Source: a virus. Taken from it: a DNA stretch of 64,000 nucleotides. The notes beneath the pieces were generated by a model. That model was not told where the DNA came from, searched no databases, and worked only from the letters and a program-made list of their open reading frames with translations. Position numbers and translations under genes: made by a program. Of the stretch, positions 1 through 64,000 are shown one piece after another (within the stretch, counting starts at the first letter, position 1; the number at the start of each line of letters is the position of its first letter). The stretch lies in IMG/VR virus record IMGVR_UViG_3300031825_000353; one strand, written 5' to 3'.

Positions 1-196
1 CCCGGGCATGGAGGTTCCGCAGTTCGCGGGAGTGACCATCGCCCTGCTTCTCGACGCGCTGGAGGGTGCCGTTGACGATCTGGAATTCCCGGTTGATGGT
101 GGCGTAGATGTTCTTCAGCTCGCGGCTGACGGTCCACTTCAGGAGCGCCCAGAAGGCGGCGAGCAGAACCGCGAAGTCGAGAAATTTGGATTCCAT
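1..196 (-). CDS. Small membrane protein (N-terminal TM plus coiled coil), holin/XhlA-like; 3' end cut by window edge, full copy 43284..43583
   Basis: MESKFLDFAVLLAAFWALLKWTV hydrophobic N-terminus; last gene of lysis block. Confidence 0.55.
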   Translation of the reverse strand, partial: MESKFLDFAVLLAAFWALLKWTVSRELKNIYATINREFQIVNGTLQRVEKQGDGHSRELRNLHAR

Positions 197-203
197 CGGT
201 GCC

Positions 204-959
204 TCAGAAGCGGATTCCACCGCCGAGGGCGGCCGTGTGGTTGAGGTAGACGACCTGGACTTGGGCCGGGCCCCAGGAGGCGGCGGCGTAGGCGCCGAGG
301 TGGCGCTGGCCGGTGGTATCGACGCCGTAAAGGGCGCCCACGGCCCAGGTGCGGGTGCGGGGGGTGAGATCGATGGCGCGGGCGAGGGCCGCGGCGCGGC
401 GGGCCTCGGTGTCGGCGCGGGTGTCGGCGGCGGCCAGGGCGCGGTCGGTGGCGGCCTGCTGCTGAGTCTGGGCTTGGGAGCGGGCTTCCTGGGCGGTGGT
501 GAGCTGCTCCAGGTCGCCCAGGCGGGCCTGCAGGCCGGGCACGCGCAGGGCTTCCCAGCCCCAGCCCAGCACGGCGCGACCGTCGGGCAGGGTCAGGGCC
601 AGGTCAGTGCCCAGCTCGCGCGGGTGGAGCCCCAGGCCCTGAAGGCCCGCCACCACCACGGCAGCGGAGGCATCGGCAGGGACGGGCACGGCGGGCGGGG
701 GCACGGGATGCTGCGCAGCCTGGCGCTGAAGCCGGGCCACCTCGGCATTGGTCTCGGTGACCAGCTGCTGCGCGGCGGCGCGGTCGGCCTTCGCCGTCTC
801 CTCGGCTTGACGTGCCGCACGGATCTCTCCCTTCAGGATGGTGGCTTCCTCGATGGCGGCGGCGCGGCCCCGGGCCTTGTGCACCGCCACGCCGATGGAG
901 GCCAGCAGGGCGAGGGTCAGGGCGGAGAGGAGGAGGGTGGCCTTGGCGGCGTCGGTCAT
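204..959 (-). CDS. Spanin (Rz)-like protein: N-terminal TM, Ala/Gln coiled coil, C-terminal beta-strand region
   Basis: TM LLLSALTLALLASIGVAV; helical AQ-rich middle; ends ...AALGGGIRF; in lysis block. Confidence 0.6.
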   Translation of the reverse strand: MTDAAKATLLLSALTLALLASIGVAVHKARGRAAAIEEATILKGEIRAARQAEETAKADRAAAQQLVTETNAEVARLQRQAAQHPVPPPAVPVPADASAAVVVAGLQGLGLHPRELGTDLALTLPDGRAVLGWGWEALRVPGLQARLGDLEQLTTAQEARSQAQTQQQAATDRALAAADTRADTEARRAAALARAIDLTPRTRTWAVGALYGVDTTGQRHLGAYAAASWGPAQVQVVYLNHTAALGGGIRF

Positions 960-1141
960 GGCAGCGGCTCCTCAGCCACCGGAACCACCAGATCCGCCTC
1001 GTCAGCCACCTCGAACCACTGCCCCGGCGTGAGGTCGGCCATGCTCGCGGCCAGGCTCTCCGCATCGGGCGCGATGAACACGCGGCCCCCGATGGGCAGG
1101 CCCGCCTCGTCTGTGAGTTGGACTATCGCCTTGACGCTCAC
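956..1141 (-). CDS. Small hypothetical protein after tail-fibre-like gene (likely GTG start at 1141)
   Basis: GTG start overlaps TGA of upstream gene and its stop overlaps the next start (coupled). Confidence 0.5.
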   Translation of the reverse strand: MSVKAIVQLTDEAGLPIGGRVFIAPDAESLAASMADLTPGQWFEVADEADLVVPVAEEPLP

Positions 1142-2427
1142 CAGTTCACCCCCACGGTATCGCCTGCGGTCAGCGGCCCTGAATACGTCCACGACGCCGC
1201 TACGACGTCCCCAGCCTCCAGGCCGCCCGTGTAGGACCAGGTGCCGGAGTAGGTTCCGCCGCTCTGTGCGGTGGTGATGGCACCCGCGCTGGTCATGGTG
1301 TAGTCGGTGAGGGTGACGGGCGTCGCCCCCGTAGCGATGTAGCTGCCGCCCTCAACCGACGCCATGGCTCCCCAGAAATAGAGCCCACTGGCCCCGTCTC
1401 CGTTGTAGGAGGTCAGGCCCCCGGCATCTGCCAGATAGCAGAGCAGTCGGGGGGTTGTGGCCCCTGTCCCAGACGGTGCCGTGAACCCACACAGCAGCGA
1501 TCCATCACTAAGCCTAATTGCATAAGTGTCGGTAGCCGTCGAAAGCGCCGCTACCGTCCCCGCCGTCAGATCAATATTGATCCCAGGCTCCGAGCCAGCC
1601 TTGCCGCGCAAACGGAAACTGGCGCGGGTGCGTGTGCCAGGGTAGAGGACCGCCATGCACTTGTAGCTGGTGTTGTCTGCCAGCGTCACTCCAGGCCCAA
1701 GGACCAGATGGGTGTTGGCGGCAGTCGCATCCTCCTGGATGAACCGCATTACACCGCCGGTCACGTTGGGTGCTGTGCGCGTGGCTGCGCCAATCGTGCA
1801 GCGCGTCTTGATCCATCCGCCGTTGGTCAGATCCTCGGAAACGGGGCTGACGTTCGTCCGCGCCGCACTCGACAGCGCCACGGTCCCCTGCCAGTCCGTC
1901 CGGGTGAGCAAGGACAGCGACGGAGCATTCCCCGCATCCGTGTCCGACCCGTCAGCCCGCGTGAGCTGGAGGTGGGTCGAGTCCACCACCCGGGGCGCAG
2001 CCGTGCGAGGGCCGTGAGCCCATGCCGTGAGCGTGACCGCGCCTGCCGCGTCCATCGTCCAGCCACGGGCGAGGCCGTTGACCGTGAGGGCGGAGATCGC
2101 TGGGGCGTTGGTCGCGTCCGTGTCGGAGCCGTCGGATTTGGTGAGGTGGAGATTGAGGCTGTCGATGCTACGCGGGGCGGCTGTGCGCGAGGTCGTGAGC
2201 CCCGTGAGGGTCAGCACGTTCCCGCTGCGCGTGAAGCTGGCGAGGGGAGCGCCGTTGAATAGGACGGAGGCAGGGGTGGCGCTGCACGGCTGGCCGAACG
2301 GGTCGAAGATCGCCGCCTGAGTTGGGGGCACCAGGACGGCGGGCACGGGGTTCGCCGTGGGGGCGCGGTCGAGGATGCGGATGGGGCCACCCTGGGGCGT
2401 GGGCGGAACGGCGACGAGGCGCATCAC
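1138..2427 (-). CDS. Tail fibre / receptor-binding-like virion protein with internal repeats
   Basis: Thr/Gly/Ala-rich beta-type composition; duplicated RTAAPR..DS..L.LT..DGSDTDA.NAP segment; EDLTNGGWIK lectin-like domain start. Confidence 0.6.
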   Translation of the reverse strand: MMRLVAVPPTPQGGPIRILDRAPTANPVPAVLVPPTQAAIFDPFGQPCSATPASVLFNGAPLASFTRSGNVLTLTGLTTSRTAAPRSIDSLNLHLTKSDGSDTDATNAPAISALTVNGLARGWTMDAAGAVTLTAWAHGPRTAAPRVVDSTHLQLTRADGSDTDAGNAPSLSLLTRTDWQGTVALSSAARTNVSPVSEDLTNGGWIKTRCTIGAATRTAPNVTGGVMRFIQEDATAANTHLVLGPGVTLADNTSYKCMAVLYPGTRTRASFRLRGKAGSEPGINIDLTAGTVAALSTATDTYAIRLSDGSLLCGFTAPSGTGATTPRLLCYLADAGGLTSYNGDGASGLYFWGAMASVEGGSYIATGATPVTLTDYTMTSAGAITTAQSGGTYSGTWSYTGGLEAGDVVAASWTYSGPLTAGDTVGVNW

Positions 2428-2837
2428 CGCACGATCTCGCGCGTGATGACCATGCCCCCGGCGCCGTCTTCGGGCCGCAGCACGTCACCACCGGGCAGGG
2501 TGACCTCGACGGCCCAGACGCAGTAGGTGCCGACGGCCGTGCGGAGCTTCCCGTCGCTCTGCTTCTCCTGGGCGGAGCCGGGGTTTGTGGTGGGCAGGAC
2601 CAGGGCGGAGGATGCGGCTGCCGTGACGGTGGCGCTCATGGCCCCGGATGCCCCGCCCAGGGTGATTCCACCGCGGGTCTGGTCGTCCAGGTCGAAGGCC
2701 ACGGCGCCCTCGGCATTGCCGAAGCGGATGGTCAGCCGGGCGTGGGCTCCGGTGAGGTCGAACGGCGAGCCGTCGGCATTGACGAGCGACCAGGCGCGGC
2801 GCCAGGTGGCTCCCTGGTCGAGGATCAGGTCGGTCAT
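2424..2837 (-). CDS. BppU-N-like baseplate/fibre-anchoring protein (start ATG 2837)
   Basis: MTDLILDQGATWRRAWSLVNADGSPFDLTGAHARLTIR resembles the typical LxIxQGxT...DLTG..A.M.IR motif; RBS AGGAG upstream. Confidence 0.65.
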   Translation of the reverse strand: MTDLILDQGATWRRAWSLVNADGSPFDLTGAHARLTIRFGNAEGAVAFDLDDQTRGGITLGGASGAMSATVTAAASSALVLPTTNPGSAQEKQSDGKLRTAVGTYCVWAVEVTLPGGDVLRPEDGAGGMVITREIVR

Positions 2838-3130
2838 GGTTCGGACTCCTTCTGCCCCAGGGCGATCTCCCGGGCGGCCCGGTGCTGGCTCTTCTGGACG
2901 GAGCCGGCGAAGGCGAGGGTGTTCACCCACAGGGCGCCGATGGCGGTCCAGTAGATTCCGTCGGCCTTCTGGAGGAAGACGTACACGGCGACGCCCGCGG
3001 TGGTGCCCAGCACGGCGCAGTAGACGCTGGAGAGGCCCGCCCAGAACCAGACCACCTTGGTGCTGCTGACGCCTTGGCCGGCCGTGTGGCTCTGGGCTTC
3101 GCGGAGGAAGGCGGCGAGGCGCTCAAGCAC
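2834..3130 (-). CDS. Holin, two TM segments (GTG start 3130)
   Basis: RBS CAGGAGG 6 nt before GTG; two hydrophobic stretches and charged tail; directly after endolysin. Confidence 0.75.
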   Translation of the reverse strand: MLERLAAFLREAQSHTAGQGVSSTKVVWFWAGLSSVYCAVLGTTAGVAVYVFLQKADGIYWTAIGALWVNTLAFAGSVQKSQHRAAREIALGQKESEP

Positions 3131-3644
3131 GGGCGGCCTCCTGGAGGGCCTGCACGGCCGCCAGGAACTCGGCCAGGGCGTTGGTGCCGCCGTTGACCAG
3201 GCGCCGCACGCGCCGCCAGTCGCCAGCCTCGGCGGCGGCGGGGATGCCCTTCTGCTTGAGGTAGAGGGCCAGGACGCGGGCGGCGACGGTGGGTTCGAGG
3301 GCCATGTCCGGCACGCCCACCAGGTCGAGGCCCAGGGCCTCGCCGGCATCCAGGTAGTTCCCGCGCCAGGTGAGCTGGACGAAGCCGCGGCCGTAATAGC
3401 CGCTGGGCCAGTAGCGCTCCTGGGTGGCCCAGAGGCCGGGCTGCTTGGCGGGGTTGGCGCGGCGCTCGCGGATGGGCTGGAAGCTGCGGGTCTCGACGGC
3501 CACGGTGGCGGCGGCGGCGATCTGGCACGGGAGGGAGGCGATGCCGAGCGCTTCGAGGGCGGCCAGGATGTTGGGCCAGTGCGCGGCGACGTTGCGCTGC
3601 GGGCAGCCCGTGGCCGCGGCCACCTGGTCGGCTGTGAGGGTCAC
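3123..3644 (-). CDS. Endolysin, glycoside hydrolase family 19
   Basis: YYGRGFVQLTWRGNY and RRLVNGGTN motifs. Confidence 0.92.
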   Translation of the reverse strand: MTLTADQVAAATGCPQRNVAAHWPNILAALEALGIASLPCQIAAAATVAVETRSFQPIRERRANPAKQPGLWATQERYWPSGYYGRGFVQLTWRGNYLDAGEALGLDLVGVPDMALEPTVAARVLALYLKQKGIPAAAEAGDWRRVRRLVNGGTNALAEFLAAVQALQEAARA

Positions 3645-3782
3645 GCTTGCACCAAGGTGGGGAGGCCCCTGGTCAGTCGAACCCGGATTTCTGAGCCGGG
3701 CCCGTAGGCAATGGCTTGTTCAGCTCGCGCCTGGTCGTGCAAGTGTGCCTCCCCACCCCAAGGTGGGTGTTGTCATGGGGAG

Positions 3783-3808
3783 GCGATGTACTGTTCGGCG
3801 CGATTATC
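3783..3808 (-). promoter_or_regulatory. 26-bp putative late promoter/activator site, copy 1 (upstream of lysis block)
   Basis: GATAATCGCGCCGAACAGTACATCGC, 23/26 identical to 21703..21728; both intergenic. Confidence 0.65.
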
Positions 3809-3813
3809 GCCCG

Positions 3814-4305
3814 CTAACTCATCACGACGGCGGGCGTGGTGCGGATGGTTCCGTTGTAGGCCCCGTTGATGGGCTTGATGCGGAACTGCACAGGCTTGGT
3901 GAGGTCGGCATCATCGGCGGTGCGCTGCGCGAGGGTGTAGACCTGGGAGGTACCCGTGAGGCCAGTCCAGGTCCGCTTGACGACACCCGCGATGAGGACC
4001 TCGATGGTGAGGGTGCCTTCGATGGCGTAGCTTCCCGCCACATCCTGGGCCACGAGAGGGGCGCCCTGGCCCTGGGCGACACGGTTGCGGTGGGACCAGG
4101 AGAGGGTGACATCCCCGGTGGTGGTGGCCGGCCAGGTGGCGTAGGGCTGTCCGTTCAGCTTGACATTGCCGGGGGGCAAGGGTGCCCAGGCCCGGCTGGC
4201 CGTGGTGATCTGCATCTCGGTGGCAGAGGCGAGCGGGAGGATCCCACGCATGGTGCGGGGGAGAATTTTGATCTTAAGGAGAAGATCGGATGCATAGCCG
4301 GGCAT
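3814..4305 (-). CDS. Separate C-terminal module of the tail-tip protein
   Basis: KILPRT...RAWAPLPPGNVKLNG...LSWSHRNR resembles the usual C-terminus of such tail proteins; own RBS GAGGGAG. Confidence 0.75.
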   Translation of the reverse strand: MPGYASDLLLKIKILPRTMRGILPLASATEMQITTASRAWAPLPPGNVKLNGQPYATWPATTTGDVTLSWSHRNRVAQGQGAPLVAQDVAGSYAIEGTLTIEVLIAGVVKRTWTGLTGTSQVYTLAQRTADDADLTKPVQFRIKPINGAYNGTIRTTPAVVMS

Positions 4306-4314
4306 GGGGCTCCC

Positions 4315-6939
4315 TCAGGCTGTGAGTTCTTGGACTTCGATAAAAGCTGTGGGGAAACCCGAATACGTTCCCGCGGCGGTGCTCCCCGCGCGCGCCTCAA
4401 ACGTGATAGGTGTGAGGCTAGTCGTTACCATTTCGTATCTCGCCTGTGGGTAGGTCGGCCAGCCTGCATATTGCACGATTTGCAGGCCGACTGCGACGTT
4501 GGCAGACCCGCCATCCCTGAAGATCCCAACCTGAGAGGCAGACCAGTCTGCATTGAGGCTCCCAGCGCCAAAAGCCTTGACTACGATCCGAGTACCGATG
4601 GCAGAAGGGGTGATGGTGATGGAGCCGATGGACCTACCCTGGGTGATGGTGATGCCGGTCCCAGCCGTTTCCGAGTTGACCGGCGAAGTGGATGAGACCA
4701 GACTCGTCGTTGTCCCGCCACTGCTGCCTGCGATCAGCCTCTGCCGGACCACCCCGCCGCCCCCCCCGCCCGAACCATCGGCCCCCTTCTGGGCCATCAA
4801 ATCCCAATAACCCGTGGCCGTGGCGGGGTCCTGGTTCATGCCGGCCTGGATGGACACATAGCTCGACCCATTCCGGCTGACGGTGTCATCCACCGCATAG
4901 ACATGATCTGGGTCCCAGGGGCCATGCCAGGTATACCCCCGCCCAGCGGCTCCAGGTTCGCCAGGCGTCCCTGGGGTGCCCGGCTCGCTTCCGGTGGACT
5001 GGACATCAGCCGCGCCCTCGCTCACGAACCAGACCCGCGCACCCGTAGCAAGATCAGCCGGCACGCTGTCCAGTACGCCGCGAAGGATGGCCGCGATGGT
5101 GTAGGTGCCGTCGTGGTTATCGGTGGCGGTAGTCCAGGACACGATCTCCCCGGTGGCCGGGAACCACGCCAGGTTGGTGCCACGTGCTCGACCATCGGCG
5201 TTGGTGCTCAGCGCCGGCAGTTGGGCCAGGTCGGACCCCCCAGAAACGGTGAACCCAGCGGCATCCAGGGCAGCGGTTTTGCAGGAGTACGGGGATGCGA
5301 GCAGGCCTGTGGGGGTCATGGAGGATAGGCTGCCCGTGAGGAGGTAGCCCGCGCCTTCGTTACTCCAGACCTCACCCCCCAGGGTGATCTGGTCGGCCCG
5401 CGCGCCCATGGCGAGCACCATGCGCAGCTCGCCGGTCATCCAGTAGGGCTCCTCGAGCAGGGCTTGCGCCTCGCAGGGCAGGGGCACCGTGACGGGATCA
5501 GTCCACCCACCACCTGCCGGAGGGTTGTAGGCCTGGGCCCCCACACTGAAGACGTCCTGGGCGAACTCGACGGTGATCTTACCGGCACCCAGGGTGCCGT
5601 AGCGGATGTTGGTCACGCGGCAGATCAGCCCACTCCAGCCGTGCGGCGCGAAGGTGAGCTTGAATGGGGAGCCCGGACGCAGCTGCCAGGCCTTGCGGTT
5701 CAGCTGCAGGGTTCCCTTGGCGAGGGACGATGATAGGACGCGGGTTTCTCGGGCTGCCACGTACTGGGCCAGGCCTGGGCCCGAGAGCCCCATGAAGTCG
5801 AGGGTGGTGTCGCCCCCCTCACCACGTGCCCAGTAGTTCCCCGCATCCTGGTCCTGGGCGGTGCGCACCGTGTAGGCCTTCGCCCGGTCCACGTAGCGGA
5901 TGACCACACGATTCAGGGTCTCTGGCGGCGCGGCAAGGGTCACCTCCGGCGCATCCTGGAAATCTGGCTCGGAGAATTCAGGCAGGGTGGCCGGATCGTA
6001 GTCGGCGCGGATCAGCTTCAGGCAGGTGAGACCGGTGGCGGGGTCGGTGTAGAGCACGCCGTCGATGTGGCGGAGGATCTCGCCCATCCAGGCGTCGGCA
6101 GCTTGGGCCCGGTCCATCAGGAGGGAGATACCAAAACCCTCCGCATAGAGGGCATCAGCGGCCGTCTGGAAAGTGGAGAGGTTCAGGGTGGCGATGGATT
6201 CCCCGCAGCCACCCTCTTCACGGGGCTGAGTCAGGATGTGCACCAGTCCATAGGCCGGGTTGGCGTCGCCGTTGAGGTTCTTCTTCGTGGCGTCGAGGCC
6301 GGCCGCGCAGGGGCAGCACCGCAAGACCCACGCCCATTCCTTCGGATAGTTGCTGGTGCCGAGGTAGAAATCCTTGAGCACGGCATAGCAGATCCCCCGC
6401 CAGGCCGGTGCTGGGGATCCAAACTTTGACGACAAGTAGGGGTCGGAGCCCTGCGCAGCACTGCCGAAGTAGAACCTCAGCGTTCCGCCGAGGCCACCCT
6501 CTTTCTCCTCGCCACCGAAGATCTCTGGCAGGTTGATGGTGACGTCGGCACCACCATCGGCGGAGGTGGTTGTGATGGATGCGCCGGCATCCTTCAGGCT
6601 CTTGTCGCCCACGACGATATCGACCAGCTCATCGATCGGGCCGAGCGCCAGCGCATGCTGCATGCCCATGTGGTAGCGGTACCCGATAGTGGTGCGGTGC
6701 CCGGTCATGGCGTTGGAGACACGCTTGATGGCTTCGGTGCGCAGGGCACCCCACCAGGTGATGTTCGGGCCCTTGTTCTTGCAGGTGCCCAGGACCATGG
6801 TGAGGGGGCGTCCCTCTTCGGCGGTGGGGACCTGGAATTCGCCCAGCGAAGAGGGCTCGGCATCCTTGGGCTTGGGGGCCAGCATCGCCGAAACGACGGT
6901 GGAGATGACCATCATGGCCAGAGCGACCCAGAATCCCAT
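4315..6939 (-). CDS. Tail tip / host-specificity protein (putative phage tail protein family), with collagen-like linker and CBM5/12-like module near C-terminus
   Basis: N-terminal PTAEEGRPLTMVLGT, IGYRYHMG, PAWRG, DANPA motifs; GTPGTPGEPG; WDPDHVYAVDDTVSRNGSSY...YWDL. Confidence 0.88.
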   Translation of the reverse strand: MGFWVALAMMVISTVVSAMLAPKPKDAEPSSLGEFQVPTAEEGRPLTMVLGTCKNKGPNITWWGALRTEAIKRVSNAMTGHRTTIGYRYHMGMQHALALGPIDELVDIVVGDKSLKDAGASITTTSADGGADVTINLPEIFGGEEKEGGLGGTLRFYFGSAAQGSDPYLSSKFGSPAPAWRGICYAVLKDFYLGTSNYPKEWAWVLRCCPCAAGLDATKKNLNGDANPAYGLVHILTQPREEGGCGESIATLNLSTFQTAADALYAEGFGISLLMDRAQAADAWMGEILRHIDGVLYTDPATGLTCLKLIRADYDPATLPEFSEPDFQDAPEVTLAAPPETLNRVVIRYVDRAKAYTVRTAQDQDAGNYWARGEGGDTTLDFMGLSGPGLAQYVAARETRVLSSSLAKGTLQLNRKAWQLRPGSPFKLTFAPHGWSGLICRVTNIRYGTLGAGKITVEFAQDVFSVGAQAYNPPAGGGWTDPVTVPLPCEAQALLEEPYWMTGELRMVLAMGARADQITLGGEVWSNEGAGYLLTGSLSSMTPTGLLASPYSCKTAALDAAGFTVSGGSDLAQLPALSTNADGRARGTNLAWFPATGEIVSWTTATDNHDGTYTIAAILRGVLDSVPADLATGARVWFVSEGAADVQSTGSEPGTPGTPGEPGAAGRGYTWHGPWDPDHVYAVDDTVSRNGSSYVSIQAGMNQDPATATGYWDLMAQKGADGSGGGGGGVVRQRLIAGSSGGTTTSLVSSTSPVNSETAGTGITITQGRSIGSITITPSAIGTRIVVKAFGAGSLNADWSASQVGIFRDGGSANVAVGLQIVQYAGWPTYPQARYEMVTTSLTPITFEARAGSTAAGTYSGFPTAFIEVQELTA

Positions 6940-7730
6940 CAGATGCCCCCAGAATCGAAGGGCTGGCGTGTGGGGATGCGCTTGAAACCCATGTGGTTGA
7001 GGAGGTTGTTGTAGCGGTTCGCGCAGTCATCCTCGGTGCCCTGGCAGCCTGGGTAAGCTACGACTTCGGCCCCGGGCACCAAAGACGGAAGCATCGTCCG
7101 AAGCGTCAGGACAGGGCCGACATGTCCGGTTATCGTCCGCGTGTCTCCAAGGTACTCGATCCAGCCCCCCTTGAAATGCCCATCCGGATGGCCCGCGAAG
7201 GCGGTGGAAGTGATTGTCAGGCCGGAAACATCGGTGAGTGTGGCCGGCACCCGCCATGCCGACTTGTTCACGCCGCAGCGGGCAGTGCCCCATCGCAGGG
7301 GGCACTGGTACTGGAACGTGAGCGCAGGGATCGGCTGCTTCCATACGGCTTGGCGCGGGGCGCAGATGAACTCGCAGGTCTCCTGGATCTTGGCACTCAT
7401 CACCCGGCCGGTAAAAACACAGGCCGTCTCTGTTTCGCCGTCGTGCCCGCACGTCACGATCAAGCTCACGGGGGTGGATGGTGGGCCCTCGCGGAAGAGT
7501 TGGGCGACCGGATTGTCGAGATCCAGGGTCACGGTCACATTGCCGCTGGAGGTCTCCCCGTTCTGGTCGACCTCGGTCCTCTGCAGGACCGCAGGCAGGT
7601 AGGTCTGGCCTTGAAACAACCGAGGGGCATCTCCGCTGGCCTGAAGCCAGGTGGTAGCACCCAAGTTCCAGCGGTAGAGCTCGAAAGGCTCGCCTCCATG
7701 GGCGCTCCGTTCGCGGGCATCGAAGGTCAT
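6939..7730 (-). CDS. BR0599/DUF2163-family tail hub protein
   Basis: QYQCPLRWGTARCGV and C-terminal YPGCQGTEDDCANRYNNLLNHMGFKRIP. Confidence 0.9.
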   Translation of the reverse strand: MTFDARERSAHGGEPFELYRWNLGATTWLQASGDAPRLFQGQTYLPAVLQRTEVDQNGETSSGNVTVTLDLDNPVAQLFREGPPSTPVSLIVTCGHDGETETACVFTGRVMSAKIQETCEFICAPRQAVWKQPIPALTFQYQCPLRWGTARCGVNKSAWRVPATLTDVSGLTITSTAFAGHPDGHFKGGWIEYLGDTRTITGHVGPVLTLRTMLPSLVPGAEVVAYPGCQGTEDDCANRYNNLLNHMGFKRIPTRQPFDSGGI

Positions 7731-8329
7731 GGCACCTCCTGGGGGAGTTCAGAGCAGGGGAGGGTCACCTCTGCCACGCTTTCGGTGATGTAGGTGATCT
7801 CGATTTCATCCGAGGCCAGCCGACAAAGGAGCAGGTGACTGATGAGAGCGCCACCCGGCAGTGCCACACCGAGAGGGGCATTCAACGTCAAGGTCTCAAC
7901 CCCACCCCCCTCAGCGGCTGCCAGCACAGACCGGTAGATCCAGGTGGCTCCATTCAGGAAGGCCAGATGCCTCCGGGCCTGCGCCGGGAACATGTGGCGC
8001 GCATAGCCCGCGCTCTGGATGAGGATGGATGAATCGCTGGCTCCGACGGCTTGGGCCAGCATCAGATCCCGGCGACGAGAGGGCAGCCAGAAGGGGACCG
8101 CACGGCCGCGATGAGCATCGAGGAACGCTTCCATCGATGCTATGGCAGCTCGGTCGGGACAGGTCCAAACCACGGGGGTGGAAATCGCAGGGGCTTCGGA
8201 GCGCCCGCGGACCGACCTTGTCCCCAGGCCCGGGTCCAGAGCCGACACGGACCGGTCCAGCCCATCCTCGCGCGGATCGCGGGCGTTGGGGGAGATCTCC
8301 AGGACCTCGATGCCTAGGTAGTTGGTCAT
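7727..8329 (-). CDS. Distal-tail-like structural protein (start ATG 8329)
   Basis: AFLDAHRGRAVPFWLPS motif; ATGA overlap with upstream gene. Confidence 0.75.
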   Translation of the reverse strand: MTNYLGIEVLEISPNARDPREDGLDRSVSALDPGLGTRSVRGRSEAPAISTPVVWTCPDRAAIASMEAFLDAHRGRAVPFWLPSRRRDLMLAQAVGASDSSILIQSAGYARHMFPAQARRHLAFLNGATWIYRSVLAAAEGGGVETLTLNAPLGVALPGGALISHLLLCRLASDEIEITYITESVAEVTLPCSELPQEVP

Positions 8330-9384
8330 ACGGGGGCGCAATCAAAAGAGACGGTGCCGGCGCTCAGCCAATTGGCCGGACGCCCGAGCTGCTGCTTGGG
8401 CTGGATGTAGCCCCTGCGGAGGGGCACCACCCGGGCGCCGGAAGGCCAGGCCCTGGTGGTTTGCGATCCGAGCTGGACCGCACCGTCCACCAGCCCAGCA
8501 ATCCGGAAAGCCTCCCAGGCATCGAAAGCGGACCAGAGAAGCACCATCCCGCCCACCTCGAAGGAGGGGCGAAGCGAGGTGTCAGCGATGAGGGTGGTGG
8601 ATCCGATGGCATGTTCCCCCACGAGAAGGGTGGACTCTGGCCAGATCGGAACGCCGAACTGGCGGGCCTGCCACTCGTAGAGGAGCGCTTCCATGCTGGC
8701 GGTTTCGAGGGGGGTGGTGGTCAGCACCCGGAAGGAGACGCTGTGGCGTGGGCGGGTTCGGAGTGACCGCCGCTGCTCCGAATCGTCGTAACCGGGGAAG
8801 ATCTCGGTCAGCCATGACTTCCGGACCCTGAAGGGGTCGGACCAATCGGGCCGATGAGGAAACACGGTGATGCGGGTACCCATCACCGTCAGGTCGGCGC
8901 CGGTCACCCCGGGAAAGGCCCAGGTGGCCAGGGCCAGGATGGTGGCATCGCCCTGGCTGGGGAGGTTGCCCATGTAGGTCTGGGACTGGCCAGGCCCATA
9001 GGTCATCGCCGCTGGGCCCGCCATGGAGAGGTTGCCAGATCCCGTGATGGGAATCTCGGTCAGCACCTTCGCGGTGGCCTGGAATGCATTCCAGACTTCG
9101 ACCTGGAACGTGGTGTCGGAGAGGATGAACCCCACGTCCTTCCTGCGTGGGATGACGAGCACCCTCTCGAACAGGACTTTCCCGAACAGACCGTGGGTGG
9201 TGGCTGCGATGCCCCAGTGGGAGGTGGACACAGAGGGTGGTGGTCCGGGTATGGGGGCGAGCGCCGCGGACTCGCGAGTACACACGAGCCCCGGCACCCC
9301 GACCTGGGCCCCCAAGTCCACACTGATGCTGGGCACCGACATCTGCCGGGCATCTGGCGCGAAGTAGCCGATGAGGACAGACAT
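8326..9384 (-). CDS. Tail structural protein (start ATG 9384)
   Basis: PHRPDWSDP...WLTEIFPGYDDSEQRRSLRTRPR motif typical of D3112-like tail tips. Confidence 0.78.
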   Translation of the reverse strand: MSVLIGYFAPDARQMSVPSISVDLGAQVGVPGLVCTRESAALAPIPGPPPSVSTSHWGIAATTHGLFGKVLFERVLVIPRRKDVGFILSDTTFQVEVWNAFQATAKVLTEIPITGSGNLSMAGPAAMTYGPGQSQTYMGNLPSQGDATILALATWAFPGVTGADLTVMGTRITVFPHRPDWSDPFRVRKSWLTEIFPGYDDSEQRRSLRTRPRHSVSFRVLTTTPLETASMEALLYEWQARQFGVPIWPESTLLVGEHAIGSTTLIADTSLRPSFEVGGMVLLWSAFDAWEAFRIAGLVDGAVQLGSQTTRAWPSGARVVPLRRGYIQPKQQLGRPANWLSAGTVSFDCAPV

Positions 9385-9386
9385 CG

Positions 9387-10376
9387 CTAGGCGAACTTCT
9401 GAACCATGAAATTCGGGAAGCAAAGGAAATTTTGCGACCCGATTTGATAAACAGAGTTGGATGCGAACCCAAAGGATGTTGCATTTGACGCAAAAATATT
9501 GGGTAGATCTCCGAGCAGGCTGTAGCCGGAACCATCGCGCTGCGCAAAGATTCGCATCGGGAGAAGGTTCGCTTGGGCATTCATGAGGGAAACTTGTCTT
9601 CCCGAGAAATATATATAGCTAGGAATTTCCGAAGGCATAGACCCGTATTCATTATCAATTCCAGTGACGATCAACTTCCCGGTGTAACCATAGCCATAAA
9701 AGGAAAGGGTATTAGGACCACAAGCAAGCCATTTATCCGTGAACCCATCCACGTCAGCACGAACAAAGAGGGTTGGGCAACCCCCGCCATCACCAAACTG
9801 CCCGGGGACGCGAGCGGTCACATCCGGTGTACCCGCGCCCCAGACCGACAGGGTTTCACCACCGTAAAACCCGCTGAGGGCCGCGAAGAAATAGGCACCG
9901 CCTGTCCACGCCCCAGCCTTCTCAATCGCCGCCCCCCACCCCATGTGGGTGAAAATATTTGGGGTGCGTTCGATGACGACAGTGATGTGGTCGGAACCAT
10001 CATCCAGGAAGTGGTAGGCCGTCATGTTACCCACAGGGGTCTGCATGAATGCCCCCACGATGTAGGTCTGCCCCGCACCGATCGGACCACCCGCCTGAGC
10101 GTTCCACGCACTGGTAGACAGGTACCCGGTGCCGACATAGAGGCCGATGCCGATGTAGGTGGTGGTTCGGCTGGAGCCGCCGGTGAAGATGGTCTCATTG
10201 CCGTGGGTGGCCCGGAGATTGACGTAGTTCCCACCCTTGGAAAGATGCGCACGCCATCCGTTCCCGTCGATTTGCGAGAGGTGGCTCGTCCATCCTTGGG
10301 TGACGGCCCAGGTGACCAGCTTCTGCAGAAGGTCGGTTGGGCTTGAGGCAGTCCCGGTCTGGTGTGAAGCGGCCAT
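9387..10376 (-). CDS. Virion structural protein after tape measure (start ATG 10376)
   Basis: MAASHQTGTASSPTDLL N-terminus paralogous to next gene; RBS GGGGG. Confidence 0.78.
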   Translation of the reverse strand: MAASHQTGTASSPTDLLQKLVTWAVTQGWTSHLSQIDGNGWRAHLSKGGNYVNLRATHGNETIFTGGSSRTTTYIGIGLYVGTGYLSTSAWNAQAGGPIGAGQTYIVGAFMQTPVGNMTAYHFLDDGSDHITVVIERTPNIFTHMGWGAAIEKAGAWTGGAYFFAALSGFYGGETLSVWGAGTPDVTARVPGQFGDGGGCPTLFVRADVDGFTDKWLACGPNTLSFYGYGYTGKLIVTGIDNEYGSMPSEIPSYIYFSGRQVSLMNAQANLLPMRIFAQRDGSGYSLLGDLPNIFASNATSFGFASNSVYQIGSQNFLCFPNFMVQKFA

Positions 10377-10384
10377 GCTACCCC

Positions 10385-11536
10385 CTAATCCATGCGAATA
10401 GCGAAGTAATCGGTTTTCGAATTGCGGAAGACGTTCTGGACCACCAGCCAGGTGTCCCGCCCGATGGTCATCGTGTTTTCCGTGGCGTTGGAGTAGCCGG
10501 TCGTCGCCCACACACCATCGAATCGGCCGAAGACATTGGGGGCCGATTCGGTGAGGACAATCGGGAGTACGGGATAGGACCCATCCAGATTTGGCCGCAG
10601 GTCCCCCATGGAGTTGGCATAGGGCCAAATGGACCCGGTGGACACGCTGTACCCACTGGCCGTAAATCCCCTCCAGAGCCCGTCTGGTCGGCGCAGCCTC
10701 AACTGAGATCGGTCGTTCGGCTGATCGGCCCAGGCCTTGGCAAAGGCAGAGTGGCTGCTGGTGGCATTCGAATATGACCAGGAGATGGACCCCGCCGCAG
10801 GCTCAACATCGAAGGCCATGGACCCGCCCACGACCAGCGGGTAGCTCCACTGGCCGGGGCTCGCGTAGGTCTCGAGGAACCCGAGGTAGGCCGATTCGTA
10901 GTTGGTGGAGATCTTGGCCACCACCACGACGCGCCGGCCGTTGGCCATGAACCAGTAGGGGATGGCGGCATTCCAGAGCGGCAGCACCGGGCCCATGAGT
11001 GTGGTGGAATTCACGATGGATCCGGCCTGCTGGCCGAAGGCCACGCCCGCTGCATAGCCGGTGAAACCACCGAGCTGCCAGTTGTAGTACCCGATGGAAT
11101 CCGTGAAGGTCTTCGCGCCGACATAGATCTGATCGGTGTTCGCATTCCCGGGGGCCATCCAGATGTATTCGCTTCCGGCCACCCCCCGCTTCTGCACCCA
11201 GGGCACGGTCATGACGAAGCTGATGGTGTCTCCGTTCGCCCAGGCGGTGCCTCCGGCTGCGACGGTGAAGGCCACCTTGGCATGGCTGAAGGCGGTGCCT
11301 ACCGTGCCGGTGCCCATGGCGCCCGTCACGGAGCCGGACACACCGAAGGCCGTGGCGCTCGTGAAGGTGAGGGTGATGGTCTCCTGGATGCTGGCGGCGG
11401 TCCCAATCAAGCTGGTGATGGTGCCCGTACCCACACCCGTGTAGGCCGGGGTCAGGGCGTGGCCCTTGAGCAGGAAGGTGTCGAGCTTGTCCAGCAGGTC
11501 GGTGTAGCTGGTGGCCGTGCCTTGCTCGAAACTCAT
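10385..11536 (-). CDS. Virion structural protein after tape measure
   Basis: MSFEQGTATSYTDLLDKL; PYWFMANGRRVVVVAK..YESAYLG motif; RBS GGAGG. Confidence 0.82.
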   Translation of the reverse strand: MSFEQGTATSYTDLLDKLDTFLLKGHALTPAYTGVGTGTITSLIGTAASIQETITLTFTSATAFGVSGSVTGAMGTGTVGTAFSHAKVAFTVAAGGTAWANGDTISFVMTVPWVQKRGVAGSEYIWMAPGNANTDQIYVGAKTFTDSIGYYNWQLGGFTGYAAGVAFGQQAGSIVNSTTLMGPVLPLWNAAIPYWFMANGRRVVVVAKISTNYESAYLGFLETYASPGQWSYPLVVGGSMAFDVEPAAGSISWSYSNATSSHSAFAKAWADQPNDRSQLRLRRPDGLWRGFTASGYSVSTGSIWPYANSMGDLRPNLDGSYPVLPIVLTESAPNVFGRFDGVWATTGYSNATENTMTIGRDTWLVVQNVFRNSKTDYFAIRMD

Positions 11537-11537
11537 G

Positions 11538-14396
11538 TCACCTCCCGAGGGCGCGGTTGAACTTCTTGGAGTTGGCGGTGGTCTGCTTGAGGAGCACCTT
11601 CGCGCCCTCGGGCGAATCGAGTGCCCGGAGGATCAGGCCGTCATCCAGGCCGATCTGCATGCTGTGGCTGAAGTCGCCCCGCACGGGGATGGGCTGGAGG
11701 GTGGGCGCGATGGGGCCGCCTTCCGCGTAGCCGCGGACGAAGCCCTTGGGCAGGCGCAGGCCGTTCAGGGCGGCGAGGGTGTCGAGTCCGTAGTGGCGCA
11801 CGGCGGCGGCGCGCACCATGAACTCGCCGGCGCTGGCCATGATGGGGATGCTGTCGCTGGTGGAGGAGCCGGGGCCGTAGATCGGGCCGCCTTCCGCGAA
11901 GCCCATGGCGCCCGCAGCGGCCTGGGCCACCTTCATGGCGGCGAGCTTCACGATGGCCTGCGCGATGGTGAAGCCCAGGGCCTTCATCTTGTCGGTGAGG
12001 GAGGAGGTCTTGTCGAGCAGGGTCTCGAGGAAGTTGGCGAAGCCGTCGATGAAGGCGTCCCGGGCGGCGTCCTTGAAGTCCTTCAGCTGGTCCTTCATGT
12101 TGGCCAGCTTGATTTTCATGCCGTCGAGGTCCTGCAACTGCTTCTCGGCGGCCTGGACCAGGGCCGGGTCGCCCACGGCCTGGGCGGCCTGGAGCTGGAG
12201 GAGGGCGGCCTCCTGGATGACGGGGATCCATTTTTCATAGGCCTGGGTCCGCAGGTCCACGGCCTGGGCCTCGGAGATCAGGTTCGCCTGGCGCTTCTGG
12301 TCGACGCTGGTGAGATCCATCTCCAGGCCGGTCTGGGCGTACTGGACCTGCCGCCCGGCCTGGTCGTTGTTGGCCTTGCCGATGGCGGTGTCGCGGAGCC
12401 CCTCGAGGGCCTTCTTGGCCTGGGGGCTCTTGGCCTGGCGGATGCGCTCCTCATACTCGGCCTGGATGGCCTTGATGGAGGCGGCAGCGGTCCGGCCCTT
12501 GGCCTGCTCCAGATCGCCTTCGAGCTTGATGGCATCCAGGGTGGCCGCCTTGCGGAGGTCATCCCCGGTGCGCTCCAGCGCCTGGAGCTTCAGCTCGGCG
12601 TCAGCCTGCTTGGCTTTGATCTGGGAGGAGAGGTCGGCCAGCTTCTGGAGGCTGGCAGCCTTCTCGGCCGGCGTCTTCAGGGTGCCCTGGATGGACTGCT
12701 CGGCGGCGATCTGAGCCTGGAGGGAGGCGACTTCGAGATCGGCCTGGGCCTTGATGGCCGTTTCCCGCCCGCGGAGATAGGTCTCCAGGTCGATCAGGCC
12801 TTCCTTGTAGAAGGCCTCGTTCAGGGCCGTGAACTCGTCCAGGGCCTGCTTCTGGGCCTCGGCGCCCCGCTTCGCGGCGGCGACCATGGCCGCGGCCTGG
12901 GCCTTCACGAGGGATTCATCCGTGGCAGTCAGGGACTTCTTATCATCCTGCTTCTTGGGCGCGACTCCGGGCTTGGAGATCCCGAGCGCCGCCTCAAGCG
13001 CGGCGACCGTCTCGTTCGCCACTCGCAGCTTTTCTTGGAGGGCAGGGAGGACATCCACCGCAGCGAACTCGGTGGCGCCTCCCTCTCCCTTCACTTCGGG
13101 CAGCGGGCCGGCCTTCTTGGCGGCCTCCACCGTCGCGGATAGCCGGTCGCGGTCGGCTCGGATCTGGGCGAGTTGGGTTTCCAGGGCCTTCTTCTGGGCG
13201 ACATCCAGGGCCCGCATGGCCTCGGCCTTGTCGTTGATGCCCTTGGTCTCGTCCTTCAGGATCTGCTGGTAGGCCGGGCTGATCTCGATGAGCTTGTCTT
13301 CGATTTCTTTCAGCGCCTTCGAATGCTTGGCGGCCTCGCGCTTATTCGACCCGGCCTTCTCCAGGGCCTGGGCTTCCTTCTGATATTGGTCCACCAGCTT
13401 ATCGCCGTTCTGGATCATCCGCCCCTTGGCGGAGATGTCCTGGAGGTCCCTTTTGTGAGCCTCCTCCTGGGCCGCCTGGAGGGAGATGAGACCGGCCACC
13501 AGGGCCGAGATGGCCACCACGGCCAGCCCGATGGGGCCAAGCCCCGCGATGGCTCCGTAGAGGGCACGGACGGCGACGGTCGCGGCGGTTGCCGCACTGC
13601 CGATCACAAGGAAGGTCCCGCTGAAGGCCTTGGCGCCCGCCGGCATCCCCGCCAGGGCTGCCACCAGGCCATCCACGGCCTTGGTGAGCCCGGGCAGCAT
13701 GGTGCCGGCCACCTGGACGGTGACGCCCTGGGCGGCCATTTCCAGGCGCTTCATGCTGTCGTTGAAGTCCTGGGCGGCCCGGGCGGTGTCGCCGCTGATG
13801 ACGAGACCCAGCTCCTGCAGCTTCTTCTTCGCGTTCTCGAAGCCGCCGTTGGCCAGGTCGTTCATGAGGGGGATGAGGTTCGCGCCAGACTTGCCGAAGA
13901 GCGCCATCATCACCGCGGCCTTGCCGGCCCCGTCGGCGTACTGGGACTGGGCGTTGGCCACCTTCAGGATGATCTGGTCGAGGCCAAGCCCCGCGAGATC
14001 CTGGGCGCTGAGGCCGATGCGCTTGAAGGCGTCGGCCGCGGCGGCATCGCCCTTGTTCAGGGCGTCGAGGGTCTTGCTCAGCTTGGCGAAGCCCTTGCCC
14101 AGATCCTCCTGGGAGACATCGGCCTGCTGGGACATGTAGGTGAAGACGCTCAGCTGCTCGACGGCGATGCCGGTCTTCTGGCTCAGCTTGCCCAGCTGGT
14201 CGGCAGCCTCCAGGGCGTGGGCGGCGAAGGCGGCGATCTGCTGCGCCGCGAAGAGCGTACCCAGGGCGCCCAGGGTATCGCCGGCTTCCTTTCCGGCCCC
14301 GCTGGTCTTCCGGGTCTGGTCCTCCACCTTCTTGAGGGCCCCGATGACCTCCTGGATGCCCTCGGCCGAGAGCCTGACCTTCAGCACATCAGACAC
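11538..14396 (-). CDS. Tail tape measure protein
   Basis: 952 aa Ala/Leu/Lys/Gln-rich helical; C-terminal FAEGGPIYGPGSSTSDSIP...GEFMVRAAAV. Confidence 0.92.
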   Translation of the reverse strand: MSDVLKVRLSAEGIQEVIGALKKVEDQTRKTSGAGKEAGDTLGALGTLFAAQQIAAFAAHALEAADQLGKLSQKTGIAVEQLSVFTYMSQQADVSQEDLGKGFAKLSKTLDALNKGDAAAADAFKRIGLSAQDLAGLGLDQIILKVANAQSQYADGAGKAAVMMALFGKSGANLIPLMNDLANGGFENAKKKLQELGLVISGDTARAAQDFNDSMKRLEMAAQGVTVQVAGTMLPGLTKAVDGLVAALAGMPAGAKAFSGTFLVIGSAATAATVAVRALYGAIAGLGPIGLAVVAISALVAGLISLQAAQEEAHKRDLQDISAKGRMIQNGDKLVDQYQKEAQALEKAGSNKREAAKHSKALKEIEDKLIEISPAYQQILKDETKGINDKAEAMRALDVAQKKALETQLAQIRADRDRLSATVEAAKKAGPLPEVKGEGGATEFAAVDVLPALQEKLRVANETVAALEAALGISKPGVAPKKQDDKKSLTATDESLVKAQAAAMVAAAKRGAEAQKQALDEFTALNEAFYKEGLIDLETYLRGRETAIKAQADLEVASLQAQIAAEQSIQGTLKTPAEKAASLQKLADLSSQIKAKQADAELKLQALERTGDDLRKAATLDAIKLEGDLEQAKGRTAAASIKAIQAEYEERIRQAKSPQAKKALEGLRDTAIGKANNDQAGRQVQYAQTGLEMDLTSVDQKRQANLISEAQAVDLRTQAYEKWIPVIQEAALLQLQAAQAVGDPALVQAAEKQLQDLDGMKIKLANMKDQLKDFKDAARDAFIDGFANFLETLLDKTSSLTDKMKALGFTIAQAIVKLAAMKVAQAAAGAMGFAEGGPIYGPGSSTSDSIPIMASAGEFMVRAAAVRHYGLDTLAALNGLRLPKGFVRGYAEGGPIAPTLQPIPVRGDFSHSMQIGLDDGLILRALDSPEGAKVLLKQTTANSKKFNRALGR

Positions 14397-14934
14397 GGCG
14401 CAGCTCCCGGGTGGCCTTCTGGACGGAGGCGGAATCGGCCATGGAGAAGCTGGCCGAGGTGATGTCGCGGGCGAGTTGCTCGCGCTCCTGGCGGATCGAC
14501 TCCTCCAGGAAGGCGCGCAGCTGGCTGAGTGTGAGTTCCTGGATGGACTCCCAGGAGTGGCCGAAGCTGATCAGGCGCTGGGTGATGGAGGCCCAGGTGA
14601 GGTCGTCGCCTTCGGCGCCGCCGCCCTTGTCTGGGTCCCACAGGTCCCGGTTGATGGCGAGGGCAAAGCTGGCAAGCTTTTCGAACTCGGGTTCGGCCAG
14701 GGCCTCGACCCAGGCTCGGGGCTTCCCGCTGGCGCCCTCCAGGAGATCCATGAATGCGTCCCAGCCATCAGCCGGGACGGTGAGGCCTGCCGATACGACC
14801 ATGGCCCCCCAGCCTTGCATGGCGCGATCCACCAGGGGCAGCTCGCGGAACACGACCGGGCGGACATACAGCCGCTCCCCACCCACCCGGAGAGGGAGGG
14901 TGGGGAACAGGCTGGTCAGGGAGCCATCGGCCAC
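14389..14934 (-). CDS. Tail assembly chaperone (GTG start 14934)
   Basis: Lies between tail tube and tape measure; TWASITQRLISFGHSWESIQELTLSQLRAFL C-terminal motif. Confidence 0.75.
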   Translation of the reverse strand: MADGSLTSLFPTLPLRVGGERLYVRPVVFRELPLVDRAMQGWGAMVVSAGLTVPADGWDAFMDLLEGASGKPRAWVEALAEPEFEKLASFALAINRDLWDPDKGGGAEGDDLTWASITQRLISFGHSWESIQELTLSQLRAFLEESIRQEREQLARDITSASFSMADSASVQKATRELRRV

Positions 14935-14936
14935 GG

Positions 14937-15713
14937 CTACTTCACGTTGTAGACGGCGCCGAACTGGCCAAGGGTGGCGTTCGAGGGCCTGAGGTCGTCC
15001 ATGAGGACGGAGCCCTCGATGGGGAACTTGGCGTAGTCGTCGGTGATGAGGTCGAGCTGCTTGGCCGGATCGATCAGCACCTTGTAGAGGTCGATGAGCA
15101 CGGGGTTGTTGCTGTCGGCCGTGTTCAGGCCCTCGATGAAGAAGTAGTAGGGGACGGAACCCTGGGTGAAGAGGCCCATCTCGGTGGTGGCGCCGGGGGT
15201 GTAGTCGGCCTTCAGGGGGCCGACGAAGGGGCCGCCCGTGGTGAGATCCAGGATCTCGATGGCGCCGGCGGTGGCATTCAGCCGGTAGTTGGTGCCCGCC
15301 ACGAGGGTCTTGGGAGTGCCGGTGCTGTCCTTGATGGTGACGGCGGTGGCGGCCCGCTTGGTGAACCGGAGGAGGTCGCCCACGGCCAGGGTGCTGACAC
15401 CCCCACCCAGGACTTCCCCAGTGATGGCGCCGCCGGCCGCGACAGTGGCGATGGTGGCGCGGAAGCAGAGCTGCAGGTTCTCCTTCTGGATGGATTCCAG
15501 GGTGAGGGAGAGGCTGGCCTTCTTCTCGGTGTCCATGCGGGCATCGGTGAGGTTCTGGCCGGACCAGCTTTCCTTGTGCTCGATGGTGGTGAGCTCGAGG
15601 CCGACCTTGGCCTCGGGGCAGTTGCCGACCCAGCGCAGATTCTGGGGGTTCCCGTTGGCATCGCGGGTTCCCATCCAGACCTTGCCCTGGCCGCGGTAGA
15701 GAATGGTGGCCAT
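14937..15713 (-). CDS. Major tail (tube) protein
   Basis: YRGQGKVWMG...LRWVGNC...IEHKES N-terminal motif; position. Confidence 0.88.
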   Translation of the reverse strand: MATILYRGQGKVWMGTRDANGNPQNLRWVGNCPEAKVGLELTTIEHKESWSGQNLTDARMDTEKKASLSLTLESIQKENLQLCFRATIATVAAGGAITGEVLGGGVSTLAVGDLLRFTKRAATAVTIKDSTGTPKTLVAGTNYRLNATAGAIEILDLTTGGPFVGPLKADYTPGATTEMGLFTQGSVPYYFFIEGLNTADSNNPVLIDLYKVLIDPAKQLDLITDDYAKFPIEGSVLMDDLRPSNATLGQFGAVYNVK

Positions 15714-15729
15714 GGTGGGCCTCCTTCAA

Positions 15730-16185
15730 TCAGAAGGGCTGCGACGGATCTGCAGCCTGGTGGCGGTAGGTGATGAGGTAGTGGAGATCCAGGTCGCCGA
15801 AGGGCGCCTGGGCGAGGTTGAAGCCCCAGACCTTCTGGATGGGCTCGATGCGCAGGCAGAGGCCGCCGAGGGATTCATCGGCGATGAGCTGCTGATGGGT
15901 CCACAGCCACACGGGATCGAGGGTCTGGTCGACGGGTTCAGAGGCTGTACCCGTCACCCAGAGGACGATCTTGGCGATGAACTTCTGCTCGGCGATGGAT
16001 CCCTTGCGCTCGAACCCTGCCTCCAAGGGGTAGATGGAACCCCAACGAGGGCTGGTCGGCGCCACGCTGCGCATGCGGCTGCGGTCGAACCCCAGGCCCT
16101 CGGGCTTCGCCACCGGGCCGAGGGCAGGCCCGTTCAGGCGGGTCTTGATCTCTTCCAGGATGAGCTGCTCGCGGGAGAGGGTCAT
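15730..16185 (-). CDS. Tail terminator-like protein
   Basis: SREQLILEEIKTRL N-terminus, size and position before tail tube. Confidence 0.65.
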   Translation of the reverse strand: MTLSREQLILEEIKTRLNGPALGPVAKPEGLGFDRSRMRSVAPTSPRWGSIYPLEAGFERKGSIAEQKFIAKIVLWVTGTASEPVDQTLDPVWLWTHQQLIADESLGGLCLRIEPIQKVWGFNLAQAPFGDLDLHYLITYRHQAADPSQPF

Positions 16186-16478
16186 GCGGTCTCCAGGAGG
16201 ACGACGGCTTCGAGGCCATCACCTTTGCGGCGCGGGTTGGTGGAGACGGTGTACGCCACGCCATCGCAGGTGATGGAGCTGTCGGGGCCGAGGCCCGGCA
16301 GGTCGGGGTAGGGGTAGGTCAGGGAAATGCCCTCCACATCCATCTGCGCCTGGCCCTCGGGCCCCCACCCCCGGCCCTCGAAATCGAGGATGCCGGGGGT
16401 GGTGAAGGTGCCGAAGACGACCGCGACAGCCCCAGGCATGGAGGCGAGGCTGGCGCGGAAGTCGTCGAGGGAGGACAC
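16182..16478 (-). CDS. Head-tail joining protein (gpFII-like)
   Basis: 98 aa beta-rich, ...ITCDGVAYTVSTNPRRKGDGLEAVVLL. Confidence 0.7.
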   Translation of the reverse strand: MSSLDDFRASLASMPGAVAVVFGTFTTPGILDFEGRGWGPEGQAQMDVEGISLTYPYPDLPGLGPDSSITCDGVAYTVSTNPRRKGDGLEAVVLLETA

Positions 16479-16481
16479 GGG

Positions 16482-16949
16482 TCAGGCCTTGAGCTGGTCG
16501 AGTTCGGCCTGCTCGACCTCGGTGCGCTCGGGGTTGGCCTCGAGCTCGGCGATGCGTTCGGCCTTGGCCTGGGCATCCTTCTCGGCCTGCTCCTGCTCGG
16601 CGAGCATCTCGTCCTGGCGGGCTTTGATGATCTCGATGAGCTTGAGCTTGCCGGTGTTCGGGTGGAACTTGGCCTCCAGGGTGGTGGCCATGGCGCGGAG
16701 CTGTTCGATGTCCAGGTCTTCCAGGGCCTCGGGTTCCTCCACCTCGTCGAGGCAGTGGGCGATGGTCTTGGGGATGGGCAGGTCGTGGCTGAAGGTCTCG
16801 CCGGCCTTGAACTGGACCGGGGCCAGGATCTCAAAGAGCCCGCCGCCCAGATCGGCCAGGGCGGAGCCGCAGCGGGAGGCCTGGGCCTGGTCGAGTCCCA
16901 GCTTGCCCTGGCCGATGGTGACGGTGGACTTGGCGGTGTAGGTCTTCAT
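16482..16949 (-). CDS. Hypothetical head-associated protein with HeH/Rho-N-like helix pair
   Basis: LEDLDIEQLRAMA...KLKLIEII; strong RBS GGAGG. Confidence 0.6.
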   Translation of the reverse strand: MKTYTAKSTVTIGQGKLGLDQAQASRCGSALADLGGGLFEILAPVQFKAGETFSHDLPIPKTIAHCLDEVEEPEALEDLDIEQLRAMATTLEAKFHPNTGKLKLIEIIKARQDEMLAEQEQAEKDAQAKAERIAELEANPERTEVEQAELDQLKA

Positions 16950-16958
16950 GGATCCTCC

Positions 16959-16995
16959 AGAAGGAGGGGGGTGGCTTGCGCGGCCCCCTCCTTCT
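16959..16995 (-). terminator. Hairpin after major capsid gene (attenuator/terminator-like)
   Basis: Perfect 12-bp inverted repeat AGAAGGAGGGGG / CCCCCTCCTTCT; weak U tract. Confidence 0.6.
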
Positions 16996-17012
16996 CGAAA
17001 ACGGCGGGCGGC

Positions 17013-17954
17013 CTAGGTCAACTTCACCAGCTGGCAGCAGCGCCACTGGTTGAGGCCGGTGTTGTAGGAGGCGTCGATGGCGAAGAGCCACCGCTTGTTC
17101 TTCACCTCTTCGTCGGACCCTTCGGCCAGGACGGAGGTGATGGGGTCCTCCTCCACCTGATAGACGAAGGGCTTGACGGCCGCGTCGTCACGGCAGATGC
17201 AGAACTGGTCGGTCCAGGTGAGACGGGGATTCACGATGCCCTGGATCTGGATGCCCATGAGGCTCCCGACGGCGCGCATGTTGGAGCTGCGGGGGCCGCC
17301 ACCTTCGACGATCACATCCGCCTTGAGGGCGGTGGCCAGGGCCCGCATGTGGTTCAAGGGAACCATCACGCTGAAGCTCTTGGCGGAGCCGTTGGTCTTG
17401 CGGCCCTTGTCGTCCACGATGCCGTAGATGTTCTGAATGCCGGTCAGAATGGCCGTTTCCATTTCGGCGGCGGTGGGCGCGGTGGGAAGGGCGATGTCCA
17501 CCGTGGTGATGTTGGACTGGACGGGGCTCTCGCCTTCCTGGTGGTCGGTGTCGAAGAAGTACTGGCCGTCGTAGCACACCGTCGCGGGAGCGGTGTCGAT
17601 GGTGGCGCTGATCAGCTCGAACTTGTGGTCCGCCGCGGATTCGCCCATCTCCCCGATCTTCATGCGGATCTGGCTGGTGTGGTCACGCTTGAGCCAGCGG
17701 GTGGGGATCTCCAGGGAGGCCTCGAATTCGAGGTTGGGGACCCGGAACTCGTTCTGGCCAAGGGTGGCCGGCTTGCGGCCGCCCTTCCAGGGGCGCATGC
17801 GGGGGGCGCTGCCCAGCCAGGTGTAGACCTCGGAATCCTTGTCGGAGTTCACCCGGTTGCAGAGCATGTCGAACCACGGCGCCGGGGGGGTATCGAGGGC
17901 CTTGACGATGAGGGGGATGATGTCCCGGGACTGCAGGCGATCGGTGAAAGGCAT
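17013..17954 (-). CDS. Major capsid protein, Mu gpT family
   Basis: SEVYTWLGSAPRMRPWKG...FRVPNLEFEASLEIP...CYDGQYFFDTDH. Confidence 0.9.
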   Translation of the reverse strand: MPFTDRLQSRDIIPLIVKALDTPPAPWFDMLCNRVNSDKDSEVYTWLGSAPRMRPWKGGRKPATLGQNEFRVPNLEFEASLEIPTRWLKRDHTSQIRMKIGEMGESAADHKFELISATIDTAPATVCYDGQYFFDTDHQEGESPVQSNITTVDIALPTAPTAAEMETAILTGIQNIYGIVDDKGRKTNGSAKSFSVMVPLNHMRALATALKADVIVEGGGPRSSNMRAVGSLMGIQIQGIVNPRLTWTDQFCICRDDAAVKPFVYQVEEDPITSVLAEGSDEEVKNKRWLFAIDASYNTGLNQWRCCQLVKLT

Positions 17955-17964
17955 GGGTGGCTCC

Positions 17965-18375
17965 TCAGATGCCGGCGGCCCAGAATTCGACGATGTGCTT
18001 GCCGGTGGCCACGTCGTAGCCGCCGATCTTGCCCATCAGGGAATTGCTGGTCGAAACGAGGGTGAGGGTGTCATCGGCGCTGGCGTAGACGCTGGTGCCG
18101 AGGGCGGTGGACGCGGTGGCGGTGGCGACGGTGTCGAGGACCCGGCCCTCGCGCTTGACCTGGACATCCTTGGCGGCAGCGGCGCCGCCGGTGTTGTCGG
18201 AGCTGTCCTGCGCGACGCCGGCGAACTTGTCGGTGGCGACCAGCGCCCGGAAGGTGTTGGTGCCGGAGACCTGGCCGATGTAGGTGTGCCGGAAGACCTT
18301 CGCGCCGGCAGCGAGGGGGAGGTGGGCGTAGTCGCCGATCTCGAACTGGAGGAAGCGGTCCTTGGTGGCAGCCAT
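17965..18375 (-). CDS. Capsid cement/decoration protein (DUF2190-like)
   Basis: PLAAGAKVF...FAGVAQ...VQVKREG; just before capsid gene. Confidence 0.72.
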   Translation of the reverse strand: MAATKDRFLQFEIGDYAHLPLAAGAKVFRHTYIGQVSGTNTFRALVATDKFAGVAQDSSDNTGGAAAAKDVQVKREGRVLDTVATATASTALGTSVYASADDTLTLVSTSNSLMGKIGGYDVATGKHIVEFWAAGI

Positions 18376-18378
18376 GGA

Positions 18379-19788
18379 TCACCGACCTTTCTGGAGGATG
18401 CGGCCGTTGGCAGCGGCGGTCACGGCGGCCTCGTTGGCCTCGACAAAGGCCTCGTAGGTTCCGTAGAGGTTGCGGAGGTTGGCGTTGGAGTCCCAGCGGG
18501 CCTTGAGGTTGCCCTGGCTGTTGGCGTCGGCTTCGGCCTGGACGCGGGCGGCGTCGGCTTCGGCAGCCGCGGCATCGCCGGAGGGGGGGAGGACGGGGGC
18601 GCCCTTGGAGGCGTCGGTGGCGTTGGCATGGGCGGCCGAGAGGTCGGCCTTCTGCTTCGCCAGGACGGCGATGGCGGCCTCGCCGGGGGTGGTCTTGCCA
18701 TCCAGGGCAAGGGACGTGGCGAGGGCTTCGTAGCCGAGGATGGAAGCGTCGAGGCAACCCTTGACGCGGGCCAACTCGGCCGCGGCGCCAGAGACGGCGC
18801 CCTCGGCCTTCCCTTCCGCCTGGAGGGCGTTGAGCAGATCCGGCGCTTCGGCGGCCAGCTGCTCGCGGGTGATGGGCATGATGTTCTCCTGAGTGGAGTT
18901 GGTTTCGGGGGAATCCGAGAGCGCACCGGCTCCGGTGGTGGGCTTCCAGGCCTTGCGGTCCTGGTTCAGCTGGGCGATGAGATTGGCCATGGAGGAAACA
19001 CCGTCCACCAAGCCGGCCTCAACGGCCTGCTGCCCCAGGAACACGCGGCCATCGGCCATTTGCGCCAGGACCGTGTCCACCGACACGCCCCGGAATTTCG
19101 CGATGGAATCGACGAACACGGTGTAGATGTGATCGAGCTGGGCCTTGATGTAGTCAGTCCCCTCCTGGGTGAGGGGTGCGAACTGGCTGGCGATCCGCTT
19201 GTACTTGCCGCTGGTCAGTTCGGTGGTCTTCCGACCCTGCTGGGCCTCGGCTGCGGAGATGTCGGTGTGGGCGGTGACCACGCCGATGCTGCCCACCTCG
19301 GTGGTGTCGCTGGTGATGTAGACCTTCTCGGCGGCGGCGCCGACCCAGTAGGCCGCGCTGCACATGCAGCCATCTCCCAGGGCCACGACGGGCTTCTGCT
19401 GGCGGGCGGCGAAGACCGCGTCGGCCAGTTCCTGGGTGCCATCCACCATCCCCCCGGGGCTGTCGATCCAGAGCAGGACGGAATGGGCCTGGCGGTCCTC
19501 CAGAGCGGCGCGGAGGTCCTGCTGGGTCAGCACGCTGGAAGTCATCCCGCAGAGGCGGTTCCACATGCTGTCGACCTTGGTGATGATCCCCTGGATGGAG
19601 ATCACCGCCACGCCATCCACCAACTGGTAGGGCTGGCGCTCAGCGCCGGCCGGGCGGCCGGTGGCGGCCTCCCAAGCCTTCAGGTCCAGCTTCTCGCGGC
19701 GGGTGTGGGCGAAGTAGAGCTCACGCAGCTCATGCACCCGGCCGCCGGCCATGGCCCACATGCCGTTGACGATGTCGAGCAGGCGCAT
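18379..19788 (-). CDS. S49 (gpC-like) prohead protease fused to scaffold; nested scaffold start at 18879
   Basis: IDSPGG, CSAAYW, VGSIGV motifs; in-frame ATG (MPITREQL) with RBS CAGGAG. Confidence 0.92.
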   Translation of the reverse strand: MRLLDIVNGMWAMAGGRVHELRELYFAHTRREKLDLKAWEAATGRPAGAERQPYQLVDGVAVISIQGIITKVDSMWNRLCGMTSSVLTQQDLRAALEDRQAHSVLLWIDSPGGMVDGTQELADAVFAARQQKPVVALGDGCMCSAAYWVGAAAEKVYITSDTTEVGSIGVVTAHTDISAAEAQQGRKTTELTSGKYKRIASQFAPLTQEGTDYIKAQLDHIYTVFVDSIAKFRGVSVDTVLAQMADGRVFLGQQAVEAGLVDGVSSMANLIAQLNQDRKAWKPTTGAGALSDSPETNSTQENIMPITREQLAAEAPDLLNALQAEGKAEGAVSGAAAELARVKGCLDASILGYEALATSLALDGKTTPGEAAIAVLAKQKADLSAAHANATDASKGAPVLPPSGDAAAAEADAARVQAEADANSQGNLKARWDSNANLRNLYGTYEAFVEANEAAVTAAANGRILQKGR

Positions 19789-21452
19789 CAGGGGTTCCCT
19801 CCGGAGGTGTCCTCGGTGTCGCCATCGGGGGCAGGTTTGGCTGGGGCAGCGGGCTTGGCGGTGGGATCGGCGTTGGCGAAGGGCTCGGGCTTCAGGTCCG
19901 TGATCAGACCGTCGGCCTTGCGCATCCGGACCTCGCGGGCCAGGCGCTCGTGGTTGGACTCGAAGTCGCCACCTGTCAGGCGCATCGTCTGTTCGGCGTG
20001 GGTGGTCAAGCCGTAGTCGAGCAGATCCTTGGCGAACTGGGCCTCGCGGGCGGGATCGAGGATGGGCGGCGCGTCGCCGACCCAGCGGGCGTTGCAGTAG
20101 GCAGCCCGCAACATGGGGTTGGCGAAGTACCCAGGCGCCTTCACCTTGCCGGAGGACACGGCCTCATCCATCCAGGCTTCGAACAGGGGCTGGCAGAAAT
20201 CGGGTGCGAGCAGGTTCTCCCTCTCCATGTTCACGAACTTCCACCACTGGAGGAGGGCGCCCTTGGCGGCGGTGTAGCTGCTGCTGAACTTCTTGAGGAG
20301 CACCTCGGGGGGCATGCCGATCCGCATGGACAGCTGGCCGATGAGGCTCTGCCAGAAGGGATCGAAGGCCCCGTTGGGGCGGTTCGGCATCACATTCTGG
20401 ATTTCCTCACCGGGGTTCAGCTCGGCGACGGTGGCCGGGCCCCATTCGGTGACAGGCTTGCCCTCGGTATCCTTGGTGACGGATCCACCGAGGGGGCCCT
20501 TGCCGGAGCCCGGGGCCTTCTTGATCACCACGGCGATGAAGCTGCTGACGACGGATGCCGCCAGTTCGTTCTCGGTGAGCTGGGAGAGCGACTTCAGGGT
20601 CTTGATGATCGGCGCGAGGAGGGGATAGCCGCGGCGAAGATCGAGGCGGGATTCGTGCATCAAGGGCAGCACGAGGCGCCGGCCATCAGCACCCCAGGCT
20701 TCCACTGGAATGAAGTCGGCCTTGCCGGGCCGCGACTTCAGCAGGCTGGGGTGCTGCTTGGAGAACCAGAACTTAACGTACCCCCCATCGCCATCCATCT
20801 CCACACCCTGGGAGAAGAGGTCGGTCTCGGCCATGTCCGTGGGGGTCATGAGCCGGTCGCCCTCCATGATCTGGAACTTGGTGAACCAGGAGGTGCCGGG
20901 ATGGCGCTTGCGCGGAAGCAGGGTATAGGCATCACCGCGGCTGGCCACGGTGCGGTAGGCCACGGCCTGGCCCTGGTAGAAGTTGCGGCGGCGCGAGATG
21001 TCGCACTCGCGGGCGTCCCCGGCCCAGAGGTTGAAGAAGGTCTTCAGTTCCTCGGCCCACTCCACGGCCTGGTCCTGGGACCAGCCGAGGATCTTGCGGT
21101 TGGGCTCGGGATGCAGGCTGAGGCCCGTGCCCACAACGCTGAGCACCGCCTCGGCCACGGCCCCGCCGGCCACGGCGTCGTTGCGTTCGAGATCTGTGGC
21201 ACGGGAGAGGAGAAAGGCGCGGTCGTAGCGCTGCTCGTCATCCGGGGATCCGGTCTGGGGGTTCCAGTTCTTGAACTCGGGAAGGTCCCGGCGGGCGCCG
21301 GTCCAGGCTTGTCCACCCAGGACAGCCATGCTGGCCCGCGCCTCCAGGCGCCCAAGGCCCCAGCCGGGGAGGTGGCGGGCGATGAAGCGGTCCATGCGCG
21401 TGGGGGCGATCCCCGCTCGAAGATCATCGAGCGTCTGCCGGGCGCGACTCAA
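19788..21452 (-). CDS. Portal protein, lambda family
   Basis: DLERND..A.GAV, LHPEP, RGYPLLAP, YTAAKGALL, ILDPAREA motifs. Confidence 0.93.
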   Translation of the reverse strand: MSRARQTLDDLRAGIAPTRMDRFIARHLPGWGLGRLEARASMAVLGGQAWTGARRDLPEFKNWNPQTGSPDDEQRYDRAFLLSRATDLERNDAVAGGAVAEAVLSVVGTGLSLHPEPNRKILGWSQDQAVEWAEELKTFFNLWAGDARECDISRRRNFYQGQAVAYRTVASRGDAYTLLPRKRHPGTSWFTKFQIMEGDRLMTPTDMAETDLFSQGVEMDGDGGYVKFWFSKQHPSLLKSRPGKADFIPVEAWGADGRRLVLPLMHESRLDLRRGYPLLAPIIKTLKSLSQLTENELAASVVSSFIAVVIKKAPGSGKGPLGGSVTKDTEGKPVTEWGPATVAELNPGEEIQNVMPNRPNGAFDPFWQSLIGQLSMRIGMPPEVLLKKFSSSYTAAKGALLQWWKFVNMERENLLAPDFCQPLFEAWMDEAVSSGKVKAPGYFANPMLRAAYCNARWVGDAPPILDPAREAQFAKDLLDYGLTTHAEQTMRLTGGDFESNHERLAREVRMRKADGLITDLKPEPFANADPTAKPAAPAKPAPDGDTEDTSGGNP

Positions 21453-21673
21453 CGGGGGCTCACTGTGATGAGGCGGCTACTTCCATCCCCGGAGTTGGTC
21501 AGATCGGCGATCTCGGCCTGCAGATCCTTGATGGCGGAGCGAACCTCAGAGAGCTCGGCGTCCCGGCGGCGGCGGCCCGCTACGCTGCCTTCCTGGCCGG
21601 CCGAGAGGATCGCCAGCTCGCGGGCGAGGTAGGCATCCAATCGGGACTGGGCGGTTTCGAGGTCCGTCGGCAT
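21449..21673 (-). CDS. Head completion protein (gpW-like)
   Basis: 74 aa, LDAYLARE.AILSAGQE...ADLSEVR pattern, between TerL and portal. Confidence 0.78.
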   Translation of the reverse strand: MPTDLETAQSRLDAYLARELAILSAGQEGSVAGRRRRDAELSEVRSAIKDLQAEIADLTNSGDGSSRLITVSPR

Positions 21674-21702
21674 GAACCCAAGGTCGCCCGAGGGTCAGAG
21701 TC

Positions 21703-21728
21703 GCGGTGTACTGTTTGGCGCGATTAAC
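21703..21728 (-). promoter_or_regulatory. 26-bp putative late promoter/activator site, copy 2 (upstream of gpW-portal-head-tail genes)
   Basis: GTTAATCGCGCCAAACAGTACACCGC, 23/26 identical to 3783..3808. Confidence 0.65.
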
Positions 21729-21749
21729 TTGCGGAGGGTCTGGAAGGCC

Positions 21750-23678
21750 CTAGCCGTGGATGCCCCGGTTGAGGATCCGGCGGCCTCCGGGCTGGTCGTA
21801 GGAGACCCGGTCCACCGCCTGGCTGGCCCTGGCGGCCAGGGCCTCCAGCTCAGCGCGGCCATCCGGGCCGCCGAGGTGGGGGGCGAGGATCTTGGTGATG
21901 GCCCACCAGCTGCTGTAGGCGTAGCTCCAGAGATCGAGAGCCTCGTTGCGATCTCGGGTCTGGACCCAGCGGAATGAGGTCTTGCGGGTCTTGGCGTCTG
22001 TGACGGGCATGCGCTTCTCGGAGCCGAGCTGTTCGTGGTACTCATGGCTGGCCCAGGCTGGAATGTGGATGGACTTCGGGGCGTTCGATTCCAGAGCTAT
22101 CCGGCTGAAGAAGACGCGCTTGGTGTCATCGGTGCTGGTATTAAAGACGCGCTGGGTGTGCTTCCGGCTGCTGGATTCTTCACACCAGCCCTTCGACGCG
22201 AGAGTTTCGACGCCCATCTGAGGGAAGACCCAGCGCTCGTGCCGGGGCGCACAGAAGTTGTAGACGGCATCGCGGGTGTTGCCGTCGCGGCCGTCGATGA
22301 AGACGATGTGAGCCGTCATCTGAGCGCCGTTCTGATGTCTCCAGCCCTGGAGCAGCCAGGCATCCAGGTCTTCCCACACCTCCGGGGTTTGGGGGTTGCC
22401 GGTGAAGACCTGGAAGTCGATGAGGTAGGCGCGCTCATCGGGGGCGAAGCCGACGGCCTGGGCCTCCAGACGCCCCTGGGCCGCGGTCTGCACGTCGACC
22501 TGGACGGAGATGATGGCCACGCCATCGGGCACCACACCCTTGGGCCGGTCCTCCTTCTCGGCCCGGGCCCTGGTCTCATCGGGCTCCACGGACTCTCCGG
22601 GAGCGCTGTAGGTTTCGGCGAGGTTGAGGTTGATGAAGGCCTTGAGCTCCAGCTGGTCGCCCTGGGCATCCACCCACTCCTGCGCCAGCTTCGCCCAGTG
22701 GCCGCTGAACATGGCGTAGAGGCCGTTGGCGTGATAGCCCTTCACGGCGGTGACGCCGGGGCGGCGGTGCTTCCAGTGCCCGGCCTCCATCATGGGCACC
22801 TTCCAGCGCTCCTCGATCTTGTGGCCGCACCGGAGGCAGGACCAGTAGACGCTATCAGGGAGCACCTGGTTGTCCTTGTCCTTCTCGTAGCGCAGCAGGT
22901 ACTCGGTGGGGTTGGTGGGATTCCGCCAGAGGAAGGGCTCCATGGCGTTGCAGTTCGGGCAAGGGTTGAGGTAGATGCCCTGGGAACTGCGGTTGTAGGC
23001 CTTCTCGATGCGGGAAACGCCGCTCGGCATGGCCGGGGTGCTTCCGATAAGGAGGCGGGCATCAAAGAACTCGTCCATGCGGCGCCGGATGATCTTGTCG
23101 GGGTCGCCTTCGTCCGAGACATCGTTCTTGTACCCGTCGGCCTCGTCCTCGATGCCGAAGCGGCTGCGGATGGACCGCAGTTCGCGGGGGTTCCCCGCGC
23201 TGAGGACGGAAATCGAGGCGCCGTTGCTGAATCGCTTGTTGCGCGTGGTGCTGCCAGAGCCTTTCGAGGTGCTGACCCGGAGCAGCCGCATGAGCTCGGG
23301 TGTGGATTCGATCATCTCCTCGAGTCGATCCTTGGCGTACTGCTCGGCGGTATCGCGTGAGGGCAGGGCCATGATCATGGCCATGCCGTGAAGGCTGATG
23401 CCCCAGCCGATGGCGTTGTTGCAGATCTCGGACCACCCCAGGCGGGTGGCCTTCATGAACACCACTTCGCGGACATCGGGGTCGCAGCAGCTGGCCTGGA
23501 TCTCCCGTTGGATGGGGTCGGCCACCCATTGCCCAGGACGGCCGGAGGCGGAGGGGAGGACGCGGTGCGCGGATGCCCATTGCTCGATGCTGATGTCGGC
23601 CGGCGGCGCCCAGCGGCGGCGGAGGCGATCCTGGGCGGCGTCGAGTTCGGCGAGGGCGGTGGGGTGGGAGGAGATCAT
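21750..23678 (-). CDS. terL: Terminase large subunit, GpA family
   Basis: VVFMKATRLGWSE (Walker A variant), IEDEADGY (Walker B), GSTP, RNEALDL. Confidence 0.95.
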   Translation of the reverse strand: MISSHPTALAELDAAQDRLRRRWAPPADISIEQWASAHRVLPSASGRPGQWVADPIQREIQASCCDPDVREVVFMKATRLGWSEICNNAIGWGISLHGMAMIMALPSRDTAEQYAKDRLEEMIESTPELMRLLRVSTSKGSGSTTRNKRFSNGASISVLSAGNPRELRSIRSRFGIEDEADGYKNDVSDEGDPDKIIRRRMDEFFDARLLIGSTPAMPSGVSRIEKAYNRSSQGIYLNPCPNCNAMEPFLWRNPTNPTEYLLRYEKDKDNQVLPDSVYWSCLRCGHKIEERWKVPMMEAGHWKHRRPGVTAVKGYHANGLYAMFSGHWAKLAQEWVDAQGDQLELKAFINLNLAETYSAPGESVEPDETRARAEKEDRPKGVVPDGVAIISVQVDVQTAAQGRLEAQAVGFAPDERAYLIDFQVFTGNPQTPEVWEDLDAWLLQGWRHQNGAQMTAHIVFIDGRDGNTRDAVYNFCAPRHERWVFPQMGVETLASKGWCEESSSRKHTQRVFNTSTDDTKRVFFSRIALESNAPKSIHIPAWASHEYHEQLGSEKRMPVTDAKTRKTSFRWVQTRDRNEALDLWSYAYSSWWAITKILAPHLGGPDGRAELEALAARASQAVDRVSYDQPGGRRILNRGIHG

Positions 23679-24115
23679 GCCGAGGCCTCTTCTTGGGCCA
23701 GGCCGCGCAGGGCCCGGCGGATCTCTGCCCCTACCTTCCCCGCCGCGTCTGGGCCGATGGTGGGCCGTAGGCGAGCCTCCAGCGCCAGGAGCTCATGGCG
23801 CGCGGGGTTGATGATGGCGGTCATGGCCTGCTCGTAGTCGGCCACGGTGAGGATCTGCTTCCGCTTCTCGGCGAGTTCCAGCTCGGCGATCTCCGCTTTG
23901 GCGGTGTCGTAGCGCTCGCGGCCGGTGATCTGGCCATCTCCCCGGGTGGTGCCCGCGGACAGTTTCTCCTGAAGGAACTTCACGTACCAGCGCAGGCAGT
24001 CCAGCTCGTCGTAGTCGCCCCGCTTGACCTTGGGGAATCCGGCCTCTTTCGCAAGCTGCTGGACCCGCCTGGGGGTGAGGCCGAAGCTGTCTGCAATTCT
24101 TTGAATTCCCGCCAT
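23675..24115 (-). CDS. terS: Terminase small subunit, Nu1-like wHTH
   Basis: IADSFGLTPRRVQQLAKE...YDELDCLRWY; AELELAEKRKQIL. Confidence 0.88.
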   Translation of the reverse strand: MAGIQRIADSFGLTPRRVQQLAKEAGFPKVKRGDYDELDCLRWYVKFLQEKLSAGTTRGDGQITGRERYDTAKAEIAELELAEKRKQILTVADYEQAMTAIINPARHELLALEARLRPTIGPDAAGKVGAEIRRALRGLAQEEASA

Positions 24116-24244
24116 GTTGCGCTCGATCCTTGGGGTCTGGCAGTTATTAAAGCAAGGGTGCTTATACTGCTATTGCAATAAGCAGATACTGGCCTTCGAA
24201 TGGCAAAGCGAAATGGGGTCCCAGAGACCTACGCACTGACCCAT

Positions 24245-24290
24245 ACGCGGTCCGAATTACCCGCAGGGGCACCCCCCCGGGGAAGGACCC
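24245..24290 (-). other. Putative cos packaging site
   Basis: Minus strand GGGTCCT (matches lambda cosQ heptamer), then G-rich stretch and GCGGGTAATTCGG, about 130-175 bp upstream of terS. Confidence 0.62.
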
Positions 24291-24464
24291 ATCGATGCAC
24301 CTTGCAACATTTGCATGTCCAAGTGTGGCAATATTTACACGCTGACGCGCCGGGGCATCCACTCCGATGTGACGCGATGCGGCATAGAATCGAGCATGTG
24401 ACCTTCTCGATTTCTTCTGAAGCACTACCACGGTTAATTGGCCGATGCAGCAGGGGCGCATGTT

Positions 24465-25550
24465 TCAGTCCTCCCCTGCCGCACTTTTGCGGCCAGCCCA
24501 CCCGGTCTTCCGCGCCACCCGCTTCTGCGCTTCGGCTATCCGCCCAAGATCCCAGCCCAGGTAGACAGCGGTGGTGCGGATGTCCTTCTGCTCGAGGGCC
24601 ATCTGGATGTCCTGGATGGTCGCCCCGTTCTCACTCAGCCAGGTGGCGTAGGTGGCCCGAAGGCGGTGGGGCGTCATCCGAGGGACACCCACCGCCTTAC
24701 ATGCGGCATCGAAGACTCGGCGGATCCGCCCCGGCGTCACGGGCTTTCCCTTGAGGGTCGGGGCCATCCAGCCGTAGGGCTTGGCCTTCGCCCTCAATCG
24801 GTCCATGAGCCAGGACGGGACAGGACGAGGCACGGCATCCCCCCCCTTCGTTCCTCCGGGGGTGTAGGTCTCGCGTTCCAGGTCGAGCCATTCCCACCGT
24901 GACCGCTGGGCCTCGCCCCCTCGCAGGCCGATGCCGATCTCCAGGGCCAATACCATGCCCAGACCCGGGTCGTGCTCGGTCAGGGCATCTACCTCATCCA
25001 GCCACTCGTCAGCCTTGTCCGTCGGGATGAGGGGCTTGGGCTTCCGCTTCAGCTTGCTCTCTGCCACGTTGAAGGGCATGGCCCGGATCATGTTGCGGCT
25101 GATGGCCCAGCGGCACACGATCCGGATGTAGGTGAGCCACTGGTTCCCGGTCGAAAGGGCGTGGGTCTGAAGGAACACAGCCAGCTCGTCCTCGACCTTC
25201 GGGGTGGTGACCTGGGTCAGTAGCAGATCGCCGAGGCTCCCGAGGTGCAGGCGCCCGCAGCGCTCCATGTTTTCCAGGTGGCTCTTGCTCTTGCGAAGGA
25301 TGTGCAGGGGATGGTTGACCCACTGGACGAAGGCGGCCCGCAGTGTGGGCTCCGGCTCCTCACCCCTCGACCGCATCAGCGCCTTCTGGTGGATGTCCAG
25401 CGCCACCCGCTCAGCTTTGGCCGTGTTCCGCAGTGGCTCCTTGGTCGTCCGTGTCCGCCGCTTGTTGGCGATCTGAAACTCGCAATGCCAGGTCCCCCCC
25501 CTGGGGACCATCGTCACGGGCCCGCACCGGTAGCGCCGCTCGGTCACCAC
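24465..25550 (-). CDS. Second tyrosine recombinase, atypical (LGH replaced by LEQ)
   Basis: GLRGGE (R), TKG (K), HRLR, TTAVY (Y); GTG start coupled to upstream stop. Confidence 0.88.
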   Translation of the reverse strand: MVTERRYRCGPVTMVPRGGTWHCEFQIANKRRTRTTKEPLRNTAKAERVALDIHQKALMRSRGEEPEPTLRAAFVQWVNHPLHILRKSKSHLENMERCGRLHLGSLGDLLLTQVTTPKVEDELAVFLQTHALSTGNQWLTYIRIVCRWAISRNMIRAMPFNVAESKLKRKPKPLIPTDKADEWLDEVDALTEHDPGLGMVLALEIGIGLRGGEAQRSRWEWLDLERETYTPGGTKGGDAVPRPVPSWLMDRLRAKAKPYGWMAPTLKGKPVTPGRIRRVFDAACKAVGVPRMTPHRLRATYATWLSENGATIQDIQMALEQKDIRTTAVYLGWDLGRIAEAQKRVARKTGWAGRKSAAGED

Positions 25551-26329
25551 AGCTTCACCTTTTGGAGCATGGTCCAAAGCGCGTCCCGGAAGTGGCCCTC
25601 GAACACCTGGTTGAAGGTGGCCTCGATGGTCCCCTTGAAGTCGAGCACCTTGGAATACCTGGCTCGTTTCGGCACGAACTTGAAGAGCTGGGCCACCCCC
25701 CGTTTGCCCTTGCGGGTGTAGATGCCCAGCGGCGTCTTGGTCTTGATCGACCAGAGCACGAAGTAATCGCGCTGGGTCTTCGCTCGGCGCTTGTCCCGGG
25801 CTGGGTTCCGGCCGGTGCGGCCATCCGTCCTCCGGTTCTCGGTGGAGCCTTGATCGCGGAGGGCCCTCATGGCCGAGAGCACCTGCACATAGGTACCGCC
25901 CGGGATGTTCCCGTAGGCGTTCAGCTTCGCGTCGTCCCCGGGCTCCATCTGCCACCCTGGGGGGAGGATGCCCTTGGCGCGGAGCAGCATCTCGCTCTTC
26001 TTATTCGCACGGTAGCCACCCTGGGTCAGGGCCTTCAGGTATTCACTCGGCTCCACGACCTTGCCGCGAGTTTGCCAATTCCAATCCGCACCCTTCACGA
26101 AGACATCGTATTCCTGACGATTCTTCGTCGCCGCCTGGTAGCGGGTCGCATGCTGGGTCTGCGGCGTGGGTCGGTCGAGTTTGGAGCTCAGCACCTTGTC
26201 GAAGGCGTACTTGGCCGCCACGGCCGTCTTGGTCATGGCGGTGGCGATGGCGTATTTCAGGCCCTTGCCACCGCGAAGGTAGGTAAGCCTGGCCATCCAC
26301 TCTTTCGTGTGCCAGCCGAACTTGATCAT
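25544..26329 (-). CDS. Neck/tail-completion (gpZ/HK97 gp10-like) protein
   Basis: AIATAMTKTA...KLDRPTPQT and LNAYGNIPGG..QVLS motifs. Confidence 0.55.
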   Translation of the reverse strand: MIKFGWHTKEWMARLTYLRGGKGLKYAIATAMTKTAVAAKYAFDKVLSSKLDRPTPQTQHATRYQAATKNRQEYDVFVKGADWNWQTRGKVVEPSEYLKALTQGGYRANKKSEMLLRAKGILPPGWQMEPGDDAKLNAYGNIPGGTYVQVLSAMRALRDQGSTENRRTDGRTGRNPARDKRRAKTQRDYFVLWSIKTKTPLGIYTRKGKRGVAQLFKFVPKRARYSKVLDFKGTIEATFNQVFEGHFRDALWTMLQKVKLW

Positions 26330-26694
26330 CCGAGCCCTCCCCCGGCCCGCCGGACGAGCTGCTGGACCCGGGCCTTGCGTCGACTGGTGAACCAGAGCGC
26401 GCGGAGGCGGCTGACCGAGACTCCCACCTCGATGGACACCGCCCGGAAGACCGCCTCCCGCGGGAGATCCGGGTGGAGCTGGGAGACGAACTCGCAGCGC
26501 CACTTCAATTCGTTGTCTTCGAGGTAGATCTCCATGGCCTCGGCGAAGGTTTCGAGAATCGTCTGCTTCAGGCGTTCGGCTTCGGCCGGATCGAGCAGCG
26601 GCCGGATCGCACCGCGGCGCACCGCCTGCCGGAGGTCGTGGGGGAGGTCCTCAGGGGTGACCCAGCCCTTCCAGTTGATGGGCGCCCTGCTCAA
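26326..26694 (-). CDS. Hypothetical protein with C-terminal HTH-like segment (candidate late regulator)
   Basis: REAVFRAVSIEVGVSVSRLRALW; position after replication genes. Confidence 0.45.
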   Translation of the reverse strand: MSRAPINWKGWVTPEDLPHDLRQAVRRGAIRPLLDPAEAERLKQTILETFAEAMEIYLEDNELKWRCEFVSQLHPDLPREAVFRAVSIEVGVSVSRLRALWFTSRRKARVQQLVRRAGGGLG

Positions 26695-27332
26695 GCCTCA
26701 CCCCCAGCCGCGGCCTTCAGGTCCAGGGGGCTGAGCCGCATGTCCTGGCCGCCCACATAGCTGGCCGGCCAGCTTCCGAGGATGCGGCTCTTGAGGGCCG
26801 GGTCGTAGAAGGCCTCCAGCGCTTCGGGCGTGACCAGGTTGCTGGTCCAGAGCACGGGGAACTTGCGGCGGTGGCGGGCGTCCAGCACCCTGGCCAGCAG
26901 CGGTCGCGCCGGGTCCTTCTCGCCCGAGGTGCGCTCGCGGCCCAGGTCGTCCAGCACCAGCAGCGGCACATCCTCGGCCCACTCCGCCCACTGGTTGAGC
27001 CAGACGGGCTCGAAGCGGCGCTCATGGATGCGCTCGGCTTGGTCGTGCCAGTTCACCCAGAGCAGGCGCCGGTCTCGGGCGATGAGCCCGTCGATCCAGC
27101 AGAGCGAGGCCCGCCAGGGGTCCGGCTGCGAGCGCACCGCGGCCTCCACCAGGCCCGCCACGTAGTGCGTCAGGGCCCAGGTCTTGCCGGTGCCGTTGGT
27201 GCCCACCAGGCCGAAGCCCCCAGGCCGCGCCGGCACCGCATGGCGCGCCGGGTGATCCAGCGCCTCCAGCTCCCGGGCCTCCAGTCCGGCCCTGGCCAGC
27301 AGCTCGCGGGTTCGTGCATGGAATGTGCTCAT
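26691..27332 (-). CDS. DnaC/IstB-like helicase loader ATPase
   Basis: Walker A GTNGTGKT, Walker B LLVLDDLG, PVLWTSNL. Confidence 0.88.
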   Translation of the reverse strand: MSTFHARTRELLARAGLEARELEALDHPARHAVPARPGGFGLVGTNGTGKTWALTHYVAGLVEAAVRSQPDPWRASLCWIDGLIARDRRLLWVNWHDQAERIHERRFEPVWLNQWAEWAEDVPLLVLDDLGRERTSGEKDPARPLLARVLDARHRRKFPVLWTSNLVTPEALEAFYDPALKSRILGSWPASYVGGQDMRLSPLDLKAAAGGEA

Positions 27333-28195
27333 CGTTCACCTGCAAGGGGGAGAGTCGGGAAAGGGGAAGGGCCCTGGGACCCTGGAGACGGTCGGAGAGG
27401 CATGAACCGCCCGGGGCTGGCCCGAGGGCCGCCCGTGTTCTGGGCGCGTTCCAGCCAGCTCATGGCGAAGCGGCCGATGCCCTTCTGGGTCTTCCGGCGC
27501 GAGAGGTTCCCAGGGTCGTTCAGCCAGAGGAGCATCTTGCGGACCTCGGCCAGGACGTTCACCCCAGGGAAGGCCTCGGCCCAGGTCTTGACCATGGCCT
27601 CGGTGACGGGCCAGGTCTTCCCACCTGAACCAGCCACAGGGAACTCCAACACCACCGGCGTGGAGTCGGACTTGTCCGGCTCCGCGCAATACTCTTTTTT
27701 GGGAGCGGGAGCGGGAGCGGGAGCGGGAGCGGGAGGGGCGTCATTTGCTGCCCATTTGCTGTTCACTTGCTGTTCACTTGCTGCCCGTTTCCTGGAAGTC
27801 GCACCTTTCCGGCCAGCATCCGACCGCATTTCAGAGAGCGTCCGACCCTGCTCTTTCCGAGCCATCTCCCGCTGGAGCCGCTTGCCGACGTAGCGGGGGG
27901 CGTGGTCGAAGAGGTCGTGGCACTGGTAGTGGCCCGAGCGACCTTCCACCTCCTCGATGAAGCCCGGGTGATCCTCACCGCCGGCATCCATCAGGGCCCG
28001 GCAGAGGGCCCCGGGTTCTCCCGGCCATTGGGCCGCGGCCTCCACATCGATCACGTCACCAAGGAAGGGGTCGCCGTTCTGGTAGCACTTCTCCCACATC
28101 AGCTCGAGGCAGCCCAGGGCCATGGGGGCGCTGCCCACCAGGCGCGCCAGCCGGAGGAACTTGCGGTGTTGGGTCAAGCCAGGCCGAGCCATCAC
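27329..28195 (-). CDS. Replication initiator (lambda O-like architecture)
   Basis: N-terminal HRKFLRLARL..GCLELMW; Pro/Ala linker; internal iterons; upstream of DnaC-like gene. Confidence 0.75.
   Translation of the reverse strand: MMARPGLTQHRKFLRLARLVGSAPMALGCLELMWEKCYQNGDPFLGDVIDVEAAAQWPGEPGALCRALMDAGGEDHPGFIEEVEGRSGHYQCHDLFDHAPRYVGKRLQREMARKEQGRTLSEMRSDAGRKGATSRKRAASEQQVNSKWAANDAPPAPAPAPAPAPKKEYCAEPDKSDSTPVVLEFPVAGSGGKTWPVTEAMVKTWAEAFPGVNVLAEVRKMLLWLNDPGNLSRRKTQKGIGRFAMSWLERAQNTGGPRASPGRFMPLRPSPGSQGPSPFPTLPLAGER
27701..27786. repeat. Putative replication origin: (GGGAGC)x5 plus four tandem 11-bp iterons
   Basis: ATTTGCTGCCC, ATTTGCTGTTC, ACTTGCTGTTC, ACTTGCTGCCC at 27743-27786, inside initiator gene. 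Confidence 0.65.
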
Positions 28196-28698
28196 GCCCT
28201 CCCGTCGATCACGGCGACCAGCAGGCGGCAGAGTTCGGCCAGGTTGGTCTTGGCGCGCGGGGCGCTGCCCAGGAAGGCGTACTGGTGCGCCTCACGCGCG
28301 AGATGCAGCACCTGGCCCAGGCGGTCGTCCTCACCGGCCCGGGCCTTCAGGCGCGCGATCTCGCGCAGCAGGGCGTCCTCCTCCACCGCCCCGAAGACCG
28401 GCTTCACGCCCAGGGCCTCGGCCAGCTGGTGGAAGAAGGCCCCGCGACGCTCGGCGTCCAGATCCGACAGGCCCAGCACCACGTAGCCCTCCTGCAGGCC
28501 GTAGCCGCTGGTCAGGCAGGTGATGCGGCGCGGCCCCAGCTCGCGGCCTGTGTAGACCTCCGCAAAGGGATCCCACTCGCGCTTCAGCACCCCATCCCCC
28601 ACCGCGAAGGGGCGGTCGGCGAGGCGGATGGTGAAGGGCTTCCGCCCGGCCATAGCCGCGGCGAAGGGAGCAGGGTGGCACTTCAGGTCATGCAGCAT
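28192..28698 (-). CDS. DUF3850/ASCH-like domain protein
   Basis: HDLKCHPAPFAAAMAGRKPFTIRLADRPFAVGD..L.REWD...YTGR. Confidence 0.78.
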   Translation of the reverse strand: MLHDLKCHPAPFAAAMAGRKPFTIRLADRPFAVGDGVLKREWDPFAEVYTGRELGPRRITCLTSGYGLQEGYVVLGLSDLDAERRGAFFHQLAEALGVKPVFGAVEEDALLREIARLKARAGEDDRLGQVLHLAREAHQYAFLGSAPRAKTNLAELCRLLVAVIDGRA

Positions 28699-28830
28699 CG
28701 GTCATCCGCGAAAATTTAGGCTTGGTTTGCGTTTGCAGTTCTACGGTTCGTTCAACAATTACGTTTTAAAAAGAGTGATTAGGCGAACTTGGGCGTCCGA
28801 ATGAAGTTCGTCTAATTCAAAGTTGGGCGT

Positions 28831-29172
28831 TCACTCGGATCGCAGACTTTCCCGGTGCTCAAGTTCTTCACCGCTGTCCTCCCACGAAATGGCCATGGCG
28901 TGGCAGCAGGCGGAGCACCAACGGAAGGTCTGGATCCCTCCGTCGTAGGCTTCGGCTCTTATTCGGATTCGCTCTCCCGGTTTGATCTCTCCGGTGCAGA
29001 TTTGGCAAGGCCCAGGCTTTCGCGCCACGCCGATCTTATCTTTCAGCACCACTTCACCGTCCCCGAAGTCTCCCTCGAAAGGGTTGTAGGCCATGCACTC
29101 CTTTTCGTTGAAGTCGCGCCCAACCGGCTCCTTCAACTCGGACCCAGCCTGGATTTGCTCATTTGGCATCAT
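28831..29172 (-). CDS. Cassette 1 ORF, Cys-rich (CQIC/CSAC) putative Zn-binding protein
   Basis: Starts in loop of attC-A; VARKPGPCQICTGEIKPGERIR motif. Confidence 0.75.
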   Translation of the reverse strand: MMPNEQIQAGSELKEPVGRDFNEKECMAYNPFEGDFGDGEVVLKDKIGVARKPGPCQICTGEIKPGERIRIRAEAYDGGIQTFRWCSACCHAMAISWEDSGEELEHRESLRSE

Positions 29173-29217
29173 CGTGGTTCCCTTCTCCGGCTGGGCCGGT
29201 TAAGTCGAAAGTTAGGC
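29118..29217 (+). repeat. attC site A
   Basis: GCCCAAC ... CTT[C]AAC[T]CGG[A]CCCAGCC / GGCTGGG CCG GTT AAG ... GTTAGGC. Confidence 0.9.
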
Positions 29218-29469
29218 ATCTTCTGTGAGCCTTACGCCCTTGAAGTAGATATGGCCGCAACTAAAACACTCGTAGGGCGTTTCCGTGTCGCGCTTCATCC
29301 ACTCGTGGGCTGGATTGCAGTTCCAGCAGGATCTAGTTGGGAACAACCCCAATAATCCGGATGGCCCATTTGCCTTCGCCCACTCTTCCGCTTCTTGCCT
29401 CAATGTTTCGACGGTGCCCAACCCGCCGCTCAACTCGGACCCTTGGGCCTGTTCATCTTTTCGGTTCAT
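29212..29469 (-). CDS. Cassette 2 ORF, Cys-rich (CWNC/CFSC)
   Basis: ATG and RBS AGGAAGG in loop of attC-B; TAA stop is inside the GTTAGGC core of attC-A. Confidence 0.72.
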   Translation of the reverse strand: MNRKDEQAQGSELSGGLGTVETLRQEAEEWAKANGPSGLLGLFPTRSCWNCNPAHEWMKRDTETPYECFSCGHIYFKGVRLTEDA

Positions 29470-29514
29470 GGTTCGTCCTTCCTGGCCCAAGGGCCGGTTA
29501 GCTTTTCGTTAGGC
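29416..29514 (+). repeat. attC site B
   Basis: GCCCAAC ... GCT[C]AAC[T]CGG[A]CCCTTGGGCC / GGCCCAAGGG CCG GTT AGC ... GTTAGGC. Confidence 0.92.
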
Positions 29515-29796
29515 GTCAGCCTTCGTGCAAAGAAGGAACAGGCTTCCCCCTTCGTTGACCAGGCTGTCTTTCTGGTGGTGCTTGCATGTGCCCATAGGCA
29601 CGGGGCCTTGAATGTTCGTGATGATCCCGTGGGCGCAGACGCGGGGCTTCTCACCCAGCGCCTCGGTGTGAGCCAGAAGGGGGCAGGTTGAACAGGAAAG
29701 GTCCCAGATCCCCGCATTCCCTTCCGTGAACTTCACCCGGCGCCTAACCACGGCGCTCAACCCGGACCCCGCCTTCGTTTCGTCCTGGCTCATCAT
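29509..29796 (-). CDS. Cassette 3 ORF, Cys-rich hypothetical
   Basis: RBS AAGGAG and ATG in loop of attC-C; stop in core of attC-B. Confidence 0.72.
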   Translation of the reverse strand: MMSQDETKAGSGLSAVVRRRVKFTEGNAGIWDLSCSTCPLLAHTEALGEKPRVCAHGIITNIQGPVPMGTCKHHQKDSLVNEGGSLFLLCTKADA

Positions 29797-29839
29797 GTCT
29801 CCTTGGCCCACGGCGGGGCCGGTTAGCTTTTCGTTAGAG
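29742..29839 (+). repeat. attC site C
   Basis: GCCTAAC ... GCT[C]AAC[C]CGG[A]CCCCGCC / GGCGGGG CCG GTT AGC ... GTTAGAG. Confidence 0.9.
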
Positions 29840-30046
29840 CTCCCGCAGCACGATGTGATTGTCCTTGCTCCGGTAGTAGAGGTCCGGGAACCGGTCACGC
29901 CACGCCATCAGCTCCGCCTCCAGCTTGGCTCGCGTGATGCAGCAAAGTGGCTGCGGGAATGCCGTTTCAAAACTGAATGGAGTGATCATCGCCCTAACCG
30001 TGGCGCTCAACTCGGACCCTTGGGCCTGTTCATCTTTTTGGTTCAT
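29834..30046 (-). CDS. Cassette 4 ORF, hypothetical
   Basis: Starts in loop of attC-D; stop in core of attC-C. Confidence 0.7.
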   Translation of the reverse strand: MNQKDEQAQGSELSATVRAMITPFSFETAFPQPLCCITRAKLEAELMAWRDRFPDLYYRSKDNHIVLREL

Positions 30047-30091
30047 GGTTCATCCTTCCTGGCCCAAGGGCCGGTTAGCTTTTCGTTGGGC
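29992..30091 (+). repeat. attC site D
   Basis: CCCTAAC ... GTTGGGC; 82/84 nt identical to site B. Confidence 0.92.
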
Positions 30092-30092
30092 G

Positions 30093-30272
30093 CTACCTGT
30101 AGATCAGAAGGGCAGCCCAAACAGTTGCAGCAGCGCCGAGAATGAAGCTGACGAGATCCGCACCGAGCGTCGTTTCTTCTTTCCTTGGGTAGTTGCAAAT
30201 TGCGATTCGGCCAAGTCGGATCACCCCGGCTATAACGCCAAGCCAGAAAGTGAATTTAATGAATGTGAGCAT
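30093..30272 (-). CDS. Cassette 5 ORF, 59-aa two-TM membrane protein (absent from ORF track)
   Basis: Manual translation MLTFIKFTFWLGVIAGVIRLGRIAICNYPRKEETTLGADLVSFILGAAATVWAALLIYR; GAGG/AAGGG upstream. Confidence 0.7.
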   Translation of the reverse strand: MLTFIKFTFWLGVIAGVIRLGRIAICNYPRKEETTLGADLVSFILGAAATVWAALLIYR

Positions 30273-30286
30273 CCCTTAGTCCTCGC

Positions 30287-30381
30287 GCTCAACCGAGCGC
30301 TCAACTCAGACCCCGGCGCCTGATGGTTGTGGTTTCTTCATCGCTAATCCAGCGCCGGGGCTGGTTAGCTTGGCGTTAGGC
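30287..30381 (+). repeat. attC site E
   Basis: GCTCAAC ... GCT[C]AAC[T]CAG[A]CCCCGGCGC / GCGCCGGGG CTG GTT AGC ... GTTAGGC; compensatory CAG/CTG pair. Confidence 0.92.
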
Positions 30382-30612
30382 CGCTTCCATCTCAAATTGC
30401 ATTTCCAGCGCCAGCTCCTCAGTCACCAGCAACGTTCTACCGTCCGGCATAGTGCGTTCCCACATCCAAAGGCATCCCGGGGTCTGGCAGGTATGCTTCC
30501 ATCCAGCCGCTTCTAAAAACTTTTGAACCGCGTTTGTGTAGTTATCCGACGCCACGTCTTTCAGCGCGAGAAGTTGGTCTAATTTCATCCTTTCAATCGT
30601 TTCCACGTTCAT
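30376..30612 (-). CDS. Cassette 6 ORF, hypothetical
   Basis: RBS GGAGG; stop in core of attC-E. Confidence 0.75.
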   Translation of the reverse strand: MNVETIERMKLDQLLALKDVASDNYTNAVQKFLEAAGWKHTCQTPGCLWMWERTMPDGRTLLVTEELALEMQFEMEAA

Positions 30613-30621
30613 TTCCTCCGG

Positions 30622-30719
30622 GCCTAACCAGGCCCTTCAACTCGGACCCCAGCGCGGGTGCGATGTGGTTTCTGATAGGTCCGGCCTGCGCTGGGGCCGG
30701 TTAAGGGCGGGCGTTATGT
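30622..30719 (+). repeat. attC site F
   Basis: GCCTAAC ... CCCTT[C]AAC[T]CGG[A]CCCCAGCGC / GCGCTGGGG CCG GTT AAGGG ... GTTATGT. Confidence 0.9.
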
Positions 30720-31433
30720 GGATCTACTCATGCCGCTCGGCTCCCAGTTCCAAAGAGCCTCACCGCCGCGTAGCTCGGGCAGATAGATGCCGTCCACCTT
30801 GTCGGGCCGAACATACTTCCCGAGGAAATCCACTTCGCCCTTGCGCTCGCAGCGCCAGACAGCGCCCTCGGCTGGGTCGAGTGCCCCGTGATGGCCGGTG
30901 CCTCCAAGGCGAGCCATGGCCGTCTCGACAGAGCAGGGGCCGCCGAGATGAAGGACGGTCGGCGTGGTGATTCCGGCGCGGTCGCACCTGGCGCTCAGTT
31001 CCTCCCATAGCACCCGCTTCCCCTCCCTGAAGATGTCGAAAGCGGCGAAGGGTTCGTGGGCCAGCAGGTAGCGGGTGCCGTGGGCCTGGGCTAGCCATTC
31101 GCCACAGATCCGCTCCCCTTCGGCCAGCAGATCATTGAAGCGTGGCCAGTTCTGGGCCACCCACCCGGCGAAGAGGTGATGCTGCGAATAATGGCTTGTC
31201 TCCGCCCTCCACCCGGCGCGGGTGACGGGCACAATCACCCCGCCCAGCTTCCCGATGCCCACATTCGATCCGTCCAGCTTCTCTTGCACGATGATGAGGT
31301 CGTGCCGGTCCCTGACCCTTTCCGTGAGAATACGGGCCTGCCCGTCAGCGATCTTGTGATCTCCTGGCCCCAGCCTGCTCATGGGCAGGTGGCCGATGGA
31401 CCCGTAGGACTTCCCGCCGAATGGTTTGTTCAT
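30714..31433 (-). CDS. Cassette 7 ORF: ATP-dependent RNA ligase family protein (start ATG 31433)
   Basis: Nucleotidyltransferase motifs I QEKLDGSN, III GEW, IIIa FDI, IV EGAVW, V KYVR; stop in core of attC-F. Confidence 0.88.
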   Translation of the reverse strand: MNKPFGGKSYGSIGHLPMSRLGPGDHKIADGQARILTERVRDRHDLIIVQEKLDGSNVGIGKLGGVIVPVTRAGWRAETSHYSQHHLFAGWVAQNWPRFNDLLAEGERICGEWLAQAHGTRYLLAHEPFAAFDIFREGKRVLWEELSARCDRAGITTPTVLHLGGPCSVETAMARLGGTGHHGALDPAEGAVWRCERKGEVDFLGKYVRPDKVDGIYLPELRGGEALWNWEPSGMSRST

Positions 31434-31462
31434 CTTTTTGACTCCCTGTTGGTTGGGGTTCG

Positions 31463-31495
31463 CCACATAACCATCTCGCTCAACCCGGGCCCAGC
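31463..31495 (+). repeat. Half attC site G (R'' and L'' only)
   Basis: CCACATAAC is the exact reverse complement of GTTATGTGG at cassette start; GCT[C]AAC[C]CGG[G]CCC follows; no partner arm found. Confidence 0.75.
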
Positions 31496-31722
31496 AGCGG
31501 GCACCGATGCCGGGGCAGCATCGTCGGGATGCCCTGCACGGGCTCGACGCCCTGCGCTTGCAGCTCGCGGCAGATGGCGCACAGGCATTCGTAGGGCGCG
31601 GCCAGGCGGGCATGCTCGGCCAGCTGGTGGGAGGCGGCGTGGGTCAGCACCTGGTCGCGGGCTTGAAGCCGGGCCAGCTGCAGGGCGAGGGCGACGTTGA
31701 GGGTGGGGTTGAGGGCGGTCAT
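31480..31722 (-). CDS. Hypothetical protein
   Basis: ORF coupled to upstream gene; stop falls in half attC. Confidence 0.5.
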   Translation of the reverse strand: MTALNPTLNVALALQLARLQARDQVLTHAASHQLAEHARLAAPYECLCAICRELQAQGVEPVQGIPTMLPRHRCPLLGPG

Positions 31723-32018
31723 CGGCGCAGCCTCGGGGCGGCCTGCCGGTAGACGATGCCGGGCCGGTCCACCCGCGCGAAGGTCAGCTTGGGATGCTGG
31801 AGCTTCCAGATCTCATGCTCGAGGCGCCGGCGCTTGTCGGACCAGGCGCAGCGGGCGTCGAAGTAGTCCCACCCGGCCCTGGAGCGGGGGTCGTAGGGCG
31901 AGGGCATGACCGGCTTGGCCTCCAGGTGCTCTGCCAGCGCGGCGCGCAGGGAGTCCAGGTCCGCGGGCCGCGAGGGGGCCCGGCGTTCGACCGTGAGGGT
32001 GGCGGCGGGCGAGCTCAT
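31719..32018 (-). CDS. Hypothetical protein (likely start MSSPAA)
   Basis: Coupled operon spacing. Confidence 0.45.
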   Translation of the reverse strand: MSSPAATLTVERRAPSRPADLDSLRAALAEHLEAKPVMPSPYDPRSRAGWDYFDARCAWSDKRRRLEHEIWKLQHPKLTFARVDRPGIVYRQAAPRLRR

Positions 32019-32121
32019 CACCACCACCCGAAGAAGCGAGGCTTCAGGATGCGGCCCCACAGGTCGGCCACATCGATGAAGAGGATCCGGAGCAGAGTGT
32101 GGTCCCGGCGGTCGATGGCGT

Positions 32122-33786
32122 TCATGCTGCACCTACCTTGTGGAAGATGGCCGGGCGCTGCTGCACCACGGCCTTGATCAGGGCCTTCACGGTGCCGACG
32201 GGACAGGCGTTGCCGATCATCTTCACGGCGTCGCGCTTGGTCAGGGGCTTGCCCTCGGCGCTCTCGAACTTGAACCACTCGGGGAAGCCCATGGCGCGGG
32301 CCAGCTCCCGGGGCTCGAGCATGCGCATGCCGATGTCCGTGATGATGTAGGTCTCGCCGTCGATCTCGACCGTCACCAGCCCGTGGCGGGCGATGGTGGT
32401 CACGGCGTGCAGGGGGTCGGCGGGCGTCTGGTGCTGGCCCCCGGTGGAGTAGTACTGCTGGAGGAAGGCGGCCACCAGGCTGTGCTTCACCCCACCCGCC
32501 ACCACGGTGCCCAGGGGTGCCTGCAGGTCCAACACCCGGGGCGCCTGCCCCTCGCGCTCGCCATAGCCGGTCTGGATGAGCGAAGCGGCCACCAGGGCGT
32601 TGTGGTCGGTCCCGGTCACGGTCGGAGTGGGCTGGTCCAGGGGCGCGCCCACCACCCCGCTATAGTGCTTGGCCATGAAGGCGGCCACCAGGGCGGCATG
32701 CCCCCCGCCGGCTGATACCGTCGGCAGCGGCGCCTCCACGCTTCCGGCGCTGGCCTGGATCTGGTCCGGGGCTGTGCCGCGCAGGCTGACCATGCTGGCA
32801 GCCACCAGCGCCGTGTCGGCCTTGGTGGTGCCGGTACCCATGGGCTCGGCAAGGCCCCGGGGGGCGCTCTGCCCGGCCCGGCCGCCCACGCCCACCATCG
32901 TGGCGGAGACGATGGCCTTCTCCCCCCGGTTGGCCGTGGTGATGGTCTTCATGGGCTCGTCGGCGTTCTCCAGGCGGCCGCCGTGGGTCAGGTTCACGAT
33001 GAAGGGCCGACCCTTCAGGACGAACCGCTCCACCCCGGCGGCGATGCGGCGCAGGGTGGCCTCGGCCAGGGGCTTCTTGCGATCGAAGATCGACGGCACG
33101 GGGATGCTCCAGTCGATGCACTCGGCAGCCGTGCGCCAGGGCGGCAGGGCCGCGTCGAAGAGCCCGGCGGGCTTCCGGGGATCCCGGTGGGTGGGATCGG
33201 GCCAGACGATGGGCAGGCCGTCGCGCACCGCCTGGAGGAAGAACCTGCGGCGGATGGTGGGGTCGCCGTAGTCGGCGGCGCAGAGCACCCGCCACTCCAC
33301 CCGGTAGCCCAGGCCCTCCAGATCGGCCACGAAGGCACGGAAATCCTCGCCCTTGCGGGCCTTGATGGGTTGGCCGGCCCCATCCAGAGGGCCCCAGTCC
33401 TGGAACTCAGGCACGTTCTCGACCATCAGCACGTCCACCTGGGCCACCCGCAGCCAGCGGTCCACAACCTCCCAGGCGTGGCTGCGCTGCTGCTCCTCCT
33501 TGGGCTTCCCGCCCCGGGCCCGGCTGTGGTGGACGCAGCTGGGGCTCGCCCACAGCAGGTGGATCCGCTCCAGCCCGTAGGTGGCGGCGGTCACCTGGGT
33601 GATGTCCTCCTGATGGACGCTGATCCAGGGAAAGTTCCGCCCGTGAGTGGCGACGGCCAGATCCCAGTGGTTGATGGCGTGGCCGCAGAGTTCCCGTGTG
33701 GGGATGCCCAGCTCCTCGAAGGCCAGATGCTTGCCGAGGCTCTCGCCCCCGGCCCCGCAGAACAGGGAGACGGTGTTGGGGGTCAT
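32122..33786 (-). CDS. C5-cytosine DNA methyltransferase (long phage type)
   Basis: LFCGAGG, ASPSC, ENV, RRRFF, and C-terminal IGNA motifs. Confidence 0.93.
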   Translation of the reverse strand: MTPNTVSLFCGAGGESLGKHLAFEELGIPTRELCGHAINHWDLAVATHGRNFPWISVHQEDITQVTAATYGLERIHLLWASPSCVHHSRARGGKPKEEQQRSHAWEVVDRWLRVAQVDVLMVENVPEFQDWGPLDGAGQPIKARKGEDFRAFVADLEGLGYRVEWRVLCAADYGDPTIRRRFFLQAVRDGLPIVWPDPTHRDPRKPAGLFDAALPPWRTAAECIDWSIPVPSIFDRKKPLAEATLRRIAAGVERFVLKGRPFIVNLTHGGRLENADEPMKTITTANRGEKAIVSATMVGVGGRAGQSAPRGLAEPMGTGTTKADTALVAASMVSLRGTAPDQIQASAGSVEAPLPTVSAGGGHAALVAAFMAKHYSGVVGAPLDQPTPTVTGTDHNALVAASLIQTGYGEREGQAPRVLDLQAPLGTVVAGGVKHSLVAAFLQQYYSTGGQHQTPADPLHAVTTIARHGLVTVEIDGETYIITDIGMRMLEPRELARAMGFPEWFKFESAEGKPLTKRDAVKMIGNACPVGTVKALIKAVVQQRPAIFHKVGAA

Positions 33787-34451
33787 GCCGACATCTCCCC
33801 GGCCTCACCGCCCTCGGCCAGCCGCTGGGCCTGGCGCTCCCGGCGCAGCACCTCCCGGGCCGCCTCGCGCAGCTGGTCGATCAGCTCGTCGCCCAGACCG
33901 GCGGCGTGCAGCACCTCGGCCACGGCGGCGTGCAGCTCCGGCAGCAGGCGCTCGGTAGCCACCAGGGCTTCCTGGGCGATGACGATCTTGAGGGGCGGCT
34001 GGCCAGGGCGGCGCTCGGTGAGGCCCGATGCCCAGTAGAAGCAGGCGGCCTCCAGCACATCGGCCAGGCGCAGCAGGGCCAGCACCACGGGCGAAACGGT
34101 CGCCATGGGGTTCCCGCAGCCCCGCGCCTCCCAGAAGATGCCGTCCATGAGGGCGTCGTAGTCGATGCTCTCCAGCCGGTTCAGCACCTGCTTGCTGGGG
34201 TTCGGCACGTCCCCGTTCTGGGTCTTAGGCATGTCATGCACCATGAAGGCGCGCCAGAGGGCCAGCTCGTCCCGGTGGTCGAACTGGCCCACCGGCAGGC
34301 GGTGCCCCAGCCACACGGCCAGCATCGCCCCGCGGCCCGTATGCTCGGCCAGCGTCTGAGCCCGGGCCGTTTCGACCGTATGCCAGCGCTTGACGTGGCC
34401 CAGGGCCAGGATGTCGTAGGGGTGCAGGTGCTGGATCATCGGGTGCTCCAT
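33783..34451 (-). CDS. HD-domain phosphohydrolase (YfbR-like)
   Basis: VKRWH...QTLAEH, HD..K..NGDVP, RLADVLEA. Confidence 0.82.
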   Translation of the reverse strand: MEHPMIQHLHPYDILALGHVKRWHTVETARAQTLAEHTGRGAMLAVWLGHRLPVGQFDHRDELALWRAFMVHDMPKTQNGDVPNPSKQVLNRLESIDYDALMDGIFWEARGCGNPMATVSPVVLALLRLADVLEAACFYWASGLTERRPGQPPLKIVIAQEALVATERLLPELHAAVAEVLHAAGLGDELIDQLREAAREVLRRERQAQRLAEGGEAGEMSA

Positions 34452-34575
34452 GAGGTCGAGCGTTCGAACAGGGCCAGCACCAGCAGGAACCACAGGCCGC
34501 CGGTGAGGCTCCCGGCCGCCGTGGCATGCACGCAGCCGGCCAGGGCCGAGACCCGCGCGAGAAGGCGGGAGGGCG

Positions 34576-34761
34576 TCATCGGGGCTCCGAGTCGTGGGCC
34601 AGGTCGGGGGGATAGAGGGCCGCGTCGTGGGCGGCGTGCTCCCGGTCCACCAGCAGGCCCCCGATCTGGGCAGCCACCAGCAGCAGGAGGATGCCCGGGA
34701 GGGCCAGCAGCAGGCCAAGGGCCATGGCGACACCCGCGACGATGCGAAGGAAGCGCGTCAT
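34576..34761 (-). CDS. Small membrane protein
   Basis: Hydrophobic VAGVAMALGLLLALPGILLLLVAA; coupled starts and stops. Confidence 0.6.
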   Translation of the reverse strand: MTRFLRIVAGVAMALGLLLALPGILLLLVAAQIGGLLVDREHAAHDAALYPPDLAHDSEPR

Positions 34762-34925
34762 TTCATCCTCCGCGTCTTGGTGGTGTCCTCGCTGGGGGTG
34801 GGCTTCTTCTTCGGCGGGGGAACCGGCAGCAGCAGGGCCGCCACCACCGAGACGATGGAGAAGAGGAGGATGCCGAAGAGGTAGTCCACCTCCGCGGCCC
34901 GCGGGTCGAAGAACAGATCAGGCAT
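34758..34925 (-). CDS. Small membrane protein
   Basis: YLFGILLFSIVSVVAALLL; RBS GGGAGG. Confidence 0.6.
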   Translation of the reverse strand: MPDLFFDPRAAEVDYLFGILLFSIVSVVAALLLPVPPPKKKPTPSEDTTKTRRMK

Positions 34926-35121
34926 GGCTGTCCTCCCCGGCCCGGGTGGGCAGCACCACATCGAAGAGCGGCGACCACCAGCCGAAACCGTGGAGCTGGG
35001 GCTCGAAGCGGGCCGCGGCCAGCGCCACGCCCAGATCGCGGCTCTCGTGGGCCATGGCCCGGCCGGCCAGGTCGTAGGCCGCCATGGGCGAGGGACACAT
35101 GGGAAGCGGGTGGTCCTTCAT
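34918..35121 (-). CDS. Small hypothetical protein
   Basis: RBS GGAGG before MKDHPLP. Confidence 0.5.
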   Translation of the reverse strand: MKDHPLPMCPSPMAAYDLAGRAMAHESRDLGVALAAARFEPQLHGFGWWSPLFDVVLPTRAGEDSHA

Positions 35122-35309
35122 CGGGGCCTCCGGAGGGCCGGGCGGGGCGCCCGGAGCAGCCGCGCCTCGCGTTCGCGGCGGCGCCGCATGAGCTGGGCCA
35201 GCAGCCACCACTCGACCGAGGGCCAGAAGAAGGCCAGCAGGGCGGCGGCCGCCAGCAGCACCAGGCCCAGGAAGGCCATGAAAGGAAGCGCGGTCAGCAG
35301 GAAGGCCAT
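35118..35309 (-). CDS. Small membrane protein
   Basis: MAFLLTALPFMAFLGLVLLAAAALLAFFW followed by Arg-rich tail. Confidence 0.6.
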   Translation of the reverse strand: MAFLLTALPFMAFLGLVLLAAAALLAFFWPSVEWWLLAQLMRRRREREARLLRAPRPALRRPR

Positions 35310-36184
35310 CAGCGACCCCCTTTCAGGGCTTCCGCAGCCTGGGCGGCACCCTCCGGCGTGATGGTCACCGAGCGCCCGTCGTGCGGCGTGGTGATGGTCA
35401 TCGAGGTGCCGTGCTCGGCCAGGCTCTTCATGAGCTTGCCCATGGAACGGCGGACGGCCGGGTCCTCGGCCACACCCTGAAGCGCGGCTTCGGTCATATC
35501 GAGGGCAGCCGAGAGCACGCTCTTCTTGTCCTTGACGAGGGGCCGAATCCGATCCTTGGCGAAGACTTCGGCGCCGCCATCGGTGCCGAGGATGTGAACC
35601 TTGGAATCCACAAACCCTCCAGTGGCCGGCCCTACCTCCTGCCAGGGCGCCTCGCCCGCGGGCAGGGCCTCGCCGGCCAGCCCGGCCTTCACCCAGGCCA
35701 GCAGCTGCTGGGCCAGGGCCTCGCCGTTGTCGTCCGTGCGTTCGGCCAGGAACTGCTTGAAGCGGCGGTCCAGGTGGCCGTGGCCTTCCTCCAGCAGGAA
35801 GATCCGGTCGTGCAGGCGCTCCTGCGGGGCCTTGCCGGTGGAGGGTGGCATCTTCAGGGCGCCGAGGCGCAGCTGGGCCGCGTCGAGGGTGGCCACCCAC
35901 TCCAGGTCGCCCGACAGGATTCGCACCTTGAGCTTCACCGGGCGCATGCCACGGGACAGGGCCTCGAAGGCCTCCCGGCACTCGGAAGGGTTGCCCTTGG
36001 CCAGGGAGATCCGCTTGACCTCCCCACGCTCGGAGGCCAGCTGGATCTGGTCGTCCACGAACAGGCCCGAGCCGTCGCCCGCCTCGCGGCTGGTGCCGCC
36101 CTCGGTCATGCCGCGCATCCAGAGCCAGAGCAGGAACTCCTCACCGAGGAACCGGCCCTGCTCGATCAGTTCAAGAGGCTTCAT
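35309..36184 (-). CDS. RdgC-like protein, partner B (FLGEEFLLWLW type), with C-terminal extension
   Basis: GRFLGEEFLLWLW...ECREAFEALSRG...ERLHDRIFLLEE. Confidence 0.65.
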   Translation of the reverse strand: MKPLELIEQGRFLGEEFLLWLWMRGMTEGGTSREAGDGSGLFVDDQIQLASERGEVKRISLAKGNPSECREAFEALSRGMRPVKLKVRILSGDLEWVATLDAAQLRLGALKMPPSTGKAPQERLHDRIFLLEEGHGHLDRRFKQFLAERTDDNGEALAQQLLAWVKAGLAGEALPAGEAPWQEVGPATGGFVDSKVHILGTDGGAEVFAKDRIRPLVKDKKSVLSAALDMTEAALQGVAEDPAVRRSMGKLMKSLAEHGTSMTITTPHDGRSVTITPEGAAQAAEALKGGR

Positions 36185-36371
36185 CGGTCACCTCGAATAG
36201 TGGAAGGGTGGGAAGGGCTTGCAGGCGGCGCGGATCGTCGGGCGGCAGGTGCTCCAGCGCCGCGTGGCGCTTCCAGCACACGGGCCCGTAGCCCCGCCGC
36301 CGGGCCGCCGGCGTCTTCAGCCAGCGGTGGCAGTCCAGGCACTGCGGGAACTCGCGGGGGGAGGTGGGCAT
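36171..36371 (-). CDS. DUF6011-like Zn-binding protein
   Basis: CLDCHRWLKTPAARRRGYGPVC. Confidence 0.75.
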   Translation of the reverse strand: MPTSPREFPQCLDCHRWLKTPAARRRGYGPVCWKRHAALEHLPPDDPRRLQALPTLPLFEVTDEAS

Positions 36372-36374
36372 GGC

Positions 36375-36758
36375 TCATCCCACCTCCTCAACGTCCTCGG
36401 CTTCGACGTCATCGATCTCGAAATCCCAGTCGAATGACCCGCTATCCTCGGCTTCATCGAGGGCCTTTTGTTCGGCCTCTTCCTCGCTCTCGGCTTCGAC
36501 CTCGATCACGCGGGTGGCGTAGGCCCGGGCCTTGACGGTCACCTTGTAGGTGCCGGGGCCGCCCTCACGGGCCTCCTCGATGAGAACCGGCACATCCTTC
36601 TGCTCGGCCTTCCAGCCGAGGACATCCCGCCCCTTGGCCGCCAGGCGCTCCCGGGCCTGTTCCTCGGTCATATCGAACACGGCCTGGATGGAGATCGGCT
36701 TGCCCCCTTCCGGCGGGGTGAAGGTCCAGCAGCGGAGGTAGCAGGTGCTCTTAGGCAT
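36375..36758 (-). CDS. Hypothetical protein, C-terminal DpnD/PcfM-like acidic domain
   Basis: YKVTV...RVIEVEAESEEEAEQKA. Confidence 0.55.
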   Translation of the reverse strand: MPKSTCYLRCWTFTPPEGGKPISIQAVFDMTEEQARERLAAKGRDVLGWKAEQKDVPVLIEEAREGGPGTYKVTVKARAYATRVIEVEAESEEEAEQKALDEAEDSGSFDWDFEIDDVEAEDVEEVG

Positions 36759-37362
36759 CGGCCACCTCGAGATCCAGGGGATCCAGCGCCATCAGCCCCT
36801 CGGTGGGGATCTGTGGCGCCACCCGGCCGGCCAGGGTCAGTGGGCCCTGGGGGTGCAGCTCGCACCCGAAGCTCTTGATGAAGAGGCCGACGAGGGCGCC
36901 CTGGGCCTTCTGGCTGGTGGCCGCGGTCCAGACCTGGCCCGCCCTGTGGTCCCAGACCACCTCGTAGGCCTTGGGCGTGGGCACCACCTTGCGCAGCAGC
37001 TCGGCCTTCACCTCGTCCGCCAGGCTGATGCGGGCCTCCTTGCCGATGAAGGCCAGGTCCTTCTCCTTCTGCAGGGTCTGCAGGCGCATGTCCACGTGGC
37101 TCTTCAGCAGGGCCGCGGGGATCTTGCGGGTGTCGATGCGCAGCGCGAAGACGAAGAAGCGATCCTGCTCCACCCATTCCTCTTCCGGTGGCGTGATCAG
37201 CAGGTTCCGCCAGTCCACCCAACCCAGGCGCTCCTCCTCCAGGCCATCCTGGAAGGGGCGCCACTGGTCCTGGCGCAGGCCGGCCATCAGGTCGGCGAAG
37301 GCGGGCACAGGCCCCAGCACCAGGTGCCGGGCCGCCGTGAGGGTTCCCTGGAGGAGGCTCAT
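36751..37362 (-). CDS. RdgC-like protein, partner A
   Basis: MSLLQGTLTAARH...EERLGWV...FALRIDTRKIPAALLK...P..YEVVWD. Confidence 0.7.
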   Translation of the reverse strand: MSLLQGTLTAARHLVLGPVPAFADLMAGLRQDQWRPFQDGLEEERLGWVDWRNLLITPPEEEWVEQDRFFVFALRIDTRKIPAALLKSHVDMRLQTLQKEKDLAFIGKEARISLADEVKAELLRKVVPTPKAYEVVWDHRAGQVWTAATSQKAQGALVGLFIKSFGCELHPQGPLTLAGRVAPQIPTEGLMALDPLDLEVADA

Positions 37363-37637
37363 GCCCGCTTCTCCCGGCCCAGCTGGCCGATCTGCAGGCG
37401 CACCCGGATGATCTGGTGGGCGATCTCCCCCCGCGCCGTGAAGAACACCCGCATGACAGCCTTCAGGTGCGTCGCGGAAGCGTCGATGGTGCGCACGTCC
37501 CAGGGCCCTTCCTCCAGCACCTGGACGGCCGCCCGCAGCTGCGCGCAGACCTTCGCTCGGGTGACCAGCGGCTCTTCCCCTTCGGGGATGGCCCTTGCGG
37601 GGGCGGCGGGATGGCTGTAGTTTGGTGAGTGCATCAT
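37359..37637 (-). CDS. Hypothetical protein
   Basis: RBS AAGGAG; coupled to next gene. Confidence 0.55.
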   Translation of the reverse strand: MMHSPNYSHPAAPARAIPEGEEPLVTRAKVCAQLRAAVQVLEEGPWDVRTIDASATHLKAVMRVFFTARGEIAHQIIRVRLQIGQLGREKRA

Positions 37638-37683
37638 GTCTCCTTGCTCGAGATGGGGCCCGTGTCAGCGGGCCCTTGTTGTG

Positions 37684-38006
37684 TCAGGCGGAGAGGGCAG
37701 GCGAGGGCAAGGCCTCGGCCCAGGCGCGCAAGTCCTTGGTGAGGTAGAGCACGGTGGCGCCGTCTTTCTTGAAGCGCGGGCCGGTGAGGGTCTTCCGGTG
37801 GGCGCGCAAGGTCTCCACCGGGACGCCGGTCATGGCGCTGGCCAGGTCCTCGCGGACAGAGATGGGCTCGACCACGATCACCTGCGTGGGGGCCTCGTGC
37901 CGGTCGGCCTGGCCGGCCAGCAGGTGCAGGGCGGGGAGGCCGACCACCACGGTGGGGGCAGGGCGGGGCTGACGCTTGGGCTTGAGGGCTTCGGTCTCCG
38001 GGCTCA
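37684..38006 (-). CDS. Excisionase/AlpA-like HTH protein
   Basis: LASAMTGVPVETLRAHR...GPRFKKDGATVLYLTKDLRAW. Confidence 0.72.
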
Positions 38007-38816
38007 TGGCCGCGCCTCGCCAGGGATGCACTGGGACAACATCCGTGCACCTTGCCGCTCGGCGTCCATCACCTTCTGGATGGCGAGCATGCCCTTGCCG
38101 GTGATGTGGGTCTTGGGCTTGATGTGGTCGCGCCCGAATTCATCCTTGAAGACCCGCTCCTTGACCGTGAAGAGCCCCGCCTCCATCCATCGCTGGAAGG
38201 GCGTGCAGGTTCCTGCGATGAGGAATTCATGGATCCGCAACCAGACGAAGAGGCGATTCTGGCCCGTGCCCAGGATCTTCGCGGCGGCGGCAATGGTGTG
38301 GTCCCCCTTGGCCGAGGCAACCCGGTCGGCGAAAGCAGCCTTGAGCGCAAGCACGGCCAGGTCATCGGCCTGGCGAGCCACAGTGCATGCGAGGGTCTCG
38401 CGTTCCTGTTCCAGCTTGGCGGCCAGGGCCAGGGCGCCGTGGAAAGTCTTGGGGACATCGAAGGCCTGGTAGCCCCCATTCCTCCGAATGGCGGGCAGCA
38501 CCTCGTGGGTGATCCATCGCTTGAAGAGCTTGGCCTCGGGCTTCCGGCTGCTCAGCACCAAGGTGTAGAGTCCTGGTTCGTTGACCACGTTGCGGGCGGG
38601 CCCACCGTCATTTGAAATGACGGTGCTTTTTTCGTCAGGATCCAGACGGGTTACCGCCTGTCTGGGGTTGCCGAGGTCCAGCGCGGCGCAGACATCCGCG
38701 GCGTACCACCAGGGCTCGCCCTCCACCAGGGCCATCCGGACACTGAAGACCGGGGCGCCCTGGCCAGCGGCCTCAGGATGAGGATCAAAGACGAACGTGC
38801 GCAGTTCGTGCATCAC
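38004..38816 (-). CDS. Antirepressor, BRO-N plus KilAC/ANT domains
   Basis: EPWWYAADVCAALDL, VNEPGLYTLVLSSRKPEAKLFKRWITHEVLPAIRRNGGY, ITGKG. Confidence 0.92.
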   Translation of the reverse strand: MMHELRTFVFDPHPEAAGQGAPVFSVRMALVEGEPWWYAADVCAALDLGNPRQAVTRLDPDEKSTVISNDGGPARNVVNEPGLYTLVLSSRKPEAKLFKRWITHEVLPAIRRNGGYQAFDVPKTFHGALALAAKLEQERETLACTVARQADDLAVLALKAAFADRVASAKGDHTIAAAAKILGTGQNRLFVWLRIHEFLIAGTCTPFQRWMEAGLFTVKERVFKDEFGRDHIKPKTHITGKGMLAIQKVMDAERQGARMLSQCIPGEARP

Positions 38817-39292
38817 ATCCTCCCTTCTGCCCGCTTCCGCAAGGCATCCATGGCCGTCTGGGCCTGCTGCAGCCGGGCCCCCGCCTTCGCCAGGAGCTGC
38901 TTGGCCTCGGCCTGGGTCAGGTCGCCATCAGCCAAGTTCCGGCTGAACTCAGCCACGAAGGCGCCATCCGCATCCAGGGCCTGCGCCAGCAGTTCGTACG
39001 GGTTGACCTTCTCGCCGACTTCGGCCCCCTCGCCCATCCAGCGGATGAGCACGCGGAGGGGTTCCTGGTTCCCGGTCTTGTTCGTGATCTTGCGGAGGTC
39101 CACCGCATCGGGGAACCAGTCGATCTCATCGAAGTTGAGGCAGCGCGAATACCACCCCTCACTCCGATCCACAGCCGCAGCCACCTCCTTTCGGGGCATG
39201 GCCGATATCCCTAGGTGGGGGATCCAGAGGGCCTCTTTCAACTCACGAATGAACCGGTGATCTTGTGGTGTCCAACGACGAACCTTGCACAT
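38813..39292 (-). CDS. CII-family regulatory protein (start uncertain)
   Basis: Helical, LADGDLTQAEAKQL motif; position after Ner/Cro. Confidence 0.6.
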   Translation of the reverse strand: MCKVRRWTPQDHRFIRELKEALWIPHLGISAMPRKEVAAAVDRSEGWYSRCLNFDEIDWFPDAVDLRKITNKTGNQEPLRVLIRWMGEGAEVGEKVNPYELLAQALDADGAFVAEFSRNLADGDLTQAEAKQLLAKAGARLQQAQTAMDALRKRAEGRM

Positions 39293-39343
39293 GGAGGTAA
39301 CCCCGATGTATGGACGAAGAGGAAAAAGAAGTGCAGGCAGGAT

Positions 39344-39616
39344 TCACGAAGCCCTGCGAAGGCGGCGCTCCCGCAGGGGCAGGAGGGCGTCCGGCCAGAT
39401 TTCGGTGACATCCACCCCCAATGCTTGGGCTACGGCCAGCCGGGCCCGCTGCCCGCTACGGGCCTGGTGGACGGCATGGCTGATGGCCTGCGGCGTGAGA
39501 CCGCTGTCGGCACCGATGGACTTCGGGGTGACACCGGCCTTGAGCATGGCGATCTTGATTTCCAGGGTGGTCCACGCCGGCCGTCGGTTGCCGTGAGTTG
39601 AGGTATTCTGTTTCAT
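39344..39616 (-). CDS. Ner/Cro-like repressor
   Basis: WTTLEIKIAM...AVAQALGVDVTEIWP (Ner signature); divergent from CI. Confidence 0.82.
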   Translation of the reverse strand: MKQNTSTHGNRRPAWTTLEIKIAMLKAGVTPKSIGADSGLTPQAISHAVHQARSGQRARLAVAQALGVDVTEIWPDALLPLRERRLRRAS

Positions 39617-39675
39617 CTGGTTCTCTCTTCGGAGGGTGGGATGTCAACACGAGACAGTATTGTATCGCATGGGAC

Positions 39676-40398
39676 ATGCGTCAAGAGGATTTGTTTACCT
39701 TGAGCCAACTAGCTGACAGAATCCGCCTTGCGCTGAAAACAAATCGTCTCCGGCCGATTGACGTGCCACGCAGGGGTGGCCCAAGCCGCCCCACGATCTA
39801 TCGATTGCTCAAGGAGGAGGATCCGAAGGTCGATGGCCTGACCTTGGATCGGCTGGCCGATGCGATTGGCGTTTCACGCCCCTGGCTCCGGGAGGGGAAG
39901 GGGCCGATGGGTGCCCCTGGGCCGTTCCCTTCAGCTCTTTCTCTTTTGCACAGCAGCTCGTTCATGCCCACCATGGCCCCCGGGTATGGCTCACGGATCA
40001 GCCAGGCTCGCCAAGATGCAGGGATGCCCCTCACCACGGCCGCCCTCACCCTTCAGATCCCCAAGCGCCGCCTAGAGGCCTTCGAGGCTGAGGCCGAGGA
40101 ACCCACGCTCCCTGAATTGATGTCGATCTCCTTGGGCTATCGGGCCAATGTTCGACACCTCACCACCGGGCAGAGCGAAGCGCCCGCCGACATGGCCCGA
40201 GAGCCCAAGGCTGAGCCCTACCGCGATGCTCCGCTGGATCGTGGCCTGCTCTCCCGAGCCCTGGTGGCGGCCCTCGCCTTCCGCCCCAAGCGGGACGCCA
40301 GCCGCATGGCTGCAGCCATCGCGGATGCCTACGACACGGCCAGCAAGCCGGGCAACGCGGATAAGTTAGAAGACTTGGTGCAGGCCCTGCTGAAATAA
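39676..40398 (+). CDS. CI-like repressor with two XRE HTH domains and no S24 peptidase
   Basis: TLDRLADAIGVSRPWLREGKG and RISQARQDAG...LEAFEAEAEEPTLPEL...NVRHLTTG. Confidence 0.8.
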   Translation: MRQEDLFTLSQLADRIRLALKTNRLRPIDVPRRGGPSRPTIYRLLKEEDPKVDGLTLDRLADAIGVSRPWLREGKGPMGAPGPFPSALSLLHSSSFMPTMAPGYGSRISQARQDAGMPLTTAALTLQIPKRRLEAFEAEAEEPTLPELMSISLGYRANVRHLTTGQSEAPADMAREPKAEPYRDAPLDRGLLSRALVAALAFRPKRDASRMAAAIADAYDTASKPGNADKLEDLVQALLK

Positions 40399-40492
40399 TT
40401 GCCCAGCCCCCACCATGCTCCAGATAAATTAAATCCCGACCGACGTTCCACCTCAACCGCCATAAGGCGTTTTCTTTTCACCGGAGGAAGTC

Positions 40493-41080
40493 TTGCGAAT
40501 TCGTATGTTGCTCCTCACGCTCTTCGTCTCCAGCTGGGCCATGGCCCAGGGCTTCGGCATCAGCCTGGGTCTCTCGGGCGCCAAGCCCCGCTCCATCCAG
40601 GACACCACGTTCACCAACCAGCTCGGCGCCTACCTCGGGGCCTCCTACCGGTGGAAGGAGTTCACCCTCGGCGCAGCCTACAAGACCGCGGGGAAGTCCA
40701 CCATCAGCTACTCGGGCTTCGAATCCAAGGACGAGTTCAAGTGGTCTTACTCCGAGGCCTCGCTCCAGTACGGCATCCCCTTCAAGGGGGAAAGCGTGAC
40801 GCAGCGGATCCTGCTGGGCGGCGCCATGCGATTCGAAAACACCAAGGCCGAGGACAACACCATCGGGCTCAGCGTCAGCGCCAACTACAACCGCTTCTGG
40901 TGGCGGGCCGGGTACGAGATCGAAGGAGAGGTCGACCAGGTGTTCACCAGCCTCGGCGTGTTCTACGCGGGCACCTCGAAGGAGACCTTCGACCCCAACA
41001 AGGACTACACGACCAAGGAAGCGCAGCGGCTCTTCGCGCCGACGAATGAATTCCAGATCATGGTGACCTTCAGGTTCTAG
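40493..41080 (+). CDS. Outer-membrane beta-barrel protein (lysogenic-conversion moron)
   Basis: RBS GGAGG before TTG; signal peptide ending AMA-Q; alternating aromatic beta strands; C-terminal FQIMVTFRF. Confidence 0.82.
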   Translation: MRIRMLLLTLFVSSWAMAQGFGISLGLSGAKPRSIQDTTFTNQLGAYLGASYRWKEFTLGAAYKTAGKSTISYSGFESKDEFKWSYSEASLQYGIPFKGESVTQRILLGGAMRFENTKAEDNTIGLSVSANYNRFWWRAGYEIEGEVDQVFTSLGVFYAGTSKETFDPNKDYTTKEAQRLFAPTNEFQIMVTFRF

Positions 41081-42251
41081 ACCCAGCCAACCCCGCCTCG
41101 ACTACGCCCACATCCTCCCGCAGCTTCTTGGCCGCGATATGGGCGTAGCGGCGCGTCTGGCGGCTGGTGGTGTGGCCCAGCATGTCGCCCACGTCGTCCA
41201 GGTCCAGGCCCTTCATGCGGGCCATGGTGGCGAAGGAGTGGCGGAGATCGTGGATGTGGAAGTCAGCGAGCCCCAGCTCCTTCAATTCCGTGCCCCGCCG
41301 GCGCTGCCACCAGCTTTCGAGCCCCTTATAGGGACCTTTCTTCCCGGGAAACACCCACTTCGACACCTTCCGTTCTGCGCGCTCTTTCAGCAGGGCCACG
41401 GCATGCGGGCCCAGGCCCACCAGGCGGTTCTTCTTGGTCTTCTTCCCGGTCTTGTGCTGAGTCCGCGGGATACAGATCACGCCGCCCTCCAGATCCATCC
41501 ACTCCCATTCCAGCTTCTGGGCCTCGCCCAACCGGGCGCCAGTCATCAGGAGGAACCGCAGCTGGGAGACGGGCAGGGCATGCTTCTCCTCATTCCGATC
41601 CAGCCAGGCGGCAAAGGCCACCAGTTCCGCTTCACTGAGTGCGCGGGTGCGCTCCTCCTCTTCGAATCGGATGACATCAAGGCAGGGGTTCGAGTTCCTG
41701 GGCCGCTGCTTCCATTCCTCAGCGGTGGACAGGGCCGACGAGAGCACGGCGAGGGCGAGGTTGGCTGAGCGGGGATGCTCGGCCAGGGCCTGGTGCACCT
41801 CGGTGGCCTCCTTCGGCCCGATGTCCGCCACCATCCGGCTGCCCAGGGCAGGGACGAGCACCTTGCCCACGATGCGGGTGTAGTCCTTGATGGTCTTCTT
41901 CGCCAGGCGGGCCACGTGCTTGGCCAGCCATTCCTTCAGGAATTCCCGCATGGTCTGGGCCTTCCGCAGCCGCTTCTTCTCGGTGCGCGGGTCCTCGCCG
42001 CGCGCGACCATGCCCAGGTGATCCGCCGCAGTCTTGCGTGCGGCTGCCACCGGCAGCTTCGGGAAGGCCCCGAATGTTTCGCAACCATCGCGGCCGCGCA
42101 AGCTGAAGCGTATGATGTAGGCGACCTTCCCCTTCGGCGAGACTCGCACACCGAAGCCGGGCAGCTTGGTATCCATCACTTCGTATCGCTTTTCCTCGGC
42201 TTGCAAAGTCACCAGGAATTCTTTGAGGATGTGCCTTTCACGGAGTGCCAT
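41070..42251 (-). CDS. int: Phage integrase (tyrosine recombinase with arm-binding domain)
   Basis: TGARLGE, HKT, HDLRH, LGH, TRRY; N-terminal DTKLPGFGVRV; adjacent to att site. Confidence 0.95.
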   Translation of the reverse strand: MALRERHILKEFLVTLQAEEKRYEVMDTKLPGFGVRVSPKGKVAYIIRFSLRGRDGCETFGAFPKLPVAAARKTAADHLGMVARGEDPRTEKKRLRKAQTMREFLKEWLAKHVARLAKKTIKDYTRIVGKVLVPALGSRMVADIGPKEATEVHQALAEHPRSANLALAVLSSALSTAEEWKQRPRNSNPCLDVIRFEEEERTRALSEAELVAFAAWLDRNEEKHALPVSQLRFLLMTGARLGEAQKLEWEWMDLEGGVICIPRTQHKTGKKTKKNRLVGLGPHAVALLKERAERKVSKWVFPGKKGPYKGLESWWQRRRGTELKELGLADFHIHDLRHSFATMARMKGLDLDDVGDMLGHTTSRQTRRYAHIAAKKLREDVGVVEAGLAGSRT

Positions 42252-42395
42252 GGGGTTTCTCCGATTTTCGGGTTTCACGGGGTTTTCACGGAACGCAGCA
42301 ACCCACAGCCACCATCGTGCACCATTTTCAGACCCATAAACCCAAGAAATTCAACCACGCCACCAGCTCAAACCACCCCATCCAAGCGCGGCTCC

Positions 42396-42444
42396 CTGAT
42401 TCGTAATCAGCAGGTCGCAGGTTCGAATCCTGTAGTTGGCTCCA
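42396..42444 (+). tRNA. 3' half of tRNA-Thr(CGT) forming the attP core; not a complete gene
   Basis: CTGA-TTCGTAA-TCAG anticodon arm, GCAGG-TTCGAAT-CCTGT T arm, AGTTGGC-T-CCA end; no 5' half upstream. Confidence 0.9.
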
Positions 42445-42449
42445 CACTT

Positions 42450-42482
42450 AGGCCCCTTTTCAGGGGCCTTTGCTTTTGCTTT
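42450..42482 (+). terminator. Rho-independent terminator after the tRNA 3' half
   Basis: AGGCCCC-TTTTCA-GGGGCCT stem followed by T-rich tract. Confidence 0.8.
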
Positions 42483-42519
42483 CACGGAGTTTTCACGGGA
42501 TGGATTCAAGGCTCGGGGA

Positions 42520-42849
42520 TCAGTCGCCCTGGTAGGCCTTGTGGGAACCTGATACCAAATCGTGGCTGAGACGGACCGCCACCGCGTCGGCCCTGGGCCC
42601 GCCCAAATCGGTCAGGCGCTGCAATCCGGCCAGGACCCGCAGGGACTTCTCCTGCTTCTGGACCGCGAGGCTGGCCATGCAAGCTACATGGGATTCCTTG
42701 GCGTGGCGCCCGATGAGATCCAGAACGGCCACCAGATCCGGGCGTCCCAGATCACGCAATGCGCCCTTCAACCCCGCCACCAGGTGGATCGATAGGTGAG
42801 CACGGCTCGCGACGAAGTGAGCGAGGTTCAACTGTTGATGAAGAGGCAT
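42520..42849 (-). CDS. Hypothetical protein downstream of structured leader
   Basis: Strong RBS CAGGAGGAG before ATG 42849. Confidence 0.65.
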   Translation of the reverse strand: MPLHQQLNLAHFVASRAHLSIHLVAGLKGALRDLGRPDLVAVLDLIGRHAKESHVACMASLAVQKQEKSLRVLAGLQRLTDLGGPRADAVAVRLSHDLVSGSHKAYQGD

Positions 42850-42879
42850 AGCTCCTCCTGGGCGTGATGCCCTTAGGTC

Positions 42880-43120
42880 GGGGGGTCGAAACCGCACGTA
42901 GCAACGGCCCGGCGTATTCCCTGTTTGGGGTGTTGTATTTCGCCGGACCCCCGACAGGGGGAGCCCCCGGGCTGACGGGCCAGGGGTCCGGCTACGTGAA
43001 GGGTTTCGAGCCCAGGGTTCAGTCTACCGGGGGTTTTGGCCGGCGATGAGATGCTCGGCACACCCAGCGAGGCTCGTGCCAAGGACCAGTTGAGTGATCG
43101 ACTCGGCAGGAAAACCCCGG
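42880..43120. ncRNA. Candidate structured RNA/DNA element, two multi-branch domains
   Basis: Several perfect 8-9 bp nested inverted repeats; no convincing ORF. Confidence 0.4.
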
Positions 43121-43283
43121 CACATCTATGGACATGCGGGTTATCTGTGCAACCCCAACTGTCGTGAGAATGCCACTGGCCGACCCCATGGGTCGGACCT
43201 TTGACACATGCAATCTAACGATGGCTTGCAGTTACGACTTGCCATTGGTCAGGCATTGTCGAATTGCAAGTGCTAGGCCAGAG

Positions 43284-43583
43284 CTAGTCCATCCCAATCG
43301 CCGGATCCTCGTAGGGGCACTCGGGGGAGGAGCAGTGGTCGGTCTTGCGGCGGCCGACGCCGGGGCTGGTGGATTCCAGGACGCTCACCCGGGCATGGAG
43401 GTTCCGCAGTTCGCGGGAGTGACCATCGCCCTGCTTCTCGACGCGCTGGAGGGTGCCGTTGACGATCTGGAATTCCCGGTTGATGGTGGCGTAGATGTTC
43501 TTCAGCTCGCGGCTGACGGTCCACTTCAGGAGCGCCCAGAAGGCGGCGAGCAGAACCGCGAAGTCGAGAAATTTGGATTCCAT
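43284..43583 (-). CDS. Small membrane protein, holin/XhlA-like (full copy)
   Basis: N-terminal TM plus coiled coil. Confidence 0.55.
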   Translation of the reverse strand: MESKFLDFAVLLAAFWALLKWTVSRELKNIYATINREFQIVNGTLQRVEKQGDGHSRELRNLHARVSVLESTSPGVGRRKTDHCSSPECPYEDPAIGMD

Positions 43584-43590
43584 CGGTGCC

Positions 43591-44346
43591 TCAGAAGCGG
43601 ATTCCACCGCCGAGGGCGGCCGTGTGGTTGAGGTAGACGACCTGGACTTGGGCCGGGCCCCAGGAGGCGGCGGCGTAGGCGCCGAGGTGGCGCTGGCCGG
43701 TGGTATCGACGCCGTAAAGGGCGCCCACGGCCCAGGTGCGGGTGCGGGGGGTGAGATCGATGGCGCGGGCGAGGGCCGCGGCGCGGCGGGCCTCGGTGTC
43801 GGCGCGGGTGTCGGCGGCGGCCAGGGCGCGGTCGGTGGCGGCCTGCTGCTGAGTCTGGGCTTGGGAGCGGGCTTCCTGGGCGGTGGTGAGCTGCTCCAGG
43901 TCGCCCAGGCGGGCCTGCAGGCCGGGCACGCGCAGGGCTTCCCAGCCCCAGCCCAGCACGGCGCGACCGTCGGGCAGGGTCAGGGCCAGGTCAGTGCCCA
44001 GCTCGCGCGGGTGGAGCCCCAGGCCCTGAAGGCCCGCCACCACCACGGCAGCGGAGGCATCGGCAGGGACGGGCACGGCGGGCGGGGGCACGGGATGCTG
44101 CGCAGCCTGGCGCTGAAGCCGGGCCACCTCGGCATTGGTCTCGGTGACCAGCTGCTGCGCGGCGGCGCGGTCGGCCTTCGCCGTCTCCTCGGCTTGACGT
44201 GCCGCACGGATCTCTCCCTTCAGGATGGTGGCTTCCTCGATGGCGGCGGCGCGGCCCCGGGCCTTGTGCACCGCCACGCCGATGGAGGCCAGCAGGGCGA
44301 GGGTCAGGGCGGAGAGGAGGAGGGTGGCCTTGGCGGCGTCGGTCAT
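43591..44346 (-). CDS. Spanin-like protein (copy 2)
   Basis: Identical translation to 204..959. Confidence 0.6.
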   Translation of the reverse strand: MTDAAKATLLLSALTLALLASIGVAVHKARGRAAAIEEATILKGEIRAARQAEETAKADRAAAQQLVTETNAEVARLQRQAAQHPVPPPAVPVPADASAAVVVAGLQGLGLHPRELGTDLALTLPDGRAVLGWGWEALRVPGLQARLGDLEQLTTAQEARSQAQTQQQAATDRALAAADTRADTEARRAAALARAIDLTPRTRTWAVGALYGVDTTGQRHLGAYAAASWGPAQVQVVYLNHTAALGGGIRF

Positions 44347-44524
44347 GGCAGCGGCTCCTCAGCCACCGGAACCACCAGATCCGCCTCGTCAGCCACCTCG
44401 AACCACTGCCCCGGCGTGAGGTCGGCCATGCTCGCGGCCAGGCTCTCCGCATCGGGCGCGATGAACACGCGGCCCCCGATGGGCAGGCCCGCCTCGTCTG
44501 TGAGTTGGACTATCGCCTTGACGC

Positions 44525-45814
44525 TCACCAGTTCACCCCCACGGTATCGCCTGCGGTCAGCGGCCCTGAATACGTCCACGACGCCGCTACGACGTCCCCA
44601 GCCTCCAGGCCGCCCGTGTAGGACCAGGTGCCGGAGTAGGTTCCGCCGCTCTGTGCGGTGGTGATGGCACCCGCGCTGGTCATGGTGTAGTCGGTGAGGG
44701 TGACGGGCGTCGCCCCCGTAGCGATGTAGCTGCCGCCCTCAACCGACGCCATGGCTCCCCAGAAATAGAGCCCACTGGCCCCGTCTCCGTTGTAGGAGGT
44801 CAGGCCCCCGGCATCTGCCAGATAGCAGAGCAGTCGGGGGGTTGTGGCCCCTGTCCCAGACGGTGCCGTGAACCCACACAGCAGCGATCCATCACTAAGC
44901 CTAATTGCATAAGTGTCGGTAGCCGTCGAAAGCGCCGCTACCGTCCCCGCCGTCAGATCAATATTGATCCCAGGCTCCGAGCCAGCCTTGCCGCGCAAAC
45001 GGAAACTGGCGCGGGTGCGTGTGCCAGGGTAGAGGACCGCCATGCACTTGTAGCTGGTGTTGTCTGCCAGCGTCACTCCAGGCCCAAGGACCAGATGGGT
45101 GTTGGCGGCAGTCGCATCCTCCTGGATGAACCGCATTACACCGCCGGTCACGTTGGGTGCTGTGCGCGTGGCTGCGCCAATCGTGCAGCGCGTCTTGATC
45201 CATCCGCCGTTGGTCAGATCCTCGGAAACGGGGCTGACGTTCGTCCGCGCCGCACTCGACAGCGCCACGGTCCCCTGCCAGTCCGTCCGGGTGAGCAAGG
45301 ACAGCGACGGAGCATTCCCCGCATCCGTGTCCGACCCGTCAGCCCGCGTGAGCTGGAGGTGGGTCGAGTCCACCACCCGGGGCGCAGCCGTGCGAGGGCC
45401 GTGAGCCCATGCCGTGAGCGTGACCGCGCCTGCCGCGTCCATCGTCCAGCCACGGGCGAGGCCGTTGACCGTGAGGGCGGAGATCGCTGGGGCGTTGGTC
45501 GCGTCCGTGTCGGAGCCGTCGGATTTGGTGAGGTGGAGATTGAGGCTGTCGATGCTACGCGGGGCGGCTGTGCGCGAGGTCGTGAGCCCCGTGAGGGTCA
45601 GCACGTTCCCGCTGCGCGTGAAGCTGGCGAGGGGAGCGCCGTTGAATAGGACGGAGGCAGGGGTGGCGCTGCACGGCTGGCCGAACGGGTCGAAGATCGC
45701 CGCCTGAGTTGGGGGCACCAGGACGGCGGGCACGGGGTTCGCCGTGGGGGCGCGGTCGAGGATGCGGATGGGGCCACCCTGGGGCGTGGGCGGAACGGCG
45801 ACGAGGCGCATCAC
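44525..45814 (-). CDS. Tail fibre-like protein (copy 2)
   Basis: Identical translation to 1138..2427. Confidence 0.6.
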   Translation of the reverse strand: MMRLVAVPPTPQGGPIRILDRAPTANPVPAVLVPPTQAAIFDPFGQPCSATPASVLFNGAPLASFTRSGNVLTLTGLTTSRTAAPRSIDSLNLHLTKSDGSDTDATNAPAISALTVNGLARGWTMDAAGAVTLTAWAHGPRTAAPRVVDSTHLQLTRADGSDTDAGNAPSLSLLTRTDWQGTVALSSAARTNVSPVSEDLTNGGWIKTRCTIGAATRTAPNVTGGVMRFIQEDATAANTHLVLGPGVTLADNTSYKCMAVLYPGTRTRASFRLRGKAGSEPGINIDLTAGTVAALSTATDTYAIRLSDGSLLCGFTAPSGTGATTPRLLCYLADAGGLTSYNGDGASGLYFWGAMASVEGGSYIATGATPVTLTDYTMTSAGAITTAQSGGTYSGTWSYTGGLEAGDVVAASWTYSGPLTAGDTVGVNW

Positions 45815-46224
45815 CGCACGATCTCGCGCGTGATGACCATGCCCCCGGCGCCGTCTTCGGGCCGCAGCACGTCACCACCGGGCAGGGTGACCTCGACGGC
45901 CCAGACGCAGTAGGTGCCGACGGCCGTGCGGAGCTTCCCGTCGCTCTGCTTCTCCTGGGCGGAGCCGGGGTTTGTGGTGGGCAGGACCAGGGCGGAGGAT
46001 GCGGCTGCCGTGACGGTGGCGCTCATGGCCCCGGATGCCCCGCCCAGGGTGATTCCACCGCGGGTCTGGTCGTCCAGGTCGAAGGCCACGGCGCCCTCGG
46101 CATTGCCGAAGCGGATGGTCAGCCGGGCGTGGGCTCCGGTGAGGTCGAACGGCGAGCCGTCGGCATTGACGAGCGACCAGGCGCGGCGCCAGGTGGCTCC
46201 CTGGTCGAGGATCAGGTCGGTCAT
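45811..46224 (-). CDS. BppU-N-like protein (copy 2)
   Basis: Identical translation to 2424..2837. Confidence 0.65.
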   Translation of the reverse strand: MTDLILDQGATWRRAWSLVNADGSPFDLTGAHARLTIRFGNAEGAVAFDLDDQTRGGITLGGASGAMSATVTAAASSALVLPTTNPGSAQEKQSDGKLRTAVGTYCVWAVEVTLPGGDVLRPEDGAGGMVITREIVR

Positions 46225-46517
46225 GGTTCGGACTCCTTCTGCCCCAGGGCGATCTCCCGGGCGGCCCGGTGCTGGCTCTTCTGGACGGAGCCGGCGAAGG
46301 CGAGGGTGTTCACCCACAGGGCGCCGATGGCGGTCCAGTAGATTCCGTCGGCCTTCTGGAGGAAGACGTACACGGCGACGCCCGCGGTGGTGCCCAGCAC
46401 GGCGCAGTAGACGCTGGAGAGGCCCGCCCAGAACCAGACCACCTTGGTGCTGCTGACGCCTTGGCCGGCCGTGTGGCTCTGGGCTTCGCGGAGGAAGGCG
46501 GCGAGGCGCTCAAGCAC
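46221..46517 (-). CDS. Holin (copy 2)
   Basis: Identical translation to 2834..3130. Confidence 0.75.
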   Translation of the reverse strand: MLERLAAFLREAQSHTAGQGVSSTKVVWFWAGLSSVYCAVLGTTAGVAVYVFLQKADGIYWTAIGALWVNTLAFAGSVQKSQHRAAREIALGQKESEP

Positions 46518-47031
46518 GGGCGGCCTCCTGGAGGGCCTGCACGGCCGCCAGGAACTCGGCCAGGGCGTTGGTGCCGCCGTTGACCAGGCGCCGCACGCGC
46601 CGCCAGTCGCCAGCCTCGGCGGCGGCGGGGATGCCCTTCTGCTTGAGGTAGAGGGCCAGGACGCGGGCGGCGACGGTGGGTTCGAGGGCCATGTCCGGCA
46701 CGCCCACCAGGTCGAGGCCCAGGGCCTCGCCGGCATCCAGGTAGTTCCCGCGCCAGGTGAGCTGGACGAAGCCGCGGCCGTAATAGCCGCTGGGCCAGTA
46801 GCGCTCCTGGGTGGCCCAGAGGCCGGGCTGCTTGGCGGGGTTGGCGCGGCGCTCGCGGATGGGCTGGAAGCTGCGGGTCTCGACGGCCACGGTGGCGGCG
46901 GCGGCGATCTGGCACGGGAGGGAGGCGATGCCGAGCGCTTCGAGGGCGGCCAGGATGTTGGGCCAGTGCGCGGCGACGTTGCGCTGCGGGCAGCCCGTGG
47001 CCGCGGCCACCTGGTCGGCTGTGAGGGTCAC
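46510..47031 (-). CDS. GH19 endolysin (copy 2)
   Basis: Identical translation to 3123..3644. Confidence 0.92.
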   Translation of the reverse strand: MTLTADQVAAATGCPQRNVAAHWPNILAALEALGIASLPCQIAAAATVAVETRSFQPIRERRANPAKQPGLWATQERYWPSGYYGRGFVQLTWRGNYLDAGEALGLDLVGVPDMALEPTVAARVLALYLKQKGIPAAAEAGDWRRVRRLVNGGTNALAEFLAAVQALQEAARA

Positions 47032-47200
47032 GCTTGCACCAAGGTGGGGAGGCCCCTGGTCAGTCGAACCCGGATTTCTGAGCCGGGCCCGTAGGCAATG
47101 GCTTGTTCAGCTCGCGCCTGGTCGTGCAAGTGTGCCTCCCCACCCCAAGGTGGGTGTTGTCATGGGGAGGCGATGTACTGTTCGGCGCGATTATCGCCCG

Positions 47201-47692
47201 CTAACTCATCACGACGGCGGGCGTGGTGCGGATGGTTCCGTTGTAGGCCCCGTTGATGGGCTTGATGCGGAACTGCACAGGCTTGGTGAGGTCGGCATCA
47301 TCGGCGGTGCGCTGCGCGAGGGTGTAGACCTGGGAGGTACCCGTGAGGCCAGTCCAGGTCCGCTTGACGACACCCGCGATGAGGACCTCGATGGTGAGGG
47401 TGCCTTCGATGGCGTAGCTTCCCGCCACATCCTGGGCCACGAGAGGGGCGCCCTGGCCCTGGGCGACACGGTTGCGGTGGGACCAGGAGAGGGTGACATC
47501 CCCGGTGGTGGTGGCCGGCCAGGTGGCGTAGGGCTGTCCGTTCAGCTTGACATTGCCGGGGGGCAAGGGTGCCCAGGCCCGGCTGGCCGTGGTGATCTGC
47601 ATCTCGGTGGCAGAGGCGAGCGGGAGGATCCCACGCATGGTGCGGGGGAGAATTTTGATCTTAAGGAGAAGATCGGATGCATAGCCGGGCAT
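47201..47692 (-). CDS. Tail-tip C-terminal module (copy 2)
   Basis: Identical translation to 3814..4305. Confidence 0.75.
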   Translation of the reverse strand: MPGYASDLLLKIKILPRTMRGILPLASATEMQITTASRAWAPLPPGNVKLNGQPYATWPATTTGDVTLSWSHRNRVAQGQGAPLVAQDVAGSYAIEGTLTIEVLIAGVVKRTWTGLTGTSQVYTLAQRTADDADLTKPVQFRIKPINGAYNGTIRTTPAVVMS

Positions 47693-47701
47693 GGGGCTCC
47701 C

Positions 47702-50326
47702 TCAGGCTGTGAGTTCTTGGACTTCGATAAAAGCTGTGGGGAAACCCGAATACGTTCCCGCGGCGGTGCTCCCCGCGCGCGCCTCAAACGTGATAGGTGT
47801 GAGGCTAGTCGTTACCATTTCGTATCTCGCCTGTGGGTAGGTCGGCCAGCCTGCATATTGCACGATTTGCAGGCCGACTGCGACGTTGGCAGACCCGCCA
47901 TCCCTGAAGATCCCAACCTGAGAGGCAGACCAGTCTGCATTGAGGCTCCCAGCGCCAAAAGCCTTGACTACGATCCGAGTACCGATGGCAGAAGGGGTGA
48001 TGGTGATGGAGCCGATGGACCTACCCTGGGTGATGGTGATGCCGGTCCCAGCCGTTTCCGAGTTGACCGGCGAAGTGGATGAGACCAGACTCGTCGTTGT
48101 CCCGCCACTGCTGCCTGCGATCAGCCTCTGCCGGACCACCCCGCCGCCCCCCCCGCCCGAACCATCGGCCCCCTTCTGGGCCATCAAATCCCAATAACCC
48201 GTGGCCGTGGCGGGGTCCTGGTTCATGCCGGCCTGGATGGACACATAGCTCGACCCATTCCGGCTGACGGTGTCATCCACCGCATAGACATGATCTGGGT
48301 CCCAGGGGCCATGCCAGGTATACCCCCGCCCAGCGGCTCCAGGTTCGCCAGGCGTCCCTGGGGTGCCCGGCTCGCTTCCGGTGGACTGGACATCAGCCGC
48401 GCCCTCGCTCACGAACCAGACCCGCGCACCCGTAGCAAGATCAGCCGGCACGCTGTCCAGTACGCCGCGAAGGATGGCCGCGATGGTGTAGGTGCCGTCG
48501 TGGTTATCGGTGGCGGTAGTCCAGGACACGATCTCCCCGGTGGCCGGGAACCACGCCAGGTTGGTGCCACGTGCTCGACCATCGGCGTTGGTGCTCAGCG
48601 CCGGCAGTTGGGCCAGGTCGGACCCCCCAGAAACGGTGAACCCAGCGGCATCCAGGGCAGCGGTTTTGCAGGAGTACGGGGATGCGAGCAGGCCTGTGGG
48701 GGTCATGGAGGATAGGCTGCCCGTGAGGAGGTAGCCCGCGCCTTCGTTACTCCAGACCTCACCCCCCAGGGTGATCTGGTCGGCCCGCGCGCCCATGGCG
48801 AGCACCATGCGCAGCTCGCCGGTCATCCAGTAGGGCTCCTCGAGCAGGGCTTGCGCCTCGCAGGGCAGGGGCACCGTGACGGGATCAGTCCACCCACCAC
48901 CTGCCGGAGGGTTGTAGGCCTGGGCCCCCACACTGAAGACGTCCTGGGCGAACTCGACGGTGATCTTACCGGCACCCAGGGTGCCGTAGCGGATGTTGGT
49001 CACGCGGCAGATCAGCCCACTCCAGCCGTGCGGCGCGAAGGTGAGCTTGAATGGGGAGCCCGGACGCAGCTGCCAGGCCTTGCGGTTCAGCTGCAGGGTT
49101 CCCTTGGCGAGGGACGATGATAGGACGCGGGTTTCTCGGGCTGCCACGTACTGGGCCAGGCCTGGGCCCGAGAGCCCCATGAAGTCGAGGGTGGTGTCGC
49201 CCCCCTCACCACGTGCCCAGTAGTTCCCCGCATCCTGGTCCTGGGCGGTGCGCACCGTGTAGGCCTTCGCCCGGTCCACGTAGCGGATGACCACACGATT
49301 CAGGGTCTCTGGCGGCGCGGCAAGGGTCACCTCCGGCGCATCCTGGAAATCTGGCTCGGAGAATTCAGGCAGGGTGGCCGGATCGTAGTCGGCGCGGATC
49401 AGCTTCAGGCAGGTGAGACCGGTGGCGGGGTCGGTGTAGAGCACGCCGTCGATGTGGCGGAGGATCTCGCCCATCCAGGCGTCGGCAGCTTGGGCCCGGT
49501 CCATCAGGAGGGAGATACCAAAACCCTCCGCATAGAGGGCATCAGCGGCCGTCTGGAAAGTGGAGAGGTTCAGGGTGGCGATGGATTCCCCGCAGCCACC
49601 CTCTTCACGGGGCTGAGTCAGGATGTGCACCAGTCCATAGGCCGGGTTGGCGTCGCCGTTGAGGTTCTTCTTCGTGGCGTCGAGGCCGGCCGCGCAGGGG
49701 CAGCACCGCAAGACCCACGCCCATTCCTTCGGATAGTTGCTGGTGCCGAGGTAGAAATCCTTGAGCACGGCATAGCAGATCCCCCGCCAGGCCGGTGCTG
49801 GGGATCCAAACTTTGACGACAAGTAGGGGTCGGAGCCCTGCGCAGCACTGCCGAAGTAGAACCTCAGCGTTCCGCCGAGGCCACCCTCTTTCTCCTCGCC
49901 ACCGAAGATCTCTGGCAGGTTGATGGTGACGTCGGCACCACCATCGGCGGAGGTGGTTGTGATGGATGCGCCGGCATCCTTCAGGCTCTTGTCGCCCACG
50001 ACGATATCGACCAGCTCATCGATCGGGCCGAGCGCCAGCGCATGCTGCATGCCCATGTGGTAGCGGTACCCGATAGTGGTGCGGTGCCCGGTCATGGCGT
50101 TGGAGACACGCTTGATGGCTTCGGTGCGCAGGGCACCCCACCAGGTGATGTTCGGGCCCTTGTTCTTGCAGGTGCCCAGGACCATGGTGAGGGGGCGTCC
50201 CTCTTCGGCGGTGGGGACCTGGAATTCGCCCAGCGAAGAGGGCTCGGCATCCTTGGGCTTGGGGGCCAGCATCGCCGAAACGACGGTGGAGATGACCATC
50301 ATGGCCAGAGCGACCCAGAATCCCAT
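47702..50326 (-). CDS. Tail tip protein (copy 2)
   Basis: Identical translation to 4315..6939. Confidence 0.88.
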   Translation of the reverse strand: MGFWVALAMMVISTVVSAMLAPKPKDAEPSSLGEFQVPTAEEGRPLTMVLGTCKNKGPNITWWGALRTEAIKRVSNAMTGHRTTIGYRYHMGMQHALALGPIDELVDIVVGDKSLKDAGASITTTSADGGADVTINLPEIFGGEEKEGGLGGTLRFYFGSAAQGSDPYLSSKFGSPAPAWRGICYAVLKDFYLGTSNYPKEWAWVLRCCPCAAGLDATKKNLNGDANPAYGLVHILTQPREEGGCGESIATLNLSTFQTAADALYAEGFGISLLMDRAQAADAWMGEILRHIDGVLYTDPATGLTCLKLIRADYDPATLPEFSEPDFQDAPEVTLAAPPETLNRVVIRYVDRAKAYTVRTAQDQDAGNYWARGEGGDTTLDFMGLSGPGLAQYVAARETRVLSSSLAKGTLQLNRKAWQLRPGSPFKLTFAPHGWSGLICRVTNIRYGTLGAGKITVEFAQDVFSVGAQAYNPPAGGGWTDPVTVPLPCEAQALLEEPYWMTGELRMVLAMGARADQITLGGEVWSNEGAGYLLTGSLSSMTPTGLLASPYSCKTAALDAAGFTVSGGSDLAQLPALSTNADGRARGTNLAWFPATGEIVSWTTATDNHDGTYTIAAILRGVLDSVPADLATGARVWFVSEGAADVQSTGSEPGTPGTPGEPGAAGRGYTWHGPWDPDHVYAVDDTVSRNGSSYVSIQAGMNQDPATATGYWDLMAQKGADGSGGGGGGVVRQRLIAGSSGGTTTSLVSSTSPVNSETAGTGITITQGRSIGSITITPSAIGTRIVVKAFGAGSLNADWSASQVGIFRDGGSANVAVGLQIVQYAGWPTYPQARYEMVTTSLTPITFEARAGSTAAGTYSGFPTAFIEVQELTA

Positions 50327-51117
50327 CAGATGCCCCCAGAATCGAAGGGCTGGCGTGTGGGGATGCGCTTGAAACCCATGTGGTTGAGGAGGTTGTTGTA
50401 GCGGTTCGCGCAGTCATCCTCGGTGCCCTGGCAGCCTGGGTAAGCTACGACTTCGGCCCCGGGCACCAAAGACGGAAGCATCGTCCGAAGCGTCAGGACA
50501 GGGCCGACATGTCCGGTTATCGTCCGCGTGTCTCCAAGGTACTCGATCCAGCCCCCCTTGAAATGCCCATCCGGATGGCCCGCGAAGGCGGTGGAAGTGA
50601 TTGTCAGGCCGGAAACATCGGTGAGTGTGGCCGGCACCCGCCATGCCGACTTGTTCACGCCGCAGCGGGCAGTGCCCCATCGCAGGGGGCACTGGTACTG
50701 GAACGTGAGCGCAGGGATCGGCTGCTTCCATACGGCTTGGCGCGGGGCGCAGATGAACTCGCAGGTCTCCTGGATCTTGGCACTCATCACCCGGCCGGTA
50801 AAAACACAGGCCGTCTCTGTTTCGCCGTCGTGCCCGCACGTCACGATCAAGCTCACGGGGGTGGATGGTGGGCCCTCGCGGAAGAGTTGGGCGACCGGAT
50901 TGTCGAGATCCAGGGTCACGGTCACATTGCCGCTGGAGGTCTCCCCGTTCTGGTCGACCTCGGTCCTCTGCAGGACCGCAGGCAGGTAGGTCTGGCCTTG
51001 AAACAACCGAGGGGCATCTCCGCTGGCCTGAAGCCAGGTGGTAGCACCCAAGTTCCAGCGGTAGAGCTCGAAAGGCTCGCCTCCATGGGCGCTCCGTTCG
51101 CGGGCATCGAAGGTCAT
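50326..51117 (-). CDS. BR0599/DUF2163 protein (copy 2)
   Basis: Identical translation to 6939..7730. Confidence 0.9.
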   Translation of the reverse strand: MTFDARERSAHGGEPFELYRWNLGATTWLQASGDAPRLFQGQTYLPAVLQRTEVDQNGETSSGNVTVTLDLDNPVAQLFREGPPSTPVSLIVTCGHDGETETACVFTGRVMSAKIQETCEFICAPRQAVWKQPIPALTFQYQCPLRWGTARCGVNKSAWRVPATLTDVSGLTITSTAFAGHPDGHFKGGWIEYLGDTRTITGHVGPVLTLRTMLPSLVPGAEVVAYPGCQGTEDDCANRYNNLLNHMGFKRIPTRQPFDSGGI

Positions 51118-51716
51118 GGCACCTCCTGGGGGAGTTCAGAGCAGGGGAGGGTCACCTCTGCCACGCTTTCGGTGATGTAGGTGATCTCGATTTCATCCGA
51201 GGCCAGCCGACAAAGGAGCAGGTGACTGATGAGAGCGCCACCCGGCAGTGCCACACCGAGAGGGGCATTCAACGTCAAGGTCTCAACCCCACCCCCCTCA
51301 GCGGCTGCCAGCACAGACCGGTAGATCCAGGTGGCTCCATTCAGGAAGGCCAGATGCCTCCGGGCCTGCGCCGGGAACATGTGGCGCGCATAGCCCGCGC
51401 TCTGGATGAGGATGGATGAATCGCTGGCTCCGACGGCTTGGGCCAGCATCAGATCCCGGCGACGAGAGGGCAGCCAGAAGGGGACCGCACGGCCGCGATG
51501 AGCATCGAGGAACGCTTCCATCGATGCTATGGCAGCTCGGTCGGGACAGGTCCAAACCACGGGGGTGGAAATCGCAGGGGCTTCGGAGCGCCCGCGGACC
51601 GACCTTGTCCCCAGGCCCGGGTCCAGAGCCGACACGGACCGGTCCAGCCCATCCTCGCGCGGATCGCGGGCGTTGGGGGAGATCTCCAGGACCTCGATGC
51701 CTAGGTAGTTGGTCAT
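51114..51716 (-). CDS. Distal-tail-like protein (copy 2)
   Basis: Identical translation to 7727..8329. Confidence 0.75.
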   Translation of the reverse strand: MTNYLGIEVLEISPNARDPREDGLDRSVSALDPGLGTRSVRGRSEAPAISTPVVWTCPDRAAIASMEAFLDAHRGRAVPFWLPSRRRDLMLAQAVGASDSSILIQSAGYARHMFPAQARRHLAFLNGATWIYRSVLAAAEGGGVETLTLNAPLGVALPGGALISHLLLCRLASDEIEITYITESVAEVTLPCSELPQEVP

Positions 51717-52771
51717 ACGGGGGCGCAATCAAAAGAGACGGTGCCGGCGCTCAGCCAATTGGCCGGACGCCCGAGCTGCTGCTTGGGCTGGATGTAGCCC
51801 CTGCGGAGGGGCACCACCCGGGCGCCGGAAGGCCAGGCCCTGGTGGTTTGCGATCCGAGCTGGACCGCACCGTCCACCAGCCCAGCAATCCGGAAAGCCT
51901 CCCAGGCATCGAAAGCGGACCAGAGAAGCACCATCCCGCCCACCTCGAAGGAGGGGCGAAGCGAGGTGTCAGCGATGAGGGTGGTGGATCCGATGGCATG
52001 TTCCCCCACGAGAAGGGTGGACTCTGGCCAGATCGGAACGCCGAACTGGCGGGCCTGCCACTCGTAGAGGAGCGCTTCCATGCTGGCGGTTTCGAGGGGG
52101 GTGGTGGTCAGCACCCGGAAGGAGACGCTGTGGCGTGGGCGGGTTCGGAGTGACCGCCGCTGCTCCGAATCGTCGTAACCGGGGAAGATCTCGGTCAGCC
52201 ATGACTTCCGGACCCTGAAGGGGTCGGACCAATCGGGCCGATGAGGAAACACGGTGATGCGGGTACCCATCACCGTCAGGTCGGCGCCGGTCACCCCGGG
52301 AAAGGCCCAGGTGGCCAGGGCCAGGATGGTGGCATCGCCCTGGCTGGGGAGGTTGCCCATGTAGGTCTGGGACTGGCCAGGCCCATAGGTCATCGCCGCT
52401 GGGCCCGCCATGGAGAGGTTGCCAGATCCCGTGATGGGAATCTCGGTCAGCACCTTCGCGGTGGCCTGGAATGCATTCCAGACTTCGACCTGGAACGTGG
52501 TGTCGGAGAGGATGAACCCCACGTCCTTCCTGCGTGGGATGACGAGCACCCTCTCGAACAGGACTTTCCCGAACAGACCGTGGGTGGTGGCTGCGATGCC
52601 CCAGTGGGAGGTGGACACAGAGGGTGGTGGTCCGGGTATGGGGGCGAGCGCCGCGGACTCGCGAGTACACACGAGCCCCGGCACCCCGACCTGGGCCCCC
52701 AAGTCCACACTGATGCTGGGCACCGACATCTGCCGGGCATCTGGCGCGAAGTAGCCGATGAGGACAGACAT
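51713..52771 (-). CDS. Tail structural protein (copy 2)
   Basis: Identical translation to 8326..9384. Confidence 0.78.
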   Translation of the reverse strand: MSVLIGYFAPDARQMSVPSISVDLGAQVGVPGLVCTRESAALAPIPGPPPSVSTSHWGIAATTHGLFGKVLFERVLVIPRRKDVGFILSDTTFQVEVWNAFQATAKVLTEIPITGSGNLSMAGPAAMTYGPGQSQTYMGNLPSQGDATILALATWAFPGVTGADLTVMGTRITVFPHRPDWSDPFRVRKSWLTEIFPGYDDSEQRRSLRTRPRHSVSFRVLTTTPLETASMEALLYEWQARQFGVPIWPESTLLVGEHAIGSTTLIADTSLRPSFEVGGMVLLWSAFDAWEAFRIAGLVDGAVQLGSQTTRAWPSGARVVPLRRGYIQPKQQLGRPANWLSAGTVSFDCAPV

Positions 52772-52773
52772 CG

Positions 52774-53763
52774 CTAGGCGAACTTCTGAACCATGAAATT
52801 CGGGAAGCAAAGGAAATTTTGCGACCCGATTTGATAAACAGAGTTGGATGCGAACCCAAAGGATGTTGCATTTGACGCAAAAATATTGGGTAGATCTCCG
52901 AGCAGGCTGTAGCCGGAACCATCGCGCTGCGCAAAGATTCGCATCGGGAGAAGGTTCGCTTGGGCATTCATGAGGGAAACTTGTCTTCCCGAGAAATATA
53001 TATAGCTAGGAATTTCCGAAGGCATAGACCCGTATTCATTATCAATTCCAGTGACGATCAACTTCCCGGTGTAACCATAGCCATAAAAGGAAAGGGTATT
53101 AGGACCACAAGCAAGCCATTTATCCGTGAACCCATCCACGTCAGCACGAACAAAGAGGGTTGGGCAACCCCCGCCATCACCAAACTGCCCGGGGACGCGA
53201 GCGGTCACATCCGGTGTACCCGCGCCCCAGACCGACAGGGTTTCACCACCGTAAAACCCGCTGAGGGCCGCGAAGAAATAGGCACCGCCTGTCCACGCCC
53301 CAGCCTTCTCAATCGCCGCCCCCCACCCCATGTGGGTGAAAATATTTGGGGTGCGTTCGATGACGACAGTGATGTGGTCGGAACCATCATCCAGGAAGTG
53401 GTAGGCCGTCATGTTACCCACAGGGGTCTGCATGAATGCCCCCACGATGTAGGTCTGCCCCGCACCGATCGGACCACCCGCCTGAGCGTTCCACGCACTG
53501 GTAGACAGGTACCCGGTGCCGACATAGAGGCCGATGCCGATGTAGGTGGTGGTTCGGCTGGAGCCGCCGGTGAAGATGGTCTCATTGCCGTGGGTGGCCC
53601 GGAGATTGACGTAGTTCCCACCCTTGGAAAGATGCGCACGCCATCCGTTCCCGTCGATTTGCGAGAGGTGGCTCGTCCATCCTTGGGTGACGGCCCAGGT
53701 GACCAGCTTCTGCAGAAGGTCGGTTGGGCTTGAGGCAGTCCCGGTCTGGTGTGAAGCGGCCAT
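52774..53763 (-). CDS. Virion structural protein (copy 2)
   Basis: Identical translation to 9387..10376. Confidence 0.78.
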   Translation of the reverse strand: MAASHQTGTASSPTDLLQKLVTWAVTQGWTSHLSQIDGNGWRAHLSKGGNYVNLRATHGNETIFTGGSSRTTTYIGIGLYVGTGYLSTSAWNAQAGGPIGAGQTYIVGAFMQTPVGNMTAYHFLDDGSDHITVVIERTPNIFTHMGWGAAIEKAGAWTGGAYFFAALSGFYGGETLSVWGAGTPDVTARVPGQFGDGGGCPTLFVRADVDGFTDKWLACGPNTLSFYGYGYTGKLIVTGIDNEYGSMPSEIPSYIYFSGRQVSLMNAQANLLPMRIFAQRDGSGYSLLGDLPNIFASNATSFGFASNSVYQIGSQNFLCFPNFMVQKFA

Positions 53764-53771
53764 GCTACCCC

Positions 53772-54923
53772 CTAATCCATGCGAATAGCGAAGTAATCGG
53801 TTTTCGAATTGCGGAAGACGTTCTGGACCACCAGCCAGGTGTCCCGCCCGATGGTCATCGTGTTTTCCGTGGCGTTGGAGTAGCCGGTCGTCGCCCACAC
53901 ACCATCGAATCGGCCGAAGACATTGGGGGCCGATTCGGTGAGGACAATCGGGAGTACGGGATAGGACCCATCCAGATTTGGCCGCAGGTCCCCCATGGAG
54001 TTGGCATAGGGCCAAATGGACCCGGTGGACACGCTGTACCCACTGGCCGTAAATCCCCTCCAGAGCCCGTCTGGTCGGCGCAGCCTCAACTGAGATCGGT
54101 CGTTCGGCTGATCGGCCCAGGCCTTGGCAAAGGCAGAGTGGCTGCTGGTGGCATTCGAATATGACCAGGAGATGGACCCCGCCGCAGGCTCAACATCGAA
54201 GGCCATGGACCCGCCCACGACCAGCGGGTAGCTCCACTGGCCGGGGCTCGCGTAGGTCTCGAGGAACCCGAGGTAGGCCGATTCGTAGTTGGTGGAGATC
54301 TTGGCCACCACCACGACGCGCCGGCCGTTGGCCATGAACCAGTAGGGGATGGCGGCATTCCAGAGCGGCAGCACCGGGCCCATGAGTGTGGTGGAATTCA
54401 CGATGGATCCGGCCTGCTGGCCGAAGGCCACGCCCGCTGCATAGCCGGTGAAACCACCGAGCTGCCAGTTGTAGTACCCGATGGAATCCGTGAAGGTCTT
54501 CGCGCCGACATAGATCTGATCGGTGTTCGCATTCCCGGGGGCCATCCAGATGTATTCGCTTCCGGCCACCCCCCGCTTCTGCACCCAGGGCACGGTCATG
54601 ACGAAGCTGATGGTGTCTCCGTTCGCCCAGGCGGTGCCTCCGGCTGCGACGGTGAAGGCCACCTTGGCATGGCTGAAGGCGGTGCCTACCGTGCCGGTGC
54701 CCATGGCGCCCGTCACGGAGCCGGACACACCGAAGGCCGTGGCGCTCGTGAAGGTGAGGGTGATGGTCTCCTGGATGCTGGCGGCGGTCCCAATCAAGCT
54801 GGTGATGGTGCCCGTACCCACACCCGTGTAGGCCGGGGTCAGGGCGTGGCCCTTGAGCAGGAAGGTGTCGAGCTTGTCCAGCAGGTCGGTGTAGCTGGTG
54901 GCCGTGCCTTGCTCGAAACTCAT
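53772..54923 (-). CDS. Virion structural protein (copy 2)
   Basis: Identical translation to 10385..11536. Confidence 0.82.
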   Translation of the reverse strand: MSFEQGTATSYTDLLDKLDTFLLKGHALTPAYTGVGTGTITSLIGTAASIQETITLTFTSATAFGVSGSVTGAMGTGTVGTAFSHAKVAFTVAAGGTAWANGDTISFVMTVPWVQKRGVAGSEYIWMAPGNANTDQIYVGAKTFTDSIGYYNWQLGGFTGYAAGVAFGQQAGSIVNSTTLMGPVLPLWNAAIPYWFMANGRRVVVVAKISTNYESAYLGFLETYASPGQWSYPLVVGGSMAFDVEPAAGSISWSYSNATSSHSAFAKAWADQPNDRSQLRLRRPDGLWRGFTASGYSVSTGSIWPYANSMGDLRPNLDGSYPVLPIVLTESAPNVFGRFDGVWATTGYSNATENTMTIGRDTWLVVQNVFRNSKTDYFAIRMD

Positions 54924-54924
54924 G

Positions 54925-57783
54925 TCACCTCCCGAGGGCGCGGTTGAACTTCTTGGAGTTGGCGGTGGTCTGCTTGAGGAGCACCTTCGCGCCCTCGGGC
55001 GAATCGAGTGCCCGGAGGATCAGGCCGTCATCCAGGCCGATCTGCATGCTGTGGCTGAAGTCGCCCCGCACGGGGATGGGCTGGAGGGTGGGCGCGATGG
55101 GGCCGCCTTCCGCGTAGCCGCGGACGAAGCCCTTGGGCAGGCGCAGGCCGTTCAGGGCGGCGAGGGTGTCGAGTCCGTAGTGGCGCACGGCGGCGGCGCG
55201 CACCATGAACTCGCCGGCGCTGGCCATGATGGGGATGCTGTCGCTGGTGGAGGAGCCGGGGCCGTAGATCGGGCCGCCTTCCGCGAAGCCCATGGCGCCC
55301 GCAGCGGCCTGGGCCACCTTCATGGCGGCGAGCTTCACGATGGCCTGCGCGATGGTGAAGCCCAGGGCCTTCATCTTGTCGGTGAGGGAGGAGGTCTTGT
55401 CGAGCAGGGTCTCGAGGAAGTTGGCGAAGCCGTCGATGAAGGCGTCCCGGGCGGCGTCCTTGAAGTCCTTCAGCTGGTCCTTCATGTTGGCCAGCTTGAT
55501 TTTCATGCCGTCGAGGTCCTGCAACTGCTTCTCGGCGGCCTGGACCAGGGCCGGGTCGCCCACGGCCTGGGCGGCCTGGAGCTGGAGGAGGGCGGCCTCC
55601 TGGATGACGGGGATCCATTTTTCATAGGCCTGGGTCCGCAGGTCCACGGCCTGGGCCTCGGAGATCAGGTTCGCCTGGCGCTTCTGGTCGACGCTGGTGA
55701 GATCCATCTCCAGGCCGGTCTGGGCGTACTGGACCTGCCGCCCGGCCTGGTCGTTGTTGGCCTTGCCGATGGCGGTGTCGCGGAGCCCCTCGAGGGCCTT
55801 CTTGGCCTGGGGGCTCTTGGCCTGGCGGATGCGCTCCTCATACTCGGCCTGGATGGCCTTGATGGAGGCGGCAGCGGTCCGGCCCTTGGCCTGCTCCAGA
55901 TCGCCTTCGAGCTTGATGGCATCCAGGGTGGCCGCCTTGCGGAGGTCATCCCCGGTGCGCTCCAGCGCCTGGAGCTTCAGCTCGGCGTCAGCCTGCTTGG
56001 CTTTGATCTGGGAGGAGAGGTCGGCCAGCTTCTGGAGGCTGGCAGCCTTCTCGGCCGGCGTCTTCAGGGTGCCCTGGATGGACTGCTCGGCGGCGATCTG
56101 AGCCTGGAGGGAGGCGACTTCGAGATCGGCCTGGGCCTTGATGGCCGTTTCCCGCCCGCGGAGATAGGTCTCCAGGTCGATCAGGCCTTCCTTGTAGAAG
56201 GCCTCGTTCAGGGCCGTGAACTCGTCCAGGGCCTGCTTCTGGGCCTCGGCGCCCCGCTTCGCGGCGGCGACCATGGCCGCGGCCTGGGCCTTCACGAGGG
56301 ATTCATCCGTGGCAGTCAGGGACTTCTTATCATCCTGCTTCTTGGGCGCGACTCCGGGCTTGGAGATCCCGAGCGCCGCCTCAAGCGCGGCGACCGTCTC
56401 GTTCGCCACTCGCAGCTTTTCTTGGAGGGCAGGGAGGACATCCACCGCAGCGAACTCGGTGGCGCCTCCCTCTCCCTTCACTTCGGGCAGCGGGCCGGCC
56501 TTCTTGGCGGCCTCCACCGTCGCGGATAGCCGGTCGCGGTCGGCTCGGATCTGGGCGAGTTGGGTTTCCAGGGCCTTCTTCTGGGCGACATCCAGGGCCC
56601 GCATGGCCTCGGCCTTGTCGTTGATGCCCTTGGTCTCGTCCTTCAGGATCTGCTGGTAGGCCGGGCTGATCTCGATGAGCTTGTCTTCGATTTCTTTCAG
56701 CGCCTTCGAATGCTTGGCGGCCTCGCGCTTATTCGACCCGGCCTTCTCCAGGGCCTGGGCTTCCTTCTGATATTGGTCCACCAGCTTATCGCCGTTCTGG
56801 ATCATCCGCCCCTTGGCGGAGATGTCCTGGAGGTCCCTTTTGTGAGCCTCCTCCTGGGCCGCCTGGAGGGAGATGAGACCGGCCACCAGGGCCGAGATGG
56901 CCACCACGGCCAGCCCGATGGGGCCAAGCCCCGCGATGGCTCCGTAGAGGGCACGGACGGCGACGGTCGCGGCGGTTGCCGCACTGCCGATCACAAGGAA
57001 GGTCCCGCTGAAGGCCTTGGCGCCCGCCGGCATCCCCGCCAGGGCTGCCACCAGGCCATCCACGGCCTTGGTGAGCCCGGGCAGCATGGTGCCGGCCACC
57101 TGGACGGTGACGCCCTGGGCGGCCATTTCCAGGCGCTTCATGCTGTCGTTGAAGTCCTGGGCGGCCCGGGCGGTGTCGCCGCTGATGACGAGACCCAGCT
57201 CCTGCAGCTTCTTCTTCGCGTTCTCGAAGCCGCCGTTGGCCAGGTCGTTCATGAGGGGGATGAGGTTCGCGCCAGACTTGCCGAAGAGCGCCATCATCAC
57301 CGCGGCCTTGCCGGCCCCGTCGGCGTACTGGGACTGGGCGTTGGCCACCTTCAGGATGATCTGGTCGAGGCCAAGCCCCGCGAGATCCTGGGCGCTGAGG
57401 CCGATGCGCTTGAAGGCGTCGGCCGCGGCGGCATCGCCCTTGTTCAGGGCGTCGAGGGTCTTGCTCAGCTTGGCGAAGCCCTTGCCCAGATCCTCCTGGG
57501 AGACATCGGCCTGCTGGGACATGTAGGTGAAGACGCTCAGCTGCTCGACGGCGATGCCGGTCTTCTGGCTCAGCTTGCCCAGCTGGTCGGCAGCCTCCAG
57601 GGCGTGGGCGGCGAAGGCGGCGATCTGCTGCGCCGCGAAGAGCGTACCCAGGGCGCCCAGGGTATCGCCGGCTTCCTTTCCGGCCCCGCTGGTCTTCCGG
57701 GTCTGGTCCTCCACCTTCTTGAGGGCCCCGATGACCTCCTGGATGCCCTCGGCCGAGAGCCTGACCTTCAGCACATCAGACAC
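54925..57783 (-). CDS. Tape measure protein (copy 2)
   Basis: Identical translation to 11538..14396. Confidence 0.92.
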   Translation of the reverse strand: MSDVLKVRLSAEGIQEVIGALKKVEDQTRKTSGAGKEAGDTLGALGTLFAAQQIAAFAAHALEAADQLGKLSQKTGIAVEQLSVFTYMSQQADVSQEDLGKGFAKLSKTLDALNKGDAAAADAFKRIGLSAQDLAGLGLDQIILKVANAQSQYADGAGKAAVMMALFGKSGANLIPLMNDLANGGFENAKKKLQELGLVISGDTARAAQDFNDSMKRLEMAAQGVTVQVAGTMLPGLTKAVDGLVAALAGMPAGAKAFSGTFLVIGSAATAATVAVRALYGAIAGLGPIGLAVVAISALVAGLISLQAAQEEAHKRDLQDISAKGRMIQNGDKLVDQYQKEAQALEKAGSNKREAAKHSKALKEIEDKLIEISPAYQQILKDETKGINDKAEAMRALDVAQKKALETQLAQIRADRDRLSATVEAAKKAGPLPEVKGEGGATEFAAVDVLPALQEKLRVANETVAALEAALGISKPGVAPKKQDDKKSLTATDESLVKAQAAAMVAAAKRGAEAQKQALDEFTALNEAFYKEGLIDLETYLRGRETAIKAQADLEVASLQAQIAAEQSIQGTLKTPAEKAASLQKLADLSSQIKAKQADAELKLQALERTGDDLRKAATLDAIKLEGDLEQAKGRTAAASIKAIQAEYEERIRQAKSPQAKKALEGLRDTAIGKANNDQAGRQVQYAQTGLEMDLTSVDQKRQANLISEAQAVDLRTQAYEKWIPVIQEAALLQLQAAQAVGDPALVQAAEKQLQDLDGMKIKLANMKDQLKDFKDAARDAFIDGFANFLETLLDKTSSLTDKMKALGFTIAQAIVKLAAMKVAQAAAGAMGFAEGGPIYGPGSSTSDSIPIMASAGEFMVRAAAVRHYGLDTLAALNGLRLPKGFVRGYAEGGPIAPTLQPIPVRGDFSHSMQIGLDDGLILRALDSPEGAKVLLKQTTANSKKFNRALGR

Positions 57784-58321
57784 GGCGCAGCTCCCGGGTG
57801 GCCTTCTGGACGGAGGCGGAATCGGCCATGGAGAAGCTGGCCGAGGTGATGTCGCGGGCGAGTTGCTCGCGCTCCTGGCGGATCGACTCCTCCAGGAAGG
57901 CGCGCAGCTGGCTGAGTGTGAGTTCCTGGATGGACTCCCAGGAGTGGCCGAAGCTGATCAGGCGCTGGGTGATGGAGGCCCAGGTGAGGTCGTCGCCTTC
58001 GGCGCCGCCGCCCTTGTCTGGGTCCCACAGGTCCCGGTTGATGGCGAGGGCAAAGCTGGCAAGCTTTTCGAACTCGGGTTCGGCCAGGGCCTCGACCCAG
58101 GCTCGGGGCTTCCCGCTGGCGCCCTCCAGGAGATCCATGAATGCGTCCCAGCCATCAGCCGGGACGGTGAGGCCTGCCGATACGACCATGGCCCCCCAGC
58201 CTTGCATGGCGCGATCCACCAGGGGCAGCTCGCGGAACACGACCGGGCGGACATACAGCCGCTCCCCACCCACCCGGAGAGGGAGGGTGGGGAACAGGCT
58301 GGTCAGGGAGCCATCGGCCAC
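57776..58321 (-). CDS. Tail assembly chaperone (copy 2)
   Basis: Identical translation to 14389..14934. Confidence 0.75.
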   Translation of the reverse strand: MADGSLTSLFPTLPLRVGGERLYVRPVVFRELPLVDRAMQGWGAMVVSAGLTVPADGWDAFMDLLEGASGKPRAWVEALAEPEFEKLASFALAINRDLWDPDKGGGAEGDDLTWASITQRLISFGHSWESIQELTLSQLRAFLEESIRQEREQLARDITSASFSMADSASVQKATRELRRV

Positions 58322-58323
58322 GG

Positions 58324-59100
58324 CTACTTCACGTTGTAGACGGCGCCGAACTGGCCAAGGGTGGCGTTCGAGGGCCTGAGGTCGTCCATGAGGACGGAGC
58401 CCTCGATGGGGAACTTGGCGTAGTCGTCGGTGATGAGGTCGAGCTGCTTGGCCGGATCGATCAGCACCTTGTAGAGGTCGATGAGCACGGGGTTGTTGCT
58501 GTCGGCCGTGTTCAGGCCCTCGATGAAGAAGTAGTAGGGGACGGAACCCTGGGTGAAGAGGCCCATCTCGGTGGTGGCGCCGGGGGTGTAGTCGGCCTTC
58601 AGGGGGCCGACGAAGGGGCCGCCCGTGGTGAGATCCAGGATCTCGATGGCGCCGGCGGTGGCATTCAGCCGGTAGTTGGTGCCCGCCACGAGGGTCTTGG
58701 GAGTGCCGGTGCTGTCCTTGATGGTGACGGCGGTGGCGGCCCGCTTGGTGAACCGGAGGAGGTCGCCCACGGCCAGGGTGCTGACACCCCCACCCAGGAC
58801 TTCCCCAGTGATGGCGCCGCCGGCCGCGACAGTGGCGATGGTGGCGCGGAAGCAGAGCTGCAGGTTCTCCTTCTGGATGGATTCCAGGGTGAGGGAGAGG
58901 CTGGCCTTCTTCTCGGTGTCCATGCGGGCATCGGTGAGGTTCTGGCCGGACCAGCTTTCCTTGTGCTCGATGGTGGTGAGCTCGAGGCCGACCTTGGCCT
59001 CGGGGCAGTTGCCGACCCAGCGCAGATTCTGGGGGTTCCCGTTGGCATCGCGGGTTCCCATCCAGACCTTGCCCTGGCCGCGGTAGAGAATGGTGGCCAT
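58324..59100 (-). CDS. Major tail protein (copy 2)
   Basis: Identical translation to 14937..15713. Confidence 0.88.
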   Translation of the reverse strand: MATILYRGQGKVWMGTRDANGNPQNLRWVGNCPEAKVGLELTTIEHKESWSGQNLTDARMDTEKKASLSLTLESIQKENLQLCFRATIATVAAGGAITGEVLGGGVSTLAVGDLLRFTKRAATAVTIKDSTGTPKTLVAGTNYRLNATAGAIEILDLTTGGPFVGPLKADYTPGATTEMGLFTQGSVPYYFFIEGLNTADSNNPVLIDLYKVLIDPAKQLDLITDDYAKFPIEGSVLMDDLRPSNATLGQFGAVYNVK

Positions 59101-59116
59101 GGTGGGCCTCCTTCAA

Positions 59117-59572
59117 TCAGAAGGGCTGCGACGGATCTGCAGCCTGGTGGCGGTAGGTGATGAGGTAGTGGAGATCCAGGTCGCCGAAGGGCGCCTGGGC
59201 GAGGTTGAAGCCCCAGACCTTCTGGATGGGCTCGATGCGCAGGCAGAGGCCGCCGAGGGATTCATCGGCGATGAGCTGCTGATGGGTCCACAGCCACACG
59301 GGATCGAGGGTCTGGTCGACGGGTTCAGAGGCTGTACCCGTCACCCAGAGGACGATCTTGGCGATGAACTTCTGCTCGGCGATGGATCCCTTGCGCTCGA
59401 ACCCTGCCTCCAAGGGGTAGATGGAACCCCAACGAGGGCTGGTCGGCGCCACGCTGCGCATGCGGCTGCGGTCGAACCCCAGGCCCTCGGGCTTCGCCAC
59501 CGGGCCGAGGGCAGGCCCGTTCAGGCGGGTCTTGATCTCTTCCAGGATGAGCTGCTCGCGGGAGAGGGTCAT
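59117..59572 (-). CDS. Tail terminator-like (copy 2)
   Basis: Identical translation to 15730..16185. Confidence 0.65.
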   Translation of the reverse strand: MTLSREQLILEEIKTRLNGPALGPVAKPEGLGFDRSRMRSVAPTSPRWGSIYPLEAGFERKGSIAEQKFIAKIVLWVTGTASEPVDQTLDPVWLWTHQQLIADESLGGLCLRIEPIQKVWGFNLAQAPFGDLDLHYLITYRHQAADPSQPF

Positions 59573-59865
59573 GCGGTCTCCAGGAGGACGACGGCTTCGA
59601 GGCCATCACCTTTGCGGCGCGGGTTGGTGGAGACGGTGTACGCCACGCCATCGCAGGTGATGGAGCTGTCGGGGCCGAGGCCCGGCAGGTCGGGGTAGGG
59701 GTAGGTCAGGGAAATGCCCTCCACATCCATCTGCGCCTGGCCCTCGGGCCCCCACCCCCGGCCCTCGAAATCGAGGATGCCGGGGGTGGTGAAGGTGCCG
59801 AAGACGACCGCGACAGCCCCAGGCATGGAGGCGAGGCTGGCGCGGAAGTCGTCGAGGGAGGACAC
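59569..59865 (-). CDS. Head-tail joining protein (copy 2)
   Basis: Identical translation to 16182..16478. Confidence 0.7.
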   Translation of the reverse strand: MSSLDDFRASLASMPGAVAVVFGTFTTPGILDFEGRGWGPEGQAQMDVEGISLTYPYPDLPGLGPDSSITCDGVAYTVSTNPRRKGDGLEAVVLLETA

Positions 59866-59868
59866 GGG

Positions 59869-60336
59869 TCAGGCCTTGAGCTGGTCGAGTTCGGCCTGCT
59901 CGACCTCGGTGCGCTCGGGGTTGGCCTCGAGCTCGGCGATGCGTTCGGCCTTGGCCTGGGCATCCTTCTCGGCCTGCTCCTGCTCGGCGAGCATCTCGTC
60001 CTGGCGGGCTTTGATGATCTCGATGAGCTTGAGCTTGCCGGTGTTCGGGTGGAACTTGGCCTCCAGGGTGGTGGCCATGGCGCGGAGCTGTTCGATGTCC
60101 AGGTCTTCCAGGGCCTCGGGTTCCTCCACCTCGTCGAGGCAGTGGGCGATGGTCTTGGGGATGGGCAGGTCGTGGCTGAAGGTCTCGCCGGCCTTGAACT
60201 GGACCGGGGCCAGGATCTCAAAGAGCCCGCCGCCCAGATCGGCCAGGGCGGAGCCGCAGCGGGAGGCCTGGGCCTGGTCGAGTCCCAGCTTGCCCTGGCC
60301 GATGGTGACGGTGGACTTGGCGGTGTAGGTCTTCAT
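59869..60336 (-). CDS. Hypothetical head-associated protein (copy 2)
   Basis: Identical translation to 16482..16949. Confidence 0.6.
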   Translation of the reverse strand: MKTYTAKSTVTIGQGKLGLDQAQASRCGSALADLGGGLFEILAPVQFKAGETFSHDLPIPKTIAHCLDEVEEPEALEDLDIEQLRAMATTLEAKFHPNTGKLKLIEIIKARQDEMLAEQEQAEKDAQAKAERIAELEANPERTEVEQAELDQLKA

Positions 60337-60399
60337 GGATCCTCCAGAAGGAGGGGGGTGGCTTGCGCGGCCCCCTCCTTCTCGAAAACGGCGGGCGGC

Positions 60400-61341
60400 C
60401 TAGGTCAACTTCACCAGCTGGCAGCAGCGCCACTGGTTGAGGCCGGTGTTGTAGGAGGCGTCGATGGCGAAGAGCCACCGCTTGTTCTTCACCTCTTCGT
60501 CGGACCCTTCGGCCAGGACGGAGGTGATGGGGTCCTCCTCCACCTGATAGACGAAGGGCTTGACGGCCGCGTCGTCACGGCAGATGCAGAACTGGTCGGT
60601 CCAGGTGAGACGGGGATTCACGATGCCCTGGATCTGGATGCCCATGAGGCTCCCGACGGCGCGCATGTTGGAGCTGCGGGGGCCGCCACCTTCGACGATC
60701 ACATCCGCCTTGAGGGCGGTGGCCAGGGCCCGCATGTGGTTCAAGGGAACCATCACGCTGAAGCTCTTGGCGGAGCCGTTGGTCTTGCGGCCCTTGTCGT
60801 CCACGATGCCGTAGATGTTCTGAATGCCGGTCAGAATGGCCGTTTCCATTTCGGCGGCGGTGGGCGCGGTGGGAAGGGCGATGTCCACCGTGGTGATGTT
60901 GGACTGGACGGGGCTCTCGCCTTCCTGGTGGTCGGTGTCGAAGAAGTACTGGCCGTCGTAGCACACCGTCGCGGGAGCGGTGTCGATGGTGGCGCTGATC
61001 AGCTCGAACTTGTGGTCCGCCGCGGATTCGCCCATCTCCCCGATCTTCATGCGGATCTGGCTGGTGTGGTCACGCTTGAGCCAGCGGGTGGGGATCTCCA
61101 GGGAGGCCTCGAATTCGAGGTTGGGGACCCGGAACTCGTTCTGGCCAAGGGTGGCCGGCTTGCGGCCGCCCTTCCAGGGGCGCATGCGGGGGGCGCTGCC
61201 CAGCCAGGTGTAGACCTCGGAATCCTTGTCGGAGTTCACCCGGTTGCAGAGCATGTCGAACCACGGCGCCGGGGGGGTATCGAGGGCCTTGACGATGAGG
61301 GGGATGATGTCCCGGGACTGCAGGCGATCGGTGAAAGGCAT
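60400..61341 (-). CDS. Major capsid protein, Mu gpT family (copy 2)
   Basis: Identical translation to 17013..17954. Confidence 0.9.
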   Translation of the reverse strand: MPFTDRLQSRDIIPLIVKALDTPPAPWFDMLCNRVNSDKDSEVYTWLGSAPRMRPWKGGRKPATLGQNEFRVPNLEFEASLEIPTRWLKRDHTSQIRMKIGEMGESAADHKFELISATIDTAPATVCYDGQYFFDTDHQEGESPVQSNITTVDIALPTAPTAAEMETAILTGIQNIYGIVDDKGRKTNGSAKSFSVMVPLNHMRALATALKADVIVEGGGPRSSNMRAVGSLMGIQIQGIVNPRLTWTDQFCICRDDAAVKPFVYQVEEDPITSVLAEGSDEEVKNKRWLFAIDASYNTGLNQWRCCQLVKLT

Positions 61342-61351
61342 GGGTGGCTCC

Positions 61352-61762
61352 TCAGATGCCGGCGGCCCAGAATTCGACGATGTGCTTGCCGGTGGCCACG
61401 TCGTAGCCGCCGATCTTGCCCATCAGGGAATTGCTGGTCGAAACGAGGGTGAGGGTGTCATCGGCGCTGGCGTAGACGCTGGTGCCGAGGGCGGTGGACG
61501 CGGTGGCGGTGGCGACGGTGTCGAGGACCCGGCCCTCGCGCTTGACCTGGACATCCTTGGCGGCAGCGGCGCCGCCGGTGTTGTCGGAGCTGTCCTGCGC
61601 GACGCCGGCGAACTTGTCGGTGGCGACCAGCGCCCGGAAGGTGTTGGTGCCGGAGACCTGGCCGATGTAGGTGTGCCGGAAGACCTTCGCGCCGGCAGCG
61701 AGGGGGAGGTGGGCGTAGTCGCCGATCTCGAACTGGAGGAAGCGGTCCTTGGTGGCAGCCAT
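61352..61762 (-). CDS. Capsid cement protein (copy 2)
   Basis: Identical translation to 17965..18375. Confidence 0.72.
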   Translation of the reverse strand: MAATKDRFLQFEIGDYAHLPLAAGAKVFRHTYIGQVSGTNTFRALVATDKFAGVAQDSSDNTGGAAAAKDVQVKREGRVLDTVATATASTALGTSVYASADDTLTLVSTSNSLMGKIGGYDVATGKHIVEFWAAGI

Positions 61763-61765
61763 GGA

Positions 61766-63175
61766 TCACCGACCTTTCTGGAGGATGCGGCCGTTGGCAG
61801 CGGCGGTCACGGCGGCCTCGTTGGCCTCGACAAAGGCCTCGTAGGTTCCGTAGAGGTTGCGGAGGTTGGCGTTGGAGTCCCAGCGGGCCTTGAGGTTGCC
61901 CTGGCTGTTGGCGTCGGCTTCGGCCTGGACGCGGGCGGCGTCGGCTTCGGCAGCCGCGGCATCGCCGGAGGGGGGGAGGACGGGGGCGCCCTTGGAGGCG
62001 TCGGTGGCGTTGGCATGGGCGGCCGAGAGGTCGGCCTTCTGCTTCGCCAGGACGGCGATGGCGGCCTCGCCGGGGGTGGTCTTGCCATCCAGGGCAAGGG
62101 ACGTGGCGAGGGCTTCGTAGCCGAGGATGGAAGCGTCGAGGCAACCCTTGACGCGGGCCAACTCGGCCGCGGCGCCAGAGACGGCGCCCTCGGCCTTCCC
62201 TTCCGCCTGGAGGGCGTTGAGCAGATCCGGCGCTTCGGCGGCCAGCTGCTCGCGGGTGATGGGCATGATGTTCTCCTGAGTGGAGTTGGTTTCGGGGGAA
62301 TCCGAGAGCGCACCGGCTCCGGTGGTGGGCTTCCAGGCCTTGCGGTCCTGGTTCAGCTGGGCGATGAGATTGGCCATGGAGGAAACACCGTCCACCAAGC
62401 CGGCCTCAACGGCCTGCTGCCCCAGGAACACGCGGCCATCGGCCATTTGCGCCAGGACCGTGTCCACCGACACGCCCCGGAATTTCGCGATGGAATCGAC
62501 GAACACGGTGTAGATGTGATCGAGCTGGGCCTTGATGTAGTCAGTCCCCTCCTGGGTGAGGGGTGCGAACTGGCTGGCGATCCGCTTGTACTTGCCGCTG
62601 GTCAGTTCGGTGGTCTTCCGACCCTGCTGGGCCTCGGCTGCGGAGATGTCGGTGTGGGCGGTGACCACGCCGATGCTGCCCACCTCGGTGGTGTCGCTGG
62701 TGATGTAGACCTTCTCGGCGGCGGCGCCGACCCAGTAGGCCGCGCTGCACATGCAGCCATCTCCCAGGGCCACGACGGGCTTCTGCTGGCGGGCGGCGAA
62801 GACCGCGTCGGCCAGTTCCTGGGTGCCATCCACCATCCCCCCGGGGCTGTCGATCCAGAGCAGGACGGAATGGGCCTGGCGGTCCTCCAGAGCGGCGCGG
62901 AGGTCCTGCTGGGTCAGCACGCTGGAAGTCATCCCGCAGAGGCGGTTCCACATGCTGTCGACCTTGGTGATGATCCCCTGGATGGAGATCACCGCCACGC
63001 CATCCACCAACTGGTAGGGCTGGCGCTCAGCGCCGGCCGGGCGGCCGGTGGCGGCCTCCCAAGCCTTCAGGTCCAGCTTCTCGCGGCGGGTGTGGGCGAA
63101 GTAGAGCTCACGCAGCTCATGCACCCGGCCGCCGGCCATGGCCCACATGCCGTTGACGATGTCGAGCAGGCGCAT
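61766..63175 (-). CDS. S49 protease/scaffold (copy 2)
   Basis: Identical translation to 18379..19788. Confidence 0.92.
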   Translation of the reverse strand: MRLLDIVNGMWAMAGGRVHELRELYFAHTRREKLDLKAWEAATGRPAGAERQPYQLVDGVAVISIQGIITKVDSMWNRLCGMTSSVLTQQDLRAALEDRQAHSVLLWIDSPGGMVDGTQELADAVFAARQQKPVVALGDGCMCSAAYWVGAAAEKVYITSDTTEVGSIGVVTAHTDISAAEAQQGRKTTELTSGKYKRIASQFAPLTQEGTDYIKAQLDHIYTVFVDSIAKFRGVSVDTVLAQMADGRVFLGQQAVEAGLVDGVSSMANLIAQLNQDRKAWKPTTGAGALSDSPETNSTQENIMPITREQLAAEAPDLLNALQAEGKAEGAVSGAAAELARVKGCLDASILGYEALATSLALDGKTTPGEAAIAVLAKQKADLSAAHANATDASKGAPVLPPSGDAAAAEADAARVQAEADANSQGNLKARWDSNANLRNLYGTYEAFVEANEAAVTAAANGRILQKGR

Positions 63176-64000
63176 CAGGGGTTCCCTCCGGAGGTGTCCT
63201 CGGTGTCGCCATCGGGGGCAGGTTTGGCTGGGGCAGCGGGCTTGGCGGTGGGATCGGCGTTGGCGAAGGGCTCGGGCTTCAGGTCCGTGATCAGACCGTC
63301 GGCCTTGCGCATCCGGACCTCGCGGGCCAGGCGCTCGTGGTTGGACTCGAAGTCGCCACCTGTCAGGCGCATCGTCTGTTCGGCGTGGGTGGTCAAGCCG
63401 TAGTCGAGCAGATCCTTGGCGAACTGGGCCTCGCGGGCGGGATCGAGGATGGGCGGCGCGTCGCCGACCCAGCGGGCGTTGCAGTAGGCAGCCCGCAACA
63501 TGGGGTTGGCGAAGTACCCAGGCGCCTTCACCTTGCCGGAGGACACGGCCTCATCCATCCAGGCTTCGAACAGGGGCTGGCAGAAATCGGGTGCGAGCAG
63601 GTTCTCCCTCTCCATGTTCACGAACTTCCACCACTGGAGGAGGGCGCCCTTGGCGGCGGTGTAGCTGCTGCTGAACTTCTTGAGGAGCACCTCGGGGGGC
63701 ATGCCGATCCGCATGGACAGCTGGCCGATGAGGCTCTGCCAGAAGGGATCGAAGGCCCCGTTGGGGCGGTTCGGCATCACATTCTGGATTTCCTCACCGG
63801 GGTTCAGCTCGGCGACGGTGGCCGGGCCCCATTCGGTGACAGGCTTGCCCTCGGTATCCTTGGTGACGGATCCACCGAGGGGGCCCTTGCCGGAGCCCGG
63901 GGCCTTCTTGATCACCACGGCGATGAAGCTGCTGACGACGGATGCCGCCAGTTCGTTCTCGGTGAGCTGGGAGAGCGACTTCAGGGTCTTGATGATCGGC
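63175..64000 (-). CDS. Portal protein, 3' part (copy 2, 5' end beyond window)
   Basis: Identical translation to the C-terminal half of 19788..21452. Confidence 0.9.
   Translation of the reverse strand, partial: PIIKTLKSLSQLTENELAASVVSSFIAVVIKKAPGSGKGPLGGSVTKDTEGKPVTEWGPATVAELNPGEEIQNVMPNRPNGAFDPFWQSLIGQLSMRIGMPPEVLLKKFSSSYTAAKGALLQWWKFVNMERENLLAPDFCQPLFEAWMDEAVSSGKVKAPGYFANPMLRAAYCNARWVGDAPPILDPAREAQFAKDLLDYGLTTHAEQTMRLTGGDFESNHERLAREVRMRKADGLITDLKPEPFANADPTAKPAAPAKPAPDGDTEDTSGGNP

Follow-up and report, generated by a model that had tools for sequence, protein, structure and literature searches.

Why should a temperate phage that has a canonical integrase also carry a second tyrosine recombinase, embedded among its replication and packaging genes, close to a cos-like element and not far from an array of attC cassettes? 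We addressed this question in a stretch of 64,000 nucleotides (hereafter, the window) from a temperate soil phage. The genome is circular and measures 43,387 bp; the window wraps around it, and positions 1-20613 are identical to 43388-64000. The gene in question, here called rec, is genuine and intact, running on the minus strand from a GTG start at 25550 to the stop at 24465 (Table 1). The initial annotation described it as translationally coupled into the early-to-late operon, and the rec start indeed overlaps the stop of the upstream gene, whose TGA (25546-25544) sits within the GTGGTGA that contains the rec start; AAGGTG is located 5 nt upstream of the rec start. The upstream gene matches phrog_1924 ('minor tail protein') and yielded no Pfam match; its start is uncertain, because the open frame extends to 26503. 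Its neighbours in the atlas are viral clusters, in which a minority of members carry Minor_tail_Z or DUF6441, and in relatives it can precede or follow rec, yet it is always directly upstream of the terminase small subunit gene, terS, even in phages without rec. Searches with the PADLOC defence models returned no matches.

Table 1. Coordinates of rec, its predicted domains and the features discussed in the text (window positions unless residues are indicated)
Feature	Position	Strand	Description or evidence
Terminase large subunit, lambda GpA type	21750..23678	-	phrog_15; homologues with Pfam GpA_ATPase and GpA_nuclease
Terminase small subunit, terS	23675..24115	-	phrog_57
Conserved cos-like element	24204..24290	-	GGGTCCTTCC, variable G-rich stretch, GCGGGTAATTCGGACC, GTCAGTGCGTAGG, then CATTTCGCTTTG
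Conserved non-coding block 1	24411..24436	-	core GGTAGTGC then CAGAAnAAA; 30-55 nt after the rec stop
Second tyrosine recombinase, rec	24465..25550	-	361 aa; Pfam, PHROG, AlphaFold2, Foldseek, dN/dS
Predicted N-terminal arm-type DNA-binding domain of rec	about residues 7-61		strands 7-39, then helix 43-61 (AlphaFold2 model)
Predicted helical core-binding domain of rec	about residues 70-151		AlphaFold2 model
Predicted catalytic domain of rec	about residues 177-349		AlphaFold2 model
Upstream gene, phrog_1924 ('minor tail protein')	25544..26308	-	phrog_1924 at 3e-45
Replication module upstream of rec	26326..28195	-	PHROG matches, repeat families D5 and D15, synteny across relatives
122-aa ORF	26326-26694	-	replication module
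DnaC-like loader	26691-27332	-	replication module
Initiator-like 288-aa gene	27329-28195	-	internal 11-12-bp iterons at 27701-27794
attC cassette array	28822..30723	+ (attC top strand)	six complete attC sites; context
Primary integrase, Int1	41070..42278	-	Arm-DNA-bind_3, SAM-like and catalytic domains; P4-type
attP core	42396..42444	+	3' 49 nt of tRNA-Thr(CGT): anticodon arm, T arm, acceptor end

The placement of rec among the IntI, Xer and phage integrase profiles, which the initial annotation had left to be settled, fell to the last of these. Its product exceeds the cut-off of Pfam Phage_integrase (PF00589; 50.8 bits, cut-off 27.1) and matches the phrog_1 integrases at 4e-43, and it stays below the cut-offs of the IntI models, dealt with below, and of the XerC and XerD models (41 and 33 bits, respectively, with cut-offs of about 330). 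The AlphaFold2 model, with a mean pLDDT of 88.7, gave a Foldseek probability of 1.00 against Tn1549 Int, lambda Int, XerA, IntI4 and XerH. Residues 1-350 aligned to phiRv2 Int, Tn916/Tn1545 Int and IntD, that is, over the full length, and the alignment with lambda Int (1z1b) spans 364 columns. The predicted structure has a three-domain, arm-type architecture (Table 1), and none of the Pfam models for arm domains fired on rec. Membership in the Xer/Cre type is contradicted by the extra N-terminal domain, by the XerC and XerD scores and by the failure to find a candidate site. Profile and fold comparisons thus bear out the description of rec as the second tyrosine recombinase of the phage, and we consider it a predicted functional three-domain enzyme of the lambda-Int/Tn916-Int architectural type. 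Lambda Int and Tn916 Int share with rec this build and the R-K-HxxR-(H)-Y residues, but heterobivalent integrases of this type are only 14-19% identical to it.

rec belongs to a conserved, hitherto uncharacterised family of 'second' recombinases in temperate phages, with representatives in the prophages of both Holophagae (Acidobacteriota) and Burkholderiales. The gene keeps to one slot, directly or almost directly ahead of the packaging operon, in more than 100 prophages and viral contigs, two phyla being represented. In both chromosomal and viral loci, replication genes of the DnaC, P, DnaB or O type come before it in the same orientation, overlaps of 12-37 nt being frequent, so that rec marks the junction between the replication and packaging modules. 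The terminase genes lie 0.1-7 kb downstream and are of at least four unrelated types: phrog_15 (GpA), phrog_9, phrog_5653 and phrog_2. Two Phage_integrase genes, rec and a separate integrase, are present in each of the five records with a completeness of at least 97%, and in the chromosomal prophages examined rec is internal, flanked by phage genes on both sides. This slot, after replication and before packaging, is that of the lambdoid junction genes, such as Q, the RinA/ArpU-type activators, RusA and the NinG/Rap resolvases, whose folds and chemistry are unrelated to those of rec; the likeness would be positional only. Among 50,697 sequenced phage records there is no member of the family, nor did any of the PLSDB plasmids match it. 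Likewise, DNA and protein searches of cultured phage genomes retrieved only distant actinophage primary integrases when P0001 was the query, and a search of these genomes with the Janthinobacterium homologue retrieved nothing. The contig index contains no exact copy of the rec protein. On the other hand, rec is not essential for the GpA packaging system, because some GpA-terminase phages share the phrog_1924-terS-terL module but have no rec; in these, the equivalent position holds only unannotated small ORFs.

The best explanation overall, which we put forward tentatively and with somewhat less than even confidence, is that rec carries out site-specific DNA processing during the lytic phase, as do, presumably, the other members of this conserved family of second recombinases. 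The stop/start overlap, together with the lack of a predicted promoter or terminator, suggests that rec would be produced along with the replication proteins during lytic development. It would then perform site-specific strand exchange on phage DNA and might, for example, resolve multimeric or recombined replication products into packageable units. Such a role is suggested by the position of the gene and by the retention of catalytic capacity, as judged from conserved residues. Our working model is provided by Cre/loxP of P1 and XerCD/dif, in which recombinases process the DNA of their own element instead of integrating it. However, Cre and XerCD are two-domain enzymes with known target sites, that of P1 being beside the gene, whereas rec has an extra arm-type domain and no recognisable site. 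Several considerations count specifically against resolution: to our knowledge, neither Cre, XerCD nor the known multimer-resolution recombinases possess an arm-binding domain; the three-domain architecture is typical of integrases; and we know of no need for dimer resolution in cos phages. The proposal of a lytic role is also weakened by the existence of the rec-less phages with a GpA module and by our not finding a target site for rec. Searches for inverted and direct repeats in the whole genome gave nothing beyond the attC family and chance matches, with no convincing pair of target-site repeats, and there is no repeated arm-like motif near rec. A more ambitious version, which we hold to be rather unlikely, is that the family serves a core function, overlooked until now, in a wide range of lambdoid temperate phages. 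An active arm-domain recombinase made with the replication proteins would execute a programmed, site-specific rearrangement or resolution step required for the switch from replication to packaging, and this step would belong to phage development and not to integration.

The architecture of rec also invites the view that the phage has in it a further integrase, equipped with an attP of its own, by which it could enter the chromosome elsewhere, or insert into another mobile element, whenever the tRNA-Thr site cannot be used. Its arm, core and catalytic build is that of the integrases of phages and conjugative elements, the full-length Foldseek matches extend from lambda Int and phiRv2 Int to Tn916/Tn1545 Int and IntD, and the catalytic residues are conserved. 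Integrase clades targeting the late-gene regions of prophages are known (PMC10111431), which also favours this possibility. We nevertheless deem it unlikely, given that, in all the chromosomal loci that we inspected, rec is internal to the prophage, between upstream replication genes and downstream late genes. Unlike lambda Int and Tn916 Int, it was never found at a prophage end in these loci, has no adjacent attP and is accompanied by a separate, end-located integrase in every near-complete record. The visible boundaries of the elements are formed by the other integrase and a tRNA gene (tRNA-Thr for L002, and tRNA-Leu for L093 and L096), and several members (L101, L006 and L018) lack any non-coding DNA adjoining rec that could hold an attP.

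In the window, the attP is served by the canonical integrase, as the initial annotation had it: Int1, which is 25% identical to rec, adjoins the 3' fragment of a tRNA-Thr gene. Contigs from other metagenomes run from 42396 into the 5' half of a tRNA, and a related element, L002, is flanked by an Int1 homologue on one side and a tRNA-Thr(cgt) gene on the other. The fragment at 42396-42444 is the sole tRNA fragment identified in the genome, and tRNA gene prediction found none near rec; the statement that rec lacks a tRNA or att site of its own is therefore shown for the tRNA part. A further comparison is with the integrases of helper-embedded PICI satellites, tyrosine integrases that, as rec, lie inside a prophage near the late genes (Tommasini, Mageeney and Williams 2023, PMC10111431). 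The satellites that encode them are nested and possess AlpA, regulatory and replication zones of their own, whereas rec is inside the sole replication operon of the phage. A nested satellite is unlikely because the window phage contains just one replication module and nothing resembling the regulatory zone of a satellite, and we rejected one of the PICI type considering also the stop/start overlap and the lack of an AlpA-type gene beside rec and of flanking direct repeats.

It is similarly improbable that rec works mainly as a sequence-specific DNA-binding protein at the early/late boundary, either as a late-gene activator or as an architectural factor at cos or a late promoter, in the slot of Q, RinA or Ogr. 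Its place immediately or nearly so before the packaging operon, in so many phages with unrelated terminases, agrees with such a function, as do the conserved non-coding block directly after rec, the retention of rec next to cos in two terminase-less elements (L002 and L088), and the situation in Paraburkholderia, where rec, with Nu1-like genes next to it, is located in the interval from a baseplate hub gene to the integrase. The Q-type antiterminator family (PF06530) was not found in five complete phages bearing rec, which would also be in line with it. However, this was the one antiterminator family searched, so a regulator of another type may exist; the Pfam family of RusA was absent from the same five phages as well, and these absences do not separate the rival readings. 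Against a purely DNA-binding function, five catalytic residues that binding would not require are invariant in 114 of 115 family members, and rec is 2-7 kb away from terS in Oxalobacteraceae phages, with other genes in the interval.

The spacer between rec and terS, of 350 bp, contains no sigma-70-like promoter, intrinsic terminator or Rfam match. Its conserved block 1 corresponds to invariant columns in a 10-phage alignment (A4) and follows rec in L004, L010 and L088, with a degenerate form in L011 and L013; the GGTAGTGC block has one exact copy in the genome, which is the chance frequency genome-wide, and shows no clustering. The second conserved element, of 85 bp, is a putative cos site and begins at 24290, exactly 175 bp after the rec stop, the distance previously given for cos. 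A link between rec and cos, also implied by the initial annotation, did not hold up, since the element stays with terS wherever other genes separate it from rec, and the rec family also precedes three other terminase types. In relatives, the element is always about 90-135 bp upstream of terS; for instance, the distance to terS is 90-110 nt in L003, L006, L014, L015 and L018, even though rec is 1-3.5 kb away. We had also considered the breakpoint of L002 and L088 as a marker for the site of rec, and dropped it as uninformative because the divergence downstream of the cos-like element sets in at a common point in all the phages.

The initial annotation had called the active site of rec non-canonical. 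The catalytic residues of rec are R210, K235, H295-x-x-R298 and Y330, that is, five of the six in the R-K-HxxR-H/W-Y set; the H/W position is occupied by Q321, within a box II that reads A-L-E320-Q321-K-D instead of the A-L-G-H-K-D of relatives. The earlier reading of R, K, HxxR and Y as retained, and of LEQ as a replacement for LG(H/W), was thus accurate, but it does not extend to the family, whose consensus is LGH. The histidine is kept in 112 of the 115 members, including the nearest relative of rec (about 86-87% identical), and a glutamine appears in just three. The change from H to Q nevertheless had at least three independent origins, and one Q clade diversified further. From these comparisons, the LEQ motif is peculiar to the window copy and is not a redesigned active site, with H321Q/G320E apparently a recurrent and tolerated variant at the least critical catalytic position. 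In related enzymes, the His/Trp position accepts other hydrogen-bonding residues with a modest loss of rate. A substitution at a conserved catalytic position might still suggest that H321Q/G320E cripples the window copy, which would be on its way to becoming a pseudogene; this is very improbable in view of the intact frame, a dN/dS of 0.10 with respect to the nearest relative, the repeated origin and persistence of Q in a diversified clade and the tolerance of this position in related enzymes.

Hardly credible, finally, is that recombination of the attC cassettes, at a distance of 3.3 kb, is catalysed by rec as an analogue of IntI without the IntI-specific insertion. The initial annotation had advanced this role, naming the occurrence of homologues independently of attC arrays among the observations that would refute it, and such independent occurrence is what we found. 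We scanned ~100 rec loci with two attC models, the second one broader, and arrays appeared in just three distinct phages (the window, L001/L008 and L020). All three carry rec, but more than 10 Holophagae-clade phages with 10 kb of upstream sequence available have rec and zero attC matches with both models; this distribution largely refutes the cassette role. As had been described, rec faces away from the array, on the side where an intI would be. However, the left boundary of the array, at 28822, is 3.27 kb from the rec start codon, with five genes in between, and the cassette ORFs are on the minus strand, matching the rest of the phage genes.

rec and IntI belong to the same superfamily, but IntI has no arm-type N-terminal domain and rec scores far from the IntI family models: 33.8 bits with TIGR02249 (cut-off 265) and 17.4 bits with NF011946 (cut-off 435), with alignment confined to the C-terminal box II region. 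The absence of the IntI-specific insertion was confirmed in two ways, because chain residues 179-241 of IntI4 (2a3v) have no counterpart in rec in a profile alignment, and a BLASTP comparison with an IntI from the Holophagae clade leaves about 50 gap positions in rec at the same place. rec thus lacks the additional domain that IntI has between the K beta-hairpin and HxxR, and in the structure of VchIntIA this insertion contacts the extrahelical bases of the folded attC. Neither family score, insertion nor an adjacent attI/attC array supports counting rec among the integron integrases. Moreover, in genomes of the host clade, canonical IntI genes, which score 465 and 458 bits, have neighbouring attC sites of the same type as those of the phage; with the phage attC model these sites reach 54-67 bits, no lower than the sites of the phage itself. 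Phage-borne attC sites used by an IntI supplied in trans are already known (PMC9892861), and the phage cassette array fits this ordinary model, with a host IntI acting in trans. Judging from sequence comparisons, then, rec is not the cassette recombinase; nor is it a new kind of integron enzyme, because the family keeps its slot with or without cassettes or this cos. Joints between attC sites in assembled contigs had short sides or lay within repeats, and were set aside as evidence.

These results remove the claimed new route for attC hairpin recombination. What they leave is a well-conserved and, to judge from its residues, catalytically intact second tyrosine recombinase, in a fixed slot and absent from sequenced phage records. 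The role of a lambda-Int-type enzyme in the middle of a lytic operon is a question that has apparently never been raised. If rec were only an accessory or alternative integrase, the finding would be an ordinary one. If, instead, rec is needed for lytic growth, it would define a new family of site-specific recombinases and extend the accepted scheme of lambdoid development by one step.

The window is filled by a circular genome of 43,387 bp that wraps around, with 1-20613 identical base for base to 43388-64000, so that any feature above 43387 duplicates one below 20614. Its G+C content is about 66% and nearly all genes lie on the minus strand. The attP is supported by contigs of two other metagenomes, which match up to 42396 and then run into the 5' half of the tRNA, and by a related Geothrix element (L002) that sits between a homologue of the primary integrase, Int1, and a tRNA-Thr(cgt) gene. 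The repeats inside the initiator-like gene resemble origin iterons within an initiator gene, as lambda O has. ARAGORN additionally called a tRNA-Ser(tga), which is probably spurious because it lies antisense inside a high-GC3 minus-strand ORF (3123-3719) of the lysis block.

Features of the phage genome, in minus-strand order from attP, and of the related loci discussed
Feature	Position	Strand	Context
attP	42396-42444	+	3' 49 nt of tRNA-Thr(CGT), between Int1 and lysis end of genome
Int1, P4-type integrase with arm domain	42278-41070	-	first gene after attP
Early genes		-	after Int1: CII-like, Bro/Ant-like, exonuclease, HD hydrolase, methyltransferase
attC cassette array	~31500-28822		after early genes; then DUF3850 gene
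attC-like repeats	29112-30723		within cassette array
Replication genes		-	after DUF3850: initiator-like gene with internal iterons, DnaC-like loader, 122-aa ORF
Repeats in 288-aa initiator-like gene	27701-27794		three 12-bp (GGGAGCGGGAGC type), then four 11-bp (TCAYTTGCTGY type)
phrog_1924 protein gene	25544-26308	-	after 122-aa ORF
Second recombinase gene, rec	25550-24465	-	after phrog_1924 gene; then 350-bp spacer
Non-coding block	24411-24436	-	GGTAGTGC then CAGAAnAAA, 30-55 nt past rec stop
85-bp non-coding element, putative cos	24290-24204		starts exactly 175 bp after rec stop
terS, GpA-type terL, then portal, head, tail, lysis genes		-	after 350-bp spacer
tRNA-Ser(tga) call, probably spurious	3222-3314	+	93 nt
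L002, Geothrix sp. PMB-07 chromosome	1-15421		element bounded by Int1 homologue and tRNA-Thr(cgt)
L093-type locus	8199-17571		similarly L095-L098, L107 (Paraburkholderia, Pandoraea)
L173, canonical intI + attC	9154-12083		classical chromosomal integron; Acidobacteria/Holophagaceae MAG pair with L174
L174, canonical intI + attC	88-1760		classical chromosomal integron; same MAG pair

The initial annotation had described rec as a second tyrosine recombinase with R, K, HxxR, Y and an LEQ motif, translationally coupled into the early-to-late operon and with no adjacent tRNA, and these points are borne out, no tRNA being predicted near the gene. The ORF (GTG start, 361 aa) scores 50.8 bits against Pfam Phage_integrase (cut-off 27.1) and 4e-43 against the phrog_1 integrases, with R210, K235, H295-x-x-R298 and Y330 all in place, and a GTGGTGA holds both its start codon and the TGA of the upstream gene, with AAGGTG 5 nt upstream. 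Searching 5.8 billion proteins retrieved 76 homologues (35-87% identity), the few named ones belonging to Geothrix, Mesoterricola, Holophaga and other Acidobacteriota. Further full-length relatives (35-42% identical) emerged when viral and genome collections were scanned, in prophages of Paraburkholderia, Trinickia, Pandoraea, Massilia, Janthinobacterium and related genera; no family members were found in 50,697 sequenced phage records or in PLSDB.

Across 115 loci, the recombinase shares its strand with replication genes (DnaC-like, P-like, DnaB or O-like) and comes immediately after them, in many cases with an overlap of 12-37 nt, and a terminase follows 0.1-7 kb downstream. Rec is one intact member, under purifying selection and in a conserved slot, of a family that is independent of attC arrays and of terminase type. 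Some loci depart from this organization. L002 retains early and replication-type genes, the second recombinase and a complete cos-like element, followed by a Schlafen/AlbA-type ATPase gene; it has an internal IS and lacks both terminase and structural genes. L088 has a comparable layout, with HTH_17 genes behind DnaB, the recombinase and the cos-like element. Both could be either satellite-like derivatives that carry cos or simply the remnants of deletions. In L093-type loci the recombinase comes after a Mu GpP-like baseplate hub gene and a 197-aa gene and before two Nu1/terS-like genes and two unknown genes; a P4-type integrase and tRNA-Leu(caa) then follow on the opposite strand, and a large terminase was not detected up to 10 kb away.

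Placement beside cos had been taken as a clue to function. The distance stands; the link finds no support. The 85-bp element is 87-97% conserved where the recombinases are only 45-66%, and terL 35-65%, identical. In five loci (L003, L006, L014, L015, L018) one to five genes separate recombinase and terS, and the element, or its GGGTCCTTCC half, stays 90-110 nt upstream of terS, away from the recombinase; it therefore belongs to the packaging module and is most likely cos. Three other, unrelated terminase types are also preceded by family members, and GpA-type phages exist with the same phrog_1924-terS-terL module and no recombinase. The nearness of rec to cos is therefore a consequence of gene order, and functional coupling is unsupported. 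In Holophagae and Burkholderiales phages alike, the cos-like element, terS and GpA-type terL make up a fixed module with the gene for the phrog_1924 'minor tail protein', the recombinase lying before this gene, after it or being absent; for a tail protein, a place immediately upstream of cos is unusual, and the product matched no Pfam family. The block just past the rec stop is kept in ten diverse relatives, once per genome.

An AlphaFold2 model built with the family alignment (mean pLDDT 88.7) has a beta-sheet plus helix at the N-terminus (residues ~7-61), followed by a helical domain (~70-151) and then the catalytic domain. Over its whole length, Foldseek aligned it with lambda Int (1z1b), Tn916/Tn1545 Int, phiRv2 Int and IntD, and the last two domains with Tn1549 Int, XerA, IntI4, XerH and Cre; in sequence profiles the nearest chains, for the catalytic domain only, were archaeal XerA-like, IntI4 and XerH. 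By its predicted arm-type domain and the whole-length alignments, rec is an arm-domain enzyme of the lambda-Int type, 25% identical to Int1 and 24% to a Holophagae-clade IntI.

Since stop and start codons overlap and neither promoter nor terminator was predicted in the rec-terS spacer, rec would be co-expressed with the replication genes, with read-through towards the late genes; its retained catalytic residues suggest strand exchange rather than mere binding. In lambdoid phages the same slot houses junction-resolving and late-control functions. From these three considerations we tentatively favour a site-specific transaction on phage DNA during the lytic phase, a possible role against which it counts that no target site was found in the phage genome. 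Resolution of replication or recombination products would be a concrete, and less likely, form of it; an arm domain is atypical for resolution enzymes.

That this lambda-Int-type protein is a second integrase appears unlikely. Two Phage_integrase genes are present in each of the five records whose estimated completeness is at least 97%, so that every near-complete record has a separate integrase; the recombinase is internal to the chromosomal prophages examined, where visible element boundaries consist of the other integrase and a tRNA (tRNA-Thr in L002, tRNA-Leu in L093 and L096). A late regulator or architectural factor, a role for which the slot has lambdoid precedent, is similarly improbable, given the retained catalysis.

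The active site had been called non-canonical, a description that the family does not sustain. Box II reads A-L-E-Q-K-D in rec and A-L-G-H-K-D in relatives, LGH being the consensus and also present in the closest one (87% identical). Of 115 members, 114 have R, K, H, R and Y unchanged; the third histidine is retained in 112 and replaced by Q in three, and the position before it varies freely (91 R, 18 G, 5 E). In a maximum-likelihood tree of 27 Holophagae-clade proteins, H changed to Q at least three times and one Q clade kept diversifying, and dN/dS is 0.10 between rec and an 86%-identical relative. LEQ is thus a substitution that has recurred and is tolerated within a canonical family; it signals neither redesign of the active site nor decay, and that the altered motif marks a crippled copy is very doubtful.

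The repeats of the cassette array are genuine attC-like sites, with R''/L''/L'/R' boxes, bulged L boxes and a covarying variable stem. Using covariance models from six and then 19 sites on ~1.9 Mb of loci carrying rec homologues, we found arrays only in the window, in one phage represented by L001 and L008 (recombinase 69% identical) and in L020 (61%); no match appeared in more than ten other recombinase-bearing Holophagae-clade phages with 10 kb of upstream sequence, or in any Burkholderiales recombinase locus searched. Rec also fails the IntI family models (33.8 bits, cut-off 265), and the IntI-specific insertion, which the initial annotation had also described as lacking, aligns to gaps in it. 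Canonical intI genes do occur in the host clade, in L173 and L174, where they reach 465 and 458 bits on TIGR02249. The attC sites that adjoin them in divergent orientation score 54-67 bits on the phage-derived model, a range comparable with the 68-78 bits of the phage's own sites; by these scores, phage and host-clade arrays share one attC type. Published work shows that IntI provided in trans acts on attC sites carried by phages (PMC9892861). Homologues thus occur mostly without arrays, an outcome the initial annotation had itself named as speaking against a cassette role, so that rec as the attC recombinase is the least probable reading of all, and the idea of a new way to recombine attC sites falls with it. 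Separately, in two groundwater metagenomes of another study the cassette region (28822-31482) is the only part of the phage represented (summed contig depth up to 90 and 23, the rest near zero), in contigs that start exactly at 28822 and have loose ends at attC borders; as a lead from contigs only, rather than proof, this suggests that the cassettes circulate apart from this phage.

Within a very well-known enzyme class, rec stands for a new and so far uncharacterised family. The finding comes down to a conserved second recombinase whose genomic position is non-integrative and unexplained, which makes the family noteworthy but, on present evidence, not extraordinary.

Follow-up and report, generated by a model that had tools for sequence, protein, structure and literature searches.

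Integrons are usually regarded as bacterial devices for gene capture that reside in chromosomes, plasmids or transposons. Phage genomes can also contain groups of attC sites that have no integron integrase (CALINs), as was described by Qi, Rajabal, Ghaly, Tetu and Gillings (2023, Front Microbiol 14:1091391; PMC9892861), who reported them as rare and small and proposed that IntI acts in trans upon the phage attC sites, which was shown with IntI1 for three phages. The same study describes the Vibrio anguillarum phages Va_90-11-286_p16 and PF430-3_p42, which carry subsets of the host array, together with intIA, at the prophage border. In the chromosomal integrons considered by Richard et al. (2024, Sci Adv; PMC13108822), only a minority of cassettes are reverse-oriented; most of these encode toxin-antitoxin systems under promoters of their own, and their role is a stabilising one. 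A preliminary description of the locus presented here had called attC arrays rarely described in phages, which is fair, although such arrays were published in 2023 (PMC9892861).

The window, by which we mean the whole stretch of DNA analysed (IMGVR_UViG_3300031825_000353), is a circularly assembled phage genome of 43,387 bp, and it represents a complete temperate siphovirus-like phage. Comparison with Holophagaceae genomes points to Geothrix-like soil bacteria of this family (Acidobacteriota; Geothrix and relatives) as the most likely host, the phage TerL being 70-72% identical to, and the structural module syntenic with, those of prophages in two Holophagaceae genomes. The array lies in the phage early region, as had been proposed, with replication genes on one side and a methylase and other early genes on the other, and the lower GC content ascribed to it was also found (0.58-0.59 within 29-31 kb compared to 0.65-0.70 in the flanks). 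Among 50,697 GenBank phage records, BLAST found none that matched the array. We consider it likely (a probability of about 0.8) that this phage carries an integron platform without an integrase, made up of an attI-like site, six complete cassettes and a seventh with a truncated attC site, and served by the IntI of its host. The features of the array are as follows (bit scores are those of the covariance model R2, described below).

28777-28827, plus strand: attI-like site, box GATTAGGCGAAC, 27-nt spacer, then TTCGTCTAATTCAAAG|TTGGGC
28822-29211, minus strand: cassette 1, ORF 28831-29094, 87 aa, own AAGGAG ribosome site
29118-29217, plus strand: attC1, 57.5 bits, E 2e-12, with attC fold
29212-29508, minus strand: cassette 2, ORF 29212-29469, 85 aa
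29416-29514, plus strand: attC2 (repeat D2), 64.4 bits, 97% identical to attC4
29509-29833, minus strand: cassette 3, ORF 29509-29796, 95 aa
29742-29839, plus strand: attC3, 65.8 bits on the plus strand versus 12.3 bits on the minus strand
29834-30085, minus strand: cassette 4, ORF 29834-30046, 70 aa, from the attC4 loop to a stop in the core
29992-30091, plus strand: attC4, 63.9 bits
30086-30375, minus strand: cassette 5, ORF 30093-30272, 59 aa, hydrophobic, own start outside attC
30287-30381, plus strand: attC5, 54.6 bits, 97% identical to an attC of locus L042 that flanks a different ORF
30376-30713, minus strand: cassette 6, ORF 30376-30612, 78 aa, own GGAGG ribosome site, stop in the core
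30622-30719, plus strand: attC6, 48.3 bits, E 4e-10, R' GTTATGT
30714-31464, minus strand: cassette 7, RNA ligase family gene 30714-31433, 239 aa, PF09414 E 2.4e-21
31465-31493, plus strand: truncated attC7, R'' (ACATAAC), spacer and L'' (GCTCAACCCGGGCCC), right half missing

Like the phage CALINs, this locus has attC-bounded cassettes without intI and a link to DNA-modification cargo (an N6-methylase cassette in the related array L056). It differs from them in its six complete attC sites plus remnant, in an attI homologous to that of the presumed host, in a site family demonstrated to be common to the host integron, in genes of reversed polarity whose translation signals lie in the attC loop, and in an architecture that recurs in several unrelated Holophagaceae phages. 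With the sedentary chromosomal integrons (the Vibrio superintegron and those of Geothrix and other Holophagaceae) it shares the R''/L''/L'/R' boxes, three bulges and variable loop, the same attI motif, the G|TT footprint and near-identical attC sites on unrelated ORFs, but it has no adjoining intI and is short, at 7 cassettes. These cassettes are 250-390 bp long with a GC content of about 58%, compared to 300-900 bp and lower GC in host arrays, and their genes are on the bottom strand, pointing towards attI, so that phage transcription would read them, whereas chromosomal ones point away from it and are served by Pc. The V. anguillarum prophage fragments are likewise integron parts of the host's type in a temperate phage, but the present array lies inside the phage genome, runs in the same direction as the early operon and is composed of a distinct class of cassettes. 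As in the reverse chromosomal cassettes treated by Richard et al., the ORFs are antisense to the attC top strand; unlike in those, the whole array is reversed and homology searches gave no toxin-antitoxin likeness among its cassettes. New in this locus are the attI-like start, the RNA ligase gene as seventh cassette, the absence of a phage IntI, the reversed polarity, the occurrence of cassette 1 elsewhere and the intI-less arrays in other phages.

The six elements of 95-100 nt are true integron attC sites and were found at the coordinates given in the preliminary description. Their 5' ends read RYYYAAC, except in attC4 (CCCTAAC), and their 3' ends GTTRRRY, except in attC3 (GTTAGAG) and attC6, so that the ends claimed for all six hold for most, with three cores (R'' of attC4, R' of the other two) departing from consensus by 1-2 bases. 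Every element folds into an imperfect hairpin with an L''/L' stem, an unpaired central spacer and a variable terminal loop, and the extra bases C, T/C and A always lie on the 5' arm of the plus strand, on one strand only (on the minus-strand hairpin the bulges are G, A/G and T on the 3' arm), which bears out the three unpaired left-arm bases and variable loop noted previously. Covariation of the stems, also claimed then, was evident in 76 aligned sites of this attC class, in which 96% of cells were paired (80% in shuffles and 25-46% in slid-partner controls), 16/23 pairs had compensatory changes and double-change cells numbered 233 against 54.5 in shuffles, the alignment being fitted to the model and so somewhat favouring structure.

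A covariance model (R1) built from the six phage sites recruited 101 sites in arrays adjoining intI, and the second model, R2, was built only from those 101 chromosomal sites, which come from Holophagaceae and one gammaproteobacterial chromosome. The matches of R2 in the phage were exactly the six sites, all on the plus strand, at 48-66 bits (E 1e-10 to 1e-14), and with filters off no further match was obtained across the whole genome of about 43.4 kb; this is the covariance-model check that the preliminary description had suggested, and because R1 recruited the sites of R2 the models are not fully independent, adjacency to intI being the independent element. An nhmmer attC profile was less sensitive and gave fragmented matches, and covariance-model matches with an anchored regular expression were used instead, while a scan of Rfam, which is without an attC family, gave chance matches only. 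With six attC sites in the same (plus) orientation within 1.6 kb and no intI in the whole genome, the array belongs to the CALINs.

At its start, the array is bounded by the attI-like site, where the crossover falls between G28821 and T28822 and the two boxes form an inverted repeat. Read on the minus strand, this site is a 12-bp hairpin followed by TCTTTTT, which may be a terminator (its loop of 13 nt is beyond the limit of our terminator scan). It is homologous to a conserved site that lies upstream of intI, at 150-300 bp, in four Holophagaceae chromosomes (about 300 bp in those of Geothrix); such chromosomal attI sites (L043, L044, L045, L046) lie between intI and the first cassette, end in GTTRRRY, and are conserved on the intI side and variable past the crossover. 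The motif also stands at the start of the arrays L042, L015, L032, L030 and L033, and the similarity among all these sites stops right after GTTRGG. Homology and position together suggest that the phage site functions as attI, and as no intI adjoins it or the array, the element is not a complete integron. The distal end of the array is the attC7 remnant, the left half of which matches the attC subtype of L042 and L056; no distant right half was found, either by R2 with filters off or by eye. Extended by 2 nt, its R'' is complementary at 9/9 positions to the beginning of cassette 7 (CCACATAAC versus GTTATGTGG), and the RNA ligase gene is the seventh cassette, ending in a truncated attC. The attI-like boundary, the left-half-only seventh attC and the opposite strand of the ORFs had been missed in the preliminary description.

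The footprint of recombination is seen in how each R'' matches the cores around it. Mismatches between R'' and the core of its own cassette number 0, 1, 0, 1, 1 and 0 for the six complete cassettes and 0 for the seventh, compared to 1, 1, 2, 2, 2 and 2 against the downstream core (3 versus 10 in total in the window). This agrees with what had been reported from the sequence, and it extends to phage-type arrays overall, where the own-cassette core was the better match in 17/20 informative pairs and the downstream core in 1, indicating that the array was assembled by exchange at the canonical G|TT. From one G|TT to the next, cassettes 1-6 measure 390, 297, 325, 252, 290 and 338 bp, of which only the first had been given differently (389 bp).

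Cassette 1 was also found, identical at 396/396 positions (28822-29217), in a contig from another study's metagenome in which it belongs to a different array, preceded by an attC instead of an attI and followed by other cassettes. The identity stops exactly at G28821|T28822, and the presence of an identical cassette in another array argues for recent exchange. Contigs of another metagenome contain cassette 7 as a separate piece (30712-31482). Going by these copies, cassette 1 exists as a discrete unit in other arrays, and cassette 7 probably does likewise. The arguments for mobility are all comparative, and the contig joints, mostly attC-to-attC, were not counted as excision events. Invariant gene content among relatives, which had been named as evidence against shuffling, was not what we found, given cassette 1 in another array and a related prophage (G035) in which no attC was detected, though its host has intI. 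The comparison with G035 concerns the presence or absence of the array and not the reordering of cassettes.

The canonical organisation of a cassette, with its ORF on the attC top strand and read away from attI and Pc, is not that of the window, where 4 cassette ORFs lay on the bottom strand, 1 was ambiguous and none was on the top. Host chromosomal arrays had 59 ORFs on the top strand, 1 on the bottom and 3 ambiguous, and two cassettes with 98-nt attC sites were the sole non-top cassettes of the G. alkalitolerans chromosomal array. The cassette ORFs of the window were also those predicted by an independent gene caller, and homology backs the bottom-strand location of the genes in cassettes 1 and 7; in other phage loci the strand was ambiguous for about a third of cassettes, which are short and GC-rich. 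A ribosome site and ATG were present in the attC loop on the bottom strand at 32/60 sites, with the ORF continuing into the cassette at 26/60, compared to 2/60 and 0/60 on the top strand. In cassette 2 the ribosome site and start codon lie in the attC2 loop and the stop is the TAA in the core G|TTAGGC; cassette 3 starts in the attC3 loop (AAGGAG..ATG) and stops in its core site, and the gene of cassette 7 stops at the TAA in the core G|TTATGT. Many cassettes thus have ribosome site and start in the loop and TAA in the core, and each would be a self-contained translation unit. No sigma-70-like promoter was found in a scan of the region, and the hairpins in the promoter and terminator scan lay only inside attC sites, on the plus strand. 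The orientation of the genes suggests that the bottom strand is the transcribed one, and thus that transcription runs towards attI by phage read-through.

As for cargo, the ORF of cassette 1 reaches 29172 if begun in the attC loop, and its protein matches phrog_19515 (E 6e-16) from residue 25 of this long form onwards; it is a small zinc-ribbon-like phage protein. The cassette 4 and cassette 5 ORFs are 78% and 36% identical, respectively, in amino acids to ORFs in the array of the IMG/VR contig L030, and protein database searches with cassettes 1 and 6 matched only hypothetical viral clusters. The array thus holds small phage proteins of unknown function and an RNA ligase, which are plausibly host-takeover or counter-defence genes.

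The phage encodes two tyrosine recombinases, neither of which is an IntI by the profile TIGR02249 (curated cut-off 265 bits):

41070-42278, minus strand: phage integrase with arm-binding domain (PF00589, PF13356), TIGR02249 33.9 bits
24465-25955, minus strand: second tyrosine recombinase (phrog_1), TIGR02249 33.8 bits

No intI was found in the phage genome, so the phage most likely borrows the enzyme of its host. An intI above the cut-off was present in 52/81 sampled Holophagaceae genomes; the five tested genomes with the motif all have one (457-471 bits), and the chromosomal arrays close to intI point away from it. Both a host IntI and the phage's second recombinase had been proposed as the driver, and the former is strongly favoured by these comparisons, because the sites belong to the Holophagaceae intI-linked attC/attI family and because intI is common in the host family while the phage recombinases score far below the cut-off.

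Arrays of this kind, likewise without intI, are present in 13 IMG/VR contigs and in a Mu-like prophage of the cultured Geothrix fuzhouensis SG12; that prophage has attI and eight attC sites, and the strain itself also carries an intI. Across these unrelated phages the architecture is the same and the cassettes differ, with near-identical attC sites flanking unrelated ORFs. Neither IntI nor the terminase phrog_15 was found in five other array-bearing viral records, which are not close relatives of the window phage; no close homologue of the window integrase was found at the other array loci.

Under the reading that we prefer, host IntI would act in trans upon the folded bottom strands of the phage attC sites, probably once intI and the prophage have both been induced by the SOS response. 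Cassettes would be inserted at the phage attI and excised by attC x attC exchange, and their genes would be expressed in the direction of attI by transcription running in from the phage early operon, with no integron Pc involved.

The array could instead be a frozen acquisition, taken up by illegitimate recombination on a single occasion, whether from a chromosomal integron or from a different phage, and by now an inert passenger of the phage. In favour of this are the truncation of attC7 at the far end of the array and the absence of attC from a related prophage, even with intI in its host, and Vibrio prophages are known to have captured pieces of chromosomal integrons (PMC9892861). We think a frozen array unlikely, as the cassettes are shorter, higher in GC and opposite in polarity to those of host chromosomes, attI has been kept, all six attC sites retain full pairing and their bulged bases, the architecture recurs with different cassettes in unrelated phages, and an identical cassette 1 sits in another array.

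Still less probable is exchange driven by either phage tyrosine recombinase in place of host IntI. The phage does have two such enzymes, one without an obvious role, but each reaches about 34 bits with the IntI profile, the sites are of the same family as those served by chromosomal IntI, and a homologue of the second recombinase is carried by the related prophage that has no array; the five other viral records have arrays without IntI, and the other loci lack a close homologue of the window integrase. That the repeats are regulatory or terminator hairpins, with any shuffling due to homologous recombination as in T4-type promoter-stem-loop cassettes, would account for hairpins between co-transcribed genes, ribosome sites in loops and near-identical attC sites beside unrelated ORFs, but we regard it as the least credible of the alternatives: the match to intI-adjacent attC sites discriminates between the strands (as given for attC3), the asymmetric bulges are conserved, and neither the 17 to 1 preference for own-cassette complementarity nor the end of cassette 1 identity at the exact G|TT is predicted by homologous recombination.

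Host IntI service of an integrase-less platform thus remains the preferred reading, and under it the locus is a coherent phage version of an integron, with a host-type attI, a full array, no integrase and cassettes suited to phage transcription; direct comparative evidence supports the movement of individual cassettes from one array to another at the canonical crossover. A broader proposal, to which we give slightly less than even odds, is that Holophagaceae temperate phages of unrelated lineages (lambda-like and Mu-like) keep integrase-less platforms that parasitise host IntI, with a dedicated pool of reverse-polarity cassettes with loop-borne starts. The reverse polarity would then keep expression apart in both directions, since phage cassettes in a host integron would be antisense to Pc and host cassettes in a phage antisense to phage transcription, and two gene pools could share one recombination machinery without expressing each other's cargo. 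If host IntI services the phage arrays, these phages would have site-specific swapping of early accessory genes, probably for counter-defence, and the SOS response would couple prophage induction to reshuffling of the phage gene set.

The six repeats of the phage array are attC sites of the Holophagaceae family. They lie where the preliminary description had placed them (29118-29217, 29416-29514, 29742-29839, 29992-30091, 30287-30381 and 30622-30719, + strand), and the cassette lengths, the reduced GC of the array and the complementarity footprint were also as it had described. Folded as single-stranded DNA, each element forms an imperfect hairpin in which R'' (RYYYAAC) pairs with R' (GTTRRRY), with an unpaired spacer of 5-6 nt on either side, a stem of 16-19 bp, a variable loop and three single-base bulges confined to one arm: on the + strand this is the 5' arm (C, T/C, A), on the - strand the 3' arm (G, A/G, T). 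Rfam has no attC-type family and so membership was tested against real integrons. The genome contigs bearing a motif common to four of the elements were almost only from Geothrix and other Holophagaceae (Acidobacteriota), along with one Gammaproteobacteria MAG with an array of at least 80 kb. An integron integrase was found in all five motif-bearing genomes tested (457-471 bits on the IntI model TIGR02249, cut-off 265 bits), compared to no matches above the cut-off in 14 control genomes, and the repeat arrays start a few hundred bases from intI and are directed away from it (in G. alkalitolerans, the DX1.bin12 MAG and the gammaproteobacterial MAG).

A covariance model made from the six phage elements (R1) recovered 101 sites in the intI-adjacent arrays of those chromosomes. 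When a second model (R2), made solely from these 101 chromosomal sites, was searched against the whole phage with filters off, it singled out precisely the six phage elements, each on the + strand and scoring 48-66 bits (E 1e-10 to 1e-14), ahead of a next best match at 12 bits. Over an alignment of 76 phage-class sites, 96% of cells were paired and 16 of the 23 pairs showed compensatory changes, while slid controls in the same alignment paired at 25-46%. The + strand of the window is the attC "top" strand, i.e. that reading away from intI in the chromosomes. The gammaproteobacterial integron (OZ244144.1, ~5.00-5.08 Mb; our loci L003-L006, L010, L018, L020, L021, L025 and L047) is chromosomal, spans at least 80 kb and has 109-nt attC sites, whose L-box core (TCAACTCGGACCC / GGGCCGGTTA) recurs across phyla in those of Holophagaceae; repeated units of 251 bp, in which the bottom strand has the longest ORF, make up many of its cassettes.

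The window is a circular 43,387-bp assembly read about one and a half times, since the ORFs at 108-1277 and 43495-44664 are identical, as are bases 1-200 and 43388-43587; window positions 1-20613 equal 43388-64000, and everything past 43,387 duplicates the start. The same contig is also recorded as a 43,436-bp soil metagenome contig. It is the complete genome of a temperate siphovirus-like phage, with structural genes (tail protein, tape measure, major head protein, protease, portal and large terminase), a replication module (DnaC-like loader, initiator and DUF3850), a C5 DNA methylase, an antirepressor, a CII-like protein and two tyrosine recombinases. The features of the window referred to below are:

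24465-25955, - strand: second tyrosine recombinase of 496 aa, with the replication module on one side and the terminase genes on the other
28777-28827: attI-like site at the start of the phage array, GATTAGGCGAACTT..AAGTTCGTCTAATTCAAAG|TTGGGC, homologous to the chromosomal sites
31465-31493: left half of an attC at the far end of cassette 7, its R'' matching the cassette start 9/9
41070-42278: integrase with arm-binding domain

The attI-like site has its counterpart in four Holophagaceae chromosomes, where a conserved site is found 150-300 bp upstream of intI (CTAGGCG(A/T)AC, ~27 nt, then GTCGTCCAATTCAAAG|TTAGG) and the four sequences diverge immediately past it, as would be expected of an attI followed by differing first cassettes. 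The arrays of five other loci (L015, L030, L032, L033 and L042) open with the same attI-like site. Its right half also resembles the simple site of attI1 (..CCTAAAACAAAG|TTAGGC), a resemblance that serves as a lead. Pairing of the two boxes of the attI-like site on the - strand (28766-28817) gives a hairpin of 12 bp and a 13-nt loop, with TCTTTTT after it, and this may have a second role as the terminator of the early operon.

Neither of the phage tyrosine recombinases is IntI, as both scored only ~34 bits on the IntI model against its cut-off of 265, and thus the array is a CALIN (a cluster of attC sites lacking an integron integrase) in the terms of IntegronFinder, yet one that has retained attI. 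A homologue of the second recombinase (50% identity) is kept in a related prophage without an attC array. Searching with R2 found arrays in 13 IMG/VR contigs, of which five were checked for intI and lacked it (including one with terminal repeats and one 97% complete). A Mu-like prophage of the cultured Geothrix fuzhouensis SG12 contains an attI and eight attC at a distance of 56 kb from the intI of its host; its genes encode MuA- and MuB-like proteins, a portal fused to a MuF-like domain, a terminase and a head protein:

L015, Scaffold2 328001-336000 (also L052 and L053): SG12 prophage array, attI-like site and attC between the early (MuA/MuB-like) and late genes

Two Holophagaceae genomes have prophage genes with 70-72% identity to the terminase of the window, and in one of these prophages the whole structural module is syntenic. 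No attC sites were found in this syntenic prophage, though its host has intI, so the array is an accessory feature. Among 81 sampled genomes of Holophagaceae, 52 have an intI above the cut-off.

The junctions show how the cassettes were assembled. R'' complements the first six bases of its own cassette better than the downstream core, with totals of 3 and 10 mismatches respectively in the window; over all phage-type arrays the own-cassette core was better in 17 informative pairs and worse in 1, and in host arrays better in 13 and worse in 2. The RNA ligase gene acts as a seventh cassette, with its stop codon inside the core G|TTATGT, but the right half of attC7 is missing. Contigs from other public metagenomes provide the most direct evidence of mobility. 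A groundwater contig of 2,407 bp, originating in a different study, has cassette 1 with attC1 (28822-29217) at 396/396 identical positions, and identity ends precisely at G28821|T28822 and, at the other end, past the core; there cassette 1 is preceded by another attC, not attI, and is followed by cassettes of 95, 96 and 82 aa and a 288-aa N6-methylase. Cassette 7 is found as a discrete piece (30712-31482, ~96% identical) in another metagenome run, and the array of an IMG/VR contig (L030) includes a homologue of cassette 4 at 78% identity.

In the array that holds the identical cassette 1 in the other metagenome (L056, 1-867), an N6-adenine DNA methylase with a DPPY motif is bounded by attC, consistent with the methylase cargo reported for phage CALINs. 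Separately, attC5 (30287-30381) and attC6 (over 30626-30716) have counterparts at 97-98% identity, also in their loops, in two neighbouring attC sites of another viral contig (L042, 1186-1287 and 864-954), but the adjoining genes differ from those of the window; it is typical of chromosomal integrons that near-identical attC sites accompany unrelated ORFs, which bears on cassette genesis.

Phage cassettes are reversed in polarity. In seven Holophagaceae chromosomal arrays, cassette ORFs were on the top strand in 59 cases, the bottom in 1 and ambiguous in 3, compared to 4 bottom and 1 ambiguous in the window and 6 top, 34 bottom and 25 ambiguous in the other phage-type arrays (16 loci), which thus follow the same trend; for the ambiguous cassettes inspected, third-position GC mostly pointed to the bottom strand. 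An independent gene caller called the same ORFs, and homology confirmed the bottom-strand genes of cassettes 1 (phrog_19515) and 7 (PF09414). The sole non-top cassettes in the G. alkalitolerans chromosomal array are two with 98-nt attC, so phage-type cassettes do enter host integrons, with attC setting their orientation. Phage-type cassettes (98-nt attC, bottom-strand ORF) in the chromosomal arrays of G. alkalitolerans and the DX1.bin12 MAG are located at:

L026, 5503-5600 and 5864-5961
L028, 3491-3588

In the DX1.bin12 MAG, the first cassette, adjoining attI, is of the phage type. A bottom-strand ribosome site and ATG are found in the loop of 32 of 60 phage-type attC, with the frame continuing into the cassette in 26, compared to 2 and 0 for the top-strand equivalents. 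Of the window's cassettes, 2, 3 and 4 have their start within the loop and 1, 5 and 6 a start of their own immediately outside attC; 5 of the 7 ORFs stop on TAA, which complements the TTA of G|TTA.

Integrons and CALINs in phages have been described by Qi et al. 2023 (PMC9892861), who reported 17 CALINs, each with at least 2 predicted attC, in 10,705 genomes and recombination by IntI1 of 5 of 6 tested attC sites, from three virulent phages. In comparison to those CALINs, the host-type attI, the uniform reversal of cassette polarity together with translation signals placed in the attC loop, and the exact-junction evidence for cassette exchange are new here, as is the proof that one site family is common to phage arrays and the chromosomal integrons of the host family.

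The data establish what the sites are, where crossover takes place, that cassettes move, that the phage lacks IntI and that host IntI is available, whereas catalysis and its timing, transcription and cargo function are inferred. Most likely, host IntI works in trans, with cassettes entering at the phage attI and leaving by excision between attC sites. Their expression would come at the end of the phage early operon on the - strand, in the order methylase, RNA ligase, cassettes and attI hairpin with its T-run. As a cultured isolate, G. fuzhouensis SG12 is a ready experimental system.

What the first reader, a model, noticed from the sequence alone, without database searches (positions are those of the whole stretch)
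28831..31433. All cassette ORFs are antisense to attC and use the att sites as expression signals
The unpaired bases on the left arm define + as the top strand, yet all seven ORFs are on minus, matching the phage early operon. Typical integron ORFs are co-oriented with the top strand. Five ORFs take their TAA from the GTTA of the neighbouring core. Four have RBS and ATG inside the attC loop and translate through the L''-R'' arm, giving a shared N-terminal tag (QAGSELKEPVG, AQGSELSGGLG, KAGSGLSAVVR, AQGSELSATVR). Each module carries its own translation start and is ready for phage read-through transcription in any order, which points to a phage-adapted cassette class.
Basis: partly seen in the sequence, partly recalled or inferred. 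Interest (0 to 1): 0.85.

Follow-up and report, generated by a model that had tools for sequence, protein, structure and literature searches.

The report
Phage integron array with reversed cassettes
A complete temperate phage genome carries seven integron gene cassettes, each built backwards so that the recombination hairpin sits in front of the gene and supplies its ribosome site, start codon and often the neighbour's stop codon, which suggests that phages keep their own cassette type and trade it through the host's integron enzyme.

Summary

- **What the window is.** It is a 43.4-kb circular temperate tailed phage. Positions 28.8-31.5 kb hold six complete attC sites plus one half site, which define seven cassettes.
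- **Strand.** The folded minus strand has the anatomy of a recombinogenic attC bottom strand, with G/A/T bulges as in attC-oxa2. All seven genes and the whole phage operon lie on that strand.
- **Polarity control.** I checked the polarity on related attC arrays next to true integron integrases in Geothrix/Holophagaceae genomes. There, 59 of 73 cassettes carry sense genes.
- **Generality.** In the window, about 10 other IMG/VR contigs and integrase-distant genome arrays, 41 of 69 cassettes have an antisense frame that runs from R'' to within 8 nt of the next crossover. In the chromosomal arrays the figure is 3 of 73 (p = 2e-13).
- **Expression signals.** Four window genes start in the attC loop. 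Five stop at the TAA of G|TTA.
- **Mobility.** Cassette 1 occurs 100% identical, bounded exactly by R' boxes, in groundwater metagenomes from another study. A reversed cassette also sits at the attI junction of a bacterial integron.
- **Recombinase.** No phage in this set encodes IntI, so a host IntI is the inferred enzyme.

Phage attC clusters are already published (Qi 2023), but I found no paper describing the reversed architecture. This scan has reported the same layout before, on other phage genomes.

The parts
28730..28828 (+). Array boundary in the position where attI would lie (top-strand 5' end). It is AT-rich, has its own hairpin and ends in the R' core GTTGGGC (28822-28828), where cassette 1 begins.
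   Evidence: Sequence and fold (last item). About 75% conserved next to the same cassette in another phage contig, L044. The copies of cassette 1 found elsewhere begin their identity at 28822, so this element is not part of the cassette.
28823..29211 (-). Cassette 1. ORF c1 is 28831-29172 (113 aa, Zn-ribbon-like, DUF7576/phrog_19515). Its SD and ATG lie in the loop of attC A (29118-29217).
   Evidence: A 100% identical copy of 28822-29217 sits in other contexts in runs X3 and X4.
29212..29508 (-). Cassette 2. ORF c2 is 29212-29469 (85 aa, small Cys-rich protein). It starts in the loop of attC B (29416-29514) and its stop is the TTA of core 29211-29217.
   Evidence: It has 110 homologues, which align only from residue 19-21 onward, after the attC-coded leader.
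29509..29833 (-). Cassette 3. ORF c3 is 29509-29796 (95 aa, Cys-rich). It starts in the loop of attC C (29742-29839) and its stop is the TTA of core 29508-29514.
   Evidence: Five homologues at 68-85% identity. Called on this strand in the ENA contig.
29834..30085 (-). Cassette 4. ORF c4 is 29834-30046 (70 aa). It starts in the loop of attC D (29992-30091) and its stop is the TTA of core 29833-29839.
   Evidence: A homologue at 76-78% identity lies in the same antisense position in phage array L002.
30086..30375 (-). Cassette 5. ORF c5 is 30093-30272 (59 aa, hydrophobic, probably two membrane helices). It starts after R'' of attC E (30287-30381) and its stop (TAG) lies 1 nt from core GTTGGGC 30085-30091.
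   Evidence: A homologue at 36% identity over 58 aa lies in the same position in L002. Its codon score is ambiguous, and the independent gene call missed it.
30376..30713 (-). Cassette 6. ORF c6 is 30376-30612 (78 aa). Its GGAGGA ribosome site and ATG come just after R'' of attC F (30622-30719), and its stop is the TTA of core 30375-30381.
   Evidence: the only frame without stops. No homologue apart from its own record. Cores E and F are 98-99% identical to two sites in L011 that flank an unrelated body.
30714..31492 (-). Cassette 7. ORF c7 is 30714-31433 (239 aa, RNA ligase) and its stop is the TTA of core GTTATGT 30713-30719. Its attC is truncated: only R'' ACATAAC (31465-31471) and L'' remain, fused to the 3' end of phage gene 31480-31722.
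   Evidence: Pfam RNA_ligase 2.4e-21 and phrog_38169 5.7e-56. CCACATAAC is a perfect 9-nt complement of GTTATGTGG at the cassette start (pair I1). A 96% copy in run X2 diverges from the window at 31485.

Best explanation
This is an integrase-less integron cassette array (a CALIN) inside the early, minus-strand operon of a temperate phage of Holophagaceae (Geothrix-like Acidobacteriota).

**Architecture (shown).** Its cassettes belong to a reversed class. The gene lies on the attC bottom strand, so in the sense of the mRNA each cassette begins one base after the crossover point. It starts with its own attC hairpin, whose terminal loop often carries the ribosome site and ATG. It runs through the gene and ends at, or 7 nt before, the next crossover point, often with the TAA made by ...TAA|C.

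**Expression (inferred).** Each cassette is therefore a self-contained translation unit. It needs only read-through transcription from a phage promoter and works at any position in the array.

**Movement (inferred).**
- The cassettes move by ordinary IntI recombination at G|TT.
- The integrase is supplied by the host's chromosomal integron, whose own attC sites are of the same family.
- The same cassettes can also land in host integrons. There they face the cassette promoter and should be silent.
For: **Phage identity.**
- The genome is circular, 43,387 bp.
- It encodes terminase, portal, protease, major head protein, tape measure, tail protein and a P4-type integrase.

**attC anatomy and polarity.**
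-, read against Nivina 2016.
- The bulges T..A..G, each 3 bp apart on the L'' arm, match the G16/A20/T24 pattern described for attC-oxa2.

**Polarity control on real integrons.**
- IntI scores above 460 bits (cut-off 265) in five genomes.
- In three of them the integrase is seen beside an array, upstream and divergent from the top strand called by the model: G. alkalitolerans, G. fuzhouensis and MAG DX1.bin12.

**Sense versus antisense.**
- Chromosomal arrays: 59 of 73 cassettes have a sense ORF covering at least 80% of the body.
- Phage and integrase-distant arrays: 41 of 69 have an antisense frame open from R'' to within 0-8 nt of the next crossover (26 exactly at TAA|C, 13 at 7 nt), against 3 of 73 in the chromosomal arrays. 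Fisher p = 1.9e-13.
- Flanking phage genes are co-oriented with the bottom strand in the window and in at least 9 other loci.

**Signature of crossover at G|TT.**
- R'' pairs better with the R' box at the start of its own cassette than with its own site's R': 40 against 9 in phage arrays and 51 against 2 in chromosomal arrays.

**Mobility.**
- Cassette 1 is 100% identical and bounded at both R' boxes in two runs of another study. In one of them an attC right arm precedes it.
- Reversed cassettes sit inside the G. alkalitolerans integron.
- A reversed cassette is the first one at the attI junction in MAG DX1.bin12, with its stop at G|TTA.

**No IntI in the phages.**
- The window's two tyrosine recombinases score 33.8 bits against the cut-off of 265.
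- No IntI was found in 10 viral contigs, at least three of them complete or nearly so.

**Translation starts.**
- 33 of 82 downstream ORFs start in the loop: 24 in the GSEL frame, 9 in the VRVER frame and none in the frame that L'' closes with TGA.
Against: - No transcript or protein data exist for this DNA.
- No recombination was observed directly, and the host integrase is inferred from attC family membership only.
- The window's exact host is unknown. The closest prophage relative found (head protein 84% identical) has neither an array nor a host IntI, so the array is not needed by this phage lineage.
- About 40% of the cassettes in the phage-type arrays do not fit the simple boundary-to-boundary rule. 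Some hold two genes, and some attC sites may have been missed.
- ORF length alone does not separate the strands in this GC-rich DNA.
- Codon scores inside the window are weak for c2 and c5.
- attC cores and gene bodies reassort, which crossover at R' alone does not explain.
Confidence: 0.8

Rival explanations
1. The array is a dead passenger. A piece of a host chromosomal integron was picked up once by illegitimate recombination. The antisense layout is a founder accident with no ongoing exchange and no adaptation to phage life.
For: No IntI in the phage. The last attC is truncated. The region has a lower GC content (58%) than the backbone. A close prophage relative lacks the array.
Against: Host integron cassettes are overwhelmingly sense (59 of 73), so a random fragment would not give seven antisense genes with loop starts and TAA|C stops. 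The same layout occurs in backbones that share no flanking genes with the window. Cassette 1 is found 100% identical in other arrays.
Confidence: 0.08
2. A phage-encoded tyrosine recombinase moves the cassettes rather than a host IntI. The candidate is the 496-aa protein at 24468-25955.
For: It lies about 3 kb from the array. A 29% identical homologue lies about 1 kb from the array in L011. Earlier notes of this scan describe phage arrays that use their own recombinases.
Against: It scores 33.8 bits against the integron-integrase model (cut-off 265). A 67% identical homologue is present in the array-less G080 prophage. The attC family is shared with IntI-adjacent arrays, and a reversed cassette sits at a true attI junction.
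Confidence: 0.08
3. The repeats are phage RNA-level elements (translation-initiation hairpins, processing sites or terminators) that only resemble attC, and they are not recombination sites.
For: The ribosome site and ATG sit in the loop, and the hairpins lie between every pair of genes. Rfam has no matching family that could contradict this.
Against: The sites belong to the same sequence and structure family as sites in integrase-linked arrays. The R''/R' pairing follows cassette boundaries. Similarity between copies ends exactly at GTT.
Confidence: 0.03
4. The polarity is mis-assigned: the coding strand is really the attC top strand and the cassettes are ordinary.
For: attC sites are near-palindromes, and both strands read RYYYAAC...GTTRRRY.
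Against: The bulges are on the 3' arm of the minus strand, as defined. The opposite strand scores 14-18 bits against 60-105 bits for the called strand. The same model orientation gives canonical intI-upstream, sense-gene arrays in three genomes.
Confidence: 0.02

Closest known systems
CALINs (clusters of attC sites lacking an integron integrase) in bacteriophage genomes, Qi, Rajabal, Ghaly, Tetu & Gillings 2023 (PMC9892861)
   Same: attC arrays without IntI inside phage genomes. That paper showed phage attC sites to be substrates of a bacterial IntI1, with the bottom strand preferred.
   Different: That paper reports 17 small CALINs and describes their cassettes as arranged like typical bacterial arrays. 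It does not mention genes antisense to attC, starts in the attC loop or a phage-specific cassette class. Here the array has seven cassettes, all reversed, and the class recurs in a dozen phage contigs and inside host integrons.
Sedentary chromosomal integrons of Geothrix/Holophagaceae
   Same: Same attC family: identical R and L boxes, the same bulges, and matches of 40-85 bits to the phage model. The same G|TT boundary signature.
   Different: They have IntI and an attI position. Their attC sites are mostly 136-137 nt rather than about 95-113 nt. 59 of 73 genes are sense with attC downstream of the gene. Median cassette spacing is about twice as long, 426 against 221 nt.
attC-oxa2 and VCR2, attC sites with three extrahelical bases (Nivina et al. 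2016, PMC5027507)
   Same: Three bulged bases spaced 3 bp apart on the L'' arm of the bottom strand, G/A/T as in attC-oxa2. An unpaired central spacer of 5-8 nt and a variable terminal loop.
   Different: In those sites the gene is on the top strand and the loop carries no translation signals.
Inverted cassettes of Vibrio chromosomal integrons
   Same: The gene is antisense to the array's top strand.
   Different: Those are a minority among sense cassettes and carry their own promoters. Here the whole array is reversed. No sigma-70-like promoter was found inside it and no toxin-antitoxin family matched. Expression must come from the phage operon.

Membership tests
attC recombination site | Inverse core R'' RYYYAAC and core R' GTTRRRY at the two ends | tested here: met
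   Six of six full sites. The only deviations are CCCTAAC (D) and GTTATGT (F).
attC recombination site | Imperfect palindrome that folds into a hairpin with an R box, unpaired central spacer, L box, extrahelical bases on the L'' arm of the bottom strand and a variable terminal loop | tested here: met
   Single-strand DNA folds and the consensus structure, in which 7 pairs show compensatory changes. The anatomy is as described. Individual z-scores are modest (-1.3 to -3.1).
attC recombination site | Cassette boundaries at G|TT: R'' is complementary to the R' box at the start of its own cassette | tested here: met
   All 7 window cassettes, read by eye. Across the data set, 40 against 9 in phage arrays and 51 against 2 in chromosomal arrays. 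Identical copies end at the R' boxes.
attC recombination site | Recombined by an integron integrase, bottom strand preferred | not testable with these tools
   Indirect evidence only: a reversed cassette at a true attI junction and others inside integrase-linked arrays.
CALIN (Cury et al. 2016 definition, from my own knowledge) | At least two attC sites within 4 kb of each other and no integron integrase nearby | tested here: met
   Six sites spaced 250-336 nt apart. The best TIGR02249 score in the genome's two tyrosine recombinases is 33.8 bits against a cut-off of 265.
Canonical integron gene cassette | Promoterless gene on the attC top strand, with attC downstream of the gene, expressed from Pc | tested here: not met
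   All seven genes are on the bottom strand with attC upstream.
Complete integron | intI gene, attI site and Pc next to the array | tested here: not met
   No IntI. A conserved element sits at the attI position, but its function is unknown.
Inverted toxin-antitoxin-type cassettes with their own promoter | Own promoter and a toxin-antitoxin gene pair | tested here: not met
   No toxin-antitoxin Pfam or PHROG family matched. No promoter-like site was found inside the array, though the scan is a crude sigma-70 one.

The most novel reading that the evidence does not exclude
Temperate phages of Holophagaceae, and by the scan's earlier reports other phage groups too, maintain their own attC-first cassette architecture. 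These cassettes form a gene pool shared among unrelated phages and with host chromosomal integrons. Phages borrow the host integron integrase to shuffle small accessory genes, possibly counter-defence genes such as the RNA ligase. Host integrons in turn bank these cassettes in silent, promoter-facing orientation. The independent reassortment of attC cores and gene bodies would then point to a second crossover point at R'', which classical integron recombination does not use.
Probability: 0.45. Interest if true: 0.88.

Novelty: new variant of a known kind. Interest (0 to 1): 0.78.

Why it matters
Integrons are understood as bacterial devices. Their cassettes are promoterless, the attC site trails the gene, and orientation is enforced so that Pc can read the gene.

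A coherent class of cassettes built the other way round, carried by phages and compatible with the host integrase, has several consequences:

- **Cassette architecture is not fixed.** attC can double as a translation-initiation module.
- **Phages take part in the cassette economy.** They are not only occasional carriers.
- **Chromosomal integrons may hold phage genes that Pc cannot express.** This changes how 'unknown' cassettes should be read, including in surveys that assume sense orientation when calling cassette ORFs.
- **The question is testable.** Geothrix fuzhouensis SG12 and G. campi SG10 are cultured strains that carry both an IntI-linked integron and a separate reversed array.

Tried and rejected
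- **Reference phages.** A BLASTN search of the array against INPHARED phages gave no match.
- **Own genome.** No whole genome is held for the window.
- **Rfam.** No family matched the region.
- **RNA evidence.** No RNA run holds the DNA.
- **Longest ORF per strand.** This does not separate the strands in the phage arrays (39 against 28) because GC-rich DNA leaves shadow frames open. I replaced it with the boundary-to-boundary open-frame test.
- **Codon-usage score.** A log-odds score trained on the phage backbone is weak, because the cassettes have a foreign composition.
- **Terminator idea.** I tested whether the reverse orientation avoids terminator-like T tails. T-rich tails follow the hairpin in 20 of 93 sites in top sense against 2 of 93 in bottom sense. 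The chromosomal sites show the same asymmetry (10 of 78 against 0 of 78), so this does not explain the phage preference.
- **Integrated copy.** Two look-ups of the phage integrase, meant to reach the 720-kb contig that carries the same proteins, failed, probably because my start codons differ from the recorded gene call.
- **Own IntI in related phages.** This lead came from earlier scan notes. None was found in 10 contigs of this attC family.
- **Wider pattern scan.** A looser scan of IMG/VR added only one contig.
- **Joints between attC sites in laid contigs.** These have 21-30 nt sides and probably come from other arrays with similar sites. I did not read them as deletions.
Full report
**What the window is.** The window repeats itself with an offset of 43,387 bases (position 204 equals position 43591). 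It is therefore one circular genome written about 1.5 times. Nearly all genes lie on the minus strand. PHROG and Pfam scans find large terminase, portal, head protease, major head protein, tape measure, tail protein, a C5 DNA methyltransferase and a P4-type integrase with an arm-binding domain. This is a complete temperate tailed phage. An independent public assembly of the same genome (ENA contig of 43,436 nt) exists, and its gene calls agree with mine, except that c5 was not called. The stretch 29-31 kb has 58% GC against 65-72% around it.

**The repeats are attC sites.** Six units of 95-100 nt recur every 250-336 nt. On the + strand each reads RYYYAAC, spacer, CTCAACYCGGACCC, a stem, a loop of about 30 nt, the stem's complement, GGCCGGTTA, spacer, GTTRRRY.
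- The family pattern occurs four times in the window. None of 100 shuffles had any match.
- The consensus fold has 24 pairs, 7 of them with compensatory changes in the distal stem.
- Folded as single-stranded DNA, the minus strand gives: 5' R' box, unpaired spacer, L box, stem, open loop, then the returning arm with three bulged bases T, A and G, each 3 bp apart, then spacer and R''.
- Nivina et al. 2016 describe exactly this for the recombinogenic bottom strand: AAC in R', extrahelical bases near L'', and G16/A20/T24 in attC-oxa2.
- A seventh site (31465 to about 31492) keeps only R'' and L''.

**Independent check of polarity.**
- A covariance model of the six sites finds the same family in 11 IMG/VR contigs and in Geothrix/Holophagaceae genomes. 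All sites in a locus lie on one strand, and the opposite strand scores 14-18 bits against 60-105 bits.
- Five of those genomes encode true integron integrases, at more than 460 bits for four of them against a cut-off of 265.
- In G. alkalitolerans the sites run without a break from the contig start to about 900 nt from intI. In G. fuzhouensis the sites run over at least 17 kb up to about 550 nt from intI. In MAG DX1.bin12 the first site is 384 nt from intI.
- In each case intI is upstream of, and divergent from, the strand my model calls 'top'. That is the textbook layout.
- In these chromosomal arrays 59 of 73 cassettes carry a sense ORF that fills at least 80% of the body.
- The model orientation is therefore the canonical one.

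**The genes are on the bottom strand.** Seven minus-strand ORFs fill the seven cassettes.
- c7 is an RNA ligase (Pfam 2e-21), and c1 belongs to phrog_19515 / DUF7576.
- c1 has 22 homologues at 44-86% identity, c3 has five at 68-85%, and c2 has 110.
- c4 and c5 have homologues in the same position in another phage array.
- c6 has none. It is the only frame without stops and follows a GGAGGA site.
- Five ORFs end with the TTA of GTTA. That is the last three bases of the cassette, immediately before the crossover point (TAA|C on the bottom strand).
- The two ORFs that face a GTTGGGC core stop 1-2 nt before it.
- c1-c4 start at an ATG preceded by AGGA/GGAG inside the loop, which the folds leave unpaired. 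They are translated through L'' and R''.

**The 'tag' is a by-product.**
- Across all loci, 33 of 82 bottom-strand ORFs start in the loop: 24 in the frame that reads GSEL/GSES and 9 in the frame that reads VRVER. None uses the third frame, where L'' contains TGA.
- Another 18 ORFs start 0-3 nt after R''.
- Homologues of c2 are 55-100 aa proteins that align only from residue 19-21 of c2.
- The c1 family occurs as ordinary, tightly packed early genes in phages with no attC.
- The leader is therefore added by the attC site and is not part of the protein family.

**The layout is a class, not an accident.** I measured, for each cassette, whether an antisense frame stays open from R'' to the next crossover.

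| Measure | Phage, prophage and integrase-distant arrays | Chromosomal integron arrays |
|---|---|---|
| Cassettes scored | 69 | 73 |
| Antisense frame open from R'', ending within 0-8 nt of the next crossover | 41 | 3 |
| Ending exactly at TAA\|C | 26 | 3 |
| Ending exactly 7 nt before the crossover | 13 | 0 |
| Sense ORF covering at least 80% of the body | 28 | 59 |

- For the antisense measure, Fisher p = 1.9e-13.
- Flanking phage genes on both sides point the same way as the bottom strand in the window and in L003, L004, L005, L008, L010, L011, L017, L019 and L023.
- Only L023 shares backbone genes with the window, so several unrelated phages carry the layout.
- None of 10 viral contigs encodes an integron integrase. 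Three of them have terminal repeats and one is estimated 97% complete.

**Evidence that the cassettes move as integron cassettes.**
- *Boundary signature.* In every window cassette, R'' is complementary to the core box at that cassette's own start rather than to its own site's core box. An example is CCACATAAC against GTTATGTGG for c7 (pair I1). Across the data set the signature holds 40 to 9 in phage arrays and 51 to 2 in chromosomal arrays. This is what crossover at G|TT and a circular intermediate produce.
- *Identical copies elsewhere.* Contigs from two groundwater metagenome runs of a different study contain window 28822-29217 (cassette 1 with attC A) without a single difference. The similarity ends at the two core boxes. 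In one contig the upstream flank is the right arm of another attC, so the cassette is internal there but terminal here.
- *Cassette 7 elsewhere.* A 96% copy of cassette 7 in a third run diverges from the window at 31485, inside L''. This marks where the last attC was truncated against the phage backbone.
- *Reversed cassettes in host integrons.* Three such cassettes lie inside the G. alkalitolerans integron among 136-nt sense cassettes (L024 5497-6588). In MAG DX1.bin12 the first cassette after attI is of this type. Its ORF (MMMTKSNEGGVRVER...) starts in the attC loop, faces intI and stops at the TAA of the G|TTAGAC junction.
- *Conclusion.* A bacterial integrase has therefore inserted such a cassette in the normal polarity. 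That confirms the orientation and shows the two pools are connected.

**Host and necessity.**
- The attC family points to Holophagaceae.
- A prophage in one genome of that family has a major head protein 84% identical, a terminase 81% identical and a syntenic early region. In place of the array it has about 2.8 kb of ordinary genes without attC, and that genome has no IntI.
- The array is thus an accessory, variable module.

**Mechanism: what is shown and what is inferred.**
- *Shown:* the anatomy, the polarity, the coding strand, cassette-precise polymorphism, and the presence of the class in both phages and host integrons.
- *Inferred:* transcription by read-through from the phage early promoter. 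No promoter-like site lies inside the array in a crude scan, and one lies at 39684.
- *Inferred:* translation from the loop ATGs, recombination by host IntI, and silence of reversed cassettes in host integrons.
- *Open:* why the reverse polarity is favoured. The terminator-avoidance idea gets little support.

**Unexplained.** attC cores and gene bodies assort independently.
- Cores E and F are 98-99% identical to two adjacent sites in L011, but the body between them, with its R' and R'' boxes, is unrelated.
- Conversely, the c1 body (about 90% nucleotide identity) is joined to a different core type in L044.
- Near-identical cores on unrelated cassettes are also the rule in the chromosomal arrays. 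This may be the familiar, unexplained homogeneity of attC sites within a lineage, or a second crossover at R''.

**Prior knowledge.**
- Phage CALINs and their recombination by IntI1 are published (PMC9892861). That paper does not describe reversed cassettes.
- Six full-text searches found no paper that does.
- Earlier follow-up reports of this scan describe the same reversed layout in other phage genomes. I treated these as leads only. One lead, phage-encoded IntI, I tested here with a negative result for this family.
- This window adds a matched host-integron control, reversed cassettes caught inside host integrons, and an identical cassette in a second environment.

Noticed in passing
window 28730-28828: The AT-rich element at the attI position has its own hairpin and ends in GTTGGGC. 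It is about 75% conserved next to the c1 cassette in another phage contig (L044), although the downstream genes differ. It could be an attI-like site or an operon terminator followed by a promoter.
   Followed up: partly
window 24468-25955 (-): A second tyrosine recombinase (496 aa) lies between the early region and the terminase. It is not an integron integrase (33.8 bits against a cut-off of 265). A 67% identical homologue sits in the array-less G080 prophage, and a 29% identical homologue lies beside the array in L011.
   Followed up: partly
window 30280-30725 against L011 840-1300; window 28831-29217 against L044 1-400: attC cores and gene bodies reassort. The same two cores flank unrelated bodies, and the same body carries a different core. 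Breakpoints lie at the R' and R'' boxes. Crossover at R' alone does not explain this.
   Followed up: partly
window 30714-31433 (-): An RNA ligase is carried as a mobile cassette. By analogy with T4 RNA ligase, which repairs tRNA cut by host anticodon nucleases (my own knowledge), it is a candidate counter-defence gene.
   Followed up: no
L024, L035, L036 (G. alkalitolerans) and L041 (G. fuzhouensis): Large chromosomal integrons in cultured Geothrix species, apparently undescribed. They hold roughly 40 and at least 31 cassettes, with very homogeneous 136-137-nt attC sites (90-98% identical cores).
   Followed up: partly
L019 (G. fuzhouensis, 331-334 kb) and L017 (G. campi, 153.8-155 kb): Separate reversed arrays of 9 and 4 sites lie far from the strains' own integrons, and in L019 on the opposite strand to it. 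The flanking genes are co-oriented, so they are probably in prophages. Both strains are cultured and usable for experiments.
   Followed up: partly
window 30320-30355 (-), loop of attC E: The loop of site E holds an ATG that opens only an 11-codon frame, closed by the TGA in L''. It may be a remnant leader or a tiny upstream ORF ahead of c5.
   Followed up: no
window 27701-27794: Tandem 12-nt (GGGAGC-type) and 11-nt repeats lie inside gene 27329-28195. They encode a PAPAPAPAP linker.
   Followed up: no
proteins P0023 and P0029: Exact copies of c3 and c6 are also on record on a 719,919-nt contig, presumably this phage integrated in its host chromosome. I could not fetch that contig.
   Followed up: partly
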